Shown here one piece after another: positions 1 through 64,000 of a stretch of 64,000 nucleotides of DNA. The translations under genes and the position numbers were made by a program. This DNA comes from Pseudomonadota bacterium (lineage in GTDB: Bacteria > Pseudomonadota > Gammaproteobacteria > UBA9214). The notes below the pieces were generated by a model, which ran no database searches, had not been told where the DNA came from, and saw only the letters and a list, made by a program, of their open reading frames with translations. Location of the stretch: assembly GCA_039714975.1 (NCBI GenBank), contig JBDLIH010000007.1, forward strand, positions 4,199-68,198, in the 5' to 3' direction. The first letter of the stretch is position 1. Every line of letters starts with the position of its first letter.

Positions 1-382
1 CGTTTTTTACCGGAGCACGGGGGGGTTTATGTTTCATTCCTGACTCGAAACCACCGCCCTGTATAACAAAGTCAGGTATCACACGATGGAAAATGGTGTT
101 GTCGTAGAAACCATCGTCGACATAGGTCAGAAAATTTGCCACTGTTTTTGGTGCTTTTTCCGGATAGAGTTCCAGGGTAAAAGATCCCATGCTGGTCTCG
201 AAGACCACTTCTGTCCGTGACTCCTCAGACTGTGGATTTTCTGCATTGACGCCGGCAACATAGATTCCCAGCACAGTGAGTATGAATAAAATAAAGTATG
301 AGAGTTGTTTGATTTTCATGGATTATGATGGTTGTTTGATTATTTTATGGATAAGGAACAACAGATATATTCGTAGCCAGAT

Positions 383-1732
383 CTACCTGGCTGCCACCTT
401 AACAGACACCGTTTGCTTCTTGCCCGACTTGAAGGTCAGCGTCATATCGACCTCCTGCCCTGTACTCAGGTGTTCCTTCGGCCGCATCATCATCAAATGC
501 TTGCCCCCGGGCTCGAACTGGATTTGACCGTTCGCAGTAATCACCATGTCTGTCACTTCACGCATTTCCATAAAGCCATCGACCCTGGCCATTTCATGTA
601 CTTCGATAGTTTCATAAGCCTCGCTCTCCACCTTGACCAGTGTGATTTCTTCGGAGCCCGCGTTTACCAGCGTCATGTACCCGGCATTCACCGTCGCGTC
701 GGTATGCGCTTCACGAACCCATGCGTTCATGATTGCGACCACATCACCATCCAGTTTGGCCGGGCTGGTTGTGGACACTGCTTTCACGGGCGTCACAATA
801 CTATCCAGCGGTTCATCCCCCGCAATCCTTTGCGTTTCATCAGCCATGTAGTCGAGCAAGGACAATGCCTCTTCCTTGTTTAAGCGCATATTGGGCATGG
901 CCAGATTGTTGTACTGTTTGTAGAGTGCCATTGCGACAGGGTCTTTCTTCTTCAACATCTGGTCCGGCGCCTTCAGCCAGTCGAGTAGCCATTGCGGTTC
1001 ACGTTTGCGGGTAACACCCAGCAGGTCCGGCCCCAGCGCATCCGCCAGTTCATTACCGGTAATTGAATGGCATGAGGCACAGCGTGTACGAAATATTTGT
1101 TCACCCCGCGGAATACTGCGCAACTCGGGGGCATTCGCATAGTCATCACCACGCGGCGGCGCCTTCCAGCCTGACAGCCAGTTACCAACCTGATCAGCAA
1201 GCACATAGGGATTCTCGAAGGGCGAACGTTTCATCCACCGGCCGGTGGTCTGATTACCAATGATCATGTTGACATTGTGATTATTCGATCCTTCCTCCTG
1301 GATCTCCTCGATGTACAGGCCGAGCTTCCTGCGAATTTGAATAATGTCCGATTTTTTACCGGTCAAAAATGTCCAGTTGGCCTTGAATCTTTTGCGGTAC
1401 TCCTTGAAGACTTCCGGGGTGTCGTTTTCAGGATCGACTGAGATAGAGTAAAAGAAAACATCCTCGCCCACCCGGTCACCGAGGATATTTTGCACCCGGA
1501 CGAGTTGTGCCGTCTCCAGCGGACAGGTGTCCGGACAATGGGTATAGATGAAGTTGATCACGACGATCTTGTCCTTAATCAGATCATCAAAGAAATGCAC
1601 CGTTTTCCCTTCGTGGGTGACCAGCGGAACATTGGGGAAATAGTTCGCACCCCAGGGTGATGCTGAAGTGAAACCGGGGATACTACTCGTTATCAACAGG
1701 GCGAAGGCCGCCACCCAGGAATACCTATGCAT
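383..1732 (-). CDS. Three-domain copper-trafficking fusion: Sco1/SenC (thioredoxin fold) + class I cytochrome c + PCu(A)C (DUF461) copper chaperone; secreted
   Basis: N-terminal signal peptide. Sco motifs HCPDTCP (CxxxC) and DPENDTPEV. Heme c site CASCH. C-terminal PCuAC-type H/M copper motif (HEMARVDGFMEM..., GGKHLMMMRP). Confidence 0.75.
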   Translation of the reverse strand: MHRYSWVAAFALLITSSIPGFTSASPWGANYFPNVPLVTHEGKTVHFFDDLIKDKIVVINFIYTHCPDTCPLETAQLVRVQNILGDRVGEDVFFYSISVDPENDTPEVFKEYRKRFKANWTFLTGKKSDIIQIRRKLGLYIEEIQEEGSNNHNVNMIIGNQTTGRWMKRSPFENPYVLADQVGNWLSGWKAPPRGDDYANAPELRSIPRGEQIFRTRCASCHSITGNELADALGPDLLGVTRKREPQWLLDWLKAPDQMLKKKDPVAMALYKQYNNLAMPNMRLNKEEALSLLDYMADETQRIAGDEPLDSIVTPVKAVSTTSPAKLDGDVVAIMNAWVREAHTDATVNAGYMTLVNAGSEEITLVKVESEAYETIEVHEMARVDGFMEMREVTDMVITANGQIQFEPGGKHLMMMRPKEHLSTGQEVDMTLTFKSGKKQTVSVKVAAR

Positions 1733-1880
1733 AGTATTTATCTTACGAAAGTTGTTGCAATAAAAAAAGGGTTCGCGGTGAGCGTTATTCTGCTCACCGT
1801 GAACCCGGCTCTGTCAATCCAGCTGCTACAAAAACCAGGTAGCGGCTGGTACTACTCTGTTATTGACAGGACTCCCCTCC

Positions 1881-4800
1881 CTATTTACCCGCATTCCGTG
1901 CACGGTGGATAGCAGCATCCAGCGTGACCGGTGTCGGGCAGTTCACCACGTGTGGCGCGTTCGCGCTGGTGAAGTCGTAGTCATCGACTCGAACACCCGT
2001 GTTATCACCCTCTGCAACACGCGGCGGTGCCGGCCACTCAAGGATCTCCACCCTGCCGTCTTTACGCAGTTGCCTGAGCTCCTTCAACCCTTTAACTACC
2101 CGGTCGTGAGGCTCCAGCCAGTGTGCAAAGCCGATGTGCCACATCGGGCTGTAATCGTCTTCCGGCATGAAGTAGGACGGAAGACCGACCTGACTGCCGA
2201 ACGGACCACCGCCACCGTTGATACCACACCCTTCAGAGCCGCAGTTATACTCACCGCCATCTGCAGTCGCAGGTTGCGGCATTGGCGGGAAGGTTGGATC
2301 GACGTGACGTTTACCCGGCATCCACTGCACCAGCGGTACGGCCGTAGTACCGAGGAACTCATGCTTCGGCACATATGGCACACCCATGGCCCGTGCCGGA
2401 GGGAACGGGAAGGTGTCGACCACGATGTAGTATGGCAGGTAATCACCATGCTCACTAGCCCACGACTTGTGCAGCTTCAGCGTCACGTACGGAGGATTCG
2501 CATCGGTGTCCATTTCGACCACATGGCCGGAATTGTTGTAACGACCCCATGCAGTACCGTTGTAGGCACAGGTGGTGTTCGGCGGAGAATCAGGGAAGCT
2601 GTTACAGGTTCTGTCTGTCCTGTTCTGCTCCCAGTCTTCGTCACCCCATTTCATGAAGATTATGTTGAACACCACATCCTTGCCATCGATGTTCACACGA
2701 CGCAGCGGTGAGTAGGTGTTGGTGTCGCTGACATCAGGGATGTTAGCGTCGTTCAGACACGGTTCACCATTAACATCGGGATCACCTACGCGACAGGCCG
2801 GATTTGCCCAGACCGGGTTCGGCAGATCATCGTAGAAGGTCCACTCCAGCTTGTTGCCCTTGCGTTTCACACTGGCTTCAGCCGTAGCTGCCGGATTGAC
2901 ACCTGTCAGTCCACCGCCCCAGGCAATACCCAGCTCTTCCGAGAGTTCTTCATCACTGACATCGTGCATAATGAAGTAAACGTCTCTCTCATTGCCGTTG
3001 GCATCGACATGGGTGCCCTTCTCCAATTCGAAGGTTATCCCACCACGCTCGTTGTTGTCGTTCGGATCGAGCGCATCACCGATGGGTTCATCGCGGATGT
3101 TGTCGAAATGGCTGATCGTCACGCCATTCTTGATCCAGACTGACAGCGGATCCAGCTCAGGACCGAACTGACCGACATCGTCACCCTCCCTGAAGGTCGG
3201 CAGCGCAACAGAGTCGACATAGCCTACGCCATCCCAGGTCGGGAGTGGTGTCGGCATCAGCTTGACCTGTCCCGGATGCTCGATATCCCAACGCAGTAAC
3301 ATTGCGTGGTCTTCGTGCTGGGTGTTGTGGCAGTGCTCCATGTAGGTGCCTGCAAATTCCCTGAAGCGCAGTGCGATCTCAACCAGGTCGCCACTGTCGG
3401 GTTGCGGTCCCAGACGGTATACGTCCTTACGCGCCCACTGCTCATAATCAGGTGGCGCTACACCATTGCGGCGCAGGATAATACCTTCCTCGAAGTGAAT
3501 ATGAATCGGATGGCTCCAGGTGCCACTGTTGATCAGTCGCCAGACCTCCAGACCACCCGAGTTCTTGCTCGGCGCTGCTGATATACGGCGTGGATCCATG
3601 CCAAAGCCTTTACCACCATCGGTTTCGATCACCCAGGGTTTCTCGTCCGTGGGTTGTCTTTCAAATTCGAAAGAGCGATGCAGGGCGTTGGCCAGTTCCG
3701 CTTCGGTAGGCCTGTTCAGCGGAATCATCTTCTTGCCGCCGGCCACATACTCGGATGGATCCATACTGAGATCCTCGCCGTCGTATTCCGCCACGCGGAA
3801 TTCCAGGAACTTACCGACGACCGGGTCACCATTCACCCAGCAGTCACCGACAATGCCGTCTTCGTCACAGTCACCATGCTCAGCTGCGTAAACGCCACTG
3901 ACCACATCGGCCAACGGAATCGCTGCATCAGCTGTCACGCCATCCTTTTGCTGCATCAGGTTGACCATATAGAGCCTGTCGCCAGCATTAAACTGACTGA
4001 AATCTACAATGATGTCGTAACGTTCCGCGATACCCTGGGTGGGCAGCTCGCCGTTCTCGAAATAGACGCTGTGCTCCATGATGTTGCCGTCGTTGGCAAC
4101 CATGTAGAACGGTACCGGGGTACCTGTCTCGTCCACCAGTGCCAGCTTGAAGAAACGTGACACTGAACCGTTCAGGATACGGAAACGGTACTGGCGTGCA
4201 CGCACCTCCATGTAAGGCTTGTACAGCCAGTTGACGGTCATCACGTCACCAGCGAAGCCCATGAGATTGAAGGGGTTGAACCACAGCTGACCTTCATCGT
4301 CCCAGGCCTTTTCGGCAACCAGCAGGTTGACGTCGTAATCGCGGTTACCCCAGTCCAATTGTTCACCACTGGGGAAACGCAGGTTGACGCCATCATCGAT
4401 GGCTTCATTACCACGGTCAATTGCACTGTAGTAGTTCATCATGGCGGCATTGCCCTTGTAGACATTCTGCGCCGTGAAATCGAGCATATGATCATGGAAC
4501 CAGTGAGTACTCATGGTCTCACGCCAGTCACCCGGGACTTGATTGATGCCACCGGCACCATCCGGTGATCCAGCTCGAGGATCGCTGGCATCGGTGTTAA
4601 TGGTATCGCTGCCAGCCAGCGTCATCGGCCAGCGATAGTCATAGAACTGACCCGGGAAGAAGAAGCTGTTGGCATAGCCATCACTCTCGGCCGGGTTGTG
4701 TCCATTATGCTCGTGGGTAGAGATGGTGTGCACACCAAAGCCACGGTTCGCCGCCACATCGATGGGCAATGCATTGTAGTGACGGAACAGTACCGTCTCG

Positions 4801-5738
4801 CCATAACGGGCAGTGAGCAGTTTGGGCGGCAGGGTGCCGTCAAATGTCCACAGTGATTTGTGGTCCTGCACCGGCATGTCCGGATGGAACTTGATGGCGA
4901 TGCCTTCTGTCGTTCCCTCAAACCCGGGAGCGCCTACCGTGTTGTGGTAGAGCCCACCTAGACCAAATTCACCGTCATTGTAGTCGTGACCCTGCAACTG
5001 ATCACGTAAACCGCCGTTCACACGGGCGCCTGCCATCGCGCTCTGGAAATATTCTGTGGGAGTGAAATCGTCCCAGCGCTGATGCGACCAGCCCAGACCC
5101 GGCGGCCGACCTTCGGCAGGCGGATCATCCAGAGGTCTGCCGAGATAGTTTTCGATTTCCGCTGCCCAGGGATTCGTATCCTGGTCGTTGGCAAACACGG
5201 TTGGGACAGGCCAGATACTCTTGTCGAGAAAATCTTCAAGGGCCGCGCCATCCGGAGCACTCTGGGCACTCGCGGGTGCCGGTAACGACGTCCAGCCGTT
5301 TGGCTTTTTCGCGTCCAAGTCAAGTGCTTTGGTCCCGAACTCCTCGAAGCGCAAAATCTGCTGGGTAAATGCCTCGGCGCCAAACAATGGGCTGGGTGGT
5401 CCATTGCTCGGGACATTAAATACGGCCTCTTCTTCAGGCCGCTGATCTGCCGGCTGCAGCGTGTTAGACGCTTCCGCGTCTTCGGTATGGCCGGTTTCAC
5501 CGCCCTCAAAAGTACCCAGGTTCGCGTCTGGCAGGCCTTCGAGCGCACTACCATCACCATCGATCACCAGAGGAGTTAACGCTGAAGGATCTTGATTGTT
5601 GTCACCTCCGCCTCCTGGACCACCTTTGGCCGCTGCGCTGCTCGTGACGCCAAGGCACATGCTCAATAAGGCTGTCCCCAGGATTCCAGGAATGTGTGTA
5701 GTGTTACCAAAATACGGGAAATTTCTTTTTCTAGACAT
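1881..5738 (-). CDS. Giant multicopper oxidase, probable lipoprotein (~1285 aa; alternative start at 5762). CotA/bilirubin-oxidase-like core with long N- and C-terminal extensions
   Basis: All four MCO copper motifs are present in order: HTISTHEHNGH, THWFHDHM, HPIHIHFEEG, HCHNTQHEDHAM. Signal peptide with a lipobox-like LSMCLG. No Met-rich segment. About 300-aa low-complexity N-terminus and about 480-aa C-terminal extension. Confidence 0.8.
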   Translation of the reverse strand: MSRKRNFPYFGNTTHIPGILGTALLSMCLGVTSSAAAKGGPGGGGDNNQDPSALTPLVIDGDGSALEGLPDANLGTFEGGETGHTEDAEASNTLQPADQRPEEEAVFNVPSNGPPSPLFGAEAFTQQILRFEEFGTKALDLDAKKPNGWTSLPAPASAQSAPDGAALEDFLDKSIWPVPTVFANDQDTNPWAAEIENYLGRPLDDPPAEGRPPGLGWSHQRWDDFTPTEYFQSAMAGARVNGGLRDQLQGHDYNDGEFGLGGLYHNTVGAPGFEGTTEGIAIKFHPDMPVQDHKSLWTFDGTLPPKLLTARYGETVLFRHYNALPIDVAANRGFGVHTISTHEHNGHNPAESDGYANSFFFPGQFYDYRWPMTLAGSDTINTDASDPRAGSPDGAGGINQVPGDWRETMSTHWFHDHMLDFTAQNVYKGNAAMMNYYSAIDRGNEAIDDGVNLRFPSGEQLDWGNRDYDVNLLVAEKAWDDEGQLWFNPFNLMGFAGDVMTVNWLYKPYMEVRARQYRFRILNGSVSRFFKLALVDETGTPVPFYMVANDGNIMEHSVYFENGELPTQGIAERYDIIVDFSQFNAGDRLYMVNLMQQKDGVTADAAIPLADVVSGVYAAEHGDCDEDGIVGDCWVNGDPVVGKFLEFRVAEYDGEDLSMDPSEYVAGGKKMIPLNRPTEAELANALHRSFEFERQPTDEKPWVIETDGGKGFGMDPRRISAAPSKNSGGLEVWRLINSGTWSHPIHIHFEEGIILRRNGVAPPDYEQWARKDVYRLGPQPDSGDLVEIALRFREFAGTYMEHCHNTQHEDHAMLLRWDIEHPGQVKLMPTPLPTWDGVGYVDSVALPTFREGDDVGQFGPELDPLSVWIKNGVTISHFDNIRDEPIGDALDPNDNNERGGITFELEKGTHVDANGNERDVYFIMHDVSDEELSEELGIAWGGGLTGVNPAATAEASVKRKGNKLEWTFYDDLPNPVWANPACRVGDPDVNGEPCLNDANIPDVSDTNTYSPLRRVNIDGKDVVFNIIFMKWGDEDWEQNRTDRTCNSFPDSPPNTTCAYNGTAWGRYNNSGHVVEMDTDANPPYVTLKLHKSWASEHGDYLPYYIVVDTFPFPPARAMGVPYVPKHEFLGTTAVPLVQWMPGKRHVDPTFPPMPQPATADGGEYNCGSEGCGINGGGGPFGSQVGLPSYFMPEDDYSPMWHIGFAHWLEPHDRVVKGLKELRQLRKDGRVEILEWPAPPRVAEGDNTGVRVDDYDFTSANAPHVVNCPTPVTLDAAIHRARNAGK

Positions 5739-5873
5739 TGCGACCCCCCCAGGTTTTGACATGAATACACGCGCACCATTTTTTGAAGTTGCCTCATGGC
5801 CGCGATTGTTTGTTGGATTCGGGCGCTAATTTCTCACATGTAATAAATGTTGTATGTAACCCTGGATACGGGC

Positions 5874-5895
5874 TTGTGTAACCTGAATTACACAA
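5874..5895. promoter_or_regulatory. 22-bp palindrome TTGTGTAA-N6-TTACACAA in the divergent promoter between the oxidase and the Crp/Fnr regulator gene
   Basis: Perfect 8-bp inverted arms read directly from the sequence. Candidate Crp/Fnr-family operator. Confidence 0.4.
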
Positions 5896-6078
5896 CAAAT
5901 TTATCTCGAAAATATTTTTGTTTTTATGGAATAAACGAGTCTTCCCGGGCATCTATAAATATAAGTACGACTACCCGGGTGAATCACTTTCAGGACGGTT
6001 TATTGATGTAATTTTCACTTATATCGAAGCGGAGTTTATTTTTTGACGGTGAAAAATCAGGTTCCTGACCTACCAAAA

Positions 6079-6095
6079 ATAGGGATTTTCCCTAT
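6079..6095. promoter_or_regulatory. Palindrome ATAGGGATTTTCCCTAT (copy 1 of 3 of a recurring motif)
   Basis: 7-bp inverted arms. Near-identical copies at 17247-17263 and 19410-19426, all intergenic. Confidence 0.4.
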
Positions 6096-6308
6096 GCCCC
6101 CTTTCTTGATTCTTTCATTAAAATGGGGCGAGGCATTCCTCAGGGTTTACTACGTCAGAATTGGTCTTGCTTCACCAGTTTAAGACATGCTCCAGACTGG
6201 ACTGTTGTTCGCAACTGTAAAGAACACAAAATATAATGCCGGATGTAGCGGCCCAATAAACAACAAGTGATGTACTTGCGCATCTCCTGCAGACAGGACT
6301 GACAACCA

Positions 6309-6995
6309 GTGTTCAAAACCAGAACCATTGACTGGCGCCAACATTATCCACAGCTTGCGTCAATTGCAGATCCCGCCTGGATAGAGGCAATTAAGCATTT
6401 GGAGCCAATCACTGTGCCCGGCGGAACCCAGGCATATATAGCTGGTGATGAATGCCGAAACTTTCTGTTACTCCTAAAGGGCAATATTCGGGTTTATGCC
6501 TCCGGACGGGGTGGCCGTGAGATTGTCCTCTACCGTATACAGCCGGGCGAATTCTGTATTCTGTCACTCGTCTCATTCCTGCAGGGCAGCTCATTTCCTG
6601 CGAATGCGGTCACTGAAAACGAAGTGCAGGCCCTGGTCATGGACCGTAACGTCTTCATACGGGCCATGAAAAATTCACCGGCCTTGAATGACATCATGGT
6701 GATGGAACTGAGTAATCGATTTATTGAAGTCATTAACCGGGTTCAGGAGCTTGCGTTTGAACCGCTCGATATACGGATGGCCAATCTGTTATGCAGGCGG
6801 TTCCGTGAAGAACACGGGACAACGATTGAAATCACCCATAGCCAATTAGCCCAGGAACTGGGTACCACACGGGAAGTTGCAAGCCGAATGCTCAAGGACC
6901 TGGAACGCGGCAGTTACATCAGACTTTCGCGCGGTAAGGTCAGTTTGCACGACAATGAAGCAATCGGACGCATGTATCAGTTGGGAGAGCAGTAA
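6309..6995 (+). CDS. Crp/Fnr-family transcriptional regulator
   Basis: cNMP-binding-like N-terminal domain. C-terminal HTH ELAQELGTTREVASRMLKDLERGSYI. Confidence 0.8.
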   Translation: MFKTRTIDWRQHYPQLASIADPAWIEAIKHLEPITVPGGTQAYIAGDECRNFLLLLKGNIRVYASGRGGREIVLYRIQPGEFCILSLVSFLQGSSFPANAVTENEVQALVMDRNVFIRAMKNSPALNDIMVMELSNRFIEVINRVQELAFEPLDIRMANLLCRRFREEHGTTIEITHSQLAQELGTTREVASRMLKDLERGSYIRLSRGKVSLHDNEAIGRMYQLGEQ

Positions 6996-7035
6996 GCTGT
7001 AATTTACTGCTGTCAGTAACCGCAATACACTGTAC

Positions 7036-8355
7036 TCATTCCTCCGGTTTCCCCAGTACAACAATGTAACCCGCAACGGGCTGCCCCTTGTCCATTCGCA
7101 ACACGCTCTCCTCAAGGTACACTTCCTGCAAGCCAACGGCTTCTGCCAGTCTGATCAGATAGCCAATTGAGTGTGCATAGCGCCCGGTGGGCCTTAACAC
7201 AAAGTTGCCATCCCCCTCTTTCGCCTCGATGGAAAAGGCAAACAGCCCACCGGACCTCAACGCCGTGCCAATTGCCTCAAACACCTGATCCAGCCCGCCT
7301 ACATAAATAAAAACATCGGCAGCCAGGACAAGGTCATACGCATTGTCGTGTTTACGCAGTTCTTTTGTTATATCTGCCGTAACAAGCCTGTCATACAGCT
7401 TGCGTTGGCTTGCCCTGGCCAGCATTCCCGGCGAGAGATCCACACCCACCATGGTTCCGGCCATGCCACGAAACAGGGGGCCGCATAAACCGGTACCACA
7501 ACCGAGGTCCATCACATCCAGTTCCTGTTGTTCGGGACCGAGCAGCCGTGATACTGCCTTGTGGAGACTCCGGGGAACCTGATACCCGAGCTCCTCGACA
7601 AGGTGCTGGTTAAAATACGAAGCACACCCATCAAACAAACCGACTACATAGCCGGCCGGTGCGGATTTCGTAGTATGTCCTTCCAGTGCAGCCAGCATGT
7701 GTCGTGCACTGGTATTTTTGTTATCCAGTTGCAAGGTAAGTTCAAACAGGGCCCTGGCTTCATCCCTCCCTCCCTGCTCCATCAGCATGGTTGCCAGACT
7801 GTTACAGGCATCCGGAAAATTCGGCTCAAGGGTCAGCGCACGTTTCATTGCTGCAATGGCCTCATCCTGGCGCCCCTGCGTATGCAACAGGTCACCATAG
7901 TTGTAATGTGCCAGCGCGAAATCCGGGGCAATACTGATAGCCTGCCGGAATGCATCAAGCGCGGCATCCGGCTCCCCGGCAGCACGCAAGGCATTGCCCA
8001 GATTGTTATACGCCAGCGCGAAACCGGGGTTGATCCCGACAGCCTTCCGGAAGGCATTAATTGCCTCTTCGAAATTACCGCCAGCCTGCAGGGCGGAACC
8101 AATATTGGTGAACAGTTCAGCACTTGCCGGGCCCCGCTCGACAGCGACGGTTAAAAGCCTGATGGCTGTTTCACTATCCCCTGACTGGTGTTCAAGCAAA
8201 CCCAGCATATGGAGGGTGTCTGCATGCTGCGGTCTTGCCTTGAGAATCTTTTTGTATATCTGCCTTGCTTTCTGTAGTCTGCCGGCCCGGTGCTGTTGCA
8301 CCGCAAAGTCGAGTTTTTCCTGGATTGCGCTTCGTTTCATCCGGACTACGTTCAC
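7036..8355 (-). CDS. TPR-repeat protein fused to a class I SAM-dependent methyltransferase
   Basis: N-terminal TPR repeats (AxxYxxLGxxxxxxGxxxEA pattern, at least 5 copies). C-terminal VMDLGCGTGL SAM-binding motif. Confidence 0.7.
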   Translation of the reverse strand: MNVVRMKRSAIQEKLDFAVQQHRAGRLQKARQIYKKILKARPQHADTLHMLGLLEHQSGDSETAIRLLTVAVERGPASAELFTNIGSALQAGGNFEEAINAFRKAVGINPGFALAYNNLGNALRAAGEPDAALDAFRQAISIAPDFALAHYNYGDLLHTQGRQDEAIAAMKRALTLEPNFPDACNSLATMLMEQGGRDEARALFELTLQLDNKNTSARHMLAALEGHTTKSAPAGYVVGLFDGCASYFNQHLVEELGYQVPRSLHKAVSRLLGPEQQELDVMDLGCGTGLCGPLFRGMAGTMVGVDLSPGMLARASQRKLYDRLVTADITKELRKHDNAYDLVLAADVFIYVGGLDQVFEAIGTALRSGGLFAFSIEAKEGDGNFVLRPTGRYAHSIGYLIRLAEAVGLQEVYLEESVLRMDKGQPVAGYIVVLGKPEE

Positions 8356-10238
8356 TGGTCTCGCGCGGCACGCCGCACGCGCACCACGCCCAGGATTATA
8401 GCCAGCACAATCACCACCAGTGGCACCAGTGCGATGTTGATGATTTTCAGCCGGGTTCCCAGCAACTCGATATCCTTGCTGAGCGCATGCTGCACATTAC
8501 GCAGGTCTTTTCTTATTTGAATATGCTCAGCCCTGAATTTATTGATTTCATCCAGTTGAGCCTCGCTCATCACCGGCTCGCCCGTCTCGCTGGTCACTTC
8601 TTTCTGCAGTTCCCTGATCTTGTGCCCGGTCGCACTCAGCTTCTCCTGAAGCAGCAACTCCTTGATGCGGAATTCCTGGTCTGCAGCAGCCCTGAGATCC
8701 GCAACTCTTTCAAACGGCCTGACCGAGCGCCCGCGACTCCTGAGGTTGATGAGGTCATTACTGCCACTGAGGTTATCCAGCGCATTGATGACAAAGGTAT
8801 CGTTATCGGCACTTGGTACTGCGGCACGCCTGCCGTAAAAATCCTGAAAGCTCACCCAGAACATGTCCCGCAGCATGTCGGTATCGGCAACGATAATCAC
8901 ATTCGCCGGCTCACTTGATTCTGTCAGACGGCCTGACTCCCCGCCCCCATTGATACCCTCCGGGAAGGCGGATAGCACGTTCCCATTGACCCTGGCCGCC
9001 AGCACGAATGGTTCACCGCCAGACTGGTAGGCCTGCAGCAGTTCCTCGGGGCTGGTAAAAAACTGGATGCTGGCGGCATCGATCGGCATGGACTGGTCGC
9101 TGGTCATGACCATGGGTGTGAAACGTGTTTTCGCCCCGGCGCGCTGGCGCAGAATCCCGGCACTGCCCATCACCAGACTGTTCAGTCGGCCACTGACAAA
9201 GTCCTCGCGACTGAAATTATCCTCCCCCAGAGTCAACCAGGCGACATAGTCCACGACGCCCTTCTCCTGCCCGCCCACGGTAGACTTGATACGGGTTGCA
9301 GCCTGCCGGTCGGCGGCAACCAGGTAAGGCACCAGTTCAACCCCCCACGCCTCCATCAGCTTCCCGAGGTCCGATGCACGCGCCGAGGTGACGTACTCCT
9401 GTTCGCCCTCTGCCGGCTTCTCGATTTCCACATCGGCCTCGGCAAACGGGTCGAGGAAGGCGAGTACGCGGCCACCACCCAGCACGTACTGGTCAATGGC
9501 AAACAGTGTCTTCTCATCGGTTTGCTTCGGATGCACGATCATCAACACATCAACATTTTCAGGAATCGATTCGGGCGAATTCCCCAGGTCCTGTATATCA
9601 AACGAACGTTTTAACTGGGTCAGGATGAACCACTCCTGCGTCCTGTCGAGAAACACGTTGGCTGGACCACCATCCAGCGGCAGGGAGGAGATCAGTCCGA
9701 CCACCGGTCGTTGCGGATTCGCCAGGCCATAGACCAGCCCGGACAGTTCATACTCCAGTGACTCTTCCTGCTCCGGCTGAAAATAGGGTAGCGCGCGCCA
9801 TTTCCCGGCGGCATTGCCCCCAACCAACCCGAAATAGGCCAGACTGCCGGCCGTGTCCACAGGCGTCCCCTGCAGGCGGTAGTGCATTGCCTCGGCCTCT
9901 TCATCGGAGAATGGTTCCGGATTTTTGACCACCAGCTCGATCTGGCCGTCTGCCAGCGCGACGTATTGCTCAAGCAACTCCTTTACCTGCTGGCCATAGG
10001 TCGTGATCGCCGGCATACCACTGAACAGCTGTTCGGAGAAATAGAAACGCAGCGTGATTTTCTCATCAAGATTGCCAAGGATGTTCTGCGTACCCTCTGA
10101 CAGGGTGTACAGGCGGTTTGCGGTCATATCGAGATGCTGACCCTTGAGGAATACCCCGGCGGCCAGGTTGATAACAATCAGCAGCACCGCCACTGCGACC
10201 AGACCCGCCCCGGAAAATAATTTCTGCCCCTTCAGCAT
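8352..10238 (-). CDS. GldG-like ABC-transporter auxiliary component (large periplasmic protein with N- and C-terminal TM segments)
   Basis: Sits in an operon with an ABC-2 permease and ATPase and overlaps the preceding TPR-methyltransferase ORF by 4 bp. GldG-like size and topology, with an N-terminal TM segment (AGLVAVAVLLIVINLAAGVF) and a C-terminal one (IINIALVPLVVIVLAIILGVV). Confidence 0.6.
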   Translation of the reverse strand: MLKGQKLFSGAGLVAVAVLLIVINLAAGVFLKGQHLDMTANRLYTLSEGTQNILGNLDEKITLRFYFSEQLFSGMPAITTYGQQVKELLEQYVALADGQIELVVKNPEPFSDEEAEAMHYRLQGTPVDTAGSLAYFGLVGGNAAGKWRALPYFQPEQEESLEYELSGLVYGLANPQRPVVGLISSLPLDGGPANVFLDRTQEWFILTQLKRSFDIQDLGNSPESIPENVDVLMIVHPKQTDEKTLFAIDQYVLGGGRVLAFLDPFAEADVEIEKPAEGEQEYVTSARASDLGKLMEAWGVELVPYLVAADRQAATRIKSTVGGQEKGVVDYVAWLTLGEDNFSREDFVSGRLNSLVMGSAGILRQRAGAKTRFTPMVMTSDQSMPIDAASIQFFTSPEELLQAYQSGGEPFVLAARVNGNVLSAFPEGINGGGESGRLTESSEPANVIIVADTDMLRDMFWVSFQDFYGRRAAVPSADNDTFVINALDNLSGSNDLINLRSRGRSVRPFERVADLRAAADQEFRIKELLLQEKLSATGHKIRELQKEVTSETGEPVMSEAQLDEINKFRAEHIQIRKDLRNVQHALSKDIELLGTRLKIINIALVPLVVIVLAIILGVVRVRRAARDQ

Positions 10239-10265
10239 TACACTGCACCTGTTATCATTTTACTT

Positions 10266-11000
10266 TTAATCCGACTTCTTCATCTCGACGGCAATGATGT
10301 TTGCCAGCAGCCAGCAACCGATAAACGAAAAAAAGAACACCAGGTCACGCAGATCGATCACACCCTTTAGCATAGAATTGAAGTGGGTGGTAATACTCAT
10401 GCCACTGATAGTGTTGATCAACGGCTGCGGCAACCAGGCCTGGAACAGATCCAGTACCATCGGTGTGCCGGAAAGCATGAAGACAAAACAGATGACCACG
10501 GCAATCACAAAGGCAATCACCTGGTTGCGTGTGAAAGCCGAGACACAGGACCCGACAGCAAGATAGGCGCCCGCCATGAGATAACTGCCGATATAGCCGA
10601 CCAGGATCACAGGATTGTCCGGGTTGCCCAGGTAGTTCACCGTTAACCAGATCGGGAAAGTCAGCATCAGCGCAATACCGGTGAAGGTCCAGGCAGCGAG
10701 GAACTTGCCGGCAACCGCCTGCCAGGTGGAGATCGGCAAGGTCATTAGCAATTCGATGCTGCCTGACTTGCGCTCCTCGGCCCACAGCCGCATCGACAAG
10801 GCAGGGATAAGAAACAGGTACAGCAGTGGTTGATAGTCAAAGAAAGTCTGCAGATCGGCCTGCTCACGTTCGTACCAGCCACCCACGTAGAAGGTGAACA
10901 CGCCATTCAGTGCCAGGAAGATCACAATAAACACATAGGCTACCGGGGTGGTAAAATAGTTGCCCAGCTCACGCCGGAAGATGGCAGCCGTCGCACTCAT
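10266..11000 (-). CDS. ABC-2 family permease (GldF-like)
   Basis: Six predicted TM helices. Overlaps the ATPase gene by 4 bp. Confidence 0.7.
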   Translation of the reverse strand: MSATAAIFRRELGNYFTTPVAYVFIVIFLALNGVFTFYVGGWYEREQADLQTFFDYQPLLYLFLIPALSMRLWAEERKSGSIELLMTLPISTWQAVAGKFLAAWTFTGIALMLTFPIWLTVNYLGNPDNPVILVGYIGSYLMAGAYLAVGSCVSAFTRNQVIAFVIAVVICFVFMLSGTPMVLDLFQAWLPQPLINTISGMSITTHFNSMLKGVIDLRDLVFFFSFIGCWLLANIIAVEMKKSD

Positions 11001-11962
11001 GACAGATCACCCTCATCCACCGACCCGCCATGCGAGGTAATCCGCCGGAACACCTCGTCCAGCTGACCGGTGGCAACATAGACCTCTTCAATTTCCCAGC
11101 CCTCGTCTCGAACCAGACGGGTGACCTGCCCCACGATGGACACGCCGCCTCCGGGCATCACAATAAGGCGATTCAGTGCCTGCTCACGATTCACCCCGGC
11201 GACATTATCCAGTGCACTCAGACGTTGCTCGGCAATATCCGGAAGCCCGCCGGCGAAGGTGATAGTCACCGCATTGTGCTGTCGTGACATCGCCTCCAGT
11301 GCCTGTGGCGTGCCATTAAATACCAGCCGCCCCTGCGCAATAATCACGGCACGGTCGCAGATGGCATTCACCTCTTCCAGAATGTGCGTGGAAATGAGGA
11401 TGGCCTTGTCTCGCGCCATTTCACTGATCAACTCGCGCACTTCGTGCTTCTGGTTAGGATCCAGCCCGTCTGTGGGTTCATCCATGATTAAAATGGGAGG
11501 GTCGTGCAGAATTGCCTGCGCCAGACCCACGCGACGCTTGAAGCCCTTGGACAGGGTATCGATGGGTTTGTGGATCACACTACCCAGGTTTGCCTTCCGG
11601 ATAGATGAATGAATACGGTCCTGCTTTTCCGTTCCCCGGAAACCACGGATATCTGCAATAAAACCCAGAAACCCGGTGACGGTCATTTCACCGTAAGCCG
11701 GAGCACCTTCCGGCAGGTAACCGATACGCTGCTTGACTTGTGTTGGATACTTGCCGACATCGAGGCCATCCACCCGGATCTGCCCGCCACTTGATGCCAG
11801 GAAACCGGTGATCATTTTCATGGTGGTGGACTTGCCCGCGCCATTCGGGCCAAGAAACCCCAGCACCTCGCCCCGGTTCACATCAAAACTGACGCCATCC
11901 ACTGCAGTGAAGGCACCGAACTCCTTGCGCAGAGACTCAACTACAATTGCGGACTCCATCAT
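10997..11962 (-). CDS. ABC transporter ATP-binding protein (GldA-like)
   Basis: Walker A GPNGAGKST, signature LSKGFKRR, Walker B ILIMDEPT. Confidence 0.85.
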   Translation of the reverse strand: MMESAIVVESLRKEFGAFTAVDGVSFDVNRGEVLGFLGPNGAGKSTTMKMITGFLASSGGQIRVDGLDVGKYPTQVKQRIGYLPEGAPAYGEMTVTGFLGFIADIRGFRGTEKQDRIHSSIRKANLGSVIHKPIDTLSKGFKRRVGLAQAILHDPPILIMDEPTDGLDPNQKHEVRELISEMARDKAILISTHILEEVNAICDRAVIIAQGRLVFNGTPQALEAMSRQHNAVTITFAGGLPDIAEQRLSALDNVAGVNREQALNRLIVMPGGGVSIVGQVTRLVRDEGWEIEEVYVATGQLDEVFRRITSHGGSVDEGDLS

Positions 11963-12594
11963 TTAGTGCTATTAGCAGGCTCGGCTGGTTCCGGTACAGC
12001 GCCCTCTTCTTCCCCAGGCCAGTAGGTGGTAAACGTCTGTTCGACCAGCAGGTGGTCCTGATACCAGATCTGGAAAGTCCACTCGCCCTCCACCAGCTCA
12101 TAGTCCTCGTTGAAGGCATAGCCGTCAAAGCCAATCACCTGTCCAACGCTCAGGCGACCCTTGAAGGTACGCTCGGATCCCATGGTTGTGGACTCGTCGG
12201 GTAAGCTCATCTCGGGATGAATCAGGACCTTCCTCAATTCAACGGCCGGTTTTTTTGCCACTTCCGTTGGTAAATCCATGATGCGGTAGCGATAGGCAAA
12301 ATAGGTATCCTTTACCAGGGGAATGCGGTCGGTCTGTTCAGCCAGTTCAAGAACCGGCTTGTTGATCACCTTCCCGGTGTTTGCGGTTATTTCATCCCGT
12401 ACCCGGCCCTTTCTCTGTGCGTTATATATTCCGTGTTCGAAAACCCTGCCGTTCGGATCCTTGACGTCTGCGGGCTGCGCCCGGGCTTGTGTGTCCGCAG
12501 TGTCGGAATCCGTATTCGTTTTGCTGTCATTGTCAGTAGCCTTATCGCAGCCGGCCAGTACGGCCAAGACCAAACACGCTATCAGGTATTTCAT
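11959..12594 (-). CDS. Lipoprotein of unknown function, first gene of the ABC operon
   Basis: Start refined to MKYLIACLVLAVLAGC (lipobox LAGC). 4-bp overlap with the ATPase start. Confidence 0.55.
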   Translation of the reverse strand: MKYLIACLVLAVLAGCDKATDNDSKTNTDSDTADTQARAQPADVKDPNGRVFEHGIYNAQRKGRVRDEITANTGKVINKPVLELAEQTDRIPLVKDTYFAYRYRIMDLPTEVAKKPAVELRKVLIHPEMSLPDESTTMGSERTFKGRLSVGQVIGFDGYAFNEDYELVEGEWTFQIWYQDHLLVEQTFTTYWPGEEEGAVPEPAEPANSTK

Positions 12595-12744
12595 GGAATC
12601 CCCCTTTGTACAGAAAAACATTTTTAATGTTATACCTTAAAACAAGACAAATCAGAACAGGGAAAGTTTCCGCTTTAACCAGCAGGCCATGTACAACAAA
12701 GAAGGGGCTTGCGCCCCCTCTCCGGTATGCAGTATTACCTGCCC

Positions 12745-14139
12745 TTAGTCATCCAGTGGCAGTCCGCTCGGCACGCCGTTGACAACATCCTGGTCACTGC
12801 GAAGGTCAAGACTGGCCGGGTCCGTCAGCGCATTCAGGAAGTCGATAATGCGATCGACGTCCTCATCACTGTAGGCAAACGGGTCCAGCTCGTTGTGAGC
12901 CGCGATAAAATCAACACGATCCGGATCATCCATGGCGATATAGTTCTCCGCATCCAGGGTCGGATGGGTCGGAAGGACTGCCTGCCGGTTGCTGTTGTAG
13001 GTATAGAGTGCGTTGACCGCATCCACGTGGTGTTCGACAACTGCGCGCAGTGTATCGTAGGCACCGCCATGACCATAAGGTGCAGTCAAAGCCACATTAC
13101 GTAATGTTGGAGTGCGGAACTTGAGCGTATCTGCCGGATCTCCGGTTACCTGCTCACGACCAAAGTCTTCATGGCCACCGGTCTTGCCAGGGCTGTTACT
13201 GCCGCGGCCTGAGCCAATCTGCGGCATTGCAATAGCATGGAAAGAATTGTCGGTCTGGTACAGGCCACTGTGGCAGCTTGCACAGGCATTGCCATTACCA
13301 TCACCCTCGTAGAACAGTTCCATGCCGGCCAGGGCATTTTCACTCATGGCGCCTTCGTCGCCACGGAGCAACTGGTCGAAAGGGCTGTTATCCGCACGCC
13401 AGGTTTCACCCTCAAAAGCCGAAATGGCATTGGCGGCATGGGCATAGGTGATATCACCGGCGCTGAGTACGTCGCCGGGGAAAGCGGCTTTAAACATATC
13501 AACGTATACAGGAATGGCCTGCAGGCGTTGCGCCAGCTGCTCCCAGACACCGCCAGGATCGGCCAGGTTACCGGCACCTGCTGCATCGGCAATGGAGTTC
13601 TCACCCGGCTGACCCGCCATTTCTGTACCAGATGTCACAGGAAACATGGCCTGACATGCCAGCACGTTTTCCAGGTTGCCTGGCAGATTGTGACCAGCCG
13701 GTGTCTTGCAGCCGCTTGGGAAGCCTTCCCCACCGACGGTTGTCACACGGCCATCGTGGAACATGGTGTGGAATGAGTTGTCACCCAGATTCCATACATG
13801 CGGCGCATTGCGTGGCACACGTTCGACGACCAGATCTGCACCTGAACCCACATTACGGGTTACACCCAGACCTTTACCACCTTCACCAACGGGTAATGAA
13901 AGACCGTCACCGGTACCTGTCAAAGAGTGGTGGCAAGTACCGCAGGAAATGTTCTGATTACCACTCAGGATCTTATCGAACATCAAAACCCGACCCAATT
14001 CTACCTTTTCTGCACTCGGTGTGCGGAAGTCATAATTGGGTTCCGGCAGATCGAGACCGTTGCCCTTGGCGTTTACCGTGCCACTGATTCCCAGCATCGC
14101 GACAGCGACAGCGGCAGCAATACAGCTATTTGTTTTCAT
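12745..14139 (-). CDS. Di-heme cytochrome c peroxidase / MauG-family enzyme
   Basis: Signal peptide. Two heme c motifs, CGTCHH and CASCHSG, spaced as in the CCP/MauG family. Confidence 0.8.
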   Translation of the reverse strand: MKTNSCIAAAVAVAMLGISGTVNAKGNGLDLPEPNYDFRTPSAEKVELGRVLMFDKILSGNQNISCGTCHHSLTGTGDGLSLPVGEGGKGLGVTRNVGSGADLVVERVPRNAPHVWNLGDNSFHTMFHDGRVTTVGGEGFPSGCKTPAGHNLPGNLENVLACQAMFPVTSGTEMAGQPGENSIADAAGAGNLADPGGVWEQLAQRLQAIPVYVDMFKAAFPGDVLSAGDITYAHAANAISAFEGETWRADNSPFDQLLRGDEGAMSENALAGMELFYEGDGNGNACASCHSGLYQTDNSFHAIAMPQIGSGRGSNSPGKTGGHEDFGREQVTGDPADTLKFRTPTLRNVALTAPYGHGGAYDTLRAVVEHHVDAVNALYTYNSNRQAVLPTHPTLDAENYIAMDDPDRVDFIAAHNELDPFAYSDEDVDRIIDFLNALTDPASLDLRSDQDVVNGVPSGLPLDD

Positions 14140-14396
14140 CGTATAGTCTCCCCATTATGTTTAAGTGCACTTTGGCTTGTGTAGATATCCAGACAACAGG
14201 CAGTGCTCGTTCCCGAAACCCTGCACTGAAAAACAATACAAACGACTGACGTTTTCCAGACACCCGCCCCCTTGTCATACCTGTCGTGACAGGCTGATCT
14301 AGAATCAGTCTTTGTATTGATGAAATTCAGACCGAATTTATTCCCTGATTTTTACCCGTTGTAAAAATGGCAGGGAAGTATTTTGCAGGCGAGCAT

Positions 14397-14429
14397 AAAA
14401 AACCGGCGGGCAGTTGCCTGCCACGCCGG
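14397..14429 (-). terminator. Rho-independent terminator downstream of the 239-aa secreted protein gene
   Basis: On the minus strand: CCGGCGTGGCAGG-caa-CTGCCCGCCGG followed by TTTTTT. Confidence 0.6.
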
Positions 14430-14541
14430 TAGAAGCTAGTCTTGCACGTACGGGGAAGCGCGCAAGACCGAAAGCTTTTCTTCAACGGGCTATCAAATAA
14501 ATCAGGCCTGTCGAGTTAAAGCTTTTTTAGACGACCTGGTA

Positions 14542-15246
14542 TCAGGGATACTGGAACCAGGCTTCACGCTTGCTCGGAGACAGGCCATGACCGAGACCAT
14601 CCTGGCAGTGTGACACGATGCGCAGCATGAACGGACCGCCAATTCCTGCATCAGTTGGATTCACAATTGTTGTCGGAATCGGCTGAGCATTGGGGTTTTT
14701 TGTCTGCGCAAGCAAATGGTCGGCATGATCCATTCTGTTGAATGGATAGGAACCACCCAGTACCGGGAAATCCAGGCTGAGGTTTAACACACCTTCACCA
14801 TCGGAGTTGGTTGTGAAACCGTTTGGCTGTGTAGAGCTACCGGCTCCAACCCAGTCAGCGACCAACTGAGCCAGGCCACTACTGGGTGCCAGAGGTGTTG
14901 CACCACCACCGGTGATCGGGCTGCCACCGAAACTTGCGCCATGGGCAGCGCCTTTCATCCGCACCCACACGGTATACAGTGTGTTGGGCGCAGCGCCTCC
15001 CACTTCGATCTCTACCGTACTGTTTCCATTGGTCTGGCTGATCACAAGCGAAGCGGTTGCATCCTGCCAGCTGTTACCGCTCGGGTCTACCGGGCATTCT
15101 GCTTCCACAGTGTCACCACTGCCACTGGCGCTGCCTGCAGGCCGACGGCTGAAGTCATCCTTCAGGGTCGCGGCCTGGGCGATACCAGAAAGGGTAAGCC
15201 CGCTAACTAAAGCGGCGATTGCTGTTGTTAAAATGGAACGTTTCAT
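14542..15246 (-). CDS. Secreted protein of unknown function
   Basis: Signal peptide MKRSILTTAIAALVSGLTLSGIAQA. Gly/Thr/Ser-rich. No recognisable motif. Confidence 0.5.
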   Translation of the reverse strand: MKRSILTTAIAALVSGLTLSGIAQAATLKDDFSRRPAGSASGSGDTVEAECPVDPSGNSWQDATASLVISQTNGNSTVEIEVGGAAPNTLYTVWVRMKGAAHGASFGGSPITGGGATPLAPSSGLAQLVADWVGAGSSTQPNGFTTNSDGEGVLNLSLDFPVLGGSYPFNRMDHADHLLAQTKNPNAQPIPTTIVNPTDAGIGGPFMLRIVSHCQDGLGHGLSPSKREAWFQYP

Positions 15247-15404
15247 TAGAACTCCTCCCAATTATTGCTATTTAAAAGTAAGTATTACTACTTCTTGATA
15301 AAAAGACCTGTTATCGCCCTAAGGCTCCCCCCGGCCTTTAAACGTGGCCTCCGGCAGGCGATACGCCGCCCGCCGGAAGACAAGTGCTTGCTATTGCTAA
15401 CTGC

Positions 15405-17009
15405 TTACTGAATGAACGCCTCGTGAATGACCATCAGCATGCGCGGGTCGACGAAGTCATCGACGAGCACATTATTGCCATTGGCCCGGCCCAGGTAGGT
15501 CGCGATTGGCTGGGCACAACCACTGTTGTCAGCACCCGGGGCTTGGCTACCATCACATGGGGTCGTTTTGTCCCAGCTTTCGGCGAGATCGTTAAACTCA
15601 GGATTGCCATCAGCATCTTCCGGCAGGATCGAGTACTCGCCAACACCACCACCCGGAACGAAGCACGGAGCCGGCGGAACCCCACCCGTTACCGTGCAAC
15701 CCGGATTGAAGGCAGACGCTGCAATTAACAGGGTTTCCACATCACAGGCCGTGCCATCAACACCAGGACCACCGATGTTGTCACAGGCCACGGCGGACAT
15801 GCGGTTGGGACGGATACCGGCAATGACGTTCACACCCGGGTCCAGACCAATGGTGCGATCCGGTGAGTCACTGCCCAGATCGACAACCTGGACCTTCTGA
15901 CGGAACACGCCCGGGTTACAACCACCCGGTGTGCCGGGAATTTCTCCCTCGAGGCAGTCCCTGGAACGTTCCCGGTCGGTCACGTAGATGGTACCGTCTT
16001 CGTCATAGCCCCAGGCACGCAGCGAGTCGCGACGTGACGGATCATCGGCCGGTGTACCTGGACGCATGTCGATCCAGCGAGTAATGACAGCATTATTTTC
16101 AGGTTCGTCAAGCTCGAATGAATCGTCATCCTTATTGGAACCTACGCCAGCGACTTCATCAGAAAGACCGGCTTTCCAGTCAACCATGGCGATAGCTGCA
16201 CCGTGGAACATACTGACGCCCATGCCTTCCTCAGAGAATGCAAGGCCAGCCATACAGGTCCAGCGAGCATCTGCATCAGCAGGCTGGTTGTATTCGTCGA
16301 TTACATTCAGAGATTCCTGATCCAGCACCAGCACACGGCTGTTGGCAGAGCGAGCAGCTGTCTGGTACACCGGAGGGAAGAACAGGTTGGAGGCATTCGC
16401 TTGCGAGTCGTCACCGCTTGGGCTGACTGAATCCGAGTTCTGCGCATTGAAGAAGTTGGCATCGCAGATGGCCTGTACGATATTTCCGTTCGGCATCATC
16501 TGGGTACCCAGTGGACGCGGCAAGGAACCACGACCAGCAGGACCTGTGGGGTTACCCAGCAGTGGTCGGAAAGACACTGTGCGGATCGGGGTGCCATCAC
16601 GATGGAACTCGGTCAATGACTGCTGCGCCGCACTGGTGATGAAGGCGTGGCCGTTCAGACCACCGGACAGTACACCGGTGGGCTTGAAGGGACCGGGGCA
16701 TTCCTGTGAATCTGGACAAATCGGGCCACCAGCATTACCGGGATTGAACGGGTTGTTTACCGTGATACCGCGAGCACCGGTGACAATGTTAACTTCCAGC
16801 ACGTTACCTGGACCATTAGCGGCCGCCCATCTCGTTGCATCAGGGTTTGCAGGTGAAGGGCCGTTCATCGCATTAGCCATCATAAAGTTGGCCTCGAGAC
16901 AGGCCGGTGTACCGACGTCATCAAGACCATGTGCTGCTGCCGTGCCCACGGCTCCTGCAAGCAGGGCACCGCTCATTGCAGCAACGGTTTTTTTAAGTGA
17001 CATATTCAT
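15405..17009 (-). CDS. Secreted protein of unknown function (534 aa, Gly/Pro/Asn-rich, many Cys pairs)
   Basis: Signal peptide MNMSLKKTVAAMSGALLAGAVGTAAA. No recognisable catalytic motif. Confidence 0.5.
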   Translation of the reverse strand: MNMSLKKTVAAMSGALLAGAVGTAAAHGLDDVGTPACLEANFMMANAMNGPSPANPDATRWAAANGPGNVLEVNIVTGARGITVNNPFNPGNAGGPICPDSQECPGPFKPTGVLSGGLNGHAFITSAAQQSLTEFHRDGTPIRTVSFRPLLGNPTGPAGRGSLPRPLGTQMMPNGNIVQAICDANFFNAQNSDSVSPSGDDSQANASNLFFPPVYQTAARSANSRVLVLDQESLNVIDEYNQPADADARWTCMAGLAFSEEGMGVSMFHGAAIAMVDWKAGLSDEVAGVGSNKDDDSFELDEPENNAVITRWIDMRPGTPADDPSRRDSLRAWGYDEDGTIYVTDRERSRDCLEGEIPGTPGGCNPGVFRQKVQVVDLGSDSPDRTIGLDPGVNVIAGIRPNRMSAVACDNIGGPGVDGTACDVETLLIAASAFNPGCTVTGGVPPAPCFVPGGGVGEYSILPEDADGNPEFNDLAESWDKTTPCDGSQAPGADNSGCAQPIATYLGRANGNNVLVDDFVDPRMLMVIHEAFIQ

Positions 17010-17246
17010 ATGGTTCCTCTCCTTTTCTTATATATAAACAACGATCGTTGTGAAGAAGACACGCCTGATCAAGCACAAGACGCCCCTCTCACTAGTAGAC
17101 GCACCCGGGGATGAATTTATTCCAGTGTTTTTAATTGCGGGTTACAGCTTATTTGATGATTATCCAAATATTCAGCTGCTTACACTGTGAATTGTTTCAG
17201 GTGATATCAGGACAGGAAGATCGTGCAGGGAATCCGGTCGGTCACA

Positions 17247-17263
17247 ATGAGGATTTTCCCTAT
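17247..17263. promoter_or_regulatory. Recurring palindrome, copy 2 (ATGAGGATTTTCCCTAT) upstream of csrA
   Basis: Right half-site is identical to the copy at 6079. The left arm is degenerate. Confidence 0.35.
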
Positions 17264-17387
17264 AGGTGCACCCCCCGGACCGGAGTAGTATCAAGCACGT
17301 TTCTTTAGTAACAGTGGTCCCGGAACAACATTCCAGCCTGGAGCCTGTCACGGAGAGAGCACAGACCTGACAAGGAGATAACATATC

Positions 17388-17576
17388 ATGTTAGTACTTA
17401 CGAGGAGAGTCAATGAGACACTGATGATCGGTAATGAAGTAACGGTGACCGTGCTTGGTGTTAATGGGAACCAGGTAAGGATCGGCATTAATGCACCAAA
17501 AGAGGTGGCCGTGCATCGAGAAGAGGTTTATGAACGCATTAAGGCCCAGGTGGACCTGAAGATGGTAACGAATTAA
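17388..17576 (+). CDS. csrA: Carbon storage regulator CsrA/RsmA
   Basis: [53 protein letters not shown] is canonical CsrA. Confidence 0.9.
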
Positions 17577-17648
17577 TCCCTGGTAACCTTAACAACTCCA
17601 GTAAACACAATAAAAATAAATTTACAAAAACGAGAATAAAGTGGTTTT

Positions 17649-18227
17649 GTGAATCATCTATTATGTGGGGGCGCAGTAATGATAAAAAACATGATTTGTG
17701 CAAGCCCGGCACTGAAAAGACGGATTGCCGATTCAAGAGACCGTCTTTACCGTGTCGCATTTTCCTGGTGTGGCGATGAAATGCTTGCAGATGACCTGGT
17801 TCAGGAGGCCATTGAAACAGGCATTCGTAAAAGACGACAGCTAAGGGATGAAAGCAAACTGTTTCCATGGCTGTATCGTATTCTGAACAATGCATGGTAT
17901 GCGCATCTAAGGAAGGACAGGACACATGAAATGCTGGATGACGACATGCCCACTGAGGATATCGGGCCATGCAACATTTGTCAGGAACTTGAATTAGTCA
18001 CACGGGTGCGTGCAGCAGTTGCATCACTGCCACGAGACCAGCGACAGGTAGTCTCTCTGGTCGACCTGGGCGGGTTACCATACTGTGAAGTTGCCGAGAC
18101 ACTTGAAATACCCATTGGTACGGTTATGAGCCGGTTACACCGGGCAAGAAAGGGGTTGCTGGCCAGTATGGATGGTGCTCCTGCTGAATTAATGACAACC
18201 CGGGGAAACATACGTCTAGTGGAGTAG
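17649..18227 (+). CDS. ECF (sigma-70 family) RNA polymerase sigma factor
   Basis: Region 2 (YRVAFSWCGDEMLADDLVQEA) and region 4 (LEIPIGTVMSRLHRARKGL). Start may be the internal MIKNM. Confidence 0.8.
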   Translation: MNHLLCGGAVMIKNMICASPALKRRIADSRDRLYRVAFSWCGDEMLADDLVQEAIETGIRKRRQLRDESKLFPWLYRILNNAWYAHLRKDRTHEMLDDDMPTEDIGPCNICQELELVTRVRAAVASLPRDQRQVVSLVDLGGLPYCEVAETLEIPIGTVMSRLHRARKGLLASMDGAPAELMTTRGNIRLVE

Positions 18228-18233
18228 TGTTGT

Positions 18234-18977
18234 ATGACAAAGTCTGACGATATTCTTGATGATCAGGCGCTGGGGAGTTTCACAGACGGCCTGCTCGATG
18301 CTGCCCACAGCGAAAAGATCATCAAGGCTATGGAAGACGACCCTGAGGTACGGGAGCGTGTATATCAGCTTCGCCGTGCAAAAGACCTGATGAGACTGGG
18401 ATTTGGTGACACCAGCACACCATCAGGCAACACAGCAAAAGAAAAATTCCGGAACTGGAAAATCTTTTCACCGGAAATTGCTGCATCCATTGCAGCCCTG
18501 GCGGTCGCCTTTGGCGCCGGCATGCTTGGCCATGGGTACCATGAGGGGCCAGTGAACGCTGTTGCCGGCCAGGCTGTCGCATCAAGCCGTCAGCATCAAC
18601 CGGAAAAAGTGATTCTGCACATTTCCGAGTCAGACCCTGCAAGGTTTTCCACCATACTCGAGTACACAGAAAAGTTTCTGCAGGAACATCAGGGAGAGGG
18701 AGATCAGATTGAGGTCGTCGCACACGCAGGAGGCCTTGATCTGATGCGGTCTGATGTTTCCCCGTTCAAGGAACAGATACTCGAGATGATTTCCAAATAC
18801 AAGAACGTGCATTTCTTTGGCTGCGCCAATGCCATCCGTATGTTACAAAACAATGGCATTAACCCTGCCATAATCAGTGGCATCAACACGCACGTGACCA
18901 CATTCGAGCACATCGTCAGTCGACTGCAAACAGGCGGCTGGAAGTATATAAAGGTTGATTCGATTAAGAGTATCTAA
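18234..18977 (+). CDS. Membrane anti-sigma factor with a periplasmic DsrE/DsrF-like (COG1416, sulfur-relay fold) domain
   Basis: Begins 7 bp after the sigma factor gene. N-terminal anti-sigma-like helix region. One TM segment (IAASIAALAVAFGAGMLG). C-terminal domain KVILHISESDP...IEVVAHAGGLDLM...VHFFGCANAIRML matches the DsrE-like pattern, including the conserved Cys. Confidence 0.6.
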   Translation: MTKSDDILDDQALGSFTDGLLDAAHSEKIIKAMEDDPEVRERVYQLRRAKDLMRLGFGDTSTPSGNTAKEKFRNWKIFSPEIAASIAALAVAFGAGMLGHGYHEGPVNAVAGQAVASSRQHQPEKVILHISESDPARFSTILEYTEKFLQEHQGEGDQIEVVAHAGGLDLMRSDVSPFKEQILEMISKYKNVHFFGCANAIRMLQNNGINPAIISGINTHVTTFEHIVSRLQTGGWKYIKVDSIKSI

Positions 18978-19159
18978 CCCCCCTCGGGATTGTCTGATTG
19001 TTCAGGCATCTCCAGCCACTCCGCCTCTTCGATACCGTTCATGCGCCGGTCGGGCTGCTTTCGACGTTCTTCAAGTACCCTCTCCCCATTGCTATCCCTG
19101 AGCAGAAATGACCGTTTCCCTGCCAACTGTCGTCGATCTTCCGGTTTGCGCTGACTCAT
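18974..19159 (-). CDS. Possible small charged protein (61 aa), function unknown
   Basis: Protein-like composition. An RBS-like AGAAGGG lies upstream. Palindrome copy 3 lies about 250 bp upstream. Confidence 0.25.
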   Translation of the reverse strand: MSQRKPEDRRQLAGKRSFLLRDSNGERVLEERRKQPDRRMNGIEEAEWLEMPEQSDNPEGG

Positions 19160-19409
19160 GATCCGCCCTTCTACCTCTGGAAGTTACCCGGGCAAATAAA
19201 AAAGACCCTGCGACAGGTACCGGAGGTTACGCTGTCACAGGGCTGCTGAAATTGTATGTAATATTCAGTTACCGTGCTTACTCATGAACAGCATGCCCGG
19301 AGAAAACAATGGGCATGCTGGCAGGACCCGGATACCCGTCACCACGCAACATGTCTCATCACTGCCCCGGAGTGAAGCCAAAGAATAATTGCCTCTGATG
19401 ACGGTGGAT

Positions 19410-19426
19410 ATAGGGAATTTCCCTAT
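19410..19426. promoter_or_regulatory. Recurring palindrome, copy 3 (ATAGGGAATTTCCCTAT)
   Basis: Near-perfect 8-bp arms. Intergenic. Confidence 0.4.
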
Positions 19427-19585
19427 TCTGATAGATGCACAAACTGATAGCGCGATGGCCCGGGCACGATCACCGAATGGATCATAGGTCCGTTGCGCAC
19501 GCTGAACCTGGCATCCCGCTCAGGCAAGCTGCCTGCACGATTGAGAGCAGGATCCATCTGCGAGAGAAAACCATACGGGTATCGA

Positions 19586-20233
19586 TCAGGGCGTGATGAC
19601 CCCCATCCGGACGGCAAGACGGGTCAGTGCCGCAATATCGGAAACGCCGAGTTTCTTCTTCACGTTGGTGCAGTGGTGACCGACTGTTTTGGGACTCAGA
19701 TTCAGGATTCCGGCAATATCATTCACGGACTTGCTGTCTGCCAGCAAGTGAAAGACCTCAAACTCCCTGGGTGTCAAACCGGCAACCGCGTCCGACTCCG
19801 GCGTGGTTTTACGTTTAACAAGATATGACATCATTTCCTGTCCGACGTAGACCGAACCTGATGCGACTTGCCGGACGGCCTCTATCATGACCCGTGATGC
19901 GCTGCGCTTGGAAATGTAGCCCAATATTCCTGAATCGAGTGCACGCGCAAGGAAGACTTCGTTTTCATGCACGCTGAAGACGAGTATTTTCGCGGTGCTG
20001 TCCTTTGCCAGTATCCTCATACTGGCTTCCAGTCCGCCCATACCCGGCATTGACAGGTCCATCACCAGCACATCGGGCTGGTATTGGAAAAAGTCTGTAT
20101 AGGCAGATTCGCCATCTGCCGCCTCTGCAATCACCACAATATCCTCGGTGCCCTCAAGCAGCCTGCGGTAACCGGCGCGCACCACCTCGTGATCATCCAC
20201 CAGCAATACTTTTATCTTTCTGTCAGCGTTCAA
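19586..20233 (-). CDS. NarL/FixJ-family response regulator (REC + LuxR HTH)
   Basis: KVLLVDDHEVVR receiver. LuxR HTH LTPREFEVFHLLADSKSVNDIAGILNLSPKTV. Confidence 0.85.
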   Translation of the reverse strand: MNADRKIKVLLVDDHEVVRAGYRRLLEGTEDIVVIAEAADGESAYTDFFQYQPDVLVMDLSMPGMGGLEASMRILAKDSTAKILVFSVHENEVFLARALDSGILGYISKRSASRVMIEAVRQVASGSVYVGQEMMSYLVKRKTTPESDAVAGLTPREFEVFHLLADSKSVNDIAGILNLSPKTVGHHCTNVKKKLGVSDIAALTRLAVRMGVITP

Positions 20234-21633
20234 GCCTGCGCCTCTTCACCGGTCAATGGCACCGAAATCATAATTGAAAGACCTTTCCCTTCCCGGGCAT
20301 CCAGACTGAATTCACCACCCAGCGATTCCACTCTTTCCCGCATACCGATCAGGCCCAGACCACCTGCGGGCATTGTCGCAGGCAACCCGCGTCCATCATC
20401 CTCTATCTTGAGTAACAGCCGGTCAATTTCACCTGCCAGGTCAATAGTAACCTTGCTGGCCCCGGCATGCCTGGTGATATTCGTCAGGCATTCCTGAACA
20501 ATTCTGTATATCGTTATATTGATGCGCTCACCCAGATTATCCAGTTGACCCGTGGCATGCAGTAAGCAGCTTGTATCAGGATTTCTTTGCATCCAGGCAG
20601 ATATATCGTCCTTGAGTGCAGCGACCAGCCCGAGGTCATCGAGTATGCCCGGTCGCAGCCGTGCCATCATCGAGTGAACGCCATCATAGATTCGCGAGGA
20701 AACATCAAGAATCGCTCCGGCACTCGCCTCAACTCTCTCATCCCGTCCAGCGGAAATATCGCGGATCAACTCGGCATCCGCCTGTATCGCTGTAATACAT
20801 TGTCCCAGCTCGTCATGAAGTTCACGTGCCAAATGCTTGCGTTCCTCCTCCTGCACATCGAGGGAGGCATGCACCAGCTGGCGGTTTTCTGCCAGCAGTC
20901 TTCTGGATTTCCCTTCTTCCTGCTCAAGCAACCCCGTGCGGCTGGACACTTCACCTACCATGCGATTGAAGGCCGTTGCCGTCTTGCCCACCTCATCGGC
21001 CGTCTCGGTGGGAACCACAACGGAATAGTCGCCCGCACCGACCGACTCGGCTGCATCGGCCAGTACACCCAGCCGTCGGGTCAGGTGCAAACCGATCAAT
21101 ACCGTGGCCACCACCGTCAGAAAAATCTCCGATACGGCAATCACAATACCCCTGAAGCGGGCTTTGTGTATTGCGCTCTCCATCTGCGCAAGAGAAAAAC
21201 CGGCAAGCATCTTTCCCATGGGTTCACCTGAGACCTGAATGGCCCGCGAGGCATTAAAAACCGCATCGTCAACTGCTGAAGGATGTGAATCAACCCGGGG
21301 CCATGGCTGGGCCGGGGTGTTCCCCAGTGAGACGACCGGGTTTTCATCCCGGTCCAGCACGACCACGTAAGACAACTCCTTGTGGTTGACAACCTTGTTC
21401 AGATAATCCTGCAACGATGCATAGTCAACCGCAACCATGTAACTACCGGACGTGTCGGCGATCTGCTCAAGCAGGCTGCTTGCAGTATCCTGCAAGCGGT
21501 CCGCATGCGTCGTGTGAATAATCCTGATATTGCTCCACACCAGCAATGACAGCATCACGACCTCGATAGTCACCACCCCGGCAATCAGGCGGAAACGCAG
21601 GCTCTGGAAAAAGGAGAATTTTCCTTGCGTCAT
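20230..21633 (-). CDS. NarX-like sensor histidine kinase (2 TM, periplasmic domain, HAMP, HisKA_3, HATPase)
   Basis: H-box RELHDELGQCITAI. GxGxG ATPase region DDGRGL...GGLGLIGMRERV. Confidence 0.85.
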   Translation of the reverse strand: MTQGKFSFFQSLRFRLIAGVVTIEVVMLSLLVWSNIRIIHTTHADRLQDTASSLLEQIADTSGSYMVAVDYASLQDYLNKVVNHKELSYVVVLDRDENPVVSLGNTPAQPWPRVDSHPSAVDDAVFNASRAIQVSGEPMGKMLAGFSLAQMESAIHKARFRGIVIAVSEIFLTVVATVLIGLHLTRRLGVLADAAESVGAGDYSVVVPTETADEVGKTATAFNRMVGEVSSRTGLLEQEEGKSRRLLAENRQLVHASLDVQEEERKHLARELHDELGQCITAIQADAELIRDISAGRDERVEASAGAILDVSSRIYDGVHSMMARLRPGILDDLGLVAALKDDISAWMQRNPDTSCLLHATGQLDNLGERINITIYRIVQECLTNITRHAGASKVTIDLAGEIDRLLLKIEDDGRGLPATMPAGGLGLIGMRERVESLGGEFSLDAREGKGLSIMISVPLTGEEAQA

Positions 21634-22496
21634 TCGGTATCAATCCGCTCCGCGGCCCATATCAGACTGTCATATATATCAGGCAAAGATTTTACAAACC
21701 CCCTGAAACCGGCCGTCTTCAGGGCTTCCCGCCCCGCAGGAGTTGACGGCATCGCTAGCAACACAGCCACCATCGCATCCCTGCATTCAGGATCAATCCA
21801 GGGGGCGGCACTGATCGGCATATGCGGTGTACTTTCAGTGACCGAAATAATCTTCATGCTCTCCCTTACCCCGGGATTGGCCACCTTGAAAGGTGGCATC
21901 ATCAGGGAAGAGGCATCAGTCGCACCGTAATAGGATGAGAGCAATGAAGCATTGTGTGAGGGTGTCGTTACCAGGTTCAGGTCTGCATCCGGATCAAGGC
22001 CGTTATCTTCAAGCTGTTTTCTTACCAGGAGTGTTGCCAGGCTCAGCGGGTCGACCGTTGCCAGCTTCAGGCCTGCCAGATCCTTGATGGTTTCGATCTG
22101 ACTATTCTTGGGGACAACAATGACGGCTGACATGCCGCGAGAATCAACACTGACCAGCAAATGATACCCTGCCTTTTTTCTTGCCAGGTAAAATAGGTGC
22201 GGTGCTGTAAAGAGGAGATCGTAGCGCTTGTCATTATTTGTCCGCCGAATAAATGTTTCGAAATCCGCTGCCGTTTCTATTCGGATGGGTGTACCCAACT
22301 CGGCAGACAGATGATGAACCAGCGGCGCAAATCGTTGTACCAGTTTTTCCGTACTGACCAGTGGAAGAAAACCGAATGTGAGTGCACCATCACGCCCACA
22401 TGGCACATCAAGGGTACTCTGTGCCGCGTTTGCAAGGCCAGGAACAAACAAGGCACAGGTAATGCAGGTACGCAGGAAACGGGTAATCGTTCGCAT
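21630..22496 (-). CDS. Periplasmic PhnD/SsuA-like substrate-binding protein, probable sensory partner of the kinase
   Basis: Start refined to MRTITRFLRTCITCALFVPGLANA (signal peptide). Phosphonate-binding-protein-like fold. Overlaps the kinase start. Confidence 0.6.
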   Translation of the reverse strand: MRTITRFLRTCITCALFVPGLANAAQSTLDVPCGRDGALTFGFLPLVSTEKLVQRFAPLVHHLSAELGTPIRIETAADFETFIRRTNNDKRYDLLFTAPHLFYLARKKAGYHLLVSVDSRGMSAVIVVPKNSQIETIKDLAGLKLATVDPLSLATLLVRKQLEDNGLDPDADLNLVTTPSHNASLLSSYYGATDASSLMMPPFKVANPGVRESMKIISVTESTPHMPISAAPWIDPECRDAMVAVLLAMPSTPAGREALKTAGFRGFVKSLPDIYDSLIWAAERIDTE

Positions 22497-22500
22497 CAAT

Positions 22501-24184
<1,684 letters not shown>

Positions 24185-24185
<1 letters not shown>

Positions 24186-25009
24186 TATGTATTAGCCAGT
24201 AACGTTTGCAAGCGCGTGGTAACAGGCCCTTTTTGAAAGGTGTGTTTATCGACTCCGGTCACAGGCCAGATACCCATCAGGCTGTTACAGACAAACACCT
24301 CGTCGGCCTGCAGCAACGCATCTTGATCTAACCGTTGAATCCTCGCCACTATAGAATTCTCTGCTGCCATCTCCAGCACCCTTGCCCGCATAATACCGGC
24401 AACGCCGCAGAGCTGCAGGTCAGGCGTTATCAACACGCCATCCTGCACCATAAACACGTTACTCATGGTCCCTTCCACGAGGTCCCCGCCAACATCCAGC
24501 ATCAGACCTTCCATAATAGCGGGATCCCCCCACTCCTGGCGCGCCAGAACCTGTTCCAACCGGTTAAGGTGCTTGATGCCTGCCAGTGATGAATTATGTC
24601 CCAGTCGAGTCCGGCAGATTCTTGTCTTAACGCCTCCTTCTTTACAGCTTGCCGGATAGTCGGGCCATGCGTGCAATTGTATAATACGTGTCGATCGTGG
24701 TTCCCCGGGTAAACGGTAACCACGGCCACCACTGCCGCGAGTGATGATGATCTTTATCACGGCCAGTTGCGACTGTTTTATGAGTGAACGGCACTCCTCC
24801 TCCAGCAATGTTTCGTTGACCGACTCCATGCCCAGGCGCTCGCACCCGGATTGCAGGCGGCGCAGATGCCGTGACCAGTATTGGAGTTGCCCATTCTCTA
24901 CGGCAATCGTCTCAAAAACACCATCACCGTAGAGCAGGCCACGATCTGACGTGGGAACACAGTCATTCGGTTTGCCATTCACCAGCACTTGCACAGCGTC
25001 ACCCATCAC
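24185..25009 (-). CDS. pabC: Aminodeoxychorismate lyase (class IV aminotransferase fold)
   Basis: Class IV PLP enzyme pattern. Position between pabB and mltG. Confidence 0.8.
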
Positions 25010-26376
25010 GCATCATCCAGTCCAAGTGCACGCAACAGCCCGCGCGCCTTGGCACGGGTTTCTTCCAGTTCGGCTTGCGCATTCGAATCAGCCACAATTC
25101 CGGCACCGGCACGCAACTCCAGCCGGTCTCCCTGGCAGACCATACTGCGTATCAGGATATTCAGGTCCATACTGCCATCACGGTTGACATAGCCCATGGA
25201 ACCCGTATAGGCACCACGCGGCACTTGTTCAAGCTCGGCGATAATTTGCATGCAACGCACCTTCGGGCAGCCTGTGATGGTACCACCCGGAAAGACGGCA
25301 CGAATCACGTCTCCCGGCGAGACCCTGTCACGCAAGCGCCCGCGCACATTGGAAACGATATGGTGTACATGCGCATAGGACTCGAGCACCATCAGTTCGT
25401 TAACTTCAATCGAACCCGGCACACACAGGCGGCCGAGATCATTACGTTCAAGATCGATTAACATGATGTGCTCGGCACGCTCCTTGGGATGTGCCAGCAA
25501 TTCTTCCGAAGATGCCCTGTCTGACACAAACTCATTACTACGCGGGCGTGTGCCGGCAATCGGCCGTGTTTCAACCATGCCGTCATGAACACAGACCAGA
25601 CGCTCCGGAGAAGAACTGATAATCGACACATCCTTCCATGTCGCCAGGCCGGCAAACGGTGAGGGATTGTGCTGTGCAAGATTGTTAAACAACGTGGCAG
25701 CAGCGGCTGGCTGTTCAAGTGTTATTTCCCAGCGCCTGGAAAGATTCACCTGGAAGACATCACCCTCACGAATGTACGAATGTATCCGCTCAATGGCATC
25801 CAGATAATCCTGTGAATCATCTTCACTGACAGTGGCGACTGTGGCCATATCTGTCGCAAATGTACCTGACAAAGAAGCGATATCCTCAAGGATGCTTTCA
25901 ACTGACATTGAGTGATCCTGTTCAGCAACAATGAAAGACTTCTGCTGTTCATTATCCCGAATCACCGCCGATCTGAAACGTGTCGCGATAGCAACCGGCA
26001 GATCGCAACTTGATTTTGGCAAACACAGACAGGGTTCTATTTGCCCTGCCAACTCATAACCCAGGTAGACAAACCAGCCACCGGTAAAAGGCAGGTTGGT
26101 CTCATCCTGAACAACGGCTCTCTCCTGCTGCCACCAGTCATCAAGGGCAGTCAGGAAATCACTCCCGGCTGATTTCCCCCTGTCCGTATACGTGAGACTT
26201 CCATCCACACCCAGAACCAGGCTGTCACCCGGAAAGGCGAACAGGATGTCATAACGACCATGCGCCGTACTCTGCAAAAGATGGGGATAGCGCTCCGGAT
26301 CAGAGCGGTGTAATTCTATCAGGTCGATTGCGTAATCGACCTTGTGGACATGGCACTGGCTGTGAGATTGCCGCAC
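25006..26376 (-). CDS. pabB: Aminodeoxychorismate synthase component I
   Basis: Chorismate-binding family motifs (GGTITGCPK, TGSMGY). Confidence 0.85.
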   Translation of the reverse strand: MRQSHSQCHVHKVDYAIDLIELHRSDPERYPHLLQSTAHGRYDILFAFPGDSLVLGVDGSLTYTDRGKSAGSDFLTALDDWWQQERAVVQDETNLPFTGGWFVYLGYELAGQIEPCLCLPKSSCDLPVAIATRFRSAVIRDNEQQKSFIVAEQDHSMSVESILEDIASLSGTFATDMATVATVSEDDSQDYLDAIERIHSYIREGDVFQVNLSRRWEITLEQPAAAATLFNNLAQHNPSPFAGLATWKDVSIISSSPERLVCVHDGMVETRPIAGTRPRSNEFVSDRASSEELLAHPKERAEHIMLIDLERNDLGRLCVPGSIEVNELMVLESYAHVHHIVSNVRGRLRDRVSPGDVIRAVFPGGTITGCPKVRCMQIIAELEQVPRGAYTGSMGYVNRDGSMDLNILIRSMVCQGDRLELRAGAGIVADSNAQAELEETRAKARGLLRALGLDDA

Positions 26377-26529
26377 GCGCAGGTAAAAATAAGCCGAGTG
26401 CCAGTTTTATTTAATAGCCACGGAATCCACGAAATAACACGGAAAAATAAAAAACGTTCTGGAAATATTTTCGTGTTCTTCCGTGGATTCCGTGGCCATC
26501 TTGTCTGTCTTTCTCAGGTTGATCCGGGA

Positions 26530-27771
26530 CTAACTCATCCGGCGGAATATCAGTGTGCCGTTGGTGCCACCAAAACCAAAAGAGTTGGACATGGCAACAT
26601 CAAGCTTCATTTCCCTGGCTGTATTCGGTACGTAGTCCAGGTCACATTCCGGATCAGGGTTTTCCAGGTTAATCGTGGGGGGGGCCACCTGATCACGCAG
26701 TGCCAGAAGGGAAAACACCGCTTCAACACCGCCGGCAGCGCCCAGCAGATGGCCTGTCATGGACTTGGTTGAACTGATCGCCACCTTGCTCGCCTTGTCA
26801 CCAAATGAACGTTTGATGGCCAGTGTCTCGGCAATATCGCCCGCGGGTGTCGATGTGCCATGGGCATTGACGTAATCCACGTCCGTATGGTTCAGACCGG
26901 CATCGGCCAGCGCAGCATCCATACACTGTGCAGGTCCTTCCCCACCTTCGGAGGGTTGCGTCATGTGGTAAGCATCACCACTCATACCAAAGCCGACTAT
27001 TTCCGCATAGATATCCGCGCCCCGGGCATGCGCCATTTCGTACTCCTCCAGCACCAGCACACCGGCACCGTCACTGAGCACAAAGCCATCCCGGTCCTTG
27101 TCCCAGGGACGGCTGGCTGCCGCGGGATTCTCATTACGGGTGGAGAGTGCACGCGCTGCTGCAAACCCGCCTATGCCCGTGGGACAGGTCGCCATTTCCG
27201 CACCACCGGCGACCATGATGTCGGCGTCACCATAGGCAATGGTTCGCGCTGCAACACCAATGTTGTGTGTTGCTGAAGTACAGGCAGTGACGATGGCAAT
27301 GTTGGGGCCTTTCAGGCCGTACATAATGGACAGATTCCCGGCAATCATATTAATAATGTTACCAGGAACAAAGAAGGGAGAAATCTTGCGCGGGCCGCCA
27401 TCCAGAAATGCCTGATAGGCTGTTTCTATGCCGTGCAAGCCACCGATACCAGACCCGATCGCAACACCTGCGCGGCTGGCATTGGCTTCTGTAAGCTCTA
27501 TGCCCGAGTCTTCAATGGCATGGCTGGCAGCCGCTATACCATAGTGAATAAACCTGCCCATGCGACGCGCATCTTTCTTCGGGATAAAGTCAGAGACATC
27601 GAAGTCTCTTACTTCACCACCAAAGCGCACTGCGAAATCGGAGACATCAAAACCGGCAATCGGGCCGATACCGCTTTTGCCGGCAAGAATATTATCCCAG
27701 GCAACCTTAATGGCATTGCCAACAGGAGAAATTATACCCAGGCCGGTTACAACAACGCGTCTTTTGGACAA
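26530..27771 (-). CDS. fabF: 3-oxoacyl-ACP synthase II
   Basis: KAS II active-site context (ACTSATH, HGTSTP). Confidence 0.95.
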
Positions 27772-27864
27772 GACTCATCCCTCACAAACGTACTGCTCAA
27801 AAAACACATAACAAAAAGCCGCACCCGTCAAACAAGGGTACGGCCGGAATTCTTGGGAAAAGAA

Positions 27865-28101
27865 TCAGTCCTTGTTGGCGTTGACGTAATCAATTGCCTG
27901 TTGGACAGTGGTGATCTTTTCTGCTTCTTCATCAGGAATCTCGCACTCGAATTCCTCTTCCAGCGCCATAACCAGTTCAACGGTATCAAGTGAATCAGCA
28001 CCAAGATCATCAACGAATGAAGAGCTGTTGCTCACCTCGTCTTCCTTCACCCCCAATTGCTCGATAACAATTTTCTTGACGCGTTCATCAATATTGCTCA
28101 T
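27865..28101 (-). CDS. acpP: Acyl carrier protein
   Basis: [20 protein letters not shown] phosphopantetheine attachment site. Confidence 0.95.
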
Positions 28102-28123
28102 TTCGGATTATTCCTCTTTGATT

Positions 28124-28148
28124 AAAAAAGGCAGCTGCAGCTGCGAGG
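28124..28148 (-). terminator. Palindromic hairpin GCAGCTGCAGCTGC followed by a T-run, between fabG and acpP (possible attenuator)
   Basis: Perfect 14-mer palindrome followed by TTTTTTT on the minus strand. Confidence 0.3.
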
Positions 28149-28306
28149 GTATTGTAGTGAATGCAAGATACAACATACAAGTTGCATCTATACCCCATTT
28201 ACCCCGGATTCTCCCGACTTATGGAGATTCTCATGGCCGTCATACTATAGTTAATTTATTTTCAATTACAGTTACTTACCAAGCATATCTCAGGAAACCG
28301 ATCATC

Positions 28307-29050
28307 CTAACTCATGTACATGCCACCATTCACATGAATGGTTTCACCGGTTATATAGGCCGCATCAGCCGATGCCAGAAATGCAACCGCATTGGCAACA
28401 TCCTCTACCGCCCCCAGCTTCCCAAGTGCAATCTGCTCCAGTAATGCGTCACGTTGCTCCTCCGGCAATGCCCGCGTCATATCCGTATCGATAAAACCCG
28501 GTGCTACCGCATTGACTGTAATCCCCCGTGATCCAATTTCCCTGGCCAGTGATTTGGTAAAACCGATAACACCGGCCTTGGTAGCCGCATAGTTCGATTG
28601 CCCCGCATTTCCGGTTGCACCGATCACTGATGTAATGGTGATGATTCTGCCGTGTTTTGCTTTCATCATGCCGCGCAGGCAAGCCTTGCTCATCCTGAAA
28701 GCCGACGTCAGATTGGTGTCAATCACATCATTCCATTCATCATCTTTCATGCGCATCAGTAAATTATCACGCGTGATACCGGCATTATTCACCAGGATAG
28801 TAGGTGCACCGTATTCAGCCTGGACATCTTTAATCAATGACGCAATGGAATCAGGATCAGTCACATTCAGTACCTTGCCGACACCCTTGATTCCACTTGC
28901 TGCAAACGACTCCGAAATCACCTGTGCACCATTCCCGGACGTTGCAGTTCCGACAACAGTCGCTCCCTTGCTGCCAAGGGCCTCTGCAATCGCTTTACCT
29001 ATGCCGCGACTTGCCCCTGTCACCAGGGCTATTTCATTTAATAAGGACAT
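28307..29050 (-). CDS. fabG: 3-oxoacyl-ACP reductase
   Basis: SDR family with TGASRGIG and YAATKAG. Confidence 0.95.
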   Translation of the reverse strand: MSLLNEIALVTGASRGIGKAIAEALGSKGATVVGTATSGNGAQVISESFAASGIKGVGKVLNVTDPDSIASLIKDVQAEYGAPTILVNNAGITRDNLLMRMKDDEWNDVIDTNLTSAFRMSKACLRGMMKAKHGRIITITSVIGATGNAGQSNYAATKAGVIGFTKSLAREIGSRGITVNAVAPGFIDTDMTRALPEEQRDALLEQIALGKLGAVEDVANAVAFLASADAAYITGETIHVNGGMYMS

Positions 29051-29094
29051 AATAGCTTTCCGTTGTTTACCGGTCTTAACATTTCAAAGCACTA

Positions 29095-30030
29095 TTAATC
29101 CAGTGCTGACTGTAATGAGGACTCATCAAATATGGCTGCGGCTGCAATCGTTTTATCAATGCGTTTGCACAAACCTGTCAGTACTTTTCCGGGCCCTGCT
29201 TCTATGATCCGGGTCACGCCCTGTTTGCCCATAGCCTGTACAGAGCCAACCCATTGCACCGGGCTGTACAACTGTCTGTCCAGGTTTGCACGGATCGTGT
29301 CCGGATCATCATGCAATGTCGCATCCACATTCTGGATGACCTTGATTGAAGGTGTTTTGATCATGGCCTTATCAAGGCGATCGGCGAACTGTTCTGCTGC
29401 CGGTCGCATCAGTGCACAATGTGACGGCACACTGACCGGCAGTTGTACTGCCCGCCTGGCACCTGCCTCTGTCGCCAGCGCGATGGCGCGCTGTACGGCC
29501 TCGGCATGCCCTGCAATAACGACCTGTCCGGGTGAGTTATAGTTAACCGGTGACACCACGTCTCCATCAGCCGCCTGTTCGCATACAACGGCAACCGCGA
29601 CATCATCCAGTCCGAGAATGGCAGCCATTGCGCCAGTGCCAACCGGCACAGCAGACTGCATACAGCGCCCGCGTTCTTCAACCAGGCTGACGGCCTCCTG
29701 AAAATCCAGGGCACCGGCACACACCAGAGCGGTGTATTCACCGAGGCTATGCCCCGCCATCAGAACGGGCGCCAAACCGCTGGCATCCTGCCACACTCGC
29801 CAAACAGCCACGCCTGCCGCCAGCATTGCCGGTTGCGTCTTGTCCGTCTCGTTCAGTTCATCCTCAGGCCCATCCTGCGCCAGCTGCCATAGATCATAGC
29901 CAAGCACGTCACTGGCCTGGTCAAAAGTGTCGACAACCTGTGAGTGGTCCGTGGCAAGCGCGGACAACATGCCGAGCGACTGGGAACCCTGACCGGGAAA
30001 TACAATTGCGAGAGTTGAGTTCATAATCAA
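29095..30030 (-). CDS. fabD: Malonyl-CoA:ACP transacylase
   Basis: GHSLGEY active-site motif. Confidence 0.95.
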
Positions 30031-30995
30031 TATTTAATGAGTGCCGAGCCCCAGGTAAAACCACCACCAAAGGCTTCCAGCAGCAGGGTTTCACCACGTT
30101 TGATGCGACCATCGCGTACCGCAACATCCAGCGCCAGCGGCACCGATGCAGCTGAGGTGTTACCGTGTTCATCCACCGTTACCACCACGTTATCCATGGA
30201 CATCTTCAGCTTGCGGGCAGTCGCCTGGATAATACGGATATTGGCCTGGTGTGGAATCAGCCAGTCAACGTCGGACTTCTCCATTTGATTGGCTGCCAGG
30301 GTTTCATCGACGATGCGGCCCAGGGTATTGACTGCCATCTTGAAGACTTCATTACCCTGCATTTGTACATAGGCCTGCCCGGCTTGCACCTTGTCATAAC
30401 CACTCGATATACCGGCAGGGACAGTCAGCAGATGTTCGTAACTGCCGTCAGCGTGCAAGTGAGTGGAAAGAATACCGGGCTCATCACTGGCCTCAAGGAC
30501 CACGGCACCTGCACCATCACCGAACAGGATACCGGTACTGCGATCATTCCAGTCAACAATACGTGACAGGGTCTCGGCACCCACAACCAGTGCACATTTG
30601 GCGGAGCCGGTTTTAATAAATTTGTCAGCGATCCCGAGAGCATAGACGAACCCCGTGCATACGGCCTGCACATCAAACGCAGCCGTGCCATGAATATCCA
30701 GCCGCTGCTGTAACAGGCAGGCCGTACTTGGAAATACGCGGTCAGGCGTCGTCGTCGCCAGTACAATCAGATCAATCTGCCGGGGAGTACGTCCGGCGGT
30801 CTCCATTGCCCGGGTTGCCGCGATTTCCGCGAGATCGCATGAGGTTTCATCACCGGCGGCGATATGTCGCTTGTAGATACCGGTGCGTTCCCTTATCCAC
30901 TCATCGGTCGTATCCATGATCTTTTCAAGATCATGGTTGGTCAGTACTTTTTCCGGCAAGTAACTGCCGGTACCGGTTATCCGCGAGTATTTCAT
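30027..30995 (-). CDS. fabH: 3-oxoacyl-ACP synthase III
   Basis: KAS III family, with active-site Cys in [11 protein letters not shown]. Confidence 0.9.
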
Positions 30996-32020
30996 ATGGC
31001 TTGCCTGCTTTCTTCGTAGGACTGCAACTGGGTCGAAATACGTTCAGGTACATTTTCACGGACCTGAAGAATGGCAACCTTGATAGCATTTGCAAAGGCA
31101 AAGGCATCCGCGCCACCATGGCTCTTGATAACAATGCCACGCAAACCGAGCAGACTGGCACCATTGTATGCACGCGGATCAATGCGGCGACGAAACGCCT
31201 TGAGTACCGGCATGGCGATCAATGCGGCAAGTTTGGTAAAAACATTACGCCTGAATTCCTGCCTGATAAATTCAGCGATCATCTTGGCGACACCTTCACT
31301 GGTCTTCAGCGAAATGTTGCCGACAAAGCCGTCACAGACAATGACGTCGAAACCGCCCTTGTAGATATCATCACCCTCGGCATAACCCGCATAATCCGGC
31401 ATGCCCGCGCTGAGTAATTGTGCCGCTTCCTTGACCTGCTCGTTTCCCTTGATTTCTTCCTCGCCGATGTTCAGCAGACCAATACGTGGATGCCTGTTTC
31501 CGTCTACCGCAGCGGCCAGTACGGACCCCATCAGGGAAAACTGGAACAGGTGTTCAGCGTTGCAATCAACATTGGCACCAAGATCAAGCATCCAGGTGTG
31601 CCCGGTCAGGGAAGGCAAGGATGTACAAATCGCCGGCCGGTCGATGCCGGGAAGCATTTTCAGTACAAAACGGGATGTCGCCATTAACGCACCGGTATTG
31701 CCGGCGCTGACACAGGCATTCGCCACCCCGTCTTTCACCAGGTTAAGCGCAACCCGCATGGATGAATCCTTCTTGTTGCGCATGGCTAAAGAGGCCAACT
31801 CATCCATCTCTACCTTCTGGCTGGCATGATGAATTTTCAGGCGTGGATTGTCGGCTGCACCGGCCGCGGTGATAGCCGGTTTCAGCTTTGCTTCATCACC
31901 AACAAGAATGATCTGAACATCCGGGTGCTGGTTGGCGGCCGTGATGGCCGCAGGCACGACAACATCCAGACCGGCATCACCGCCCATTGCATCGAGCGCA
32001 ATCGATATTTCATTACTCAT
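30992..32020 (-). CDS. plsX: Phosphate acyltransferase PlsX
   Basis: PlsX family. Position upstream of fabH and downstream of rpmF. Confidence 0.9.
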
Positions 32021-32135
32021 GATGTGAGCGGCAGATGTAGATAGACAAGGGCCTGATTATTCAGGCGTCACAAGACATGTGATAACCGACGATTGAAACC
32101 GGGTACATTCACAGTCCGTATTAAAAGGCCGGTAA

Positions 32136-32315
32136 CTAGTCCTGGTCTTTATTGATGACCTTGCGACCCTTGTAAAACCCGTCAGCACTGACATGATGAC
32201 GCAGGTGCGTTTCACCCGTTGTCGGTTCAATCGACAGAGTGCTGCCAGTCAGCTTGTCATGCGAGCGGCGCATGCCACGACGTGATGGCGTTTTGCGACT
32301 TTTCTGTACGGCCAT
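32136..32315 (-). CDS. rpmF: 50S ribosomal protein L32. Missing from the ORF track because it is 59 aa, below the cutoff
   Basis: Translation [59 protein letters not shown], in the conserved position between yceD and plsX. Confidence 0.9.
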
Positions 32316-32331
32316 GTTGATAACTCCTAAA

Positions 32332-32844
32332 CTACTGTTTCAATTTCAGTCCCGCCAGGACAGCAAACGGGTTCTCGCGTTGCTCGTTCACCGGCGGCGC
32401 ATGTTCTTTAACAAATTCCTGGCAATCCAGCCCGTCCTTGTGGGTTGGCACGATGGGTAACGCCAGCAACACTTCATCTGCAATCACGTCGGCCATGTGT
32501 GCAGGTTCCGCCGTTACTACCAATGGCTCATACCACTCAGGAAGCGCATTTGCTGCAACATCACTGGACACCAGGCCAAGGCGGCATGTCAGATCCAGCG
32601 GCAAAGTCATTTTGCCCAGACAACGCTGACATTTCAGTGCCACTTCGCCCCGGATGGACCCGGTCAGATAACGCGTGCCATCCGGGTCCTTACCCAGTTC
32701 CATCTCGACCTGTAACTCGCCCGCATCAGAAATCAATGCCGGCACTAACCGTTCAAGATTGCTTATGGCTATGCGGCCCCGCAGCAGACGCCCTGCCTCG
32801 GCCGTAGCGATCAGATCGAGTCGATCTGGCAGGTGGTTTATCAT
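32332..32844 (-). CDS. yceD: Large-subunit rRNA accumulation protein YceD (DUF177)
   Basis: CQRCLGKM...C zinc-ribbon-like motif. Synteny with rpmF. Confidence 0.85.
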
Positions 32845-32947
32845 AACCCGCGAATATTATCTGCTGACATTATTACTGTCAATCTGAATATACCTGTGAA
32901 AACCCATACATCTTGCTAGAATTCAGTCACTTATTCTGCCTGACCCC

Positions 32948-33532
32948 ATGAACATGACACATACAGTCACACTTGCCTCAACCTCGCCATTTCGCAAGGA
33001 ACTGCTGCAGCGACTGGGTATCCCGTTCGTAACAGCCGCACCGGATGTCGACGAAACGCCGCAGACCAACGAAACAGCAGAAGCCCTGGTACGTCGCCTG
33101 TCAGAAGACAAGGCGCGTGCAATAGCCGCAAACCACCGGGGGCTCATTATCGGTTCCGACCAGGTCGCGACCACGGGTAACAATATTCTTGGAAAACCCG
33201 GTACGCATGAACGGGCATTTGAACAGCTACGGAATCTCTCGGGAAAACGCGTCACCTTTCAGACAGGCCTGTGCTTGCTGAACAGCGACACCGATGAGGC
33301 ACAGGTGGATGTCATCCCCTTTATAGTGAAATTCAGACAGCTCAAAGACGAGCAGATAGATCGTTACCTGCAGCAGGAACAACCCTATAATTGTGCTGGC
33401 AGCTTCAAGTCAGAGGGGCTGGGTATCACCTTGTTTGAGTATATGGAGGGTACCGACCCCACCGCGCTGGTTGGCCTGCCTCTGATCCGGCTGACCGGTA
33501 TGCTGGCACGGGCCGGGATTGTCCTGCCGTAG
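32948..33532 (+). CDS. Maf-like nucleoside triphosphate pyrophosphatase
   Basis: [19 protein letters not shown] Maf signature. Confidence 0.85.
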
Positions 33533-33561
33533 CCCCCTTGCAGGAGATGGTATCACCTTGC

Positions 33562-34539
33562 CTACCGTACCGAGCCAACACCATTGGCGAATAGCTCGCT
33601 CATTCCCTTGGCCATTGCCACGCCGATACGGTCGCTGAGCCGCTTGAAGAAATCCGGCTTCTCGGTAAATTCGACAATGTCCTCAACACCGATAACTTCA
33701 CGCGCCACGTAACTGCTACTGCCGATTTCATCCGCAAGCCCCATCGGGATGCCTTCTTCTCCTGTCCACACCAGCCCGGTAAACAGGCTCTCGTTATCTT
33801 TCAGGCGGTCACCCCGCCCCTCTTTCACTGCGCTGATAAATTGCTGATGGATACTATCGAGCAATAACTTCACGTGCTCGACATCGGCAGATTTTGAAGG
33901 TGTAAACGGGTCCAGGAATCCCTTGCTCTTGCCTGCCGTGTACAGACGCCGCTCGACGCCGAGTTTTTCCATGCTGTCGACAAAGCCAAAACTGTCCATA
34001 CGTACACCGATAGAACCTATAATACTGGACTCATCCACATATATATCGTCGGCCGCAGATGCCACGTAGTAGCAGCCGGAGGCACACATATCCGTTACCA
34101 CCGCATACATCGGTGTATCCGGATGCAACTCCCGGAGCCGCTTGATCTCCTTGTAGATATAACCGGACTGTACCGGGCTGCCACCGGGCGAATTTGCCCG
34201 CAGGATGACGCCTGCTGTCTTTTCATCTTCAAAGGCTTTACGCAGTCCTTTTATCACGGTGTCGGCACTGGCCTCGGACGAATCTGAAATAACACCCCTC
34301 AGATCTACCAGCGCCGTATGTTTATCAGCCACCTTGCCCAACTCATCCCAGTCAGTTGGCATATACAGAATCAACAGCGCCAGCAGGTAACAGGCCAGTA
34401 ATACTTTAAAGAAGATATTCCAGCGCCGGGTACGTCGCTGCTCATCAACCGCAGCAAAGGCAAGCCGGTTAATAACATCCCGATTCCACTCGTCACTGCC
34501 CATTTCTGCCTTGCTGCTTTCTGATTCCTTGCCAAACAT
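33562..34539 (-). CDS. sppA: Signal peptide peptidase SppA (S49, 36K type)
   Basis: S49 family. Start refined to MFGKESESS, which has an AGGTGA RBS. The track ORF extends 32 aa upstream. Confidence 0.8.
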   Translation of the reverse strand: MFGKESESSKAEMGSDEWNRDVINRLAFAAVDEQRRTRRWNIFFKVLLACYLLALLILYMPTDWDELGKVADKHTALVDLRGVISDSSEASADTVIKGLRKAFEDEKTAGVILRANSPGGSPVQSGYIYKEIKRLRELHPDTPMYAVVTDMCASGCYYVASAADDIYVDESSIIGSIGVRMDSFGFVDSMEKLGVERRLYTAGKSKGFLDPFTPSKSADVEHVKLLLDSIHQQFISAVKEGRGDRLKDNESLFTGLVWTGEEGIPMGLADEIGSSSYVAREVIGVEDIVEFTEKPDFFKRLSDRIGVAMAKGMSELFANGVGSVR

Positions 34540-34565
34540 CTTGTCACCTGTTGTATGTAATGAAA

Positions 34566-35273
34566 TTACTCGCAAACATCTATGAGACCCGCCTCTGCCA
34601 GCCACATCGGCATATCGATGAGCTGCTCCAGGCATACCAGGGGCGCATGCCGATTCAAACGCTCTTCCGAATGCACGCCGGTTCGCACCGCAATCTTGGC
34701 AGCACCGGCATTGGTTGCCATCTCCATGTCATACTCGGTATCGCCAACCATCAGGGTTTCCTTAGGCAATACATTCAACTTCGCCATTATATCCAGCAGC
34801 ATTTGAGGGTGCGGCTTGGATGGTGCCTCATCGGCACAGCGCGTCGCATGGAAACAGGACGCAAGATCGGTCTCACCCAGTACCCGCTCCAGTCCACGAC
34901 GCGCTTTCCCGGTTGCGACCCCCAGTAACAGATCCTGCTGTATCAGGGTATTCAGCACGTCACGCACCCCCTCGAACAACACCGAGGCTTCAGACTGGAA
35001 CCAGTACTTTCTGTAATGATCCACAAACGCCCGGTGAAACCGCTCGTCGCGTCCGGGCACCAGCGTATCAATCGCCTCACGCAGTCCCAGCCCGATGACA
35101 TTCTTGACCGTTTCATCATCCATCGGTTCCAGGCCCAGGTCGGCGATCGCCGCATGCAGGCAGGCCACGATTTGTGCCTCGGAGTCCATCAAGGTGCCAT
35201 CCCAGTCAAATACAATGAGTTTGATCTTTTCGGTCATGGTTTGTGCGGATAAAGTCGGGTAATTTTTGTGCAA
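34566..35273 (-). CDS. HAD-superfamily phosphatase (phosphoglycolate-phosphatase-like)
   Basis: LIVFDWDGTLMDS motif I and GDTEYD motif IV. Confidence 0.8.
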   Translation of the reverse strand: MHKNYPTLSAQTMTEKIKLIVFDWDGTLMDSEAQIVACLHAAIADLGLEPMDDETVKNVIGLGLREAIDTLVPGRDERFHRAFVDHYRKYWFQSEASVLFEGVRDVLNTLIQQDLLLGVATGKARRGLERVLGETDLASCFHATRCADEAPSKPHPQMLLDIMAKLNVLPKETLMVGDTEYDMEMATNAGAAKIAVRTGVHSEERLNRHAPLVCLEQLIDMPMWLAEAGLIDVCE

Positions 35274-35279
35274 GGCAGA

Positions 35280-36230
35280 TTACGTCAACTCAAGCTGGTC
35301 TAATACAGCCTTCAACCCGTCATCCAGCGGCGCACTCACGGTTATCTTTTCACCACTGGCTGTATCCGTAAATTCAATGTAATGCGCGTGCAGCAGCATA
35401 CGACGCAACCCCAGTCGTTTCATAGCAAGATTAAAGGCCGGGTCACCGTATTTTTCATCGCCGGCCAGCGGATGGCCAATATGTGTGCCATGAACACGGA
35501 TCTGGTGTGTCCTGCCTGTTTTCAATTCAACCTCGACCAGTGTTGCCTCACGGAAACAGGTCACAGGCTTGAAGATACTGATCGCTTCCTTGCCCGATTC
35601 ATCCACGGTAACCATGCGTTCCCCACCGCGCAGCAGATTCTTGCGCAGGGGCACCGTCACCGTTTGCCTGCCGCCTTCCCAGGTCCCGGACACCAGTGCC
35701 AGGTAGTGTTTCACCACCTCACCCTGCCGCAGTTGTTCCTGAAATGCACGCAGGAAGCTGCGACGTTTTGCCAGTACCAGGCAGCCAGAGGTACCCCGAT
35801 CAAGGCGATGTGCCAGTTCCAGATAGGGAGCCTGTGGTCGCCCGGCCCGCATGGCCTCAATGACGCCATAGCTCAGGCCGCTGCCACCGTGGACAGCGAT
35901 GCCGGACGGCTTGTTGAGAACCAGGCAACGACTATTCTCATAAAGAATGCGGTCCTCGAGGCTGAGTCCGGGTCTGACCTTGCCAGGAGTGGACGCCGAC
36001 ACCCTGACCGGCGGAATTCGCACCGTATCACCCGCGCATACCTTATATTGGGCACGTTTGCGGCCACTGTTCACTCGCACTTCACCGCGCCTGATGATGC
36101 GGTAGATGTGACTCTTGGGAACGCCCTTCAGGTAGCGCGCCAAGAAATTGTCGATACGCTGACCGGCCTCCTCCTCGGTCACATTTACCTGACGCACCTT
36201 GGGGAAGCTATATGCCGGCTCCTGACTCAT
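35280..36230 (-). CDS. rluC: 23S rRNA pseudouridine synthase RluC
   Basis: S4 domain plus HRLDRGTSGCLVLAK catalytic motif. Divergent from rne, as in other gammaproteobacteria. Confidence 0.85.
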   Translation of the reverse strand: MSQEPAYSFPKVRQVNVTEEEAGQRIDNFLARYLKGVPKSHIYRIIRRGEVRVNSGRKRAQYKVCAGDTVRIPPVRVSASTPGKVRPGLSLEDRILYENSRCLVLNKPSGIAVHGGSGLSYGVIEAMRAGRPQAPYLELAHRLDRGTSGCLVLAKRRSFLRAFQEQLRQGEVVKHYLALVSGTWEGGRQTVTVPLRKNLLRGGERMVTVDESGKEAISIFKPVTCFREATLVEVELKTGRTHQIRVHGTHIGHPLAGDEKYGDPAFNLAMKRLGLRRMLLHAHYIEFTDTASGEKITVSAPLDDGLKAVLDQLELT

Positions 36231-36655
36231 CGACTCGCTATCTACCTGAAAACGGGTAAGGAATTGTACAGGGTTTACAGCAGAGGTATTACCTCCTTTG
36301 TTTGCGGGTATAGAGCAGGGTTGCTATAGTCCCCCTCACGGTTTGACCTTAATCGGACGTTCTGCGTCTGCATGTCAACCCGAAGACACCAAATTTATAC
36401 TGGGGATGTTGGCAGCTGCATAAAGCCGATAATCTCCTTGATGTGCAGCAACGTGCTGTTATAAATAAAACCAGACCAGATAAACAACCAACGCCCCCAT
36501 GATTCGCGTACAGCATCATATGCCAGCTCTTATTACCTGCCTGCTATGGCTGATGGGTGTAAAACCCGCGCCCCGCCGGCAACACGGTCCGTCATGGACA
36601 CGTCAGGCAATATGCGCTGTGCGTCATCAGGTCGAGCGTATGAGAGAAATAAAAC
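36231..36655 (+). promoter_or_regulatory. Long rne 5' leader (about 425 nt), expected site of RNase E autoregulation
   Basis: No credible ORF. Position matches the known long structured rne 5'UTR. Confidence 0.5.
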
Positions 36656-39124
36656 ATGAAAAGAATGTTAATCAATACCACGCAGCCCGAAGAGCTGCGT
36701 GTGGCCATGGTCGATGGCCAGAAGCTCTACGATCTTGATATCGAGGTACCCTCACGCGGTCAGAAAAAGTCCAACGTATATAAAGGTAAAATCACACGCA
36801 TCGAGCCCAGCCTCGAAGCGGCCTTCATTGACTACGGTGGCAATCGTCATGGCTTCCTGCCATTAAAGGAAATCGCGCGCAGCTATTTCAGCGAATCCGC
36901 CAAACAGGGCGGCGGCCGCCTCAGTATCAAGGATGCCCTCACCGAAGGCCAGGAACTGGTCGTACAGGTAGAGAAAGAAGAACGCGGCAACAAGGGTGCC
37001 GCCCTCACCACCTTTATCAGCCTTGCCGGACGTTACCTGGTTCTGATGCCCAACAATCCGCGTGCCGGCGGGGTCTCCCGGCGGATACAGGGCGAAGACC
37101 GCAACCTTGTACGCGATGCCATGAGCAGCATGAACATACCCGACGGTATGGGCATGATTGTCCGCACAGCCGGCATTGGCCGCAGCAGTGAAGAATTACA
37201 GTGGGACCTGGATTATCTGACGCACCTGTGGAGCGTCATCAAGGAGGCCTCGGATGAACGCCCCGCTCCGTTCCTGGTTTACCAGGAAAGTAATGTCATA
37301 ATCCGGGCACTGCGTGACTACCTGCGCCCGGATGTCTCGGAAATCCTGATTGACAGCCAGGAGGTGTTTGAAACAGCACGTGAGTTCATGGAGCGCGTCA
37401 TGCCCCACAACCTGGGGAAACTGAAGCTCTATCAGGACACCATTCCGCTGTTCAACCGCTTCCAGATTGAATCACAAATCGAGTCTGCCTTTCAGCGGGA
37501 AGTCACACTGCCTTCCGGTGGTGCCATCGTCATTGACCACACCGAGGCAATGATTTCTATCGACATCAACTCTGCACGGGCAACCAAGGGCAGCGATATT
37601 GAAGAAACCGCGCTGAATACCAACCTGGAAGCCGCTGATGAAATTGCCCGGCAACTGCGCATTCGTGACCTGGGCGGGCTGGTCGTCATTGACTTCATTG
37701 ACATGCAGCCGGCCCGCAACCAGCGTGAAGTTGAAAACCGCCTGCGTGATGCACTCAAGATGGACCGCGCACGCGTCCAGATCGGCCGCATATCCCGCTT
37801 CGGTCTGCTGGAAATGTCACGTCAGCGTCTGCGACCTTCCCTGGGCGAATCCAGTCAGATTGTCTGTCCGCGCTGCATCGGTCAGGGCACCATCCGTGGT
37901 GTCGAATCCCTGTCATTATCGGTGCTGAGAATCATTGAGGAAGAAGTCATGAAGGACAATACCCTGCGGGTTGTCGCTCATGTCCCGGTCGATGTCGGCA
38001 CCTACCTGCTGAACGAGAAGCGCGAATTGCTTGTGGGCCTTGAGGCGCGCCACAAGATTGCCGTCATGCTGATCCCGTCCCCGGCACTGGAAACCCCTAA
38101 TTACGATGTGCAGCGTATACGTAAGGACGAATCAGCCACCGCACAATCCACCCCGAGTTACCACATGGCGAAAGCACCCGCCGAACCGGAGCTACCGATC
38201 GCAACATCCATGGAAACAGTTAGCGCCGAAGTACCGGCAGTCAAGTCTGTCAAACCGACCGCGCCCGCTCCTGCACCATCACCGGCACCTGCACGCGATA
38301 AAAAGGCTGCCAAGGCCTCAAAACCCGGCCTGTTTAAACGCCTGTTTGCCAGCCTCTTCGGTTCCGCCGAGGAAGCGCCAAAACCTGCGCCCGGCAAAAC
38401 AGGGCAACAGCGCAGCAGCCAGCAAGATCGGAGGCGCGGAGGCAACCGGAGCAGACAGCAGCCACAGGGTAACCGTCGCAGGCCGCAGCCTCAGGACAGC
38501 CGCCGCAAGCCGCAGCCTCAGGGCAGCCGCCGCAAGCCACAGCCTCAGGGCAACCACCCGTCATCAGGACAAAACGCCAGCCAGCGACAAGCGGCCGACA
38601 ACCGTAAACAGCCGCGCCCGGCGCAAAAGCCGGAGGCCGAAAAGCAGGCTGCATCAACGCAGGCATCCTCGACCACGCAAGCCGAGCAACCGACACCCTC
38701 AGGTGACACTACAAGCCCGCAACAACGGCGGGGATCACGACGTGGCCGCCGTGGTGGCAGGCGGCGTTCATCCAGTCAGAACAGGAATGCCAGCGACCAA
38801 AAGGCAGCAGCAACTGAAAACACAACGACTGGTAGTACAAATACCGAGAGTTCGGGCCAATCCCGGCCAGCTGCTGACAGGAATCAGCCACGGGACAGCA
38901 GCAGTACTCCACCACAAGACAGTCAGAACAAGGCCAGTGTTCCGCAGCAAACTGCAGTCAGTACAGCAACGGATTCCAGGCCAAAGGTACCCGCAGCACC
39001 GTCGACACCCGATGAAAACAAGGCCGCGCCCAAGGCACCCACAGCACTATCGACAACAGATGGAAACAAGGCATCGCCTGCGGCAGATACTGCGCCCAAA
39101 CAGGAAAAGATCGCCTCGGAATAA
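36656..39124 (+). CDS. rne: Ribonuclease E
   Basis: [31 protein letters not shown]-terminal catalytic domain. Arg/Pro-rich repetitive C-terminal scaffold. Confidence 0.95.
38474..38563 (+). repeat. Three tandem roughly 30-bp repeats encoding RRxPQPQ(D/G)S within the rne C-terminal scaffold
   Basis: ccgcaggccgcagcctcagg / ccgcaagccgcagcctcagg / ccgcaagccacagcctcagg. In-frame Arg-rich RNA-binding-like segments. Confidence 0.7.
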
Positions 39125-39132
39125 GATTACGG

Positions 39133-39624
39133 CTACAGTCGGTGCTGCCGGCGAATTTCTGCCAGCAGCCCGGCTGATGCCTCTTCAATCAAGTCCAGTA
39201 CACGCTCAAACCCGGTAGTGCCCCCATAGTAAGGGTCCGGTACTTCATTCGTCTCCTGATCAGCTGCAAACTCCATAAACAGGCGCAGCTTCGCTTCGTG
39301 TTCTGGCGGGCAGCTGGAAGCAAGGTCCCCGAAATTGCTGCTGTCCATGGCAATGACATAATCAAATTCATGGAAATCATCGGGGCCGACACGACGCGCC
39401 TGTTGTGAACTTAAATCAACGCCGCGCTTCAATGCAGCAGCAGACGCGCGCTCATCCGGGCTCTCACCTATATGGTAGGCATGTGTCCCCGCAGAATCTA
39501 TCTGTATGAGGTCCGCAAGGTCATTGTCCGCAACCAACCGTTCGAAAACACCTTGGGCTGTGGGTGATCGGCAGATATTGCCCATGCATACAAATAACAC
39601 CGAAATCGTTGAATTGTTTATCAT
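39133..39624 (-). CDS. ptpA: Low-molecular-weight protein tyrosine phosphatase
   Basis: CMGNICRSP P-loop and DPYY motif. Confidence 0.9.
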   Translation of the reverse strand: MINNSTISVLFVCMGNICRSPTAQGVFERLVADNDLADLIQIDSAGTHAYHIGESPDERASAAALKRGVDLSSQQARRVGPDDFHEFDYVIAMDSSNFGDLASSCPPEHEAKLRLFMEFAADQETNEVPDPYYGGTTGFERVLDLIEEASAGLLAEIRRQHRL

Positions 39625-40016
39625 AACGGTTTGATTTTAATACATTGCAAGGTTCTGTCAGACTGGCTATAGTTTGCCCTGATTGCTCGCACAAGTGTAT
39701 CTATATGTGTAGCTGACAGGCAAACTGACTGCAGCAAAAGTTCGCACTTTCAAGGCAACAGACAAAGACCAGTGGCTAAATGATGGCGATGGTTAAGCCA
39801 GTTTCCACAGATTACCTTTGATGACAGAAGTGGGCGCGACTTACAGCGCCGTTACCGGATACAGATCACCCGCAAATATACACTGTGAGATTGGCCGCAT
39901 ACCCCTCGCTTAACCGGCTGGACCTGGCTCTGCTGTGCGCTAATCTTCTGACAGTGCGCGGCTGTAAGTATTTAATTTACTTTTGTTTACTTTGAAATCC
40001 CGCATAGAAGTGCATA

Positions 40017-40208
40017 ATGAACAACATGAAAACCCTTGTCATAGCTATGGTCTTTATGGCGGTGATTTACCTGGCCGGGATAATTTCCAATTCAAATTCT
40101 GCCATGCAACTGGCCGCAGTCATGTTATGTGGATTAGTCATTGTCTGGTATGCCTTGAGAGCTATTTGCTGCGCATGCAAGACCAGAGACAAATCTACTT
40201 CCCGGTAA
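40017..40208 (+). CDS. Putative small two-TM membrane protein (63 aa)
   Basis: Two hydrophobic helices, Cys-rich tail. Weak RBS. Confidence 0.3.
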   Translation: MNNMKTLVIAMVFMAVIYLAGIISNSNSAMQLAAVMLCGLVIVWYALRAICCACKTRDKSTSR

Positions 40209-40494
40209 TCAGCCACAGGCCTCCTTTGACAGCCTGCCACTCCCCGTCCTGGTGACAGGACTTTCTTTGTCCGTCTGTACCTCAGGACAATAGGCAGACC
40301 GGGAATTATGCCATATCGTATTAACCAGTGGCGCAGCTAATAACTCCAAATTCGCCACTAATACGTCCCGGGTCAATCCGTCTCGGGGCGTATTTTTCCA
40401 TGCATAAACAAAAACACTGACCAACGAATGAACGCAGGCCACCTTGAGGAAAGATAAATACTATCTATATGACCAGCTCTCTGGCCCTTTCCGG

Positions 40495-40590
40495 TCATTC
40501 GTCAAAAAGATAAATAATAACTGCCATAAGCATTACCATTAAGATTATGGCAACATCCTCCCATCGATACGATGGCCTGTGATTGCTCAT
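40495..40590 (-). CDS. Unannotated small hydrophobic peptide (31 aa) MSNHRPSYRWEDVAIILMVMLMAVIIYLFDE
   Basis: ATG with an AGGAAG RBS, single TM helix, downstream of the orphan receiver on the same strand. Confidence 0.3.
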   Translation of the reverse strand: MSNHRPSYRWEDVAIILMVMLMAVIIYLFDE

Positions 40591-40611
40591 ATGTCACTTC
40601 CTGTGCCGGTG

Positions 40612-40710
40612 TTAGAATCCGGCCTTATCAATGATGAGAATAGCTGGCGGGATTAAGGCCGCCAAGAGTATCAGTGCACCGCATATAGAGGCATAGATTG
40701 TTCGTATCAT
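40612..40710 (-). CDS. Unannotated small hydrophobic peptide (32 aa) MIRTIYASICGALILLAALIPPAILIIDKAGF
   Basis: ATG with a GGGGG RBS, single TM helix, tandem with the preceding peptide. Confidence 0.3.
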   Translation of the reverse strand: MIRTIYASICGALILLAALIPPAILIIDKAGF

Positions 40711-40794
40711 AGAAGCCCCCGATCTGTAGACAGAAGAAAATCTTTTATGCAGGCTTTTGACAGTATTGCCAGCCTGACCTGGCACCGCCCTGAA

Positions 40795-41178
40795 TCAGTG
40801 GCGTGCTCCCCTGGCCATTGCCCCCTCGACCAATGCCAGTATGTCCTCCAAACAGGAGTCGTCTCCCTTTGAAATAAAGAAGTCCGCCCCGTCACGAAAG
40901 GCTTGCTGACGATACTCCGGCAGATTGTTGGCAGAGAGAATAACGACCACAATATCACCGTACACCCGCTTTATCTCTTTTGTTACGTCCAGTCCGTTTT
41001 CTCCAGGCAACTGAATGTCTATGAAGATAATATTCGGACGCAGGTATTCCACTTTATTCAGTGCTTCCACCCCGTCGCCCACTTCCTCGACGCCAATCAA
41101 CGGGAAGTACGAAAGCAATACGTCCGAGAGTGCTTGTCTGAAGCTGACATTATCCTCAACAAGCAGGGTATTGAACAT
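40795..41178 (-). CDS. Orphan single-domain response regulator (CheY-like receiver)
   Basis: Start refined to MFNTLLVEDN (GGAGG RBS). Conserved receiver Asp/Lys pattern (IFIDIQLPGENG, ...ILSANN..., K in FFISKG). Confidence 0.75.
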   Translation of the reverse strand: MFNTLLVEDNVSFRQALSDVLLSYFPLIGVEEVGDGVEALNKVEYLRPNIIFIDIQLPGENGLDVTKEIKRVYGDIVVVILSANNLPEYRQQAFRDGADFFISKGDDSCLEDILALVEGAMARGARH

Positions 41179-41581
41179 TGATGTATCCTCCGCGGAGCCT
41201 GGCCCGTGTTTTTTTTTCATTTGTTCACATAATTTCCTAATGAAATTATTGCCGGTTTTCCGGCAGGTAAGCACCCCATATTTTTCCATGTACCTGCGTC
41301 CTTGCGATTGCCGGTACCCCCGATACCGTCGCGGTGAATGTTGAGATGTTTCCTTGCCATTGAAAAAAGACCTGCATTCATCGCTCATCGTAGCCCTGGC
41401 AGCATCATAAATAGTCAAGTGCATATCCTGTGCCATTCTGCTCAAGGCGGGGAAAGTCCTGCAGTTTGAAGCGGTAACGGGATTTGAGCCGAGTGCTAAC
41501 ATGATCGGGACCGTATATTCTGTCGCCGTTGCCCGACGGTTAATCCGCAGCGTTAGCTATCTAGCTGATTGGAACAGAAAT

Positions 41582-41607
41582 CTTGTGTCGCCTTATAGCG
41601 ACACAAG
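41582..41607. repeat. Perfect 10-bp inverted repeat CTTGTGTCGC-cttata-GCGACACAAG in a 700-bp noncoding region
   Basis: Read directly from the sequence. Strong hairpin, or a dimeric-protein operator. Confidence 0.5.
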
Positions 41608-41874
41608 TCAGTCGGTCTGAGCGAGGATCCACAGAACCCGGGGCTGGTCGACTTTCTTGGCACCCGATGCGATACCTGTCAACGATCTGAACTATCGGGA
41701 GAGGGTGCAGCAGTGCCATCCTTACGGGGTAGCTTTACTTTTATGTTTGTTTATCACCCGAGAGTAGCGCCAGAAGTGTATCCAGCAAGAAGCTTCCTCC
41801 CTCTGCTGTTATTTTTATTGTCTTTATTTGCCCATGCAAGCAAAAATAACATTGGCCATAAGGACCCCTGCTTG

Positions 41875-42633
41875 CTAGCGACTGTTTGTTAACAACTCAT
41901 CAACCCGCACCAGGTCTTCCCGGGTGTCGACACCGTGGCCGGGTATTTCACTGGCGATACCCACATGGATCTTCATCCCGTGCCACAGCACCCGCAGCTG
42001 TTCGAGTTTCTCAATTGACTCCAGTGGTGATGGCTCCATTTGCATATAGTGCTTTAGAAAACCGGCGCGGTAGGCATACAGGCCAATGTGGCGTAATGCA
42101 GTGGTGGTAGTATCCACCCTTGGACTATCGCGATGACAGGGTATCGATGCGCGGCTGAAATACAGTGCATAGCCCTGCCTGTCCAGGACAACCTTGACGA
42201 CATGCGGGTCAGCGGCCTCATCAGTGGACTGAATCGGATATGCGAGGGTCGCTACCGGGGCGGCGGTATGGTTTGCGAGATCATCGGCGATTTGCCTGAT
42301 GAGTACAACCGGAATTAACGGTTCATCGCCCTGCACGTTAACAACAATGTCGTCGTCATCCCAGCCATGTATCTCGACAACCTCTGCAAGGCGCTCGGTC
42401 CCTGACGAGTGCCCGGGCGATGTCATGCACACTGTCGCATCAAAGCCCTGTGCAGCGTCTGCAATGCGTCGATCATCGGTCGCGATTATGACCTCGTTCG
42501 CACCGCTCTGCAGTGACCGTTCATGTACATACTGCAGCATGGGGCGACCGGCAAGCTCAAGCAGTGGTTTACCCGGTAGCCGTGTTGATGCATAACGTGC
42601 CGGGATGACGACTTTAAACTCTGTGATGCCCAT
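41875..42633 (-). CDS. kdsB: 3-deoxy-manno-octulosonate cytidylyltransferase
   Basis: [17 protein letters not shown]-terminal motif. lpxK-ycaR-kdsB synteny. Confidence 0.9.
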
Positions 42634-42644
42634 GCAATTCGGTA

Positions 42645-42821
42645 TCAGACCTCTTCATCGGCCGGCAGCTGCCGCGCTTCATCTTCCAGCATCACCGGGA
42701 TACCGTCCCGGATGGGGTAAGCCAGTCGATCTACCTTGCAAATCAATTCATTTTCATCCTTGTGATAAACAAGTGGCCCCTTGCAAATCGGGCAAGCCAA
42801 TATATCCAGTAATTTTTTATC
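42645..42821 (-). CDS. ycaR: Trm112/YcaR-family small protein (UPF0434)
   Basis: [17 protein letters not shown]...DGIPVML signature. Likely a GTG start, since the track ORF extends upstream into lpxK. Confidence 0.7.
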
Positions 42822-42865
42822 CACGCTGCACTCCTGCCCTCTATAGATTCTGTTTTGAAGCACCA

Positions 42866-43855
42866 TTATCCCCGATGTATGAGCCGGGTATCCAGTAGCT
42901 CATCCAGACAAACACAGAATTCGTCTGACATCCGGGTCTCAATCGACACATACCAGTCATTTGCCGACGCAAAATGGCGGCATTTGACCGCATCCTTTTC
43001 AGTCATGAAAACCGGTCTGTCATCGCCGAAGCGAATGTCCTCGGGCCGGTATTGAAAATGATCGGGAAAACTGTGCGTCTTCAGTCGCAGACCGGCATCC
43101 GTCAACGACTGGAAAAAACGTTCCGGATTACCGATACCTGCCACCGCATGCACAGTTTGAGACCGGAAGTCAGCCATTGCGCAAACCTTGTCAGGATCCA
43201 GCAGATTATGTACGTCCCCCTGTACCACCCTCATCTGGTGCTCCTGTCCATTGCCCAGGCCATTAATGACAACCAGGTCAACTTCCTGCAAACGACCGGC
43301 CGGTTCACGCAGCGGCCCGGCGGGCATTAAAAAGCCTGTACCAAACCGCCTCACACCATCAATGACGGCAATCTCGATATCGCGCTGCAGGGCATAGTGT
43401 TGCAACCCATCATCACTGAGGATGACATCACAATCTCCAGACTCTATCAGCGCGTTTGCCGCTGCCACGCGATCTGGTGCAACGGCCATTGGGCAGTGTG
43501 TCATGGCCGCAAGCAAAACCGCCTCGTCACCGACCACAGCGGGATCACTGTCTGGCCTGACCTGTTGCGGCCAGCTACTCGCCTGCCCGCCGTACCCCCG
43601 GGATATGATACCGGGCTTGTAACCCTTGCCTTGCAGGTATTTTGCCAGCCATGCAACCAGTGGTGTTTTACCGGTCCCGCCAACAGTAATATTCCCGACA
43701 ATAATGACCGGCAGTGAAACCCTGGTGCTGCGGAGAATACCGCCCTTGTAAGCCAACCGTCGCAGGCTGACTATCACACGGAAGACCAGCGAGAGTGGTG
43801 TCAGTAACACCAGCCATGGACTGCGTGTATACCAGTAATAATCCAGGTGCTTCAT
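42866..43855 (-). CDS. lpxK: Tetraacyldisaccharide 4'-kinase
   Basis: [13 protein letters not shown]-loop and conserved synteny. Confidence 0.9.
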
Positions 43856-44004
43856 TTAACCTAGTTGGTATCTGTCTATATTTTTGATAATTTCTCTCGC
43901 AAAGGCGCGAAGACGCAAAGAAAGTTTTTTATATACTCTTTAGATAATAATCAGTTATAACTTTGCGATCTTGGCGAGAGTTATTCTTTCTGGACTAACG
44001 CCAG

Positions 44005-44424
44005 CTATTCTTCCTCTAGCGTTGATGTTGCCAGGGAAATTTGTGTCAGGCCGAGCTGGCTGGTGGCATCAAGGGCCGTGATCACAGCCTGATGAGGAGT
44101 ACTGGCGTCAGCGCGGATGATGACAGTTAAGGACTCACGCCCTTCTACCGCCTTGCTGATGGCACTTTTCAATGTCTTGAGTTCGGTGTTAACCACCTGC
44201 CGCTCTCCGATGAAATAGCGTCCCTGTGCATCAATCACGATTTCAAGGGACTCATCTTCAGCTTCTGCCGGTGTAGCCGTGGCCTCGGGCAATTCAATCT
44301 GGATACGTGATTGCTGTTCGAAGGTCGTTGAGACCATGAAAAAGATCAGCAACAGAAACACCACGTCGATCAGCGGCGTCAGGTTGACTTCCGGTTCATC
44401 CTCGTCGCCGGGCTGGAGGTTCAT
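44005..44424 (-). CDS. exbD: ExbD/TolR-family biopolymer transport protein
   Basis: INLTPLIDVVFLLLIFFM signature. Confidence 0.85.
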   Translation of the reverse strand: MNLQPGDEDEPEVNLTPLIDVVFLLLIFFMVSTTFEQQSRIQIELPEATATPAEAEDESLEIVIDAQGRYFIGERQVVNTELKTLKSAISKAVEGRESLTVIIRADASTPHQAVITALDATSQLGLTQISLATSTLEEE

Positions 44425-44427
44425 CGC

Positions 44428-45174
44428 CTATTGCCTCTCGACCGGCATGCGCTGACCATGCATGATTTCCACCATCCCCAGCGCCTCCTGCTCCATCCTC
44501 AGCACCAGCATCCTGACCCGCCCCCTGAAATAACGGTAGAACATCAGCGTCGGTATCGCGACTACCATACCCGCGGCTGTGGTTATCAATGCTTCCGAGA
44601 TGCCGCCTGCGAGCGCGCCGGGATCACCGACACCTTGTGTGGTGATGGTTGAGAATACCTTGATCATACCAATCACCGTACCTAGCAAGCCCAACAAGGG
44701 TGTTATGGCCGCAATGGTGCCGAGCGAATTGAGGTAGCGTTCCAGTTCATGAACAATGTGCCGGCCGGTGTCCTCGATGCTTTCTTTCATGACCTCGCGG
44801 TTCTGATGGCGGTTGGATATACCGGCTGAAAGAATGGAACCCAGCGGCGAACTGGCCTGAAGTTCTTGCAGGTGTTCTTCATTCAACTGGTGAATCTTCT
44901 CCCAGCGCCACACCTGTGACACCAGGTTTTTCGGCAAGACCCGGCGCACCTGCAAAGACCAGAGCCGTTCAACAATTATTGCCAGCGCAATAACCGAACA
45001 TAAAATAATGGGCAGCATCAGCCAGCCGCCTGCTTTCACCAGTTCTAGCACAACATGACCATCCTTCGTTAGGGCGGGAATCAGAAAACGATGCAAATCA
45101 TACTGTATTTGCTCCGCCAGCCAAACCGTGTTTTCAGGGAATCTTGACCGGTTGCCAATATCGCCGCCGCTCAT
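44428..45174 (-). CDS. exbB: MotA/TolQ/ExbB-family proton channel
   Basis: Three TM helices, TolQ/ExbB C-terminal motif. Start uncertain and overlaps the comEC 3' end. Confidence 0.8.
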   Translation of the reverse strand: MSGGDIGNRSRFPENTVWLAEQIQYDLHRFLIPALTKDGHVVLELVKAGGWLMLPIILCSVIALAIIVERLWSLQVRRVLPKNLVSQVWRWEKIHQLNEEHLQELQASSPLGSILSAGISNRHQNREVMKESIEDTGRHIVHELERYLNSLGTIAAITPLLGLLGTVIGMIKVFSTITTQGVGDPGALAGGISEALITTAAGMVVAIPTLMFYRYFRGRVRMLVLRMEQEALGMVEIMHGQRMPVERQ

Positions 45175-47440
45175 CCCGAAAACGCCGGACTGCCGGCTTT
45201 TCATCGTCCGAGGATAATGTCACCGTAAGCGCACCGCTGAGACCTGTTTCGTACATTTCTGCATGAATGTCGGCATAGCGATCCACTACCGGAGATTTCG
45301 GGAAACCGTAGCGATTGCGATAACCACTCGGAAACAGCACAATGTCGGGATAAACCGCCTTGATGAATGCCGGGGTTGACGAAGTGTCGCTGCCGTGATG
45401 CGGTGCGACTAACACCGCTGCAGAAAGCTGCTGGCGCGGCTGCCGCAGCAATGCCTGCTCGGCCGGCCCCTCTATATCACCTGTCAACATGACACGATGA
45501 CCACCTGCCGATTCGATACGCAGAACGCAGGAGGCATCATTTCCCCGAAACTGACTGCTCCTGTAGGGGTGCAGCAAGGTAAAACTGACGCCTTCCCAGA
45601 CCCACCGCTGGTCACGCCAGCAATCCCTGGCCCCGGTGACCGGCATTTTTTCAGTGACGCTGGTCAGTAACTGGTCTGCCGGGAAATCGGCAAGCAGTGA
45701 CGCGACCCCGCCGATGTGGTCATTATCACCGTGACTGACAATCAGCATATTCAGCTTGCGGATACCCGAGTGCCGTAAAAATGGCGCCACAACGGCCTTA
45801 CCGGTATCAAAGGTTTCGCTGAAGCGCGGCCCGGCATCATAGACAAGCACATGTCGCTGTGTCTGCACCACCGCCGAAAGCCCCTGCCCCACATCCAGCA
45901 AGGTAAGCTGTGCTTCCCCCCATTCAGGGCGCTCCGGTTCAACAACAACCAGAGGCAATAACAGCAGCAGCGCCAGCCATCTGCCCGGCATGCCTCGCGG
46001 CATAAACAAAATCGCGAGTCCGACAAATGCAGGAACCAGGGTCCAGGCCACCGGCTGATGCTGCTGCCACAGCGCAAACTCCAGCCCGGCCAGACTGTCC
46101 AGCCACGGCCAGACAATATCCATCACTTCAGCCGCAGCTCTCAGCACCCATTCACCGGCTGTCTCGCTGAGACTGAACCCCAGCGTACCGATCAGTGCAA
46201 CGGGCACAACAAGCATCCCTACAAAGGGTACGGCAACACTGTTTGCCAGCGGGGCTATTACAGAAGCCTGCTGAAAAAAAACCAGCAACAACGGCACCAT
46301 GGTCAGTGCCAGGACAAGGTGCATATAAACCCATTTTTGCGTAAAACCCCGAGTACCACGACGCCCGCCTATACAATAGGCAATGACGGTCACCGCCCAG
46401 AAAGACAGCCACCAGCCAGGCGACAGGACAGCAAGCGGGTCCAGTAGCAGAATAATCATGACAGCCAACGCTATGGAACGGGAAAAGGATGCATTCTGAT
46501 CAGACACAATCGACAACATGAAGATACTCACCATGATCAGGGCACGGCGCACCGGGATACCGAACCCGGCCAGTAACGCATAGGCAAGCGCCGCAAAAAC
46601 CGCTACCACAGCGGCCACCTTGTTCGCAGGACAGCGTTCAACCAGGTACCCGCAACGCATCCAGACAAACCTGGCCAACCAGAACACCAGTCCCGCCACC
46701 AGGCTGACATGCAAGCCCGATATCGCCACCAGGTGGCTGGTGCCGGTCGCCCGCAACACTTCCCATTGAGAGGTACTCAGCGCACTGCGATCTCCGATAG
46801 TCAAGGCACGAATGATTGCCAGTGAAGGGGTATCTGCCGACATCCCGTCGTAGGCGGACATTAACCGCGATCTGAATCTGTTTATAATCGAAACCCCGGT
46901 AACAGATAGCAGACGATTACGCGCCTTGTCCTGACGAACATAACCGGTTGCCATGATCCCCTGCTGAAACAACCATTGCTCGAAATCAAACCCGCCGGGA
47001 TTTGAAAAACCGTGCGGCCGTTTCAGGCGGACAGCCAGTTGCCAGCGCTCACTGTGAGCTACTTTGAGGTCGGGACTATAGCTGCTGAGACGTACTTTTC
47101 CCTGGAAATCCGACCAGCCCTGCCCTGCATCCAGTCGTTCAATGTAAAACAGGAAGCGTGTCTGCCGGTGTGTTATCTGCCGGGGCCGATCAAGCACCCG
47201 GCCCTCTACCAGGACCGTCTTGCCTTCCAGTACCGGGTCGAGCGCCGGATCAAGGGCAAACTCTGCCAGCAATGCAGTCCAGAAAAAACCCAGGATAAAA
47301 ACGGCGGGTAACCGGACAGCTCGCCAGACCAGCGAGAGCAATGCAAGAGGCACCACGGAGTATGCCCAGAGAGGCGGCAGGCCAGCACACCATTGAAGTA
47401 TAATCACACCACCCGCAAAGGCGGTGGCAAGCAAGAGCAT
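45134..47440 (-). CDS. comEC: ComEC/Rec2 DNA-internalisation competence protein with a C-terminal metallo-beta-lactamase domain
   Basis: Polytopic membrane region plus the SHGDNDHIGG MBL motif. Confidence 0.85.
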   Translation of the reverse strand: MLLLATAFAGGVIILQWCAGLPPLWAYSVVPLALLSLVWRAVRLPAVFILGFFWTALLAEFALDPALDPVLEGKTVLVEGRVLDRPRQITHRQTRFLFYIERLDAGQGWSDFQGKVRLSSYSPDLKVAHSERWQLAVRLKRPHGFSNPGGFDFEQWLFQQGIMATGYVRQDKARNRLLSVTGVSIINRFRSRLMSAYDGMSADTPSLAIIRALTIGDRSALSTSQWEVLRATGTSHLVAISGLHVSLVAGLVFWLARFVWMRCGYLVERCPANKVAAVVAVFAALAYALLAGFGIPVRRALIMVSIFMLSIVSDQNASFSRSIALAVMIILLLDPLAVLSPGWWLSFWAVTVIAYCIGGRRGTRGFTQKWVYMHLVLALTMVPLLLVFFQQASVIAPLANSVAVPFVGMLVVPVALIGTLGFSLSETAGEWVLRAAAEVMDIVWPWLDSLAGLEFALWQQHQPVAWTLVPAFVGLAILFMPRGMPGRWLALLLLLPLVVVEPERPEWGEAQLTLLDVGQGLSAVVQTQRHVLVYDAGPRFSETFDTGKAVVAPFLRHSGIRKLNMLIVSHGDNDHIGGVASLLADFPADQLLTSVTEKMPVTGARDCWRDQRWVWEGVSFTLLHPYRSSQFRGNDASCVLRIESAGGHRVMLTGDIEGPAEQALLRQPRQQLSAAVLVAPHHGSDTSSTPAFIKAVYPDIVLFPSGYRNRYGFPKSPVVDRYADIHAEMYETGLSGALTVTLSSDDEKPAVRRFRDERRRYWQPVKIP

Positions 47441-47503
47441 GTTCGTCCCTGAACAGTGTTGTTAAATTTGCGAAACCGTAACCAACCGGCAGCTGGCAGG
47501 CGG

Positions 47504-48175
47504 CTATATCAAATGACCATCCTCCAGCTGCACAACCCGGTCCATACGATCGGCTATCAACGGGTCATGTGTAGCCACCAGCAAACTGGTCGAAAAGTCC
47601 CGGTTCAGCTCCAGCATCAACTCGAGGACTTGCCCGGCATTGTGACGATCCAGGTTGCCCGTCGGTTCGTCGGCCACCACACAGGCCGGCCGGGTCACCA
47701 GCGCACGGGCAACCGCCGCACGCTGACGCTCACCACCGGACAGCTCACCGGGTTTGTGTGTTGTCCGCTCGGACAGTCCGACACGGCCGAGTATTGCAAT
47801 CGCCTGTTCGCCCGCATCCGCAGGACGCACCCCCCTGACCAGCAACGGCATGGCCACGTTTTCAAGCGCAGTAAATTCCTGCAACAGATGATGGAACTGA
47901 TAGACAAACCCCAGTTTCCTGTTGCGCAAGCGTCCCAGCTGTACCGGTGACAAGGTATCGAGAGACTGCCCGGCTATCCTGACGTCACCACTGCTTGGTT
48001 CATCAAGTCCACCCAGCAGGTGCAGCAGCGTACTCTTGCCACTGCCGGAAGCACCCACAATCGCAATACGCTCGCCGGCAGCAACGTTAAAATCTACGTT
48101 GTGCAGAATCTCCAGTGCAACATCCCCCTCACCGAAGGTTTTACACAGTTGATCGCAGGCAAGCACGCTACTCAT
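47504..48175 (-). CDS. lolD: Lipoprotein-releasing system ATP-binding protein
   Basis: [11 protein letters not shown] Walker A, LSGGERQR signature. Overlaps the permease gene. Confidence 0.9.
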
Positions 48176-49424
48176 AGCGCAAGGCCTCTGCCGGGTGGGT
48201 ACGTGCCGCCCGCCAGGCAGGATACAGTGTCGCCAGCAGACTCAGGCCCATGGACACCGACGCCATCACCCAGACATCCTTCCAGTGCAGTTCCGAGGGC
48301 ACCTCGCTGATGTAATACACATCAGCCGCGAGGAACTCTACATTAAAGAAATTTTCAATCGCAGGGACAATGGTCTCTACATTCAGGGCCAGACCAAGGC
48401 CTCCGGCAACACCCAGCGCCGTACCCAGCACACCGATTACCACTCCCTGGATGATAAATATTTTCATGATCGATCCTGGCGAGGCACCCAGTGTTCGCAG
48501 AATCGCGATATCAGAGCGCTTGTCAGTCACCACCATAATCAATGTCGATACGATATTAAATGCGGCAACGGCGACAATCAGTGTAAGAATAATGAACATC
48601 ACCCGCTTCTCCGTTTTTACAGCGCGGAAGAAATTTGCGTGCTGGCGTGTCCAGTCCTCGACCCGGTAACCACCTGGCAGCTGCACGGACAACTCCCGGG
48701 CCAGCCTGGGTGCATCATAGATATCTTCCAGCTTCAAACGCAGACCGGTGACGTTGTCATCCAGACTGAAGAGTCTGGCAGCATCCTTGATATGAACCAG
48801 TGCCACACCCCGGTCATATTCATACATGCCAACCTCAAAAATCCCGACAACCGTAAAACGCCTCAGTCTCGGCAGGATGCCCGTTGGGCCAATTGTGACC
48901 TGGGGTGAAACAACGGTAACCGAGTCTCCGACACCGGCCCCCAGTACGATAGCCAGCTCACTGCCAAGGATGATGTTGTACTCACCTGCTTCTAATAAGG
49001 TCAGGTCACCGCCGTTGATGTGCGAGACAACATCGGAGACCCCGCCTTCCATCCCCGGCATCACCCCCCTGATCAAGGCACCACTGACGCGCTTGCCCTG
49101 ACTCAGCATTGACTCACCCTGCACGTAGGGCGCCATTGCCAGAATTTCCGGCTGCGCCTCAAGGCTTTGTGACAGTTCCTGCCAGTCAGCCAGTTTTCCC
49201 GCGTAGGTGGTAACGGTGGCATGCGAGGCCATTCCGAGAATGCGATCCCGCAATTCCTTTTCAAATCCATTCATAACAGACAGCACCGTAATCAGCGCCG
49301 TCACGCCAAGAGCTATCCCGAGCATTGAGGTCATGGAGATAAAGGAGATGAAATGCGTCCGTCTCTTTGAATGCGTATAGCGCAGACCGACGAATAATTC
49401 GAGTGGACGAAACATAGCCGGCAA
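48168..49424 (-). CDS. lolC: Lipoprotein-releasing system permease (LolC/LolE, FtsX-like)
   Basis: MacB-like periplasmic domain and four TM helices. Single permease gene present. Confidence 0.85.
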
Positions 49425-49527
49425 TTAAATCACATCTACCGGTTAATTGCGCATGCTTATATCCACGAAAGAAGGTGTGCCGGTGTCCATCCGGGCCACG
49501 GCAAGGGTTAGTGCTCGCCCGGCTGCG

Positions 49528-50016
49528 CTAGTTAAGCTTGCTCCTGTCAACCAGGTCTGCCGATAATTCAGTCCAGCAGGTCAATTCACTTTCCCGGGTT
49601 AGCTGATTACGTAACGGCACCGCCAGCCCCCTTGATAACCACGCTTCACCGCTGTAAAGCGCAATAATGGCCTTGCGTAACATGGAGACGGTGGAGGTAC
49701 GACCGATGACACCCTGAACGCCGAGGGAAACGGCCGCCAGCGTTTTGTACTCATGCTCACCTTCCACCACCATCAGAGACCGGATCGACGGATAGAATTC
49801 ATGCAAGGAGCGGATCGCCTGGTGACCTACCTGCTCCATGAGGGCTTCATCCAGCACCAGCACATCACTCCGGCTCAGCGCGGTCCAGATGCCAACCTCG
49901 TCCAGACTGACCGGTTGAGCAATGAGGTTGATATCAGGGCAGTCAGCAAGCAACTCGGCACAGCCCGGGTAGTCCATGCTGCCAGCACACGCGACAGTAA
50001 CATTTATTTTCTTCAT
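49528..50016 (-). CDS. Stand-alone atypical receiver-like domain (NarL-type REC fold lacking the N-terminal acidic pair)
   Basis: LVLDEALM at the phospho-acceptor position and a GVQGVIGR...AIIALYSGEAWLS alpha4-beta5-alpha5 pattern, but the acidic pair is replaced (VTVACAG). Confidence 0.5.
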   Translation of the reverse strand: MKKINVTVACAGSMDYPGCAELLADCPDINLIAQPVSLDEVGIWTALSRSDVLVLDEALMEQVGHQAIRSLHEFYPSIRSLMVVEGEHEYKTLAAVSLGVQGVIGRTSTVSMLRKAIIALYSGEAWLSRGLAVPLRNQLTRESELTCWTELSADLVDRSKLN

Positions 50017-50204
50017 AACCAGTTGTTTTTATAAGCCTAAATTACTTTACGTCGCGAGGCGTTTTGACACAATTGGACTTAGGTACCAACCACTTGCCGT
50101 GTCCCGATCCTGCACCACAATCACCGCGCAACCTTTTCTCAAAGGAGCATCCGCTGCTGCCGATAAGCTGATGAATAACTTCCGTAAATATTTACAGGTT
50201 CATC

Positions 50205-50900
50205 ATGACACTGCCAGGTCTGCGCCGCTATTTCTTCAAGCAACTGTCCGCCATCCTTATTGCAGGACTGATCAACCTGGCATGCGTTCCCCGCTTACCG
50301 GCCGATGAGTTTACCCCGTCAAGACAGATTTTAGGGAAAGTTGAGCAGGACTACGGTAATTATGCACGACAGCGCGTATTCACCTGGTACAAGCTGATTA
50401 ATGACTACAATGATGCACGCCCTCTGGACAAGCTTGAACTCGTCAACAACTTTTTTAACCAGCTGGCTTTCGTTAATGACAGTGAACTTTGGGGCCAGGA
50501 AGATTACTGGGCCACTCCGCTACAGATGCTCTCCTCCAATGGCGGCGATTGTGAAGACTTCTCGATTGCAAAATACTTTACCTTGCGGGAAATGGGCATC
50601 CCGGAAGAGCGCATGCGCCTGACCTACGTCAAGGCACTTCAGCTCGACCAGGCACATATGGTTCTCACCTATTTCCAGACACCGGACTCAGAACCACTGA
50701 TACTTGACAATCTTGTCGCCGATATACGCCTTTCATCAGAAAGAACCGACCTGTTACCTGTCTACAGCTTCAACGGTAATGGCCTGTGGCTCGCAAAAAA
50801 GAAGGGGGAAGACGAGCGCGTCGGTCGCTCAGCACGCCTGAGCCGATGGCAGGAGGTGATTGCCCGAATCAACGATGAACAAATCCCGCTGATTCGATAA
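50205..50900 (+). CDS. lapG: Periplasmic transglutaminase-like cysteine protease (BTLCP), LapG homologue
   Basis: Signal peptide. GGDCEDFSIAKYFTLREMGI catalytic-Cys motif of DUF920/BTLCP. Immediately upstream of the lapD-like gene. Confidence 0.8.
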   Translation: MTLPGLRRYFFKQLSAILIAGLINLACVPRLPADEFTPSRQILGKVEQDYGNYARQRVFTWYKLINDYNDARPLDKLELVNNFFNQLAFVNDSELWGQEDYWATPLQMLSSNGGDCEDFSIAKYFTLREMGIPEERMRLTYVKALQLDQAHMVLTYFQTPDSEPLILDNLVADIRLSSERTDLLPVYSFNGNGLWLAKKKGEDERVGRSARLSRWQEVIARINDEQIPLIR

Positions 50901-50946
50901 GCCGCACTGCAAGTACCGCGCAGCCATTCATAAGCCGGATCAGTAG

Positions 50947-52914
50947 ATGACCCTGTACCGACAACTAACACTCAGCATCGCTCTGTTGCTCGTCACCGGT
51001 TTCCTGGGTTCCGTGATCATCAGCACGGAAAACCTGCGCACTTTTCTGCTGACCCAACTGGAATCACATGCACAGGACACCGCCACATCGCTGGGCCTAT
51101 CACTGTCTCCACCCATGCAAGTTCGTGACATGACAATCATCACCTCTATGGTTGATGCGGTCTTTGACCGGGGTTACTACCAGCAAATAGACATCACTTC
51201 ACTCAATGGCGAGACGCTGTTGTCCCGCAGCAATCAAACAGGGAACAGGGACGTACCTGCCTGGTTCACGGAGCTCGTTGACCTGCAGCCACCCGCCGCA
51301 GAAGCACTGATCATGTCAGGCTGGCAACAGGCAGGGAAAGTACATGTCGCCAGTCATACAGGGCATGCCTACAATGAATTATGGTCCAACACTGTTGATA
51401 CTTTCCGCCTGTTTCTGGCATTGGCGATCGTCATCATCGTTACCGGTCTCATTGCAGTAAACATCCTGCTACGCCCATTACGTCTGCTTGAGTCACAGGC
51501 GGATGCTATTTGCAATGCGTCATACCCGTTACAAAAGAAGTTACCGCGCACACGTGAACTTCGACGCGTTGTCACGGCCATGAATCGCATGTCCGGGAAA
51601 ATTGGCATTATCTTTGCAGAACAATCCGCATTGACCGAAAGTTTGCGCGTACAAGCCTACAAAGATCCCGTCACCGGCCTGGGTAACAGGCGTTATTTCG
51701 ATCGCCAACTGGAAACACTTCTGGGATCACGCGAAGAACCATCCACGGGGGCATTACTGCTGCTTGAGTTACACGGTCTGTCGGAGATCAACCTGTCCGC
51801 CGGCTATCCGGCAGGTGACCAATACCTGCAAGCTGCCGCCAACCTTATCAGCAAACGGATTAAACGGCTTGATAGTTGTTTTGCTGCAAGAATTTCAGGT
51901 GCCGGTTACGGCATCGTTGCAGTCGGGCTGGACAGGGAGGGTGCAGAGTCTCTGGCTGAGGACCTTTGCCATGAACTGCTACAGCTGCACACCGATGGGC
52001 TCGAAAGCAATGAGAACATCATCGTCCATATTGGAGTAACCCTGTGGAAACAACAGGATGTTTTACACGATCTGCTCGCCGAGGCAGATAGCTCCTTGCG
52101 TGCAGCGCAATCCACCGGCAAGAACAGCTGGAAACATTTTACACCTTCATCAGGTACACAGAAGCCGATTTATGGTAGCGGGCACTGGCGCACTATCCTG
52201 CAGCATGCGATTAACACTGAAAACATCACCCTGTGTACACAGCCTGTCTTCCATACCGGCAGTAAATCAATCATTCTGCCCCATCATGAGATTTTGCTGC
52301 GCATTCCGGACCATGCCGGCAACCCCATCACGGCAGGACTATTTATGCCTATGGCCGAGCGTTTTGGACTGGCGAGTGATTTCGACAAGCTGGCAGTCCG
52401 CAAGCTGCTAACACACATGGAATCGGAGCATAACACCCAACCCGCTTATGCGATCAATCTCTCATCCGGTTCTTTACATAACCCGGTCTTCATCCAGTGG
52501 CTTTGCCGCCGGCTGGAAAGCGCGTCCGAAAACGCCGGACGAATATTAATCGAGTTCCCTGAATACGGTGCACTGATCAATATACAGGACACGCGCAATC
52601 TTATAGAACGACTGGATTCGCTTGGCTGCCAGTGCGGTATAGACCATTTTGGCCAGGGTTTTCATTCTTTTGGCTACTTGCGCAATATAAAGGTCGGCTA
52701 CCTTAAACCTGACGGCAGCTACACACGTGATATTGACAAGGACGAAGACAACCAGTTTCTCATACGCGCACTCACCGAAGCTGCCCACAGCGTAGACATC
52801 GCCGTCATTGCACAGGCAGTTGAGACCAGCGCAGAACGAGATACCCTGACAGCCATGTATCTTGACGGCATCCAGGGATTCCTGACCGGCAGCCCACAAC
52901 CACTACAGACCTGA
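50947..52914 (+). CDS. lapD: LapD-like inner-membrane c-di-GMP receptor (LapD_MoxY_N periplasmic domain, HAMP, degenerate GGDEF and EAL)
   Basis: 655 aa. GGDEF is replaced by ISGAGYG, EAL is degenerate, and DDFG becomes DHFG. Architecture and size match LapD. Confidence 0.75.
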   Translation: MTLYRQLTLSIALLLVTGFLGSVIISTENLRTFLLTQLESHAQDTATSLGLSLSPPMQVRDMTIITSMVDAVFDRGYYQQIDITSLNGETLLSRSNQTGNRDVPAWFTELVDLQPPAAEALIMSGWQQAGKVHVASHTGHAYNELWSNTVDTFRLFLALAIVIIVTGLIAVNILLRPLRLLESQADAICNASYPLQKKLPRTRELRRVVTAMNRMSGKIGIIFAEQSALTESLRVQAYKDPVTGLGNRRYFDRQLETLLGSREEPSTGALLLLELHGLSEINLSAGYPAGDQYLQAAANLISKRIKRLDSCFAARISGAGYGIVAVGLDREGAESLAEDLCHELLQLHTDGLESNENIIVHIGVTLWKQQDVLHDLLAEADSSLRAAQSTGKNSWKHFTPSSGTQKPIYGSGHWRTILQHAINTENITLCTQPVFHTGSKSIILPHHEILLRIPDHAGNPITAGLFMPMAERFGLASDFDKLAVRKLLTHMESEHNTQPAYAINLSSGSLHNPVFIQWLCRRLESASENAGRILIEFPEYGALINIQDTRNLIERLDSLGCQCGIDHFGQGFHSFGYLRNIKVGYLKPDGSYTRDIDKDEDNQFLIRALTEAAHSVDIAVIAQAVETSAERDTLTAMYLDGIQGFLTGSPQPLQT

Positions 52915-52973
52915 ATGCCGGCAATTCGGTCAATATTGCCTTCCTGACAGATTCGCTAAATCGTAGCGGATGT

Positions 52974-53690
52974 GTGCCGATAACAAGCAGGTACACGACT
53001 ATTCAGGAAATTGAAGACATGCCAGCGAGTGACTCACGAAAAGTACCCGTTATTCTTGTAGCGAGTAACAACACACCGCTTACCGACAGATTGACAAGCG
53101 TTCTTGATGAAGTCTTCTCACTCGAGGTCACTACCAGTTCCTCAGGTTTTGGCAGACTGATTAGCCAGTCAAACCCGCACCTGGTTTTTCTTGACCCGGC
53201 CCTTTTTAACGACACCTTGATGGAAACCATCACTGTTGTAATTAATCAGGCCACACAGACACGCATCATTATTCTCGAGGATGATGAAAACATGCCTGTT
53301 GACCAGATGTCCCTGTTCAAAACGGGTGTACACGGGTTTCTATCGCATACGATCACATCCACTCTGCTGTTGAAAGCTGCACACGCCATCTGTAACGGTG
53401 AAATCTGGGTGCCGCGACAGCTTATTACCAAATTAATCGGTGAGCTTGCACGTGACAGCAGCGCAGGTACACACACGCTCAGCTTCGCCGGCAACAGCTC
53501 GATCGAGCATTTAACGCCACGGGAAATGCAAGTCGCGGAAATGGTTCACCGCGGTGGCAACAACAAGGCGATCGCACGTAAACTCGACATATCCGAACGT
53601 ACTGTAAAGGCCCACTTGAGCGCCATATTCCGGAAACTGGACATTGAAAACCGCCTGCACCTGGCACTGTTTTTTAGTGAATTAAGGTAG
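52974..53690 (+). CDS. LuxR-family regulator with an atypical (pseudo) receiver domain
   Basis: C-terminal LuxR HTH LTPREMQVAEMVHRGGNNKAIARKLDISERTVKAHL. N-terminal REC-like domain with the acidic pair replaced (ILVASNN). Confidence 0.7.
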   Translation: MPITSRYTTIQEIEDMPASDSRKVPVILVASNNTPLTDRLTSVLDEVFSLEVTTSSSGFGRLISQSNPHLVFLDPALFNDTLMETITVVINQATQTRIIILEDDENMPVDQMSLFKTGVHGFLSHTITSTLLLKAAHAICNGEIWVPRQLITKLIGELARDSSAGTHTLSFAGNSSIEHLTPREMQVAEMVHRGGNNKAIARKLDISERTVKAHLSAIFRKLDIENRLHLALFFSELR

Positions 53691-53778
53691 CCACTACAAG
53701 GTACCGCCAAGCCGGTCCCGTCCCGGGTTCCTCACAGCAACAGCAAATCACTTTATTTCAGGCATTACTGGCTATAGG

Positions 53779-54957
53779 ATGTCAGTCATGTCGCATGACT
53801 CGATACTATTCTCAATTTTTCTGATTTTTACCGGTGCCGCGGTGCTCGCGGCGCTGGCACTGTATGCACGACAGTCCCTGCTGGTTGCCTACATACTGCT
53901 CGGTGGACTGGTTGGGCCATGGGGTTTGAAGCTGGTCAGCGACACTGCCATCATCCAGCAAATTGGTCACATCGGGATTATTTTCCTGCTGTTCCTTCTC
54001 GGGCTGAACCTGCAGCCCGCACAACTGGTGCGCATGCTGCGTGAAGCCATCGTGGTCACCGTTATCAGTTCCCTGGTTTTTGGCATCGTCGGCATGCTGA
54101 TAGGCTGGGCTTTTGGCTACAACCACTTTGAAAGCCTGATCATTGGTGCTGTCATGATGTTCTCGAGCACAATTATCGGCCTGAAACTGTTACCAACAAC
54201 TGCCTTGCACCACCGTCATGTGGGTCAGGTCATGATCAGTATCCTGCTGCTGCAGGACATCCTTGCCATCGGCATACTGCTTTTCCTGGAGGGCCTGTCA
54301 CAGGCGGTGATGGAGTGGCAACAGGTTGCGGCACTGGCCCTGTCATTGCCCTTGCTCGTCATCATCTCCCTGCTCTTTGAACGCTTCATACTGCAACGAT
54401 TGATGCGGCGTTTCGACACCATACAGGAATACATTTTTCTCACCGCCATTGGCTGGTGCCTTGGCATGGCGCAACTGGCGGAAATCATGGGGCTGTCATA
54501 TGAAATCGGTGCCTTTATTGCCGGCGTCTCGCTGGCTACCAATCCCATTGCCCTGTTTATAGCAGAAAGCTTCAAGCCACTGAGAGACTTCTTTCTTATT
54601 ATGTTTTTCTTCTCCCTGGGTGCCAGTTTTAACATTACAATATTACCGGAAGTCATTATTCCTGCTGCAGTTATTGCCTCATTAATGCTGATTTTCAAGC
54701 CCCTTGTATTTGCCCACCTGCTGCGGCAATCCGGCGAATCATCGGGGCTCTCAAACGAGGTTGGCGTGCGTCTGGGGCAAGTCAGTGAATTCTCCCTGAT
54801 GATCGCCGTGCTGGCGCTTAATGCTGGCGCCATAGGCTCCAGGGCCTCCTATCTGATTCAGGCAACCACCCTGATCACATTTATTGTTTCTTCCTACATC
54901 ATCATGCTGAATTATCCAACCCCGATAGCCGTAAGCGACCGACTCAGAAAAGACTAG
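53779..54957 (+). CDS. Cation:proton antiporter (CPA/Kef-type Na+/H+ exchanger family membrane protein)
   Basis: About 11 TM helices. Na_H exchanger family pattern. Confidence 0.7.
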   Translation: MSVMSHDSILFSIFLIFTGAAVLAALALYARQSLLVAYILLGGLVGPWGLKLVSDTAIIQQIGHIGIIFLLFLLGLNLQPAQLVRMLREAIVVTVISSLVFGIVGMLIGWAFGYNHFESLIIGAVMMFSSTIIGLKLLPTTALHHRHVGQVMISILLLQDILAIGILLFLEGLSQAVMEWQQVAALALSLPLLVIISLLFERFILQRLMRRFDTIQEYIFLTAIGWCLGMAQLAEIMGLSYEIGAFIAGVSLATNPIALFIAESFKPLRDFFLIMFFFSLGASFNITILPEVIIPAAVIASLMLIFKPLVFAHLLRQSGESSGLSNEVGVRLGQVSEFSLMIAVLALNAGAIGSRASYLIQATTLITFIVSSYIIMLNYPTPIAVSDRLRKD

Positions 54958-55082
54958 CCGGGGTATCAGGATGTCCTGCACTTTGATGGCTAATATTGTG
55001 TACAATCATCCGCGACACTGGCACAGGCAGTACCCGGGCCGGTAACCAGAAAACAGAACAGACCTCTGGAGCTCAGGGATAT

Positions 55083-56483
55083 ATGGCACACCCGCAGCAT
55101 GCCAAGACACCCAAACTTAATGCCCTGTTGATTGGCAAAAGGACTGTACCCAGCGGTTGCAGGGTGCTCAATGTCAGCCAGCAAGGCATGTCATTGCAAT
55201 GTGATCCTGATGGCCGTTTGCTGACCTTCATTAATGGCGACACTGTTGATATCTACCTGTCTGTCCAGCATATCAACGGACACAATAAATTCACTATTCC
55301 CGCCATAGTCAGTCACGTTGATGAAAGCACTATTGATGTTGTCTTTCACTGTACCGACCCCGAACTCGCCGGATTGATTGAGTCTTACCGAACCAGCAAG
55401 TCACACAACCTTGAAGCCTCGATTGACCACCGACAGGCCGGCAGGAAAGAGAGTACGGTCAAACCTGTCGCTGCAAATGAAAGCGTCAGCTATAACGCAC
55501 AAACCAAGGGACCCACCAGCCAGAGCAGTCGATCATTTTATTCAGGTCTATTTGCCCTGTTTATTACCACTCTGGTCCTTCTCGGTGCGTACTACTACAT
55601 TTCCAGTATCAATAAGCGCCTGAATACACTGGAAACGGCCAGCCGTTCCCACACTGATGAACTTGCCGAGGTGCAGACGCAGGTATTCAGCAGCCGCCTG
55701 CAAGACGGCAGATACGCATCGCTCAATGCACGCATGAAAGCCCTGACCGATGCCTTCCAGTCATTTGAAAAACGGGTCACACAAACACTGCCACAAGAAC
55801 CGGTTATCGTCGCTACGGCAGCGCCTGAACCAGTCAGGGAAGCAGCACCTCGTGAAGCTCGAAAACCGACCGTTGGCACTCCAAAACCACAGACAGAAGC
55901 AAGGAAGAAGGCCACCGCACCTGTCGAGAAGAAACCAAAGACCGCATCACCTGCCAAAGAAGCACACGTCGTCATGGCAGAGAAGCAAACTATTGAGGAA
56001 CCAGATACACCTTCCCTGCAGAAATACCCGGCCATCAAGACCCAAGCCACTGCTCCAGCCGCAACCACACCGGCCCAAACTGTGCCGAAAGCGGCCCCAT
56101 CAGCCACGAGCCAGGACAAACCTGACAAGACCGGAACAAAACAAACACCCGCAATCAAACAGGGACCTGCAGCAAGACCCGCTGCACCCCCTGTGGTGCC
56201 CCCTGTAGCCACGCCAACGCGGACAGAGAAACCTGCAACCGCTCGTACAGGACCGTGGGTTATCAACCTGCTCTCATCAACTGACAAGGCATATGTAGAA
56301 AAAGCCATGGCTGATATACAGTCAAAGGGATTTAACGTTGTCATAAAAAGTGCAACTGTCAAGGGCAGGCAATACTGGCGCCTGCAAGCACCCGGTTTCG
56401 GGTCAATGGCAAAAGCCAAAACCGCCGCCGAGCCCATCAAAGAGCAACTGAAAATAAAGGATGTCTGGATCTTCAAGCGCTAA
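55083..56483 (+). CDS. PilZ-like N-terminal domain, TM helix, Pro/Ala-rich linker and C-terminal SPOR peptidoglycan-binding domain
   Basis: NVSQQGMSL (DxSxxG-like) with an RxxxxxxR upstream. One TM helix. SPOR-like C-terminus GPWVINLLSSTDKAYVEKA...VKGRQYWRLQAPGFGSMAKAK. Start refined to MAHPQHAK. Confidence 0.55.
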   Translation: MAHPQHAKTPKLNALLIGKRTVPSGCRVLNVSQQGMSLQCDPDGRLLTFINGDTVDIYLSVQHINGHNKFTIPAIVSHVDESTIDVVFHCTDPELAGLIESYRTSKSHNLEASIDHRQAGRKESTVKPVAANESVSYNAQTKGPTSQSSRSFYSGLFALFITTLVLLGAYYYISSINKRLNTLETASRSHTDELAEVQTQVFSSRLQDGRYASLNARMKALTDAFQSFEKRVTQTLPQEPVIVATAAPEPVREAAPREARKPTVGTPKPQTEARKKATAPVEKKPKTASPAKEAHVVMAEKQTIEEPDTPSLQKYPAIKTQATAPAATTPAQTVPKAAPSATSQDKPDKTGTKQTPAIKQGPAARPAAPPVVPPVATPTRTEKPATARTGPWVINLLSSTDKAYVEKAMADIQSKGFNVVIKSATVKGRQYWRLQAPGFGSMAKAKTAAEPIKEQLKIKDVWIFKR

Positions 56484-56520
56484 TGCACCAGACACGATCC
56501 AAACTTCAAGGACAACAAAA

Positions 56521-56546
56521 AAGCCCGCACAAAGCGGGCGTTTTTT
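56521..56546. terminator. Bidirectional rho-independent terminator (GCCCGC-acaa-GCGGGC flanked by A- and T-runs)
   Basis: Lies between the convergent PilZ-SPOR gene and tRNA-Glu. Confidence 0.75.
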
Positions 56547-56549
56547 ATG

Positions 56550-56626
<77 letters not shown>

Positions 56627-56670
56627 TAGAAACATAAAACAAGGGCTGAACGGGTCAGCCCTTGTTCGTT

Positions 56671-56746
56671 TGGTGGAGCCAGGCGGGATCGAACCGCCGA
56701 CCCCTTGCATGCCATGCAAGTGCTCTCCCAGCTGAGCTATGGCCCC
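56671..56746 (-). tRNA. tRNA-Ala (UGC)
   Basis: Reverse complement GGGGCCATAGCTCAGCTGGGAGAGCACTTGCATGGCATGCAAGGGGTCGGCGGTTCGATCCCGCCTGGCTCCACCA. Confidence 0.9.
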
Positions 56747-56857
56747 GTAAAACGAAGCGCGCAATTTACGTCAGGCGCCCTGTGCTGTCAAGACAGAAGC
56801 CGCATTTTCCCGCCTTTGCCACCCCCTAACTGCCTGAAGTTCTGAAAAATACTGTCT

Positions 56858-58555
56858 CTATGCCTTTTGCTGCTGCTCAATCTTCGCCCATGAGTCACGC
56901 AAGGTCACAGTACGATTGAAGACAAGCCGAGCGCTATCCTGTTGATCCTGATCCAGACAGAAATAACCTTCCCGTTCAAACTGGAAACGCTCTCCCGCCT
57001 GTGCCTCTGCCAGGGATGGTTCAACAATGCAGTGCATAACCGTTCGCAGTGAATCCGGGTTCAGGTAGTCCTTGTAGTCCCCGTCCTCTTTTGCCGCATC
57101 CGGGATCGGGTTGCTAAATAATCGATCATACAGACGAACTTCCGCCTCTATACCGTGCATGACAGATACCCAGTGAATGACACCTTTCACCTTGCGCCCT
57201 TCAGGATTAGCCCCCAGTGTCGCAGGATCATAACTGCAATGCAGTTCAATAATCTCACCATGCGCGTCCTTGATCACTTCATCACAACGTATCACGTAGG
57301 CATTTCGCAACCGCACTTCACCTCCACTCACAAGCCGCTTGAACTTCTTTGATGCCTCTTCCCTGAAATCGTTCCTGTCTATGTACAGTTCAGCGGTGAA
57401 GGGAATTTTACGGTTACCCAGCGACTCTTCCTGCGGGTGATTGGCAACGTCAAGCTGTTCAACCTGATCCTGCGGGTAATTCCTTATAATAACCTTCAAA
57501 GGATGAATGACCCCCATTCGTCGTGGTGCATTCACATTCAGGTCTTCACGAATGCAGTTTTCCAGCACACCCATCTGTACCGTGTTTTCTGATTTGCTAA
57601 CGCCAATACGGGTACAAAAATCGCGTATTGATTCTGGCGTATAACCACGTCGCCGCAGCCCGGCAATCGTCGGCATACGCGGGTCATTCCAGCCTTCCAC
57701 CCGGCCTTCATCGACCAATTCCGTCAGCTTGCGCTTGCTCATTACCGTGTACTCAAGGTTCAGGCGTGAGAACTCGATTTGCTGTGGATGACAGGGCACG
57801 GAAGTATTATCCAGCACCCAGTCGTACAACGGGCGGTGATCCGCAAATTCCAGCGTACACAGGGAGTGCGTAATACCTTCAAGCGCATCTGAGATCGGGT
57901 GGGTAAAATCGTACATCGGGTAGATGCACCAGGCCTCACCGGTCTGATGGTGAATGACGCCATGACGAATGCGGTACAGCGTCGGGTCACGCATATTCAT
58001 ATTGGGCGAAGCCATATCAATCCTGGCACGCAGCACCCGAGCCCCGTCTTCGAACTCACCAGCACGCATGCGTGCCAGCAGATCAAGATTTTCCTCAACA
58101 CTACGGTCCCGGTATGGGCTTGGCGTACCGGGTTCCGTCAGGGTACCGCGATATTCACGGGTTTGCTCGGCTGTCAGATCACAGACATAGGCCTTGCCCG
58201 CCTGTACCAGCTCGACTGCTGCATCGAACAGATGTTCGAAATAATCTGATGCATAGAAAAGGTGATCACCCCAGTTGTAGCCCAGCCAGCGCACATCCTG
58301 CTGAATCGACTCGACATACTCAATGTTTTCTTTATGCGGATTGGTATCATCGAAACGCAGATTACAGGTACCCTGGTAGTCATCCGCGATCCCGAAATTC
58401 AGACAGATCGACTTGGCATGACCGATATGCAGATAGCCATTCGGTTCCGGTGGAAATCGTGTTGTAACCTTGCCGCCATTCTTGTTTGCCTCAATATCGC
58501 CATCGATAATATGGCGTATAAAGTTGCCTGCCGTTACTGCTACCTCATCATTCAT
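56858..58555 (-). CDS. glnS: Glutaminyl-tRNA synthetase
   Basis: [16 protein letters not shown] (HIGH) and VMSKR (KMSKS). Overlaps the gltX stop. Confidence 0.9.
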
Positions 58556-59967
58556 GCTGCGTTCTCTTCCACACGTTTATTTATGTACTGCAGCGCCCTG
58601 TCGATACGGCGCAGGCAGGCCTCTCTTCCAACCAATTCCAGCGTGACATCAATGCCGGGAGAGGCAGCCCTGCCGACCACGGCCACACGCAATGGCTGCG
58701 CAACCTTGCCCATTTTCAGATCCAGCGACTCAGCCACATCGATAACCACCTGATGCAGTTTCTCTGCTTCCCAGTCTTCCTGTATGGCAAGCCGTTCCCG
58801 GACCTGTTGCAGTGGTTCACGGGCAGTTGCCTTCAGATGTTTCTTGGCCGCCTTTTCATCAAAGTCTTCATAATCACGATAGAAGAATGCACTAATCTCT
58901 GCCATTTCTACCAGCGTCCTGGCACGCTCCTGCTGTTGGCGCACTACTTCAACAATATCCGGACCGCTTGCAGGATCAATATCCAGATCACCCAGATGCG
59001 GGCTAAGCAAGCGCGCAATTCTTACAGGGTCCGCACTCTTGATATAATGCTGATTGATCCACAGCAGCTTCTCTGTATTGAAGGCGGATGCCGCCTTGTT
59101 GACATCCTTAATATCAAACAGCTCGACCATCTGATCGAGGGTAAAGAGTTCCTCATCACCATGCGACCAGCCCAGACGTACCAGATAGTTAAGCAGCGCT
59201 TCAGGCAATATGCCCTGATTGCGGTACTCCATGACGCTGACTGCGCCATGGCGTTTTGACAAGCGTGAACCATCATCCCCAAGAATCATCGGCACATGGG
59301 CATAACGCGGTGGATCCTCACCCAGAGCCTTGAGAATATTTACCTGACGTGGCGTGTTGTTGACATGATCATCTCCGCGAATTACATCGGTAATCCCCAT
59401 GTCCAGGTCATCAACCACCACCGTCAGGTTATAGGTCGGAGACCCGTCTGTTCGACGAATAATCAGGTCATCCAGTTCATCATTCCGGAAAACGATTTTA
59501 CCGCGCACCTGGTCATCGACAATGACACTGCCTTCAGGCGGGTTACGGAAGCGGACGACATGCAGCTCATCGGCAGTAATCAATTTCCCGCGACAATGGC
59601 CATCATAGCGCGGTTTCTCCTTGCGCTGCATCTGCCCTTCACGCAAGGCCTCCAGGCGTTCCCTGGAACAACTACAGCGATAAGCCAGTTTTTTGTCCAG
59701 CAATTCATCAATGACTTCGTTGTAGCGATCAAACCGTTTGGTCTGGTAGAACGGGCCTTCATCATAGTCCAGCCCCAACCAGGTCATCGCTTCCAGGATG
59801 GCATTAATGGACTCAGTCGTGGAACGCTCAAGGTCGGTATCTTCAATACGCAGCACATACTTGCCGCCATGCTTGCGGGCATGCAACCAGGAAAACAGGG
59901 CGGTGCGTGCACCACCGACATGCAGATAGCCCGTCGGACTGGGTGCAAAGCGTGTTTTGGTGCTCAT
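58552..59967 (-). CDS. gltX: Glutamyl-tRNA synthetase
   Basis: [26 protein letters not shown]-terminus. KLSKR motif. Confidence 0.95.
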
Positions 59968-60026
59968 CAGGTCAATTACTCGATAAAAAAGAGAGAAAGT
60001 TTACCCCATAAGTCGACCAACAGGTA

Positions 60027-62093
60027 TCAGACAATGCCCGGGTCAGGATCACTGATCGTAATCAGGCTGGTGAGTGCATAACGCAATTTTTCCTGATCTA
60101 CAGGTTTCAGAAGAAATCGGGACACACCTAACCGGTCACATTTTTCATATATCTCGGTCGTTGCATCACCGGTCACGACAAAAATCGGTATGGCCACATC
60201 CTCCGACGTCCGTGCCCGGTACAATTCAATCACGTCAAAACCGGACATACCCGGCATCTGGATGTCAAGCACCATCAAGTTATATACACCACTGCGCAAT
60301 TTTTCCAGTGCCATTGGGCCTGATGAGGCGAAATCCGACTCGACACCGATATCATCCAGCATGGCTTTCATCACATGACGATTCAGCCTGCAGTCGTCCG
60401 TCACCAGCACATTGAGCCTTTTTCCACTCTCCAAAAAAATCGCAAGATCATCTCTCAGATTATCTCGTGTGTGTGTATCCAGCATCCGGGAAGCATAAGA
60501 AAGCACATTCTCAATCTGCTCACAGGTCTCTATTACCAGGTGAAATCCTGCACGAAGATAGTCATCGTGTTTACTTGCATCCTCACAAAGTACAACCAGG
60601 CAGGAACCTGCCTTATGACCCTGGCGGATTACATCATCAATCTCGGCATCAGTAACCGCACACGAATCCACGATTACGCAGCATTCACCCAAATCAATAT
60701 CAGAGCGATCCAGTTCGCCCCAGTTATCGAATGCCCTCATCCCGCCAAATACGGCAGGTACTGTGTCTTGCGGTAGCCTCGTGCCAACTACACAGCAACC
60801 GGGCAGCGTACCCTTTGATCTACTTCCTGTTTGCTGATCACCAGACACCTCTACCAAAGGTATATGAAACCAGAATCGACTCCCCTTATTTTCTTCGCTC
60901 TCAAGGCCAATCTGTCCACCCATCAAGTCAACAAGTCGTTTCGCAATCGATGTTCCCAGCCCGGTTCCGCCATAGCGTCGTTGCACAGAGTCATCCGCCT
61001 GCCGAAAACGCTCAAAGATACGAGACTGCATGGCTGACGGTACTCCAACACCGGTATCGATCACCTCAAACAGGATTTGCCTGTTGCCATCTTCACTCTG
61101 AAAACTGCTGATCCTGACCTTAATCTCACCAACGGACGTAAATTTGACTGCATTCCCCACCAGATTCACCAGAATCTGTTGCAAATGGTCAACATCACCA
61201 CGCACCCGGGGCGGCAGGGTGATATCCATATCAGTGATGTACCTGACGCCACCCTGCTCAGCATGCATCGAGAACATGCCTTCGACCGAGCGAATCAGCC
61301 CATATAAATTGAACGTTTCCTCTTCTATGCGTACATGGCCTGACTCAATCCTGGATAAATCCAGTACACCCTCAACGAGCGTTGTAAGACTTGCGGAGGC
61401 ATCTCTTATACTTCTCGTTATCTGTGCCCGCCTGACATCATCCATTTCCCGGTCCAGCATCTGACTAAACCCCGCCACAGCATTCAGCGGTGTCCTGATC
61501 TCATGACTGACGTTTGCCAGAAATCTGGTTTTTTCCTGATTGGCTTTCTCTGCTTTGTCTTTTTCCAATTGCAATCTCTTCAACATTATCGACACGTACA
61601 GCGGAATAATAGAGAGCAAAATGATACCCATAACTGTAAACAGCACCTCTTCACTCCAGAATGTTGTTGTATTAACAACAACGATAAAGCCAGCTAACGA
61701 CAATATCGCACAAATAATAAGCTCCTTATATCCATATCTAAAACCATTTCCAACCGTGAGCCATAGATATACAGCAAAGAATGGGACACCATAGTCACCT
61801 AACAAAAAGAGCAGAGCGCACACTAGTGCAACATCAAATACCATGTAGACAGTATGTCTCCACTGCATACCATTCGGGTATAAATATGTTTGAAAAATAA
61901 TTATTAGCGAGAAAACTGTATAAAAGACACCCAATGTAATAACTGGATGATGGAAACCACCATCTAATCTATCTGTTAGCGCCAGAAACGCCGCATATAA
62001 AACACCGCTGACAACCAGCAATAACCGCATACCAGCCTGCTCCAGTTCGACATTCCTGCTTGCCTCTTGCAACAACCCCTTTCTAGCTTCCAT
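60027..62093 (-). CDS. Hybrid sensor histidine kinase / response regulator with an N-terminal polytopic membrane sensor domain
   Basis: About six N-terminal TM helices. H-box ANVSHEIRTPLNAV. HATPase G-boxes. C-terminal REC (VLVTDDCRLNRHVMKAML...LMVLDIQMPGMSG). Confidence 0.85.
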   Translation of the reverse strand: MEARKGLLQEASRNVELEQAGMRLLLVVSGVLYAAFLALTDRLDGGFHHPVITLGVFYTVFSLIIIFQTYLYPNGMQWRHTVYMVFDVALVCALLFLLGDYGVPFFAVYLWLTVGNGFRYGYKELIICAILSLAGFIVVVNTTTFWSEEVLFTVMGIILLSIIPLYVSIMLKRLQLEKDKAEKANQEKTRFLANVSHEIRTPLNAVAGFSQMLDREMDDVRRAQITRSIRDASASLTTLVEGVLDLSRIESGHVRIEEETFNLYGLIRSVEGMFSMHAEQGGVRYITDMDITLPPRVRGDVDHLQQILVNLVGNAVKFTSVGEIKVRISSFQSEDGNRQILFEVIDTGVGVPSAMQSRIFERFRQADDSVQRRYGGTGLGTSIAKRLVDLMGGQIGLESEENKGSRFWFHIPLVEVSGDQQTGSRSKGTLPGCCVVGTRLPQDTVPAVFGGMRAFDNWGELDRSDIDLGECCVIVDSCAVTDAEIDDVIRQGHKAGSCLVVLCEDASKHDDYLRAGFHLVIETCEQIENVLSYASRMLDTHTRDNLRDDLAIFLESGKRLNVLVTDDCRLNRHVMKAMLDDIGVESDFASSGPMALEKLRSGVYNLMVLDIQMPGMSGFDVIELYRARTSEDVAIPIFVVTGDATTEIYEKCDRLGVSRFLLKPVDQEKLRYALTSLITISDPDPGIV

Positions 62094-62151
62094 TAAATAA
62101 TTTCCTTTATTAATAAGCCAATAATACTAGCTCAAGAGTCCCGAATTTTCA

Positions 62152-63552
62152 TCATGATGCCATCCGAAATACGTCCAGTCTATCAGGGTCTTGTCGATCG
62201 ACAATGAATTTCGCGAAGATACTGTCCTGAACGTTATTCAAGAGAAATTCAGGCAACGAGTGGCGTAGCGCGGTAGCCACAACCAACTCAGAGGGAGCAA
62301 TACCAGGGCGAATGGTTCGCAACCAGGAACCGAAAGAGGCCCACACCAGCTTGGGAACGTTGGCAGACAGATACTGAAGCAGTCCCTGGGAGACAACGCC
62401 AGCGTGAATAAATACATGGTAGGCGTTGATCTTGCGCTTGACGGCATCGCGGTAGGCTGAGGATTCCCGATGAAGGTATTGGTTACCATTTCTCCGATGT
62501 AGCGGTTTCATCTCCTTCATCCAGAAATGGTATGAGAAGGAGCCGACGACGCGTACCGCTTGCTTAAAGCCGTGTTCGATTTTGAATCGCAGACCGTAGA
62601 GACGAATAATGTCTATGGCACTCAGGGACGTGTCAGTAGCCATCAGCAGGCAGCGTCCCCGGGTCGGGTGAATGACCACCACGAAGCGCACGATCCGTCC
62701 AACGGGCCGCCAAAGCAGGTCACAGACCCGATACTGGAGGGTGACATTTTTATCGCCATAGACAGGGCTGGCGGCTTGCTCCATCGCCTGTCCATCATTG
62801 AACAGTGACTTGAGCGCGATTTTCTTGCCATAGACTCTGGGCCGGCCTCTTTTCTTGACGCCTTGGTGTTTATATGGGGTGTAGGCCACCGCATTGGATC
62901 TCACCCGCGTTACCAAATGATTATCCTGGTCCAGCAGACCAGTGATGATTTTCTGACTGGCATAATATGCGTCCGCCACAAAATAGAACGGTTGCTGGAT
63001 ATCGACAATCTTGAGCAAGGCAAGCATTTCATCGAGCAAGGTGCGTTTGTCGCGATTGGACCACACCAGGCCTTCGTGAATGCGAGTGGCCAGCGGCACG
63101 GCAAACACACTCTCGGCGGCCTGAACCAGCACCGAGACCGCCTGCAAGGAGTGCCCCATGATGTATTCCGGCTTCGTATTCGAGTCCGATTCCTGGTGAA
63201 GCAGTTTGACGGCAGGCATTTTCTTGCCGCTCTTTGGTACCTTGATGCCATCACCGACCAATACCAGTCGGCCATTGACGCGCAGCGGGTCAGGAAATAG
63301 TCGCAGCACCACTTGCGCCCACGGCGCGGACATCCTATCAAGCAGCACACCGGTGCTGTGAAAGTTATCGAGCAGGTTGTCATAGAACCGCTCATGTAAT
63401 CCCAGTGCGTGCACAATGCTGGTCACACCGAGCAAATCCGTGCGCACCGTCAAGCCTGCCACGCAGGTCGCAAACCACAGAAAGGTTCGCAGACGCGTAC
63501 AGCCCGGGCGCAATAGCCAGATTGCATCCCACCAGCAGATCCACAATTGCAT
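62152..63552 (-). mobile_element. DDE transposase (IS4/IS701-like) with a candidate IS span of about 62115-63587
   Basis: Transposase-like protein of about 466 aa. Imperfect terminal inverted repeat (aagccaataata vs atgccaacaata, 10 of 12). Inserted about 22 bp upstream of the hybrid kinase start codon. Confidence 0.55.
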
Positions 63553-63638
63553 GTTGTGTCGGCTCCTGTGTCTTCTATTGTTGGCATTGAAGAATAGCAT
63601 ATGTATGCTAAGCTTTTAGCAGGCAAAGGCCATTACAA

Positions 63639-63953
63639 ATGACAAATAGACGACTCGCACAAATTGAAAGACGCATTGGAAAGATCAAGGGGGAACTGGC
63701 CGAGATAGGTGAAATGCGGCCGGGGTCACTGACCAGACAGTACAAAGATCCCGAGACCGGGAGCGGACCTTACTACCAGCTAAGCTATACGCTTGATATG
63801 AAAAGCCGGACTGAGTATATTCGTCGCGAATGGGTCAACGACATTCGCCGCCAGATCAGGAACTACAAGCGCTTCAAGAAACTGAGTGGCGAATGGATCG
63901 CGTTAAGCATCGAGCACTCCAGGCTGACGATGAAGCTGGCGCGCCGCCAGTAA
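63639..63953 (+). CDS. Small basic coiled-coil protein of unknown function (104 aa), adjacent to the IS
   Basis: Intact ORF with ATG start. Charged helical composition. Confidence 0.4.
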   Translation: MTNRRLAQIERRIGKIKGELAEIGEMRPGSLTRQYKDPETGSGPYYQLSYTLDMKSRTEYIRREWVNDIRRQIRNYKRFKKLSGEWIALSIEHSRLTMKLARRQ

Positions 63954-64000
63954 CCAGCAAGCGATGTCCATAAACCATGAACAAAGAGCATGAAGGCAGC

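Follow-up and report, generated by a model that had tools for sequence, protein, structure and literature searches.

The oxidase and chaperone genes encoded in the window (the whole 64,000-nucleotide stretch of DNA analyzed here) rather probably constitute a two-gene cassette for Mn(II) oxidation, which, to judge from sequence, would specify a secreted multicopper oxidase of the McoA type together with its own copper-loading chaperone (Table 1). Residues 15-850 of the oxidase match P0168, a protein of the Pseudomonas putida group, at 54% identity over 836 residues (BLASTP, E=0). In its locus (L084), P0168 is followed by genes for a Sco/cytochrome c protein, a GGDEF-EAL protein, a phosphonate-binding protein and an integrase, and the published order of the mcoA operon of P. 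putida GB-1 is that of this five-gene neighborhood (PMC11409713, Table 4). Given the equal operon order in this P. putida-group genome, we take P0168 as the McoA ortholog. By homology, the oxidase is a marine-type relative of McoA, the Mn-oxidizing enzyme of P. putida, and we infer that it would oxidize Mn(II). The role of mcoA in Mn oxidation was shown genetically in GB-1, and McoA is defined on these genetic grounds; we found no report of its purification. The preliminary description of this DNA had seen no obvious place for the oxidase among known Mn-oxidase types; it is instead of the McoA type, a family not on the list considered there. Of the candidate extracellular metal-oxidase system put forward in that description, the secreted non-CueO oxidase with its own copper chaperone is retained as a candidate Mn(II) oxidase, by homology only, and both the orphan status of the enzyme and the Crp/Fnr regulator as a part of the system are set aside.

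We propose that the oxidase would be exported unfolded and that, in the periplasm, the co-transcribed Sco-cytochrome c-PCuAC protein would supply it with four coppers. The PCuAC domain of this chaperone would take up Cu(I) and hand it to, or act beside, the thioredoxin-like Sco domain, and the c-type heme could give or take an electron, thereby setting the correct redox state of the copper or of the CxxxC thiols. By analogy with mcoA, the mature oxidase would convert Mn(II) via Mn(III) to Mn oxide in the extracellular space, with O2 as the electron acceptor.

Table 1. Features of the cassette and its upstream region (positions in the window)
Feature	Residues	Position	Strand	Remarks
McoA-family multicopper oxidase gene		1881..5738	-	1285 aa + stop; alternative upstream ATG 5762
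Sec-type signal peptide	1-37	5628..5738	-	cleavage likely at AAA/K; sequence inspection, alignment, pattern count
Gly/Asp/Glu-rich linker	38-95	5454..5627	-	poorly conserved; per-column conservation 0.10-0.48
Conserved N-terminal extension	96-300	4839..5453	-	e.g. PAEGRPPGLGWSHQRW; common to Pseudomonas McoA (BLASTP against P0168)
Three-cupredoxin-domain catalytic core, bilirubin oxidase/CotA/PhsA type	301-850	3189..4838	-	Pfam Cu-oxidase_2
Copper motifs of the core		4698-4715, 4488-4502, 3495-3512, 3300-3335	-	coordinates verified
DUF7482 module (435 aa)	851-1285	1884..3188	-	Pfam PF24298, E 2.6e-17
Secreted Sco-cytochrome c-PCuAC fusion, 449 aa		383..1732	-	Pfam
SCO1-SenC domain of fusion	37-155	1268-1624	-	C66xxxC70, H152; CPDTC, DPENDTP present
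Cytochrom_C domain of fusion	209-297	842-1108	-	CASCH 218-222
PCuAC domain of fusion	334-442	407-733	-	full-length, E 1.8e-32
Perfect palindrome TTGTGTAA-N6-TTACACAA		5874..5895	.	CRP-like core TGTAA-N6-TTACA; candidate operator
Crp/Fnr-family regulator, 228 aa		6309..6995	+	divergent; Pfam cNMP_binding + HTH_Crp_2

Architecture and copper sites of the oxidase

The list of open reading frames gives the oxidase as 1881-5762 on the minus strand (1293 aa), and a second ATG at 5738, with a G-rich ribosome-binding site in front, yields the 1285-aa product originally described. All four of the copper motifs recognized there (HEHNGH, WFHDH, HPIHIH and HCHNTQHEDHAM) are present, and the enzyme lacks none of the ligands for the type 1, type 2 and type 3 coppers, Met813 being the axial ligand of the type 1 copper; each of the 12 ligands is at least 98% conserved across 119 homologs, and the copper motifs are identical in McoA (HCHNTQHED..M). 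The top PDB match of the core is bilirubin oxidase (phmmer, E 2e-33); of the proteins with solved structures, this enzyme, CotA and phenoxazinone synthase match best over domains 1-3 (E 2e-33 to 1e-13), all with the same copper ligand pattern including the Met axial ligand. By sequence, the oxidase has three domains and belongs to the type of bilirubin oxidase and CotA; however, only the core aligns with these proteins, at low identity, and they are without the N-terminal extension, the DUF7482 module and a dedicated chaperone gene.

The protein had been called a lipoprotein with a low-complexity N-terminus of about 300 aa, and neither label holds. Its signal region reads L-S-M-C, a non-canonical lipobox, followed by a signal peptidase I site (AAA/K), and a canonical lipobox is present in just 22 of 120 oxidase homologs by pattern count; alignment and pattern count likewise find no twin-arginine (Tat) signal in the signal peptide. 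Low complexity is limited to the linker at about residues 38-95, whereas residues 96-300 are conserved (per-column identity 0.55-0.69 in the homolog alignment) and recur in Pseudomonas McoA. This N-terminal extension, which has no Pfam match and an AF2 model of low confidence, is specific to the McoA family. Compared via its P. putida-group ortholog, GB-1 McoA (PputGB1_2665) shares with the oxidase the signal peptide, this extension and the three-domain core.

The C-terminal module varies within the McoA family. Most P. putida-group proteins have a tail of cadherin/Ig-like repeats (PF17963, PF17892, PF17803), the 935-aa forms have no such module, and in the oxidase studied here its place is taken by DUF7482, which supplies a Pfam family for an extension once described as having no recognizable one. 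The module yields a confident structure model with no counterpart among solved structures. It also occurs at the end of P0290, an unrelated MnxG-like oxidase of 2091 aa, downstream of whose gene Sco and PCuAC are encoded separately; the module is therefore found with a second Mn-oxidase-like class. Some standalone DUF7482 proteins bear type IX secretion (T9SS) sorting domains. Our guess is that the module most likely acts in positioning or binding, at the surface or outside the cell, rather than in catalysis. The MnxG systems themselves (the GB-1 mnxG operon, which contains two SCO1/SenC genes, and the Bacillus Mnx complex, the latter with a Km for Mn(II) of ~0.1 mM as cited in bioRxiv 10.1101/2022.11.10.515945) resemble the present locus in placing a large secreted multicopper oxidase beside Sco-type genes. 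However, the present oxidase has ~1285 aa, as against ~1900 aa for the MnxG model, and only one set of the four copper motifs, and NCBIfam NF041487 (MnxG) gives no match to it at E 0.01 or better.

The Sco-cytochrome c-PCuAC chaperone

The chaperone gene specifies a protein with exactly the sequence of NCBI MEN8205056.1. The preliminary description had recognized it as a fusion of Sco, c-type heme and PCuAC modules, which the Pfam domains and the motifs CPDTC, DPENDTP and CASCH bear out. In the mcoA operon, too, the next gene downstream of the oxidase codes for a SCO1/SenC protein, and the L084 version of this Sco/cytochrome c protein is 59% identical to the fusion, which differs from it in the extra PCuAC domain. 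The cytochrome c domain (residues 207-303) matches PDB 2L4D ('SCO1/SenC family protein/cytochrome c', E 2.8e-34), which we take to be the cytochrome c domain of PP3183 from P. putida KT2440. That protein has the same architecture of a Sco domain and then a class I cytochrome c, to which the fusion adds a full C-terminal PCuAC. An electron-transfer role was reportedly proposed by Banci et al. in 2011, in a work said to be entitled 'Sco proteins are involved in electron transfer processes'.

The same two periplasmic chaperone domains, with the same metal motifs (CxxxC and His in Sco, His/Met in PCuAC), make up the Sco1/SenC and PCuAC (PccA) pathway of cytochrome oxidase CuA/CuB and NosZ. According to a review (PMC7558416), the two work together to insert copper in the periplasm. 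Here, in contrast, a single polypeptide contains both, separated by a c-type cytochrome, and the gene arrangement dedicates them to a multicopper oxidase rather than to a respiratory one. We regard the fusion as a putative copper-insertion chaperone for the oxidase; the requirement for cytochrome c maturation genes in Mn oxidation by GB-1 (PMC13631088) fits a heme-bearing chaperone.

In 66 of 85 related loci, the oxidase is immediately followed by a same-frame Sco-cytochrome c ORF; most of the remaining loci end less than ~1.3 kb from the oxidase core, too early to show whether one follows. The chaperone includes a fused PCuAC in 27 of the 32 loci with DUF7482 as against none of the 34 others (Fisher p ~8e-14, uncorrected for phylogeny), with the same outcome by iterative search; a separate PCuAC gene adjoins the oxidase-chaperone pair in three Pseudomonas loci that have no DUF7482. 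The GGDEF-EAL, phosphonate-binding and integrase genes that follow in the mcoA operon do not follow here. The pair is chromosomal, in a metagenome-assembled genome (MAG) of an uncultured member of the Pseudomonadota. Thalassomonas viridans and Colwellia sp. C1TZA3 are among the carriers in culture.

Alternative functions of the oxidase and of DUF7482

The adjacency of a multicopper oxidase to copper-handling domains and the weak NCBIfam CueO match (E 1.8e-25) could suggest that the enzyme acts in copper tolerance like CueO, PcoA and CopA, with the chaperone genes acting in copper detoxification. This reading is largely refuted and very improbable: the score with the CueO model is 89.8 bits, where the cut-off is 525, the identity to McoA is far higher, and the oxidase has neither a Tat signal nor, as noted from the outset, a Met-rich stretch (sequence scan; Met makes up 2.4% of its residues). 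No cop, cus or cue genes occur among the ~20 flanking ORFs scanned, to ~30 kb, and loss of a Sco-type chaperone blocks oxidase assembly with copper sensitivity unchanged (review PMC7558416). The preliminary description would have counted clustering with CueO/CopA and known passenger domains against its own proposal; the CueO score is as given above, and the tail matches no characterized passenger domain. More weight attaches to the idea, unlikely in our view, that the enzyme is McoA-like by descent and that in the marine clade it oxidizes Fe(II), Cu(I), iodide or phenolic/humic compounds in place of Mn(II), being re-targeted by DUF7482. Multicopper oxidases are broadly promiscuous, and 54% identity leaves the substrate unfixed; the closest solved relatives include a laccase (CotA) beside bilirubin oxidase and phenoxazinone synthase. 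There are systematic differences from the Pseudomonas enzymes in the C-terminal module and in how the chaperone is built, and the regulation differs too, with no sigma-54 promoter found. Against this, identity stays at 54-60% throughout the catalytic region and the N-terminal extension specific to McoA, we find no residue-level sign of a changed substrate site, and DUF7482 is also borne by an MnxG-like giant oxidase.

A reading that we hold to be less probable than such a change of substrate makes DUF7482 an extra copper-binding or redox domain metallated via PCuAC, in which case the PCuAC fusion would track DUF7482 because the latter needs it for metallation. The association recovered by both searches is in line with this, as are the separate Sco and PCuAC genes that follow the MnxG-like DUF7482 oxidase and the protein P0286, in which a cupredoxin-like segment is joined to two DUF7482 copies. 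However, one ancestral fusion inherited by the clade could yield the association, and the three Pseudomonas loci with a separate PCuAC gene beside the pair do without DUF7482. Further, distant DUF7482 members share no invariant set of His, Cys or Met, their conserved positions being mostly Gly, Pro and aromatic residues, and standalone DUF7482 genes have no conserved neighbors and no copper genes nearby.

The Crp/Fnr regulator and the upstream palindrome

The divergent gene had been presented as a Crp/Fnr regulator of the system. Its family membership is upheld by Pfam, but it is no conserved part of the system: of the 85 related loci, L028, the closest relative, is the only one with such a gene beside the oxidase (74% identity), and the gene is a lineage-specific neighbor. 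The protein is missing the FNR cysteine cluster, with Cys only at positions 49, 83 and 162, and its helix-turn-helix reads R-E-V-A-S-R, fitting R-E-x-x-x-R, which we take to be the CRP pattern. This locus lacks the sigma-54/MnxR regulation known from Pseudomonas, and no sigma-54-like promoter is found upstream of the oxidase; in place of the Pseudomonas sigma-54-type promoter are the CRP-like regulator and a palindrome. The upstream spacer is long in both systems: it measures ~570 nt here, and for mcoA the promoter region employed comprised 534 bp (PMC11930936). The palindrome, whose center lies ~146 nt before the ATG of the oxidase, occurs once in the window against 0.01 matches expected, and its L028 counterpart TGTAACCCAGGTCACA occupies the same relative place, within an island of conservation in a spacer that has otherwise diverged. 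With support from these two loci, it is a candidate operator, through whose TGTAA-N6-TTACA core the CRP-like regulator probably controls the cassette in this lineage only.

An oxidase of the McoA family

The window oxidase is almost certainly a member of the McoA family. Its residues 15-850 align with residues 12-923 of the P. putida-group protein P0168 at 54% identity (BLASTP, E=0), the alignment stopping at a common ...LPTFR; this reference stands for McoA through its operon, the GB-1 PputGB1_2665 sequence itself lying outside the comparison. P0168 is taken as the McoA orthologue because its locus, L084, has genes for the oxidase (1131 aa), a SCO1-SenC/cytochrome c protein (327 aa), a GGDEF-EAL protein, a phosphonate-binding protein and a phage integrase in the same order as the five-gene mcoA operon of P. 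putida GB-1 (PMC11409713 Table 4). GB-1 is not explicitly named in the cluster member lists, which do name many P. putida-group strains. Other strains keep only mcoA and the SCO1/SenC gene of the GB-1 operon (PMC11409713), and the window oxidase, like GB-1 mcoA, has a SCO1/SenC-family gene directly downstream. The preliminary description saw no obvious place for the protein among the Mn-oxidase types it listed, a view that this assignment supersedes; its idea of a candidate Mn-oxidase system gains support from the homology, not as an orphan system. MnxG and McoA each sustain Mn(II) oxidation in GB-1 (PMC13631088, PMC11409713), and we put the chance that the window oxidase would oxidize Mn(II) in vivo at slightly better than even.

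The family members differ in what follows the core. The window oxidase ends in DUF7482, whereas Pseudomonas forms of ~1131 aa end in cadherin/Ig-like repeats (PF17963, PF17892 and PF17803 in the 1131-aa P. putida-group forms) and those of ~935 aa have no tail; two of these short proteins are named 'manganese oxidase' by NCBI. As the tail varies within the family, we do not take the repeats as defining McoA. Pseudomonas genomes often code for more than one McoA-like paralogue (P0121-P0240), ranging from ~1130 aa with repeats to ~935 aa without a tail, and two may lie on one contig (e.g. P0206 with P0215 and P0138 with P0192).

Features of the window discussed in the text
Feature	Position	Strand	Details
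Cyclophilin-type peptidyl-prolyl isomerase	1-318	-	5' fragment, secreted, runs off the window edge
Sco-cytochrome c-PCuAC fusion	383-1732	-	449 aa; SCO1-SenC 37-155, Cytochrom_C 209-297, PCuAC 334-442
Terminator-like hairpin with T-run	1834-1850	-	weak
Oxidase ORF, longest form	1881-5762	-	1293 aa
Oxidase copper motifs (1285-aa numbering)			HEHNGH 342-347, WFHDH 413-417, HPIHIH 743-748, HCHNTQHEDHAM 802-813
Perfect palindrome	5874-5895		TTGTGTAA-N6-TTACACAA; the only one in the ~570-nt spacer
Crp/Fnr-family regulator	6309-6995	+	cNMP_binding and HTH_Crp_2 domains
TPR-methyltransferase fusion and ABC system	7036-11962	-	TPR-repeat and SAM-methyltransferase fusion, 439 aa
Di-haem cytochrome c peroxidase/MauG-family protein	12745-14139	-	CCP_MauG, E 2e-36
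ECF-type sigma-70 family factor and following ORF	17649-18977	+	192 aa and 247 aa
Response regulator, histidine kinase and periplasmic protein	19586-22568	-	LuxR-type, HisKA_3, phosphonate-binding family

As a whole, the preliminary observation is largely real, and its three ORFs, for oxidase, fusion and regulator, are all present as described. The 1285-aa oxidase is the product from the second ATG, at 5738, which has GGGGGGG just 5' of it as a plausible ribosome-binding site. All four multicopper oxidase motifs claimed for it were found, in a single set, and supply the ligands H342, H344, H415, H417, H743, H746, H748, H802, C803, H804, H808 and M813, with M813 as axial ligand of the type 1 copper. 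Each of the 12 ligands (type 1, 2 and 3) is at least 98% conserved across 119 aligned full-length homologues. The closest solved structures are bilirubin oxidase (E 2e-33) and CotA, and the core is thus a three-domain multicopper oxidase.

Two other affiliations were weighed. A copper-tolerance oxidase of the CueO/PcoA/CopA type is rejected: the NCBIfam CueO model reaches 89.8 bits where its cut-off is 525, the N-terminus has no twin-arginine motif, and the Met-rich segment of CueO/PcoA is absent, as had been noted, since the Met content is 2.4%, with at most 6 in any stretch of 100 residues. The PhsA model likewise stays at 91.4 bits against a cut-off of 950. Membership in MnxG is also rejected; its model NF041487, for a protein of ~1900 aa, gives no match at E <=0.01, and the window oxidase has its one four-motif set in 1285 aa. 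The classes of Mn-oxidizing multicopper oxidases show only low pairwise homology (preprint bioRxiv 10.1101/2022.11.10.515945).

The N-terminus, MSRKRNFPYFGNTTHIPGILGTALLSMCLGVTSSAAA/KGG, contains L-S-M-C and, after it, a site for signal peptidase I (A-A-A). The proposed lipoprotein nature does not hold up: L-S-M-C departs from the canonical lipobox ([LVI][ASTVI][GAS]C at the signal peptide end), which occurs in only 22 of 120 homologues, most having ...AYA/ instead, and the window Cys is not conserved. The low-complexity N-terminus, put at about 300 aa in the preliminary description, shrinks to the variable residues ~38-95, with residues 96-300 being well conserved (per-column identity 0.55-0.69). 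An AF2 model of residues 86-1285 is mediocre (pLDDT 66.5), and its N-terminal extension and domain 1 are not interpretable.

A putative triple-domain chaperone and a conserved two-gene unit

The gene starting 148 nt downstream of the oxidase (the tandem spacing of about 150 bp was correctly read) specifies the expected fusion of Sco, c-type haem and PCuAC modules, as confirmed by three Pfam domains and the motifs CPDTC, DPENDTP and CASCH. The protein (MEN8205056.1, annotated by NCBI merely as 'copper chaperone PCu(A)C') carries a signal peptide of its own (...FTSA/SP) and shares 59% identity over 283 residues with the Sco/cytochrome c protein of L084. The Sco domain (PF02630, E 5.9e-24) retains C66-P-D-T-C70 and H152, the latter probably the distal copper ligand, judging by its position in the sequence. 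The PCuAC domain covers positions 1-109 of 109 in PF04314 (E 1.8e-32) and has His/Met motifs at H343, HEM at 379 and HLM at 412, in a spacing slightly off the canonical H(M)X10MX21HXM. The cytochrome c domain matches PDB 2L4D ('SCO1/SenC family protein/cytochrome c', E 2.8e-34), which we take to be a domain of P. putida KT2440 PP3183; Banci and colleagues reportedly proposed electron transfer between its haem and the Sco site.

Sco and PCuAC are an established periplasmic copper-insertion pair for cytochrome oxidases and NosZ, and copper transfer between them has been demonstrated directly (review PMC7558416). The fusion would load the Sec-exported apo-oxidase with copper. P. putida cytochrome c maturation mutants lose Mn oxidation (PMC13631088), for which a haem domain of this kind may be one reason. 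The fused protein offers a convenient single polypeptide for studying copper acquisition by periplasmic multicopper oxidases.

Searching 85 related loci by tblastn with pieces of the window proteins, we found a same-frame Sco-cytochrome c ORF directly 3' of the oxidase in 66 and, differently placed, in three more; most of the remaining loci stop within ~1.3 kb of the oxidase core and cannot be scored. PCuAC is fused to this ORF in 27 of the 32 loci with DUF7482 versus none of the 34 without it (Fisher p ~8e-14, shared ancestry not corrected for). An iterative profile search agrees; with it, a separate PCuAC gene next to the two genes turned up at just three loci, all of Pseudomonas. At ten loci, mostly of Planctomycetota (L035, L037, L045, L049, L054, L055, L065, L073, L077 and L079), the Sco-cytochrome c ORF runs on for 75-117 residues past the cytochrome domain, and these extensions have no PCuAC similarity.

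Of the 85 loci, only L028, the closest relative, whose oxidase core is 90% identical, has the Crp/Fnr gene, the TPR-methyltransferase, the ABC auxiliary protein and the cyclophilin as neighbors of the oxidase. Hence, the conserved unit is one of two genes and the regulator is lineage-specific. The system is an McoA-type oxidase with its Sco partner, in a widespread uncharacterized variant that has a DUF7482 tail and a PCuAC-fused chaperone. A hairpin with a T-run lies in the gap between the two genes; terminator-like matches in the region are not above shuffles (5 found, 6.5 expected).

The DUF7482 tail and its distribution

The C-terminal extension, described beforehand as lacking a recognizable family, belongs to Pfam PF24298 (DUF7482; E 2.6e-17). 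A model of residues 851-1285 by themselves, built from 118 sequences, is very confident (pLDDT 93.9, pTM 0.92) and has no match among solved structures. Searched exhaustively with HMMER, 1.84 billion representatives yielded only 67 relatives at E <=0.001; the papers in the literature library searched do not mention DUF7482. These relatives include standalone secreted proteins of 400-530 aa as well as P0286, of 1155 aa, in which two DUF7482 copies accompany a cupredoxin-like segment. P0286 is Asn/Gln-rich, its plastocyanin-like segment reads YYCTIHPYM, and its DUF7482 copies are strong (Pfam E 5e-96). A further relative, the 2091-aa oxidase P0290, has the MnxG model as its best NCBIfam match (149 bits, far below the cut-off). 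Its locus (L088, 8001-15498) codes for this membrane-anchored MnxG-like oxidase ending in DUF7482, followed by separate SCO1/SenC and PCuAC genes; here a second class of oxidase combines this tail with these kinds of chaperone.

The standalone proteins form ~113 clusters, mostly from MAGs and all annotated as hypothetical; the few clusters with organism names belong to marine or aquatic lineages. Their genes (L086, L090-L094) have no conserved neighbors and no copper genes nearby. Some of these proteins (P0381, P0382) end in T9SS sorting domains, suggesting that they reside at the cell surface or outside the cell. A connection through the name of homologue P0044, 'Glycoprotein gp2', was considered, two gp2 proteins being increased in a hyper-oxidizing P. 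resinovorans mutant (PMC13631088), and was rejected: a profile search with the standalone DUF7482 proteins recovered no Pseudomonas member and no gp2-named protein.

As to what the tail does, the residues invariant across distant members are mostly Gly, Pro and aromatics, plus Ser928, Lys1088 and Gln1183. An invariant His/Cys/Met set is absent, which at the sequence level speaks against a conserved metal site, and for the same reason we favor a binding or positioning role for the domain, which is placed like the cadherin-like repeats of Pseudomonas McoA. That DUF7482 forms a conserved copper centre is the less likely reading; the correlation between the tail and the PCuAC fusion leaves it a low probability. 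Beyond the favored binding or positioning role, one can conceive of a broader picture in which the DUF7482-type McoA enzymes with their triple chaperone would be, in marine and hydrothermal Gammaproteobacteria as well as in several further phyla, the main unrecognized Mn(II) oxidases. DUF7482 would then have a new fold and lend the enzyme some property of its own, for instance docking to minerals or surfaces, a role in handling Mn(III) or an additional metal site loaded by PCuAC; some MnxG-like giant oxidases would share this property. Taken as one proposition, we consider this unlikely.

Bacterial Mn(II) oxidation shapes the cycling of metals and carbon, and marine gene surveys target mnxG, mcoA, moxA and cotA in the form known from a handful of model strains. 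As this locus shows, the McoA family reaches well beyond Pseudomonas. A search of 5.8 billion proteins gave more than 120 clusters with 64-88% identity over the full length, all with Cu-oxidase_2 and DUF7482, and a scan of 185,579 bacterial species, each represented by a single genome, gave at least 580 relatives in two architectures. Full-length matches including the tail occur in Kangiellaceae, Colwellia, Paraglaciecola, Thalassomonas, Agarilytica, Methylomonas, Wenzhouxiangella and Parashewanella, and in MAGs of Verrucomicrobia, Flavobacteriales, Myxococcota, Acidobacteria and Desulfuromonadales; those ending near residue 856 occur in Pseudomonas, Planctomycetota, Geobacter-like bacteria, Rhodocyclaceae and others. 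The tailed members form a separate marine-associated clade, set off from the Pseudomonas forms by its tail and its more elaborate chaperone. Two points appear to us the most interesting: DUF7482, with a confident model and no solved structural relative, is a target for structural work, and the cultured carriers Thalassomonas viridans and Colwellia sp. C1TZA3 make Mn-oxide formation by the clade directly testable.

The regulator and the surrounding genes

The divergent Crp/Fnr regulator of the preliminary description is a real gene; a place as a conserved component of the system is rejected, as it adjoins the oxidase only in L028. It is a generic member of the superfamily, well under every NCBIfam equivalog cut-off, and its recognition helix reads R-E-V-A-S-R, presumably the CRP pattern. 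Oxygen sensing of the FNR type is rejected, Cys occurring only at 49, 83 and 162 with no N-terminal cluster. Since it has this helix and lacks the FNR Cys cluster, recognition of a CRP-like half-site is plausible. The core of the spacer palindrome, TGTAA-N6-TTACA, occurs nowhere else in the 64 kb window, against a chance expectation of 0.01 matches. L028 has a counterpart, TGTAACCCAGGTCACA, at the same relative position in a short conserved island that continues with GGTTACATACA, the rest of the spacer having diverged.

In contrast to the MnxR-dependent Pseudomonas genes, the spacer of the window oxidase (5739-6308) has no sigma-54-type promoter; matches across the window are at chance level, and the ORFs scanned out to ~30 kb include no sigma-54 activator. 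General promoter and terminator scans gave counts not above shuffles. A parallel may be seen in GB-1, where mcoA is switched on late and in the centres of colonies, a pattern attributed by the authors to oxygen gradients (PMC11930936).

The ORFs scanned from ~7 kb to 30 kb are of ABC-transporter, regulatory and housekeeping (fab, tmk, yceG, pabBC) kinds. Next to the regulator, the TPR-methyltransferase fusion is followed by an ABC system of a GldG-like auxiliary protein (ABC_transp_aux and DUF7088), an ABC-2 permease and an ATPase, a stretch syntenic with the oxidase locus only in L028. The MauG-family protein is encoded ~7 kb from the oxidase. The sigma-70 family factor and the 247-aa ORF after it, which has no Pfam match, could be a sigma/anti-sigma pair. 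The cyclophilin gene lies directly 3' of the Sco fusion and also follows it in L028 (46% identity); the Leptothrix mofA operon, too, has a prolyl isomerase gene, mofB, a parallel that may be coincidental. Farther off, genes for a response regulator, a histidine kinase and a phosphonate-binding-family periplasmic protein stand in a row, and the GB-1 mcoA operon likewise includes a protein of the last family.

Follow-up and report, generated by a model that had tools for sequence, protein, structure and literature searches.

The stretch of DNA analyzed here (the window, 64,000 nt) carries at 383..1732 on the minus strand a gene whose product joins a signal peptide, a Sco domain, a cytochrome c and a PCuAC domain. 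The gene is one uninterrupted ORF with an ATG start and a stop codon at 383-385, and it encodes a precursor of 449 aa. Upstream on the same strand lies a gene for a 1293-aa multicopper oxidase (MCO) at 1881..5762, so the giant oxidase that the first-pass annotation had placed next to the fusion gene is real. The MCO has a Sec-type signal, four copper motifs (HEHNG350, WFHDH421, HPIHIH751, and HCHNTQHEDHAM810) and a C-terminal DUF7482 region. We assigned it to the McoA type by comparison with the Pseudomonas MCOs at loci of mcoA operon order. Its core was 50-58% identical over 870 aa to these MCOs, which precede the orthologues of PP3183 in Pseudomonas.

The two genes are separated by a spacer of 148 nt (1733..1880, minus strand). 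The search for a terminator between them gave one weak hairpin with a T-run at 1850..1834, and terminator-like sites were no commoner than in shuffled sequences. The corresponding spacers in relatives ranged from -365 to +304 nt, with a median of 88. The next gene past the fusion gene (1..319, minus strand) runs off the window and encodes a signal peptide and a cyclophilin-type peptidyl-prolyl isomerase (Pfam Pro_isomerase, E 5.6e-22). In 19 related loci, too, the fusion gene was followed after 6-300 nt by a gene for a periplasmic prolyl isomerase. Beyond the oxidase, a divergently transcribed regulator of the Crp/Fnr family is encoded at 6309..6995 on the plus strand (Pfam cNMP_binding and HTH_Crp_2). 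Among the relatives, such a regulator stood near the cassette only at loci L003 and L008. No FNR/Crp box was detected in the oxidase promoter or elsewhere near the cassette, while five were found in the rest of the window, with 2.4 expected by chance. The association of this regulator with the MCO–fusion cassette is tentative. The window held no other canonical copies of Sco or PCuAC.

Domains and Metal Ligands of the Fusion Protein

The fusion protein was matched in Pfam by SCO1-SenC (PF02630) at aa 37-155 (E 5.9e-24), Cytochrom_C at aa 209-297 (E 1.3e-6), and PCuAC (PF04314) at aa 334-442 (E 1.8e-32), all three above the curated cut-offs. The length of the ORF and the three above-threshold domains indicated that the fusion is not a chance feature. 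The order Sco, cytochrome c, PCuAC in one polypeptide, as claimed in the first-pass annotation, was confirmed by these matches, by the motifs CPDTC (66-70), CASCH (218-222) and H379-X10-M390-X21-H412-X-M414, by an AlphaFold model and by Foldseek, in which each domain matched solved structures. AlphaFold, which had been suggested as a check of the domain boundaries, modeled each domain as a fold of its own (about 30-188, 208-305, and 330-447), with two linkers of pLDDT below 50 between them. The pTM of the model was 0.52 and, with both linkers disordered, no inter-domain geometry was defined. Therefore, site-to-site distances and intramolecular transfer paths are without structural support.

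The precursor starts with a Sec-type signal peptide (aa 1-24; 1661..1732, minus strand) with a short hydrophobic core and an AXA-like site. Judged from the sequence, it is probably cleaved at TSA/SPWG (...FTSA before SPWGANYFPN), and the mature N-terminus after this site was invariant in all family members. The signal therefore points to a periplasmic protein, as had been proposed. The Sco (SCO1/SenC) domain (aa ~25-188; 1169..1660, minus strand) has the thioredoxin-like fold and the CxxxC motif with a distal His of these copper chaperones, with C66, C70, and H152 as putative ligands, and it matched 6N5U, 1WP0, 4WBJ, and 4BPY with a Foldseek probability of 1.00. The linker that follows (aa ~189-207; 1112..1168, minus strand) was conserved across the family in sequence and in length (22-24 aa).

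The cytochrome domain (aa ~208-305; 818..1111, minus strand) belongs by fold, CxxCH motif and distal Met to the mono-heme class I cytochromes c, with C218-A-S-C221-H222 as the predicted heme-attachment site and Met279 as the distal ligand. Its fold matched 3CP5 and 2L4D, the cytochrome c of PP3183; in the latter case the identity was 57% and the rmsd 2.0 Å (residues 207-303, E 2.8e-34). The low-complexity tether to the PCuAC domain (aa ~306-329; 746..817, minus strand) is of variable length, from 16 to 51 aa in relatives. The PCuAC domain (aa ~330-449; 386..745, minus strand), a predicted Cu(I) chaperone, is a cupredoxin-like beta-barrel that matched 3ZJA (target TM 0.88), 2K6W, 9YAH, and 6P1G. 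The Cu(I) site of this family is defined as HXnMX21/22HXM (PMC13006917), and the arrangement H379-X10-M390-X21-H412-L-M414 fits it exactly.

Distribution and Variation of the Fusion Family

The first-pass annotation called the architecture unusual, proposed a search of other genomes, and named two possible objections, namely a frameshift artefact of three separate genes and a heme motif not conserved in orthologues. The Sco–cytochrome c–PCuAC architecture with conserved metal ligands was found in more than 190 database clusters and in 28 full-length genome loci, and among the matches listed (120 + 120) every one carries it. It is common in environmental Gammaproteobacteria, so the word unusual does not hold. 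The artefact was ruled out by the single ORF and by the same uninterrupted architecture in independent assemblies. Moreover, CxxCH and M279 were kept in 79 of the 80 aligned family rows, the 80th being a gap in a truncated sequence. Heme loss in some orthologues was also considered for five further database members that lacked a cytochrome call in Pfam, and it was rejected since all five retain CxxCH and the Met.

The ligands C66, C70, and H152 of the Sco domain were kept in 76-79 of 80 family sequences. Those of the PCuAC domain were retained in 32 of the 33 PCuAC-bearing members, a count that includes the window and contig-truncated sequences; at locus L028 they were lost. The PCuAC domain itself was confined to the clade in which the MCO is long (~1250 aa). 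Proteins of other lineages either ended after Sco–cytochrome c or continued there with another Sco, with the Cys-Cys motif CC(Q/M/E)K or with a tail rich in His, and Methylococcales, Pseudomonas and others have no PCuAC domain. Since it is missing in Methylococcales and Pseudomonas and its ligands are lost at L028, the PCuAC domain is dispensable in some settings. Related multi-Sco/cytochrome architectures also exist.

A family-specific PCuAC HMM, applied to 8 kb on either side of each two-domain locus, detected no stand-alone PCuAC ORF. A fusion of two formerly adjacent genes is thus unsupported, as no free-standing PCuAC gene lies beside the two-domain versions. The PCuAC domain was added at the C-terminus of a Sco–cytochrome c protein that already existed, and the earlier description of a cytochrome inserted between two chaperones has to be revised.

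Comparison With PP3183 and the mcoA Operon

The joining of Sco and cytochrome c was already known from PP3183 of Pseudomonas putida, part of which has been solved (2L4D). Banci et al. in 2011 (J Biol Inorg Chem 16:391) reportedly presented this Sco–cytochrome c fusion together with the structure of its cytochrome domain. The Pseudomonas members of the family are orthologous to PP3183, with 86-92% identity to 2L4D, and the Sco and cytochrome c region of the fusion was 58-62% identical to them. In both proteins, a single secreted chain carries Sco and then a mono-heme cytochrome c, with the same ligands, and both are encoded directly downstream of an McoA-type MCO. However, PP3183 stops after the cytochrome, whereas the fusion adds a PCuAC domain of ~120 aa on a flexible tether. 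The partner MCOs also differ at the C-terminus, with DUF7482 here and Big_9/cadherin-like domains at the Pseudomonas loci.

In Pseudomonas, the gene order is MCO, Sco–cytochrome c, GGDEF/EAL, phosphonate-binding protein and integrase, the same as in the published mcoA operon of P. putida GB-1. There, mcoA is a genetically defined Mn(II)-oxidizing MCO followed by an SCO1/SenC gene, which is called only a "predicted copper chaperone", the heme domain being unmentioned (PMC11409713). The MCO gene followed by a Sco-family gene is common to that operon and to the locus described here. Further downstream the two diverge, with GGDEF/EAL and phosphonate-binding proteins in Pseudomonas and the cyclophilin-type isomerase in the window. 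These results indicated that the Sco–cytochrome c–PCuAC fusion is a variant of a known two-domain fusion and not a new kind of system. Only the added PCuAC domain is undescribed in the literature searched.

Comparison With Other Copper Chaperones

The assembly of CuA and cbb3 canonically depends on Sco together with PCuAC (PMC6669012, PMC7558416). The pairs of Thermus thermophilus and B. diazoefficiens (CuA), R. capsulatus (SenC/PccA, cbb3) and S. lividans (Sco/ECuC) have the same domain families and ligand sets as the fusion, and the PCuAC protein of S. lividans (3ZJA) was the best structural match to its C-terminal domain. In these systems, however, the two chaperones are separate polypeptides, usually membrane-tethered and without heme, and they serve heme-copper oxidases. 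The fusion is one predicted soluble chain with a cytochrome between Sco and PCuAC, encoded beside an MCO.

Two further systems have other clients. AccA of Neisseria gonorrhoeae, a member of the PCuAC family, loads the type-1 copper of the nitrite reductase AniA (PMC13006917). It has the HXnMX21/22HXM Cu(I) site, its client is a cupredoxin-fold protein other than a cytochrome oxidase, and its structure (9YAH) matched the C-terminal domain of the fusion; unlike the fusion, AccA is a single domain with a His/Met tail and has neither Sco nor heme. CutF is needed by the MCO CutO in Rhodobacter capsulatus (PMC8456105, PMC7558416). CutF is small, periplasmic and encoded together with CutO, it has a CxxxC motif, and the MCO is inactive without it, so that a copper chaperone dedicated to an MCO is not a new concept. 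Homology between CutF and the fusion is not expected. CutO is a Tat-type, copper-detoxifying MCO, whereas the MCO described here is of the Sec type. In the literature searched, which included few subscription journals and is weak evidence on this point, there was no described Sco–cytochrome c–PCuAC protein and no Sco/PCuAC-dependent MCO maturation.

Proposed Function of the Fusion Protein

In 66 of 69 related loci, the Sco–cytochrome c gene was preceded on its own strand by an MCO gene that ended less than 400 nt away, and no different conserved partner gene was found in any of the 69. The pair occurred in Gamma- and Betaproteobacteria, Planctomycetota, Acidobacteriota, Myxococcota and Nitrospirales. 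These MCOs began with Sec or lipobox signals, and twin-arginine motifs were nearly absent, which, together with the periplasmic prolyl isomerase genes in 19 loci, suggests that folding and metallation take place after export. We lean towards the reading that the fusion acts in the periplasm as a copper-insertion (maturation) factor dedicated to the MCO encoded directly upstream. The first-pass annotation had proposed that it reduces copper and hands it to the adjacent oxidase, with Sco and PCuAC normally delivering to CuA sites. Reduction and delivery to the oxidase is the best-supported reading because of the near-universal synteny and the conserved ligands, and this part of the interpretation stands; the likely target is the adjoining McoA-type MCO instead of a CuA site.

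We infer the client as well as all steps of copper and electron flow. The MCO would be exported unfolded via Sec, and its four copper ions would have to be inserted after it has left the cytoplasm. PCuAC, on its flexible tether, would bind Cu(I) available in the periplasm at the His2Met2 site and pass it to the Cys2His site of Sco or straight to the oxidase. The c-type heme, held beside Sco by the conserved linker, may donate or accept single electrons and so keep the copper (Cu(II)/Cu(I)), perhaps along with the thiols of Sco, in a transfer-ready state, while the prolyl isomerase encoded next could aid the folding of the large oxidase. The intact conserved metal sites in all three domains were counted for copper insertion, as were the agreement of the Pseudomonas loci with the mcoA operon order and, by analogy, the precedents of AccA and CutF. 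The swapping of PCuAC, a second Sco, CC(Q/M/E)K and His-rich tails in one position fits an accessory module for copper capture, and the alternatives that fill this third position are candidate copper binders from their motifs. The intergenic spacer with its weak hairpin, the dispensability of PCuAC in some lineages, and the undefined inter-domain geometry were counted against copper insertion.

Also counted against it was a link to a cytochrome oxidase phenotype, as the PP3183 study is cited in a review among Sco deletions that lost cbb3 oxidase activity in P. putida (PMC3817396). Respiratory oxidases may therefore be clients of the family, in place of the MCO or in addition to it. In its full form, this alternative makes the fusion an assembly factor for heme-copper oxidases (CuA of the aa3 type or CuB of the cbb3 type), with the MCO adjacent by chance or by shared copper-dependent regulation. 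The canonical role of Sco and PCuAC is in its favor, and the homologues are named "cytochrome oxidase Cu insertion factor" or "copper chaperone PCu(A)C" in their sources. We consider it unlikely, however, since the conserved partner is the MCO and not a cox or cco gene, typical Sco proteins are membrane-anchored next to their oxidase whereas the fusion has a predicted cleavable signal, and PCuAC chaperones already have clients other than cytochrome oxidases.

The second proposal of the first-pass annotation, that the protein acts as redox partner of the oxidase, bears on the heme. As a partner and not a chaperone, the protein would donate electrons from the heme to the type-1 copper of the MCO, which would thereby be a cytochrome c oxidase, or remove those of the substrate, with the copper domains as extra redox centers or docking modules. 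Every family member has a c-type heme domain covalently tied to the cassette, and the multi-Sco/cytochrome relatives are compatible with such a role. But MCOs draw electrons directly from their substrate, hand them to O2, and need no protein partner. Furthermore, Cys2His in Sco and His2Met2 in PCuAC are trafficking-type ligand sets rather than the sites of electron-transfer cupredoxins, and the swappable Cys-Cys or His-rich tails resemble metal capture more than redox wiring. A redox-partner role is thus decidedly improbable. As a stable redox subunit, the protein would join the MCO through its heme to the periplasmic cytochrome pool, with the copper domains as relay or assembly sites, and this we regard as the most improbable arrangement. 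If it were true, electrons from Mn(II) or another substrate would enter the respiratory chain and allow energy conservation, or cytochrome-borne electrons would reach O2 via the MCO, which would then be an alternative terminal oxidase.

Copper insertion was also weighed against a role in thiol-disulfide exchange or in copper detoxification and buffering. The fusion would then keep oxidase cysteines such as that of the type-1 site reduced, or sequester Cu(I) for oxidation by the MCO as in CueO/PcoA-type resistance. The thioredoxin fold of Sco, with weak similarity to AhpC/TSA and Redoxin, agrees with the former, and CueO/PcoA-type MCOs do act with periplasmic copper-binding proteins in copper tolerance (PMC7558416). 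On the other hand, the copper ligand His152 was present in 79 of 80 rows, with a gap in the remaining one, as in copper-binding Sco proteins. The Pseudomonas MCO homologue is an Mn(II) oxidase and no known copper-resistance determinant, and no cop or cus genes occurred among the neighbors examined. From general redox chemistry, a high-potential c-type heme is expected to reduce disulfides poorly. Taken together, such a role is very unlikely.

Implications for Multicopper Oxidase Maturation

How large Sec-exported MCOs, such as bacterial Mn(II) oxidases, are supplied with copper in the periplasm is poorly understood. To our knowledge, few accessory factors of MCOs are known, CutF being one example. 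The fusion places both chaperone families of cytochrome oxidase assembly and a heme in one chain, locked to an McoA-type oxidase across several phyla, and can be read as a "Rosetta stone". It is an argument that MCOs, too, may be supplied by the Sco/PCuAC route, with redox control by a cytochrome as part of it. The automated names of the homologues therefore probably point to the wrong client. According to an older observation, the genes for cytochrome c maturation are said to be needed for Mn oxidation in P. putida, and the heme-bearing fusion is a candidate explanation for their role. In addition, because the third module differs between lineages (PCuAC, another Sco, a Cys-Cys motif or a His-rich tail), its role can be approached by comparing them.

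Domain organization of the fusion protein

The gene at window 383..1732 on the minus strand is a single ORF of 449 codons with an ATG start. Three Pfam domains, all scoring above the curated thresholds, were found in its product: SCO1/SenC (residues 37-155, E 5.9e-24), cytochrome c (residues 209-297, E 1.3e-6), and PCuAC (residues 334-442, E 1.8e-32). The Sco domain contains the motif C66-P-D-T-C70 together with His152, and the heme-attachment motif is C218-A-S-C-H222. The Cu(I) motif of the PCuAC domain is exact (H379-X10-M390-X21-H412-X-M414) and fits the family definition HXnMX21/22HXM (PMC13006917). By the features tested, each of the three domains has what defines its family (Sco, PCuAC, or class I cytochrome c). 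At the N-terminus (MHRYSWVAAFALLITSSIPGFTSA|SPWG…), a short hydrophobic core is followed by an AXA-like site directly preceding the mature N-terminus, which is invariant in the family. We read this segment as a cleavable Sec signal, which would make the protein soluble and periplasmic.

The AlphaFold2 model, built from an alignment of 47 sequences, had a mean pLDDT of 74.7 and a pTM of 0.52. In it, three domains (about 30-188, 208-305, and 330-447) fold independently of one another, while the segments between them (189-207 and 310-328) had a pLDDT below 50, and the Sco His-loop (141-154) was likewise disordered. The model therefore gives the domain boundaries but does not fix the inter-domain arrangement. 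In Foldseek searches against the PDB, the PCuAC domain matched ECuC of S. lividans (3ZJA, target TM 0.88) as well as 2K6W from T. thermophilus and AccA of N. gonorrhoeae (9YAH), and the Sco domain matched 6N5U, 1WP0, and 4WBJ. The cytochrome domain matched 2L4D (57% identity, rmsd 2.0 Å), which is entitled 'cytochrome c domain of pp3183 protein from Pseudomonas putida'. The ORF, the Pfam domains, the motifs, and the structural matches thus bear out the first-pass annotation of Sco, cytochrome c, and PCuAC in one polypeptide.

Distribution and conservation of the three-domain family

Searching 5.8 billion proteins gave 5104 relatives. Among these, the top 120 clusters were 72-100% identical to the query and all about 450 aa long, with the same three Pfam domains throughout, except that P0077 lacked the cytochrome call only. 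A further search, started from an Arenicella member of 52% identity, added about 70 clusters of unchanged architecture from Arenicella, Alcanivoracaceae, Wenzhouxiangellaceae, Woeseiaceae, and others. Among GTDB species representatives, the full-length protein is encoded at 28 loci, one of them in Thalassomonas sp. RHCl1, a cultured isolate. Clustering at 50% left very few clusters of the full-length form (P0191 and fragments), so the three-domain fusion is one coherent, moderately diverged family. These sequences are already public under domain-aware automated names.

C66, C70, and H152 of the Sco domain were kept in 76-79 of the 80 aligned family members. CxxCH and Met279 were kept in 79 of the 80 rows, the remaining one being a gap in a truncated sequence, and both were also present in all five database members without a precomputed cytochrome call. 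The four PCuAC ligands were kept in 32 of the 33 PCuAC-bearing members. The one deviating member (L028:7905-9269), whose MAG is labelled Verrucomicrobiales, has lost three of the four (HRQI vs HMHM) but retained the Sco and heme sites. Since both architecture and heme motif are conserved, neither a frameshift across separate genes, which the recurrence in so many clusters and loci rules out, nor a missing heme motif in orthologues undermines the fusion. The same recurrence shows that the architecture is not rare, as the word "unusual" had implied.

Relation to PP3183 and the mcoA operon

The related genome loci formed two groups: one aligned to residues 1-449 and the other only to about 1-303, i.e., Sco and cytochrome. 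The latter came from Methylococcales, Pseudomonas putida-group species, Planctomycetota, Acidobacteriota, Myxococcota, and Ramlibacter. With 86-92% identity to the solved cytochrome domain of PP3183, the two-domain proteins of Pseudomonas are its orthologues, so the Sco–cytochrome c fusion was already known and partly solved. The window protein is homologous to PP3183, and what is new in it is the added C-terminal PCuAC domain; in kind, it is unsurprising. In the searchable literature, which leaves out most subscription journals, we found neither a Sco–cytochrome c–PCuAC protein nor Sco/PCuAC-dependent maturation of a multicopper oxidase (MCO) described, which is weak evidence of absence.

The adjacent MCO (1293 aa, window 1881..5762, minus strand) contains the four canonical copper motifs, HEHNG350, WFHDH421, HPIHIH751, and HCHNTQHEDHAM810. 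Its core is similar to three-domain MCOs (e.g., bilirubin oxidase and CotA), with a long N-terminal extension and a C-terminal DUF7482 region; two DUF7482 matches lie in the last ~420 aa (residues ~870-1293; window 1881-3149, minus strand). At 66 of the 69 related loci with an upstream flank, a homologous MCO gene ends within 400 nt upstream on the same strand, and the gap to the fusion gene has a median of 88 nt across related loci. The exceptions were L036, where the flank is too short although the MCO C-terminus is still visible, L065, where the MCO lies downstream, and L006, where the MCO ORF is split. In L006 (2693-6379), the orthologue occupies at least two ORFs and the downstream fusion gene is intact; the split probably reflects a pseudogene or a frameshift in the assembly.

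In Pseudomonas sp. WOUb67 (L053), the genes for an MCO, Sco–cytochrome c, a GGDEF/EAL protein, a phosphonate-binding protein, and a phage integrase follow in the order of the five-gene 'mcoA operon' of P. putida GB-1 (PMC11409713). In GB-1, two MCOs have been genetically defined as Mn(II)-oxidizing, and McoA is one of them; between species only mcoA and the SCO1/SenC gene of this operon are conserved (PMC11409713). The L053 MCO (1131 aa) ends in Big_9/cadherin-like domains (L053:7200-7843), as do McoA-type enzymes of Pseudomonas, where the window MCO has DUF7482. Over the first 870 residues, the window and Pseudomonas MCOs are 50-58% identical. The window cassette is thus a relative of mcoA and PP3183; Mn(II) oxidation itself is known, from genetics, for GB-1 McoA.

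Origin and variation of the third module

A neighbour-joining tree of the shared Sco and cytochrome region, calculated without support values, split the family into two clades. Every PCuAC-bearing member fell in clade A, whose partner MCOs are long (~1230-1310 aa) and carry the DUF7482 tail, which is present only in this clade. Nested within it are PCuAC-less lineages (Methylococcales, one Nitrospirales MAG, and L040). The members of clade B (Pseudomonas, Planctomycetota, Acidobacteriota, Myxococcota, and Ramlibacter) have shorter partner MCOs and never PCuAC. On this unsupported tree, the simplest reading would be that PCuAC was gained once, at the base of clade A, and later lost a few times. 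With a family-specific HMM, no PCuAC gene standing on its own was found in the ±8 kb around any of the two-domain loci, so the triple fusion is more than the joining of two neighbours.

The region after the cytochrome varies by lineage. In Planctomycetota (L043-L046, L052, L064, L065, L070, L073, L075, and L078), a conserved CC(Q/M/E)K motif is followed by a C-terminal hydrophobic anchor. In others (L054, L067; L068; P0194, P0224, P0239, P0246, P0264), we found His-rich tails in some Acidobacteriota and Myxococcota, a DUF3347-like, Cys-containing domain in one Kofleriaceae member, and, in other clusters, a second Sco domain (Sco–cyt c–Sco) or the order Sco–Sco–cyt c–periplasmic binding protein. 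These variants appear undescribed and look like additional metal-binding elements.

The cytochrome-to-PCuAC linker is of low complexity and varies in length between 16 and 51 aa, which is what a flexible tether would show. The Sco-to-cytochrome linker has a constant length of 22-24 aa and a conserved sequence. Its segment at residues 189-207 (window 1112-1168, minus strand), though below 50 in pLDDT, is conserved (…GWKAPPKGDDYANAPELRNI) and may be an interaction surface rather than a passive spacer.

Proposed function in oxidase metallation

The N-termini of the window MCO (5620-5762, minus strand) and of nearly all orthologues (L003-L078) are of the Sec or lipobox type (e.g., LTACGG, LASCGG) without a twin-arginine consensus, whereas classical bacterial MCOs such as CueO are exported by the Tat route. 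This makes it probable that the oxidase is exported in an unfolded state and is folded and metallated in the periplasm. The next gene 3' of the fusion gene (window 319..1, minus strand, running off the edge) encodes a cyclophilin-type prolyl isomerase (Pfam E 5.6e-22) with a signal peptide. In 19 related loci (L002-L006, L008, L011-L017, L021, L026, L027, L034, L039, and L071), a homologue likewise comes directly after the fusion gene, which suggests a three-gene cassette of oxidase, copper chaperone, and foldase.

We favour, by a modest margin over even chances, a factor dedicated to inserting copper into the adjacent oxidase. In favour of this are the near-universal synteny, conserved ligand sets of the trafficking type, capture modules that are interchangeable, and the Sec-type signals. 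PCuAC, on its tether, would scavenge Cu(I), the Sco domain would receive it or work in parallel, the heme would give one-electron redox control of the copper or thiol state, and the prolyl isomerase would assist folding. Cytochrome c maturation genes are reportedly involved in Mn oxidation in P. putida GB-1, a role that copper insertion of this kind, if true, would explain. AccA, a PCuAC-family protein that loads the type-1 Cu of nitrite reductase, is a precedent for a client beyond CuA (PMC13006917), and CutF, required for the MCO CutO, is one for an MCO accessory protein (PMC7558416).

The automated names suggest instead a cytochrome oxidase (COX) assembly factor. In a review, the PP3183 paper is cited in connection with a COX phenotype (PMC3817396), so a dual role is possible, but the gene context argues against COX assembly as the primary role; we consider it unlikely, and the annotated client is probably wrong. 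That the fusion protein is a true redox partner of the MCO is slightly less likely again, as enzymology and ligand types argue against it, and a thiol-disulfide oxidoreductase or copper-buffering role is the least likely of the three. The remaining probability belongs to combinations of these readings and to others outside them. The fusion protein offers a clear, testable lead on the periplasmic metallation of Mn-oxidase-type MCOs.

Other features of the locus

No second Sco or PCuAC gene was found in the 64-kb window. At L018:3-353, some 3.7 kb upstream of the MCO, the end of a second ORF gives a strong PCuAC match (184 bits) and may belong to a second copy of the fusion gene or cassette. A divergently transcribed Crp/Fnr-family regulator gene lies upstream of the window cassette; it is conserved near the cassette only in two close relatives, and no FNR-type box was found near the cassette. 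The 148-nt oxidase–fusion spacer contains a 5-bp GC-containing hairpin followed by a T-run (window 1834-1850, minus strand), which could attenuate read-through and set the stoichiometry; terminator-like matches were no more frequent than in shuffled sequence. Farther along the window lie, in this order, a gene of the di-haem cytochrome c peroxidase/MauG family (12745-14139, minus strand), two ORFs that look secreted and have no Pfam match (14542-15261 and 15405-17009), and genes for an ECF sigma factor and a probable anti-sigma factor (17649-18977, plus strand).

Follow-up and report, generated by a model that had tools for sequence, protein, structure and literature searches.

The window, by which we mean the whole 64-kb stretch of DNA analysed, contains a gene for a Crp/Fnr-family regulator (Crp-like gene), an operon encoding CsrA, an ECF sigma factor and a partner protein, a small open reading frame of 61 codons (s61) and, on the opposite strand to the operon, a two-component module of periplasmic binding protein, histidine kinase and response regulator (PBP–HK–RR, 19586-22568). 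The Crp-like gene adjoins a giant multicopper oxidase gene. A 17-bp palindrome, ATAGGG-N5-CCCTAT, occurs at 6079, 17247 and 19410 in the window, and all three copies are intergenic (Table 1). Copy 1 lies between the divergent MCO-like and Crp-like genes, copy 2 between the divergent u534 and csrA genes, and copy 3 between the stop codon of the response regulator gene and the small ORF. A sequence-only reading had listed three near-identical palindromes at 6079-6095, 17247-17263 and 19410-19426, in promoter-like regions and outside coding sequence, with copy 2 about 125 bp upstream of csrA; all of this holds, the measured distance from copy 2 to the csrA ATG being 124 nt.

Table 1 Positions of the palindrome copies, associated promoter elements and neighbouring genes in the window
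Feature	Position	Strand	Details
Possible weak secondary half-site (ATCAGG...)	6056..6072	.	~23 bp upstream of copy 1; very weak match, tentative
Operator copy 1 (putative), ATAGGGATTTTCCCTAT	6079..6095	.	28.7 bits; 213 nt upstream of Crp-like gene
-10-like hexamer TAAAAT	6119..6124	+	23 nt after copy 1, vs canonical 22
Crp/Fnr-family regulator gene	6309..6995	+	cNMP-binding domain and HTH_Crp_2
ECF-type promoter, separate from the palindrome	17098-17123		
Operator copy 2 (putative), ATGAGGATTTTCCCTAT	17247..17263	.	25.5 bits; distal half degenerate, proximal half intact
-10 hexamer TAGTAT	17286..17291	+	Exactly 22 nt after copy 2
Target operon csrA-ECF-partner (predicted)	17388..18977	+	Pfam CsrA, Sigma70_r2/r4; synteny in relatives
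csrA	17388-17576	+	Pfam CsrA
ECF sigma factor	17649-18227	+	Pfam Sigma70_r2/r4
247-aa partner, may be anti-sigma factor	18234-18977	+	Last gene of the operon
Conserved 61-aa ORF (s61)	18974..19159	-	Downstream of remnant unit
Remnant transcription unit	19195..19375	-	5'UTR, ~45 nt junction, last codons, terminator
Remnant U6 tract	19198-19203	-	After terminator hairpin
Remnant terminator hairpin	19206-19242	-	Fold
Remnant last codons ...FSGHAVHE*	about 19298-19278	-	Alignment
-10 hexamer TATTCT	19382..19387	-	Exactly 22 nt after copy 3
Operator copy 3 (putative), - strand reading ATAGGGAAATTCCCTAT	19410..19426	.	26.5-29.1 bits; perfect 8-1-8 palindrome
NarL/FixJ-family response regulator	19586..20233	-	Receiver domain and GerE HTH
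Histidine kinase	20230-21633	-	HAMP-HisKA_3-HATPase
Periplasmic PhnD-type binding protein	21630-22568	-	Weak match to periplasmic part of TtrS model (E 4.5e-6)

With up to three mismatches allowed, the window gives five strand-matches, which are the three sites; in 100 dinucleotide shuffles the mean is 0.22 matches and five is never reached. A position weight matrix was built from 16 sites, and when the 64 kb were scanned with it the only matches of at least 12 bits were the three copies, which score 25-29 bits. The excess of the palindrome over chance and its confinement to non-coding sequence upstream of genes are as expected of an operator. No likeness was found between the flanks of the three copies past ~18 bp. 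A literature search with the motif string returned only noise; a LetA box string was likewise not found in the literature, so a likeness to LetA has been left out of the evidence.

The relatives used for comparison are uncultured sulfur-oxidiser-like Gammaproteobacteria, and the consensus of the palindrome across them is ATAGGGAATTTCCCTAT, an odd 17-mer of 8-1-8 symmetry with an AGGGA/TCCCT core. A first footprinting set, of relatives with 50-75% protein identity, was too diverged, lacked csrA and provided one site only (L020); closer relatives were found through protein look-ups. Every match of at least 20 bits in 1.1 Mb of related loci was intergenic when the motif scan was compared with the gene tables. 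The palindrome is present upstream of all of the Crp-like orthologs examined (93, 82 and 73% identity, 9 loci), where it is the sole strongly conserved block. Upstream of csrA it is kept in two metagenome relatives (L040 and L047), and in L020, L093, L095, L096, L098, L102 and L104 it precedes SoxB-like paralogs A, B and C and a DsrE-like gene, the three SoxB-like paralog families that carry the motif adjoining orthologs of the PBP–HK–RR module. In alignments of the Crp-like, csrA and SoxB-like B promoters the site keeps its orthologous position amid intergenic sequence that has diverged. When the copy 2 promoter was set against those of the SoxB-like A genes, only the site itself could be aligned, and no orthology is therefore claimed for them. 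As a phylogenetic footprint, these comparisons support the sites being real, conserved and putatively bound by one transcription activator.

The position of the palindrome with respect to the core promoter is also constrained. Of 17 oriented sites, 12 are followed at a gap of exactly 22 nt by a -10 hexamer of the form TAnnnT, for which the background rate is 0.0078 per position; at the other gaps from 8 to 44 there are almost none. The fixed position holds overall, the exception being the Crp-like class of sites (4 lineages), which has no -10 hexamer at 22 nt. A -10 element exactly 22 nt downstream places the centre of the site near -43, where it covers the -35 region. In L093 and L020 two sites stand in tandem at a distance of 22 bp, that is, two helical turns, and at some promoters the second, weaker upstream site gives centres near -43 and -65. 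From this arrangement we infer a class-II-type activator site with predicted transcription starts, at which the operator would stand in for the missing -35 element of most target promoters. Changes in one arm are uncompensated in the opposite arm, indicating a protein site rather than a hairpin. The footprints, the coherent intergenic targets and the fixed 22-nt distance together lend support to the earlier suggestion of a shared regulator operator or regulon signature; the REP/MITE-like scatter within genes which had been set against it is not seen, the sites in relatives being only intergenic.

Copy 2 fits this geometry closely. The orthologous sites in L040 and L047 are TTCAGGAWTTTCCCTAT and are followed by TAGGAT at the same 22-nt spacing, so that copy 2 is conserved together with its -10 element. 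Transcription is predicted to start near 17298, towards csrA, and copy 2 would drive the csrA–ECF sigma–partner operon. A sigma-54 or ECF promoter was considered as the identity of the palindrome and rejected by eye, since neither the spacing nor the GC element fits; the actual ECF-type promoter is a separate element (Table 1).

Copy 3, whose window-strand sequence is ATAGGGAATTTCCCTAT, lies 159 nt past the stop codon of the response regulator gene, and its promoter has a predicted transcription start near 19375. In L098 and L095 it has an ortholog in the operator that precedes the SoxB-like B gene, with which it aligns, and TATTCT aligns with TAGTCT in both. BLASTN finds two blocks, separated by 2.3 kb in L098 and by 45 bp in the window. 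As judged from these alignments, copy 3 corresponds by orthology to the promoter of a SoxB-like gene, the ~2.2-kb coding region of which has been deleted here. The small ORF beyond the remnant has tblastn identities of 66% (L047), 67% (L095) and 79% (L098), shows codon-level conservation in the alignment and follows the SoxB-like B gene in relatives. The possible small gene that had been placed downstream of copy 3 is thus a real ORF; copy 3 itself is better described as the relic promoter of the deleted SoxB-like gene ahead of it. Copy 3 would drive the relic and possibly also s61 behind it. That copy 3 is followed by a Csr/Rsm sponge RNA was considered and rejected: the unit is a deletion remnant, an Rfam search returned no Csr/Rsm RNA, and the transcribed (promoter/terminator) strand contains 0 GGA motifs, where an sRNA of the GacA/UvrY–Csr type would have several together with an Rfam match. 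The predicted duplex between the remnant RNA and the csrA leader was no better in energy than those of shuffles, 23 of 300 being as good.

At copy 1 the better-conserved half, TTTCCCTAT, points to the Crp-like gene, which this copy would control. The secondary site, 21-25 bp upstream of the main site in Crp-like orthologs, scores 17.1, 12.4 and 7.0 bits. The TAAAAT hexamer is not conserved in these orthologs, which makes the promoter assignment of copy 1 uncertain. Of the regulon originally proposed, joining the oxidase locus, csrA/ECF and the signalling module, the csrA/ECF part stands; copy 1 faces the Crp-like gene and is not clearly connected with the oxidase, and the PBP–HK–RR module probably supplies the regulator instead of being one of its targets. 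The Crp-like gene is both a member of the regulon and a rival candidate for the binding protein.

Which protein would bind the palindrome is best approached through its neighbours. In 7 of 8 lineages, motif-bearing promoters either follow the PBP–HK–RR module within a few kb or immediately precede it, and sites adjoin the module in the window and in L093, L095, L096, L098, L102 and L104. In L102 the site is ahead of a SoxB-like–PBP–HK–RR gene string; in L098 the regulator gene is on one side of it and the SoxB-like gene on the other, and copy 3 is the ortholog of this L098 promoter. L099-L101, a lineage whose regulator ortholog is 76% identical, has no site within 10 kb. The recognition helix, SPKTVGHHCTxVKxKL, hardly varies among regulator orthologs of 73-100% identity, and the motif is similarly constant. 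Linkage to the regulator gene across lineages is as expected of a NarL/FixJ site; the NarL heptamer 7-2-7 consensus is not matched, half-site order and spacing being different, and we know of no site in the NarL/FixJ family with odd 8-1-8 symmetry. The assignment is one of guilt by association, and we put the chances at about even that the binder is the adjacent NarL/FixJ-type response regulator, the likeliest candidate. Our preferred reading, with a probability of roughly 0.55, is that the palindrome is the operator of a dimeric activator with a small regulon, the binder most likely being the response regulator that is encoded with the kinase and the PhnD/TtrS-like protein. The response regulator would be activated by the HAMP-HisKA_3 kinase together with the periplasmic PhnD/TtrS-like binding protein, and the module would presumably sense a sulfur oxyanion.

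That the palindrome is instead the operator of the Crp/Fnr-family regulator, with autoregulation through copy 1 and class-II activation elsewhere, is possible, though the less likely of the two. The only conserved intergenic block upstream of this regulator's own gene, in every ortholog examined, is the palindrome, and the atypical site architecture there would fit autorepression. With its centre near -43, the site is at most 1.5 bp away from -41.5, the classical position of CRP/FNR in class-II promoters, and the distance from site centre to -10 element is 29 bp for CC(-41.5) (PMC9314961). Against a Crp-like binder, the motif promoters of L093, L095, L096, L098, L102 and L104 are near the two-component module with no Crp-like gene nearby. 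Nor does CP070821.1, a 2.6-Mb chromosome with two sites, provide a homolog among the 75 matches listed, although this is weak evidence because the window's own Crp-like protein is also absent from those matches. The Crp-like recognition helix, TREVASR, keeps three residues which we take to be equivalent to CRP R180, E181 and R185, and this predicts a TGTGA-type even-spaced site, not AGGGA-N3-TCCCT. The CRP/FNR-family sites known to us are of even length, and the palindrome has neither the TGTGA-N6-TCACA nor the TTGAT-N4-ATCAA even-spaced core.

A regulator encoded outside the surveyed regions, for which the Crp-like and module-adjacent genes would be mere targets, seems unlikely. The survey spanned 64 kb of the source genome and pieces of at most 20 kb from the relatives, and the odd 8-1-8 geometry is unlike the classical sites of both candidate families, which would suit such a protein; it would, however, make the adjacency to PBP–HK–RR in 7 lineages and the site before the module string in L102 coincidental. 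A structural role for the palindromes, as hairpin terminators or as REP/MITE-like repeats, is very improbable indeed: copies 1 and 3 can fold into a 7-bp hairpin with a 3-nt loop (about -8 kcal/mol), and copy 1 on the - strand fits a simple terminator pattern of a 7-bp stem followed by TTTTGG, but copy 2 forms no hairpin, copies 2 and 3 have no following T-run, no distal-arm change, ATGAGGA, TTCAGGA, TTAAGGA and TTATGGA among them, has a matching change in the opposite arm, the sites precede genes and keep a constant spacing to -10 hexamers, and neither similar flanks nor terminal repeats nor target duplications are seen. An intrinsic terminator was accordingly rejected (a loose pattern in copy 1, - strand, only; hairpins of -8 kcal/mol or weaker), as was a REP/MITE-like repeat (no extended unit with conserved flanks, and 3 copies in 64 kb).

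Returning to the response regulator as the likeliest binder, the analysis provides a testable 17-bp cis-element with its promoter geometry, and a first putative regulon, for an uncharacterised two-component system found widely among uncultured marine Gammaproteobacteria of the sulfur cycle; the regulon consists of three SoxB-like paralog families, DsrE-like genes, the Crp-like regulator and the csrA-ECF operon. The locus illustrates a regulon gaining regulators (csrA, ECF, Crp-like), losing a structural target and keeping its promoter. It is a well-supported case of ordinary operator-based regulation, and no concept is overturned. A more far-reaching and doubtful proposal is that a sulfur-oxyanion two-component system with ancestral SoxB-like and DsrE-like targets was rewired in this lineage, by spread of its operator, to the Crp-like factor, ECF sigma factor with its partner and CsrA, that the orphaned promoter yields a new regulated RNA of ~180 nt, and that the 8-1-8 geometry reflects a new DNA-recognition mode of this regulator subfamily.

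Several known systems bear comparison. The regulator orthologs are called 'UvrY' in JGI annotation and the best NCBIfam match is the UvrY/SirA/GacA model; as in the GacA/UvrY systems, csrA is in the putative regulon and one site is ahead of a short non-coding unit. The score of 163 bits is, however, far under the cutoff for that family (280), the kinase does not resemble BarA/GacS, and the GacA/UvrY box, TGTAAG-N6-CTTACA, differs in sequence from the palindrome. Class II CRP/FNR promoters share the dyad over the -35 region, the poor -35 element and a Crp/Fnr-family gene with a site upstream of itself; they differ in that the centre is here at -43 rather than -41.5, the symmetry is odd, there is no TGTGA or TTGAT core, and most sites are away from the Crp-like gene.

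NarL/NarP sites are likewise short inverted repeats, which are bound by dimers of GerE/LuxR-type HTH domains, binding being putative here, and the pairing of a NarL-family regulator with a HisKA_3 kinase is also found. The NarL consensus is TACYYMT-N2-AKRRGTA, an even 16 bp of the form 7-2-7; ATAGGGA-N3-TCCCTAT, an odd 17 bp of the form 8-1-8, is unrelated to it in register, and the recognition-helix residues of the regulator are not those of NarL. At NarL promoters a single site is enough if it is centred at -44.5, just upstream of or over the -35 region, or two helical turns further out at -66.5, a difference of 22 bp (PMC9314961); these positions resemble the centres near -43 and -65 seen here. 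ThsR, the regulator of a thiosulfate sensor with a PhnD domain, has a short inverted repeat operator, TATGTGGTTTACCACAAT (PMC5408782). ThsS/ThsR and TtrS/TtrR resemble the present system in combining a PhnD-type periplasmic fold, a NarL/FixJ regulator and a short inverted repeat ahead of a sulfur-metabolism gene. They differ from it in that here the binding protein and the kinase are separate polypeptides, the latter with a HAMP domain, and the operator sequence is another one; the targets are phs or ttr reductase genes for ThsR/TtrR, and here SoxB-like metallophosphoesterases, DsrE-like genes, csrA/ECF and the Crp-like regulator. If the response regulator is the binder, it and its promoters would form a candidate new sensor/promoter pair comparable to ThsSR and TtrSR.

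The three 17-bp palindromes that the sequence-only reading had reported from the window, as possible binding sites of a shared regulator, were all recovered exactly where it had placed them (Table). Searching the window with up to three mismatches gave five strand-matches, which are these three sites, against an average of 0.22 in dinucleotide shuffles, of which 0 of 100 reached five. The flanks of the three copies share no similarity past ~18 bp, and the copies are therefore not parts of a longer repeat. The 16 sites used to build a weight matrix give the consensus ATAGGGAATTTCCCTAT, and only the three known sites reach 12 bits or more with the matrix in the window. The palindromes had been described as absent from coding sequence, and this extends to the relatives: all matches of at least 20 bits in 1.1 Mb of related loci are intergenic according to the gene tables.

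Features of the window and of related loci (L-numbers denote loci from the genomes or metagenomes of relatives)
Locus	Feature	Position	Strand	Sequence	Context
Window	SCO1/PCuAC-cytochrome c fusion	383-1732	-		
Window	Multicopper-oxidase-like protein, 1293 aa	1881-5762	-		
Window	Copy 1	6079-6095		ATAGGGATTTTCCCTAT	Between multicopper-oxidase-like gene and Crp/Fnr-family regulator gene
Window	Crp/Fnr-family regulator (Crp-like)	6309-6995	+		
Window	Long cluster		-		TPR-methyltransferase, ABC transporter parts, DUF3859, cytochrome c peroxidase, 239-aa (u239) and 534-aa (u534) unknowns
Window	u534, 534 aa	15405-17009	-		In long cluster
Window	Copy 2	17247-17263		ATGAGGATTTTCCCTAT	Between u534 and csrA
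Window	csrA	17388-17576	+		
Window	ECF sigma factor	17649-18227	+		
Window	ECF partner, 247 aa	18234-18977	+		
Window	s61, 61-aa ORF	18974-19159	-		
Window	Remnant transcription unit (predicted), ~180 nt	19195-19375	-		Compare L098:2783-2859, L098:5135-5240
Window	Copy 3	19410-19426		ATAGGGAATTTCCCTAT	Between s61 and response-regulator gene
Window	NarL-family response regulator	19586-20233	-		
Window	HAMP-HisKA_3 kinase	20230-21633	-		
Window	PhnD-type periplasmic binding protein	21630-22568	-		
L093 (CP070821.1)	Palindrome	15298		CTAGGGAAATTCCCTAT	Between SoxB-like A and DsrE-like
L093	Palindrome	16401		ATAGGGATTTTCCCTAT	Upstream of SoxB-like C
L095	Palindrome	12246		ATAGGGAGATTCCCTAT	Upstream of SoxB-like B
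L096	Palindromes	15255 and 15524		ATAGGGAAAATCCTGAT; ATAGGAAATTTCCCTAT	SoxB-like A and C
L098	Palindrome	2783		ATAGGGAGTTTCCCTAT	Between regulator gene and SoxB-like B
L102	Palindrome	5167		ATAAGGAATTTCCCTAT	Upstream of SoxB-like B, binding protein, kinase, regulator string
L104-L107	Palindrome	4164		CTCAGGAGTTTCCCTAT	Upstream of SoxB-like B
L020	Palindrome	3376		ATAGGGGAATTCCCTAT	Between SoxB-like A and DsrE-like
L084	Weaker second copy	9783-9799			Before Crp-like ortholog
L088	Weaker second copy	489-505			Before Crp-like ortholog
L082	Weaker second copy	977-993			Before Crp-like ortholog

Orthologs of the response regulator in the window's two-component module (73–100% identity, with a nearly invariant recognition helix) are found within a conserved string of pabC, yceG, tmk, binding protein, kinase and regulator. 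Downstream of this string the relatives carry genes for SoxB-like metallophosphoesterases, which reach 88–156 bits with the SoxB model, whose cutoff is 550, and are therefore SoxB-related, not SoxB. They form three paralog families, A, B and C, and the palindrome lies in front of these genes. In the L099–L101 lineage, whose regulator is 76% identical, no palindrome occurs within 10 kb. The JGI annotation names the regulator orthologs 'UvrY'; their kinase is of the HAMP-HisKA_3 type with a separate PhnD-like binding protein, not BarA, and the label is probably a best-match mis-annotation.

When the sites are oriented with the better-conserved half downstream, 12 of 17 promoters have TAnnnT exactly 22 nt past the site (TAGTAT twice, TAGGAT twice, TATTCT, TAGTCT twice, TAGCCT, TAGCAT and TATATT three times); at other gaps between 8 and 44 nt it is almost absent, the background being 0.0078 per position. 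Setting this −10 hexamer at −12 to −7 puts the site at about −51 to −35 and its predicted centre close to −43; these promoters have poor −35 hexamers. The predicted geometry is that of a class-II-type activator arrangement. For copies 2 and 3 the predicted transcription starts lie near 17298 (+) and 19375 (−), respectively. In L093 and L020 the SoxB-like A promoters carry two sites 22 bp apart, a perfect palindrome and, after it, a degenerate copy. The −10 hexamer stands 22 nt past the degenerate copy, not the perfect one, so that the tandem centres lie near −65 and −43. At other promoters weak half-sites recur as secondary elements 21–25 bp upstream, and several SoxB-like B promoters have half-sites beginning ATMRG at 22 bp upstream.

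From copy 3 onwards, the − strand of the window can be aligned to the promoter and 5′UTR of SoxB-like B in L098 and L095. BLASTN of window 19440 to 19150 (− strand) against L098 gave two blocks, one covering the promoter and 5′UTR (2783–2859; 78% identity, E = 4e-13) and the other the last codons and terminator (5135–5240; 78.5%, E = 4e-20). The distance between the blocks is 2.3 kb in L098 and 45 bp in the window, where the tail still reads ...FSGHAVHE* (...FSGHVGH* in L098), and the SoxB-like B coding region has therefore been deleted here. The excision of this ~2.2-kb gene is clean, leaving the promoter, the leader, roughly six terminal codons and a terminator hairpin (19206–19242) that is conserved and followed by a U6 tract at 19198–19203. 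Copy 3 is thus, as judged from the alignment, the ancestral operator beside its own two-component module. It would now drive a predicted RNA remnant of ~180 nt and perhaps, by read-through, s61, which shows codon-level conservation in L047, L095 and L098, where its gene follows SoxB-like B. The product of s61 is highly charged (MSQRKPEDRRQ...ERRKQPDRRMNGIEEAEW...; 66–79% identity in those loci) and has no Pfam or NCBIfam match. Strand asymmetry is strong at 19195–19376: the + strand has five GGA motifs (mostly CCGGAG or CCCGGA), whereas the transcribed − strand has none, the same positions appearing there as four UCCGG-type repeats; pairing of this RNA with the csrA leader was not significant.

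We consider the response regulator to be the most likely binder of the palindrome, with a probability of about one half. Sites adjoin its module in seven of eight lineages, the L102 site precedes a gene string that holds the module itself, copy 3 appears ancestral to the module neighbourhood, and the near-invariance of the recognition helix parallels that of the motif.

With u534 as query, the MAGs found in genome and metagenome collections (49–80% identity) carry the labels Thiohalobacter, Thiogranum, Thiotrichaceae and unclassified Gammaproteobacteria; in them the ECF-partner pair is divergent from the u534 operon and the intergenic region between u534 and ECF has neither csrA nor the palindrome. 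Two short metagenome contigs are closer to the window: L047, which carries u534, csrA (88%), ECF (73%) and s61 (66%), and L040, which has the same u534/csrA intergenic region. Alignment of this region shows a block of TTCAGGAWTTTCCCTAT, 22 nt and TAGGAT in both, corresponding to ATGAGGATTTTCCCTAT, 22 nt and TAGTAT in the window; the promoter-proximal half, TTTCCCTAT, is invariant, and the distal half varies with no compensating change in the opposite arm. A second conserved block nearer u534, GGAAT-N17-CGTC (17123 to 17098, − strand; kept in L040, L047 and L071), is a putative ECF-type promoter for the u534 operon. Since that operon would have a separate promoter, copy 2 is predicted to serve the csrA–ECF operon and not u534. 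Expression of u534, u239, DUF3859 and the ABC transporter as a cluster probably depends on the divergent ECF sigma factor. Only this organism, L047 and L001 have csrA between u534 and the ECF gene; all other relatives lack it. The predicted csrA leader (17298–17387) contains four GGA motifs, including the Shine-Dalgarno sequence, through which CsrA could regulate its own synthesis.

Copy 1 raises the alternative, which we regard as unlikely although it is the strongest of the rivals, that the Crp-like protein binds the palindrome. This protein has many close homologues, and in all nine fetched loci (orthologs of 93, 82 and 73% identity) its gene is preceded by a version of the palindrome (TTAAGGATTTTCCCTAT, TTATGGAATTTCCCCAT or ATAAGGAATTTCCCTAT), the sole strongly conserved block of the upstream intergenic region, at a variable 103 to 230 nt from the start codon. 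At four such sites no −10 hexamer stands at 22 nt (in the window TAAAAT comes at 23), an atypical geometry that would suit autoregulation. However, the Crp-like gene is not near the other sites, and its helix TREVASR keeps Arg, Glu and Arg, which we take to be the base-contacting residues of CRP and which suggest a TGTGA-type site. No CP070821.1 homologue is among the matches listed, a weak point as the window's own protein, at 100% identity, is also missing there. To our knowledge the classical sites of neither the NarL/FixJ nor the CRP family are odd-length, so geometry does not decide between the two proteins. At Crp-like orthologs (Table) a second, weaker motif copy (7–17 bits) lies 21–25 bp upstream of the main one. 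The 1293-aa multicopper-oxidase-like protein comprises Cu-oxidase_2 and DUF7482 and is followed by the SCO1-cytochrome c-PCuAC fusion (383–5762, − strand), a pair kept with the Crp-like gene in relatives (L084–L089, L011, L065).

Binding by some other factor is less probable still. That the palindrome is a structural element is very improbable: possible hairpins are weak (no stronger than −8 kcal/mol) and absent at copy 2, changes in one arm are never compensated in the other, a T-run stands beside copy 1 only (− strand), and no Rfam family matches it. The only Rfam matches in the window at the gathering score are two adjacent tRNA genes (56553–56746, − strand).

The palindrome would act like a class-II activator site of the NarL/FixJ family or, less likely, of the CRP family. 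Failing on sequence and spacing, it falls outside the NarL 7-2-7, CRP, FNR and GacA box consensus families, and it is a putative operator of a known kind that had not been described before; the biology is coherent and not surprising. Two resemblances also speak for the response regulator as binder. NarL acts as an activator from single sites centred at −44.5 and −66.5 (PMC9314961), and the putative positions of the sites here and the 22-bp distance within tandems are similar. The module itself resembles the sulfur-oxyanion sensors ThsSR and TtrSR, its binding protein weakly matching the TtrS model, and the regulator ThsR uses a short inverted repeat (PMC5408782).

Follow-up and report, generated by a model that had tools for sequence, protein, structure and literature searches.

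The closest known systems to the locus described here are the ECF26 pairs RpoE1-EcfR1 and RpoE4-EcfR4 of S. meliloti, with which we grouped the presumed RpoE encoded upstream of sorAB in Starkeya novella. Thiosulfate and taurine, from which sulfite is generated, activate both RpoE1 and RpoE4 (PMC3511301). The ECF26 consensus comprises a −35 element GGAATA, a −10 element GT (CGTCT), and autoregulation (PMC6180224). The S. meliloti ECF26 anti-sigma factors carry a COG5662/RsiW-like periplasmic domain (PMC3511301, PMC6180224). Targets in ECF26 systems are sorT-type sulfite dehydrogenases. RseA-type anti-sigma factors combine a short non-zinc N-terminal domain, one transmembrane (TM) helix and a periplasmic domain, and they are controlled by regulated intramembrane proteolysis. 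Among sulfur carriers, DsrE of DsrEFH (PDB 2HY5), TusD of TusBCD (2D1P) and DsrE3A/DsrE3C are cytoplasmic members of relays that feed DsrC, sHdr or tRNA thiolation and are not fused to signaling modules. A single conserved cysteine binds sulfane sulfur or thiosulfonate in all DsrE-like proteins (PMC11094781; PMC4175335), and the characterized DsrE-type sulfur transferases are all cytoplasmic (PMC11094781). Two members of the MTH1491/COG1416 branch, MTH1491 (PDB 1L1S) and ST0148 (PDB 2PD2), are small soluble cytoplasmic archaeal proteins without a membrane anchor or regulatory domain, and no function demonstrated for this branch was found in the searched literature.

In the 64-kb stretch of DNA analyzed here (the window, 64,000 nucleotides), which comes from an uncultured sulfur oxidizer, the gene for a stress-type ECF sigma factor is followed by a co-transcribed gene for a putative non-zinc, single-pass anti-sigma factor with a periplasmic DsrE/COG1416-fold domain. 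Fold, profile and topology, together with the operon structure, support this arrangement. The sigma gene most likely starts at ATG 17679 and ends with TAG 18225-18227 (17679..18227, plus strand), encoding 182 aa. Its reading frame is open from GTG 17649 (17649-18227), where an earlier note on this DNA had placed the start. The ATG is preferred because the conserved promoter, with its −35 element at 17634-17640 and its −10 element at 17655-17660, spans that GTG, which falls within the spacer. The only Pfam domains in the protein are Sigma70_r2 (residues 30-91, E 5e-12) and Sigma70_r4_2 (residues 119-168, E 1e-15), with neither sigma-3 nor sigma-1, and the protein scored 76.8 bits against the NCBIfam model TIGR02937 sigma70-ECF (cut-off 42.9). 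Having sigma-2 and sigma-4 alone, it belongs to the ECF (group 4) sigma-70 factors, the identity that the earlier note had given it. Homologs are 171-183 aa long. Among plasmid-borne sigma factors, the best relatives come from alpha- and beta-proteobacteria (35-42% identity). A gene at ~79.0-79.4 kb of S. meliloti pSymA, probably rpoE6, has 40% identity over 141 aa, and one of the plasmid-borne relatives is divergent from a gene for an S8 protease, the arrangement reported for rpoE6-type ECF26.

The sigma/anti-sigma operon is preceded by an ECF26-type promoter at 17634..17660 (plus strand, PWM score 23.0) composed of GAATAAA (17634-17640), a 14-nt spacer and CATCTA (17655-17660). A second copy lies on the minus strand at 17096..17122, 87 nt upstream of a beta-propeller gene. 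It reads GGAATAAA-N14-CGTCTA, with GAATAAA at 17122-17116 and CGTCTA at 17101-17096, and has the best PWM score in the window (23.9). The motif conserved across loci is GAATAAA-N14-CATCTA/CGTCTA: of 57 non-identical loci, 54 had GAATAA ahead of the sigma gene and 39 had the full GAATAW-N15-YRTCT there. Four copies scoring ≥16 were found in the window against 0.05 expected from shuffled windows. Three kinds of gene lie downstream of the motif, namely the sigma gene, the beta-propeller gene (in the window) and an operon for a soluble DsrE paralog and a porin (in other genomes). It occurred upstream of 10/17 propeller homologs and 15/21 secreted DsrE-porin operons, and of none of 75 control neighbor genes. 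A strong orphan copy at 5925..5962 (plus strand, PWM score 23.2) is followed by ~340 nt with no ORF longer than 54 aa and then by a Crp/Fnr-type regulator gene (6309-6995); no Rfam family was found there, and the Rfam scan of the window returned two tRNAs alone. A weaker promoter-like site at 14310..14347 (minus strand, PWM score 16.7; GGAATAAA ... CATCAA) lies upstream of a MauG/CCP-like gene and does not fit the stricter NNTCT pattern. No motif was found upstream of four MauG-like homologs in other loci, and regulon membership of this site and its gene is uncertain.

Promoters of S. meliloti ECF26 factors match the same motif, for example GCGAATAAA-N14-CGTCTA, and the 14-nt spacing is identical to that of the SMc01022 promoter (PMC6180224). 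The family-derived PWM left the S. meliloti and Paracoccus loci unscored; it is over-fitted to the spacer of the family, and the ECF26 comparison therefore rests on the published promoter sequences. The motif upstream of both the sigma gene and the propeller gene corresponds to the ECF26 promoter and its autoregulation, and an autoregulated ECF26-like switch is the best explanation for the sigma/anti-sigma pair.

A gap of 6 nt separates the sigma stop codon from the next ORF, which starts at 18234 and encodes a membrane protein of 247 aa; both ORFs of this tandem are present as previously described. The sigma gene was directly upstream of a gene of this type, and co-oriented with it, in 63 of 70 loci, the exceptions being truncated contigs. 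Residues 1-59 (18234..18410, plus strand) form a cytoplasmic anti-sigma-like domain of three helices (10-17, 23-35 and 37-57; pLDDT ~90 in the AF2 model). The HxxxCxxC zinc motif is absent, no cysteine occurs in residues 1-196, and the N-terminal alignment of the family conserves neither Cys nor His. The N-terminus thus lacks a zinc motif, as had been claimed, and the protein falls outside the zinc-binding anti-sigma (ZAS) subfamily. Conservation across the family extends over the first 60 residues, which carry an LxxFxDGxLD motif, which is typical of helix 1 in anti-sigma domains. Sub-threshold matches were obtained to NCBIfam 'antisigma' NF052375 (25 of 43 family members), PRK13920 'putative anti-sigmaE' (13/43) and Pfam zf-HC2 (9/43), and anti-sigma HMMs were the NCBIfam families matched most often across members. 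Alignment with RseA-N by hhalign gave E 0.0017 at a probability of 15%, pairing LSALMDGE with LGSFTDGL. A profile search of the PDB with the N-terminus returned no anti-sigma structure, only spurious helical-repeat matches. Taken from these weak HMM matches and the gene order, an anti-sigma role in which the N-terminus binds the sigma factor is suggested.

One 19-residue stretch with a Kyte-Doolittle hydropathy above 1.5 was found in the protein, and it coincides with a single TM helix at residues 77-100 (18462..18533, plus strand). Across 260 family members, Lys and Arg residues averaged 3.5 in the 15 residues before this helix and 0.7 after it, and 95% of members had more of them on the N-terminal side. 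This asymmetry implies an N-in/C-out orientation and upholds the single-pass topology of the earlier note. By the positive-inside rule, and given the need for a cytoplasmic sigma-binding N-terminus, the C-terminal domain is predicted to be periplasmic. The layout is that of RseA-type proteins, and helix 1 aligns weakly with theirs, but the periplasmic domain of RseA is unrelated to the one found here, and its partners DegS, RseB and RseP were not found nearby. No site-1 protease gene is conserved near the sigma/anti-sigma loci.

The periplasmic domain occupies residues 122-243 (18597..18962, plus strand); its folded part measures ~120 aa rather than the ~150 aa first proposed. It has the three-layer alpha/beta fold of the DsrE/DsrF/DsrH-like superfamily, in the order beta1-alpha1-beta2-alpha2-beta3-alpha3-beta4-alpha4-beta5. 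An hmmsearch of the family profile against the MTH1491/COG1416 branch gave E 3.3e-10, with profile positions 124-239 covering residues 5-112 of a 113-residue chain. The aligned positions H...G..R...S...C...W-x-Y are common to both, and C197 aligns with the cysteine of MTH1491 and ST0148. In the window, the corresponding plus-strand codons are those of H129 (18618-18620), G167 (18732-18734), R172 (18747-18749), S176 (18759-18761), C197 (18822-18824), W236 (18939-18941) and Y238 (18945-18947). The closest relatives lie in the uncharacterized MTH1491/COG1416 branch. Neither Pfam nor NCBIfam gave a match at threshold to the 247-aa protein or its halves. The window protein stays below the gathering score of PF02635, which 5 of 43 members match weakly (best E 0.04), and the link to this family is transitive: two of three secreted paralogs pass it (40.6 and 29.4 bits vs. 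22.7) and align to the sensor domain. Neither hhalign of the sensor domain against TusD nor hhalign of the secreted-paralog alignment against DsrE was significant, and canonical DsrE/TusD membership at the sequence level was dropped for that reason. Likeness to canonical DsrE and TusD is detectable by structure alone and not by sequence profile, and sequence-level similarity to DsrE3A/DsrE3C is likewise undetectable. The match to DsrE/TusD/COG1416 put forward in the earlier note stands for the fold and for the COG1416/MTH1491 profile and falls away for hhalign to TusD, Pfam and NCBIfam. Many family members are named 'intracellular sulfur oxidation DsrE/DsrF family protein' by JGI.

The window protein has no cysteine other than C197. 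Of 260 family members, 259 keep it, in line with the conserved cysteine named in the earlier note, and its equivalent is the sole periplasmic cysteine in 251 of the 260. In the AF2 secondary structure it directly follows the strand at 192-196 and precedes the helix at 198-206, an order that would put it at the end of beta-3, in the position of DsrE Cys78. One conserved active-site cysteine at the C-terminal end of beta-3 is a feature of DsrE, TusD and DsrE3 that the domain shares, whereas its predicted periplasmic location departs from the cytoplasmic one of DsrE-type sulfur transferases. C197 and H129 are both nearly invariant and sit at the C-terminal ends of adjacent strands. From the fold topology, H129, G167, R172 and S176 may cluster as a pocket around C197. 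The window protein thus differs from the S. meliloti ECF26 anti-sigma factors, having a DsrE fold with a single cysteine in place of the COG5662/RsiW-like domain.

Next to many sigma/anti-sigma pairs a secreted 'DsrE family protein' (Blr3520-like) is encoded. It is a homolog of the sensor domain (probability 98.9% and E 2e-17 by hhalign, with the cysteine aligned), is also predicted to be periplasmic and is apparently under the same ECF promoter as the sigma gene. It differs in being soluble, with a signal peptide in place of the anti-sigma domain and TM helix, and most of the secreted paralogs that keep the cysteine have Gln at the position of H129. At 90% identity, this uncharacterized secreted family forms more than 4153 clusters. 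The porin co-regulated with it is of the Porin_4/anion-selective Porin_O_P type. The soluble paralog is absent from the 64-kb window, and many other loci have none nearby.

In the window, the predicted target is the gene for a secreted beta-propeller protein of 534 aa with nine invariant cysteines (15405..17009, minus strand). The systems described here differ from ECF26 systems in their targets, which are a beta-propeller or a secreted DsrE protein and porin rather than sorT-type sulfite dehydrogenases. The propeller protein has no match in Pfam or NCBIfam, and phmmer against the PDB also found nothing. Its AF2 model is all-beta (pTM 0.81), and Foldseek gave nothing beyond generic propellers, N2O reductase and BtuG among them (TM 0.35-0.40). 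The gene adjoins the sigma/anti-sigma pair in 19 loci, and its homologs, including those of Candidatus Thiodiazotropha, are all annotated 'hypothetical protein'. Downstream and co-oriented, probably in one transcription unit with it, is the gene for a secreted 239-aa protein (14542..15261, minus strand), which has no family match in Pfam or NCBIfam and none by phmmer against the PDB; a homolog follows the propeller gene in 8-9 loci. Further co-oriented genes at 8352..14139 (minus strand, identified by Pfam) encode a MauG/CCP-like di-heme protein (12745-14139), a DUF3859 protein (11959-12621), an ABC ATPase (10997-11962), an ABC-2 permease (10266-11000) and a GldG-like auxiliary protein (8352-10238), and they may belong to the ECF regulon. 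A DUF3859 gene was found together with the propeller gene in 12-13 loci, and ABC genes were found with it in 5-8. The porin, MauG-like, SoxB-like/5'-nucleotidase, DUF3859 and 239-aa genes were rejected as direct targets, the strict promoter pattern not being immediately upstream of them; they may still be expressed from operons in which they lie downstream. The predicted targets included none of the Sox, Dsr, SQR and sulfite-dehydrogenase genes, and no tusA, dsrC or rhodanese gene occurs in the conserved neighborhood of the sigma/anti-sigma loci. Elsewhere in the window are copper genes, encoding an SCO1-PCuAC-cytochrome c fusion and a 1293-aa protein with Cu-oxidase_2 and DUF7482.

The fused anti-sigma/DsrE-fold architecture comprises 369 clusters at 50% identity and has no family name. 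Nearly all of its 64 genome matches fall in gammaproteobacterial sulfur-oxidizer lineages (among them Thiogranum, Thiohalobacter, Acidiferrobacterales, Thiotrichaceae, Ectothiorhodospiraceae and Chromatiaceae), and its hosts are marine-sediment, vent and symbiont Gammaproteobacteria. This restriction may reflect lineage rather than function. Four genome matches that seemed to be 'domain-only' (L052, L066, L069 and L070) are masked, frameshifted or fragmentary copies and no separate architecture. Literature searches on anti-sigma with DsrE, COG1416 or MTH1491 and on ECF with persulfide found no publication describing the architecture. The ECF classification paper mentions neither DsrE nor sulfur, and an apparent 'DsrE' match in PMC3511301 was 'DsRed'.

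The best-supported reading, made by analogy with sulfur carriers, is that C197 would accept sulfur and that the domain would sense reactive sulfur. It draws on the homology to sulfur carriers, the cysteine at the end of beta-3 and the restriction to sulfur-oxidizer lineages. It is strengthened by the ECF26-type promoter, given that ECF26 members respond to sulfite and thiosulfate, and by the same sigma factor apparently driving a soluble periplasmic DsrE paralog and a porin in many genomes. Against it stand the cytoplasmic location of the characterized DsrE-type sulfur transferases, the uncharacterized state of the nearest branch, the likeness to DsrE and TusD at the level of structure alone, and a predicted set of targets made up of functionally unassigned proteins with no known sulfur enzyme among them. 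With gene order, domain folds, topology, cysteine conservation and the promoter motif and its positions computed as above, we infer the binding of the sigma factor by the N-terminus, the chemical modification of C197, the identity of the signal and the mechanism of release. In the resting state, the sigma factor would be kept at the membrane by the N-terminal helices of the anti-sigma protein. The signal arriving in the periplasm would be a reactive sulfur species, probably an anionic one, candidates being the sulfane sulfur of polysulfide or persulfide and thiosulfonate donors such as tetrathionate and thiosulfate. It would modify C197 in the pocket of H129, G167, R172 and S176, and this modification would alter the conformation or oligomeric state of the DsrE-fold domain. 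Release of the sigma factor is assumed to occur most likely by regulated proteolysis in the disordered linker (residues ~100-121). Free sigma factor would then transcribe from GAATAAA-N14-CRTCTA promoters its own operon, the propeller operon and, elsewhere, the DsrE paralog-porin operon. An autoregulated ECF26-like switch whose membrane anti-sigma factor takes its input from a periplasmic DsrE-superfamily domain with a reactive C197 is thus proposed tentatively, as a plausible account that falls somewhat short of being probable.

A lone conserved cysteine would also suit an oxidant or thiol-redox sensor, in which peroxide, hypohalite or another oxidant turns it to a sulfenate or an inter-protomer disulfide and so releases the sigma factor. 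DsrE-fold proteins are obligate oligomers, and a single exposed cysteine in an oligomer-forming fold fits such intermolecular disulfide or sulfenate chemistry. The gene neighborhoods offer further points in its favor: the gene for the MauG/cytochrome c peroxidase-like di-heme protein lies in the co-oriented cluster with its weak promoter copy, in loci L005, L006 and L012 the sigma gene has a divergently oriented AhpC/TSA-redoxin gene beside it, and catalase and cytochrome b561 are associated with ECF26 subgroup 1 (PMC7826278). However, the MauG-like gene adjoins the pair in few loci and lacks the strict promoter pattern, and redox sensing would leave unexplained both the His/Arg/Ser pocket common to MTH1491 and the co-regulated soluble DsrE paralog and porin; we regard it as unlikely. 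That paralog could instead be what is sensed, the tethered domain hetero-oligomerizing with it, or binding the propeller, and reporting the abundance or loading of its partner as feedback. DsrE, DsrF and DsrH do hetero-oligomerize with one another. On such an account any small molecule would be sensed indirectly only. The strict conservation of C197 and the pocket in the tethered domain suggests a chemistry of its own, however, and the window and many of the other neighborhoods searched have no soluble paralog, which leaves partner sensing quite unlikely.

The near-invariance of both the cysteine and the histidine, at the ends of adjacent strands, and the abundance of copper genes in the window would be expected if C197 and H129 bound a thiophilic metal, e.g., Cu(I), Zn or Cd, in an envelope metal-stress switch. 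Yet a pair of ligands is sparse for metal coordination, most secreted paralogs that retain the cysteine carry Gln in place of H129, the structural homologs returned have no reported metal site, and the copper genes are not conserved beside the pair in other loci, so that a metal sensor is highly improbable. Least of all do we expect no sensor at all, that is, a periplasmic DsrE-type enzyme or carrier anchored in the membrane and linked to the sigma factor by nothing more than a common operon, or an anti-sigma factor whose outer domain serves as a stability or proteolysis handle. The sub-threshold HMM matches behind the anti-sigma assignment and the PDB profile search that gave no anti-sigma structure would allow it, but the gene is universally and tightly paired with the sigma gene (6 nt in the window), the first 60 residues of the protein combine conservation and confidently predicted helices with the LxxFxDGxLD motif, and the NCBIfam families matched most often across members are anti-sigma HMMs.

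The reactive-sulfur reading can be extended, in a form that we consider rather unlikely, to a periplasmic sulfur relay. The porin would admit anionic sulfur species, the soluble paralog would be persulfidated or thiosulfonated and would pass its sulfur to C197 or compete with it, and the covalent mark on C197 would release the sigma factor. If true, this relay would rank as the first DsrE sulfur carrier system in the periplasm and as the first case of an ECF switch run by cysteine persulfidation or thiosulfonation; to our knowledge, the persulfide sensors known so far are cytoplasmic repressors. Perception of reduced sulfur outside the cytoplasm is poorly understood in sulfur oxidizers, and the family gives a testable and compact candidate for it, consisting of one domain, one cysteine and one defined promoter. 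It would also give the first functional handle on the MTH1491/COG1416 branch and its abundant secreted 'DsrE family protein' relatives, as well as on the conserved secreted beta-propeller family, and the promoter and anti-sigma pair could be used as a sulfur-responsive orthogonal switch.

An ORF for an ECF sigma factor occupies positions 17649-18227 of the window, with Sigma70_r2 and Sigma70_r4_2 domains and a passing match to the NCBIfam ECF superfamily model, and the 247-aa anti-sigma candidate (18234-18977) lies directly 3' of it. Both genes that the earlier note placed at 17649-18977 are present and adjacent; the gap between the sigma stop codon and the next start is 6 nt. The sigma gene was directly 5' of the anti-sigma gene in 63 of 70 loci. 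Its likely start codon is ATG 17679, since GTG 17649 falls within the promoter spacer; this gives 182 aa, and homologues are 171-183 aa long. The −35 box of the sigma promoter lies 58 nt past the end of a CsrA gene (17388-17576, plus strand), an arrangement not kept in other loci (in the related locus L002, a CsrA gene is ~7 kb off). A convergent 61-aa ORF (18974-19159, minus strand) overlaps the anti-sigma gene by 4 nt at the stop codon. Its product has a high content of Arg, Glu, and Asp and two DRR motifs, is 49% identical to a homologue in L020 and 70% identical to one in L052, and matches no family.

The 247-aa protein alone matched no Pfam or NCBIfam model. AlphaFold2, using an alignment of 43 sequences, predicted three confident helices (residues 10-57), a low-confidence stretch including helix 80-95, and a confident alpha/beta domain (residues 125-240). 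A single hydrophobic segment spans residues 77-100; in 260 family members, the 15 residues preceding it hold 3.5 K+R on average vs. 0.7 after, which indicates a cytoplasmic N-terminus with the C-terminal domain in the periplasm, the single-helix topology claimed previously. The N-terminus contains no Cys and no conserved His, so the protein is not a zinc-binding anti-sigma, again as proposed. It carries an LxxFxDGxLD motif, and sub-threshold matches to NCBIfam 'antisigma' NF052375, PRK13920, and Pfam zf-HC2 were found in 25, 13, and 9 of 43 family members, respectively; hhalign against RseA-N gave an E of 0.0017 with low probability. Given these recurrent matches and the sigma gene immediately upstream in most loci, a putative anti-sigma is a reasonable reading of the sequence.

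The family profile matched MTH1491 (1L1S) over the whole C-terminal domain (E 3e-10) and also matched ST0148. Foldseek returned the same two structures (TM 0.86 and 0.81), followed by two deposited 'DsrE-like' structures. Fold comparison scored MTH1491 at 15.7, ST0148 at 14.3, YchN and BT1422 at 12.3, SSO1126 and Swol_2425 at 11.4, DsrE at 11.2, DsrF at 10.6, DsrH at 10.5, TusC at 9.6, and TusB at 9.1, before a fall to 8.2 for unrelated Rossmann-like folds. Because DsrE-superfamily structures rank above those, the DsrE fold suggested in the earlier note is confirmed for the predicted model; sequence-level similarity to verified canonical DsrE or TusD references was not detectable. Conservation of the Cys held as well, with C197 kept in 259 of 260 full-length members and the sole periplasmic Cys in 251. 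H129 (97%), G167 (100%), R172 (95%), S176 (92%), N191 (91%), W236 (99%), and Y238 (100%) are also conserved in these members, and the conserved residues align with the same residues in MTH1491. In the model, C197 follows strand 192-196 at the head of helix 198-206, a position topologically equal to Cys78 of DsrE. DsrE-like proteins have one conserved Cys in common, which binds persulfide or thiosulfonate sulfur (PMC11094781; PMC4175335); those studied were all cytoplasmic, whereas the domain described here is predicted to be periplasmic.

Family members are 228-256 aa long. An indexed search returned 147 clusters at 90% identity, many named 'intracellular sulfur oxidation DsrE/DsrF family protein' by JGI, and an exhaustive search of representatives at 50% identity returned 369 with E ≤ 1e-30 and 1571 with E ≤ 1e-3. 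Automatic annotation calls these proteins DsrE/DsrF-like or hypothetical. Scanning a single genome for each species yielded 64 loci, nearly all in gammaproteobacterial MAGs of sulfur-oxidizer lineages (Thiogranum, Thiohalobacter/Thiohalobacterales, Acidiferrobacterales, Thiotrichaceae, Ectothiorhodospiraceae, Chromatiaceae, and Arenicellales). One gammaproteobacterial-type locus, with an anti-sigma 62% identical to that of the window, sits on a 428-kb contig (L009, CAVYIJ010000001.1) of a MAG labelled 'uncultured Halobacteria archaeon', probably a binning or labelling error.

GAATAA precedes the sigma gene in 54 of 57 non-identical loci, and 39 fit GAATAW-N15-YRTCT at a fixed distance to the start codon. 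In the window, the boxes GAATAAA (17634-17640) and CATCTA (17655-17660) on the plus strand were identified by sequence reading and by a weight matrix built from the related loci. In many loci (e.g., L041 2842-2879 and L046 1511-1548), only 7-17 nt separate the end of the −10 box from the sigma start codon, so that much of the family would have a sigma/anti-sigma mRNA with no leader or almost none. The matrix gave four window matches at a score ≥16, vs. 0.05 expected from shuffles. It places GGAATAAA-N14-CGTCTA (17089-17126, minus strand) 87 nt upstream of a secreted beta-propeller gene and a weaker promoter-like site (14310-14347, minus strand) upstream of a MauG-like gene. A strong orphan copy, GGAATAAA-N14-CATCTA (5925-5962, plus strand; score 23.2), has no ORF >54 aa after it before a Crp/Fnr-type regulator gene (6309-6995) ~340 nt away, and Rfam returned nothing there; a long leader, a small RNA, or a small protein might be expressed from it. 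Divergent from this copy is a secreted 1293-aa protein with Cu-oxidase_2 and DUF7482 (1881-5762, minus strand), part of a copper-related stretch (383-5762, minus strand) that also encodes a SCO1/SenC-cytochrome c-PCuAC fusion (383-1732, minus strand).

The family motif matches mapped ECF26 promoters of S. meliloti, including that of SMc01022, GCGAATAAA-N14-CGTCTA; the group consensus is GGAATA at −35 and GT at −10 (PMC6180224). The window sigma factor, ~40% identical to a pSymA sigma gene, may be ECF26-like. Thiosulfate and taurine activate the ECF26 factors RpoE1 and RpoE4 via sulfite; these factors control a sulfite dehydrogenase, and the periplasmic domain of their anti-sigmas is COG5662/RsiW-like (PMC3511301), where the window anti-sigma has the DsrE-fold domain.

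De novo clustering of neighboring ORFs revealed two recurrent partners. The propeller gene (~530-aa family; 534 aa at window positions 15405-17009, minus strand) adjoins the sigma/anti-sigma pair in 19 loci and is often followed, as in the window, by genes for a ~235-aa protein, a DUF3859 protein, and an ABC-2 transporter with a GldG-like subunit. The 534-aa protein has a 100% identical counterpart in an NCBI MAG of a 'Pseudomonadota bacterium' (locus tag ABFS24_03525), so the source of the window is an uncultured bacterium, and it was modeled as a beta-propeller (pTM 0.81) with structural matches to generic propellers alone (e.g., N2O reductase and BtuG, TM 0.35-0.40). It had no family assignment, its homologues all being 'hypothetical', and the family has nine invariant Cys and is conserved in many sulfur-oxidizing Gammaproteobacteria, including Candidatus Thiodiazotropha symbionts. 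The second partner, in ~21 loci, is an operon of a secreted stand-alone DsrE-like protein (145-190 aa, with signal peptide and conserved Cys) and, after it, a Porin_4/Porin_O_P-type porin, adjoining the pair on the minus strand in, for example, L010 (10968-12829), L033 (6973-9175), and L063 (5058-6866). Two of three stand-alone proteins tested passed the Pfam DsrE threshold, and they aligned to the periplasmic domain, Cys on Cys, with 98.9% probability. This secreted family, named 'DsrE family protein' or 'Blr3520 homolog', has >4153 clusters at 90% identity and is absent from the 64-kb window. A simpler promoter pattern (background 0.03 per 450 nt) precedes propeller genes in 10 of 17 cases and secreted DsrE genes in 15 of 21, vs. 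0 of 75 other neighboring genes. The propeller is the predicted main target in the window genome.

Other features were seen around these loci. In L002, 35 residues encoded just 3' of a CCP_MauG gene (11632-11733, plus strand) are 60% identical to the anti-sigma C-terminal end (residues 213-247) and could be what is left of a second DsrE-like gene. In five loci (L008, L020, L028, L030, and L052), a gene within a few kb 3' of the anti-sigma gene encodes a ~500-790-aa protein (e.g., L008 5999-8089) that by eye resembles a metallophosphoesterase or 5'-nucleotidase (SoxB-like); the ECF promoter pattern was absent directly upstream.

In the best-supported model, whose functional core we infer, an ECF26-like switch would carry a DsrE-fold domain in place of the usual anti-sigma periplasmic domain, signals would be perceived at that domain's invariant lone Cys, C197, and the sigma factor is assumed to be released through regulated proteolysis, as in RseA-type anti-sigmas. 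We give this model, with a reactive or anionic sulfur species as the signal, somewhat less than an even chance. Such a species is the most likely signal because of the superfamily chemistry, the ECF26 sulfur link, the co-regulated soluble DsrE paralogue and anion-type porin, and the hosts. The predicted targets do not reveal the signal, and no Sox, Dsr, SQR, or sulfite dehydrogenase genes occur in the conserved neighborhood of the pair. The same Cys could instead sense oxidants, which we consider unlikely, and sensing by hetero-oligomerization with the soluble paralogue or the propeller seems a little more doubtful still. Metal binding by the Cys together with His is improbable, and a 247-aa protein with no sensing role at all very much so.

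The ECF sigma factor, the single-pass anti-sigma, and the DsrE fold are of known kinds, and no description of an architecture uniting them was found in the searchable literature. Their combination, with a predicted periplasmic DsrE-type domain and apparent co-regulation with a secreted paralogue, appears to be new, and the system is specific, widespread, and open to direct test.
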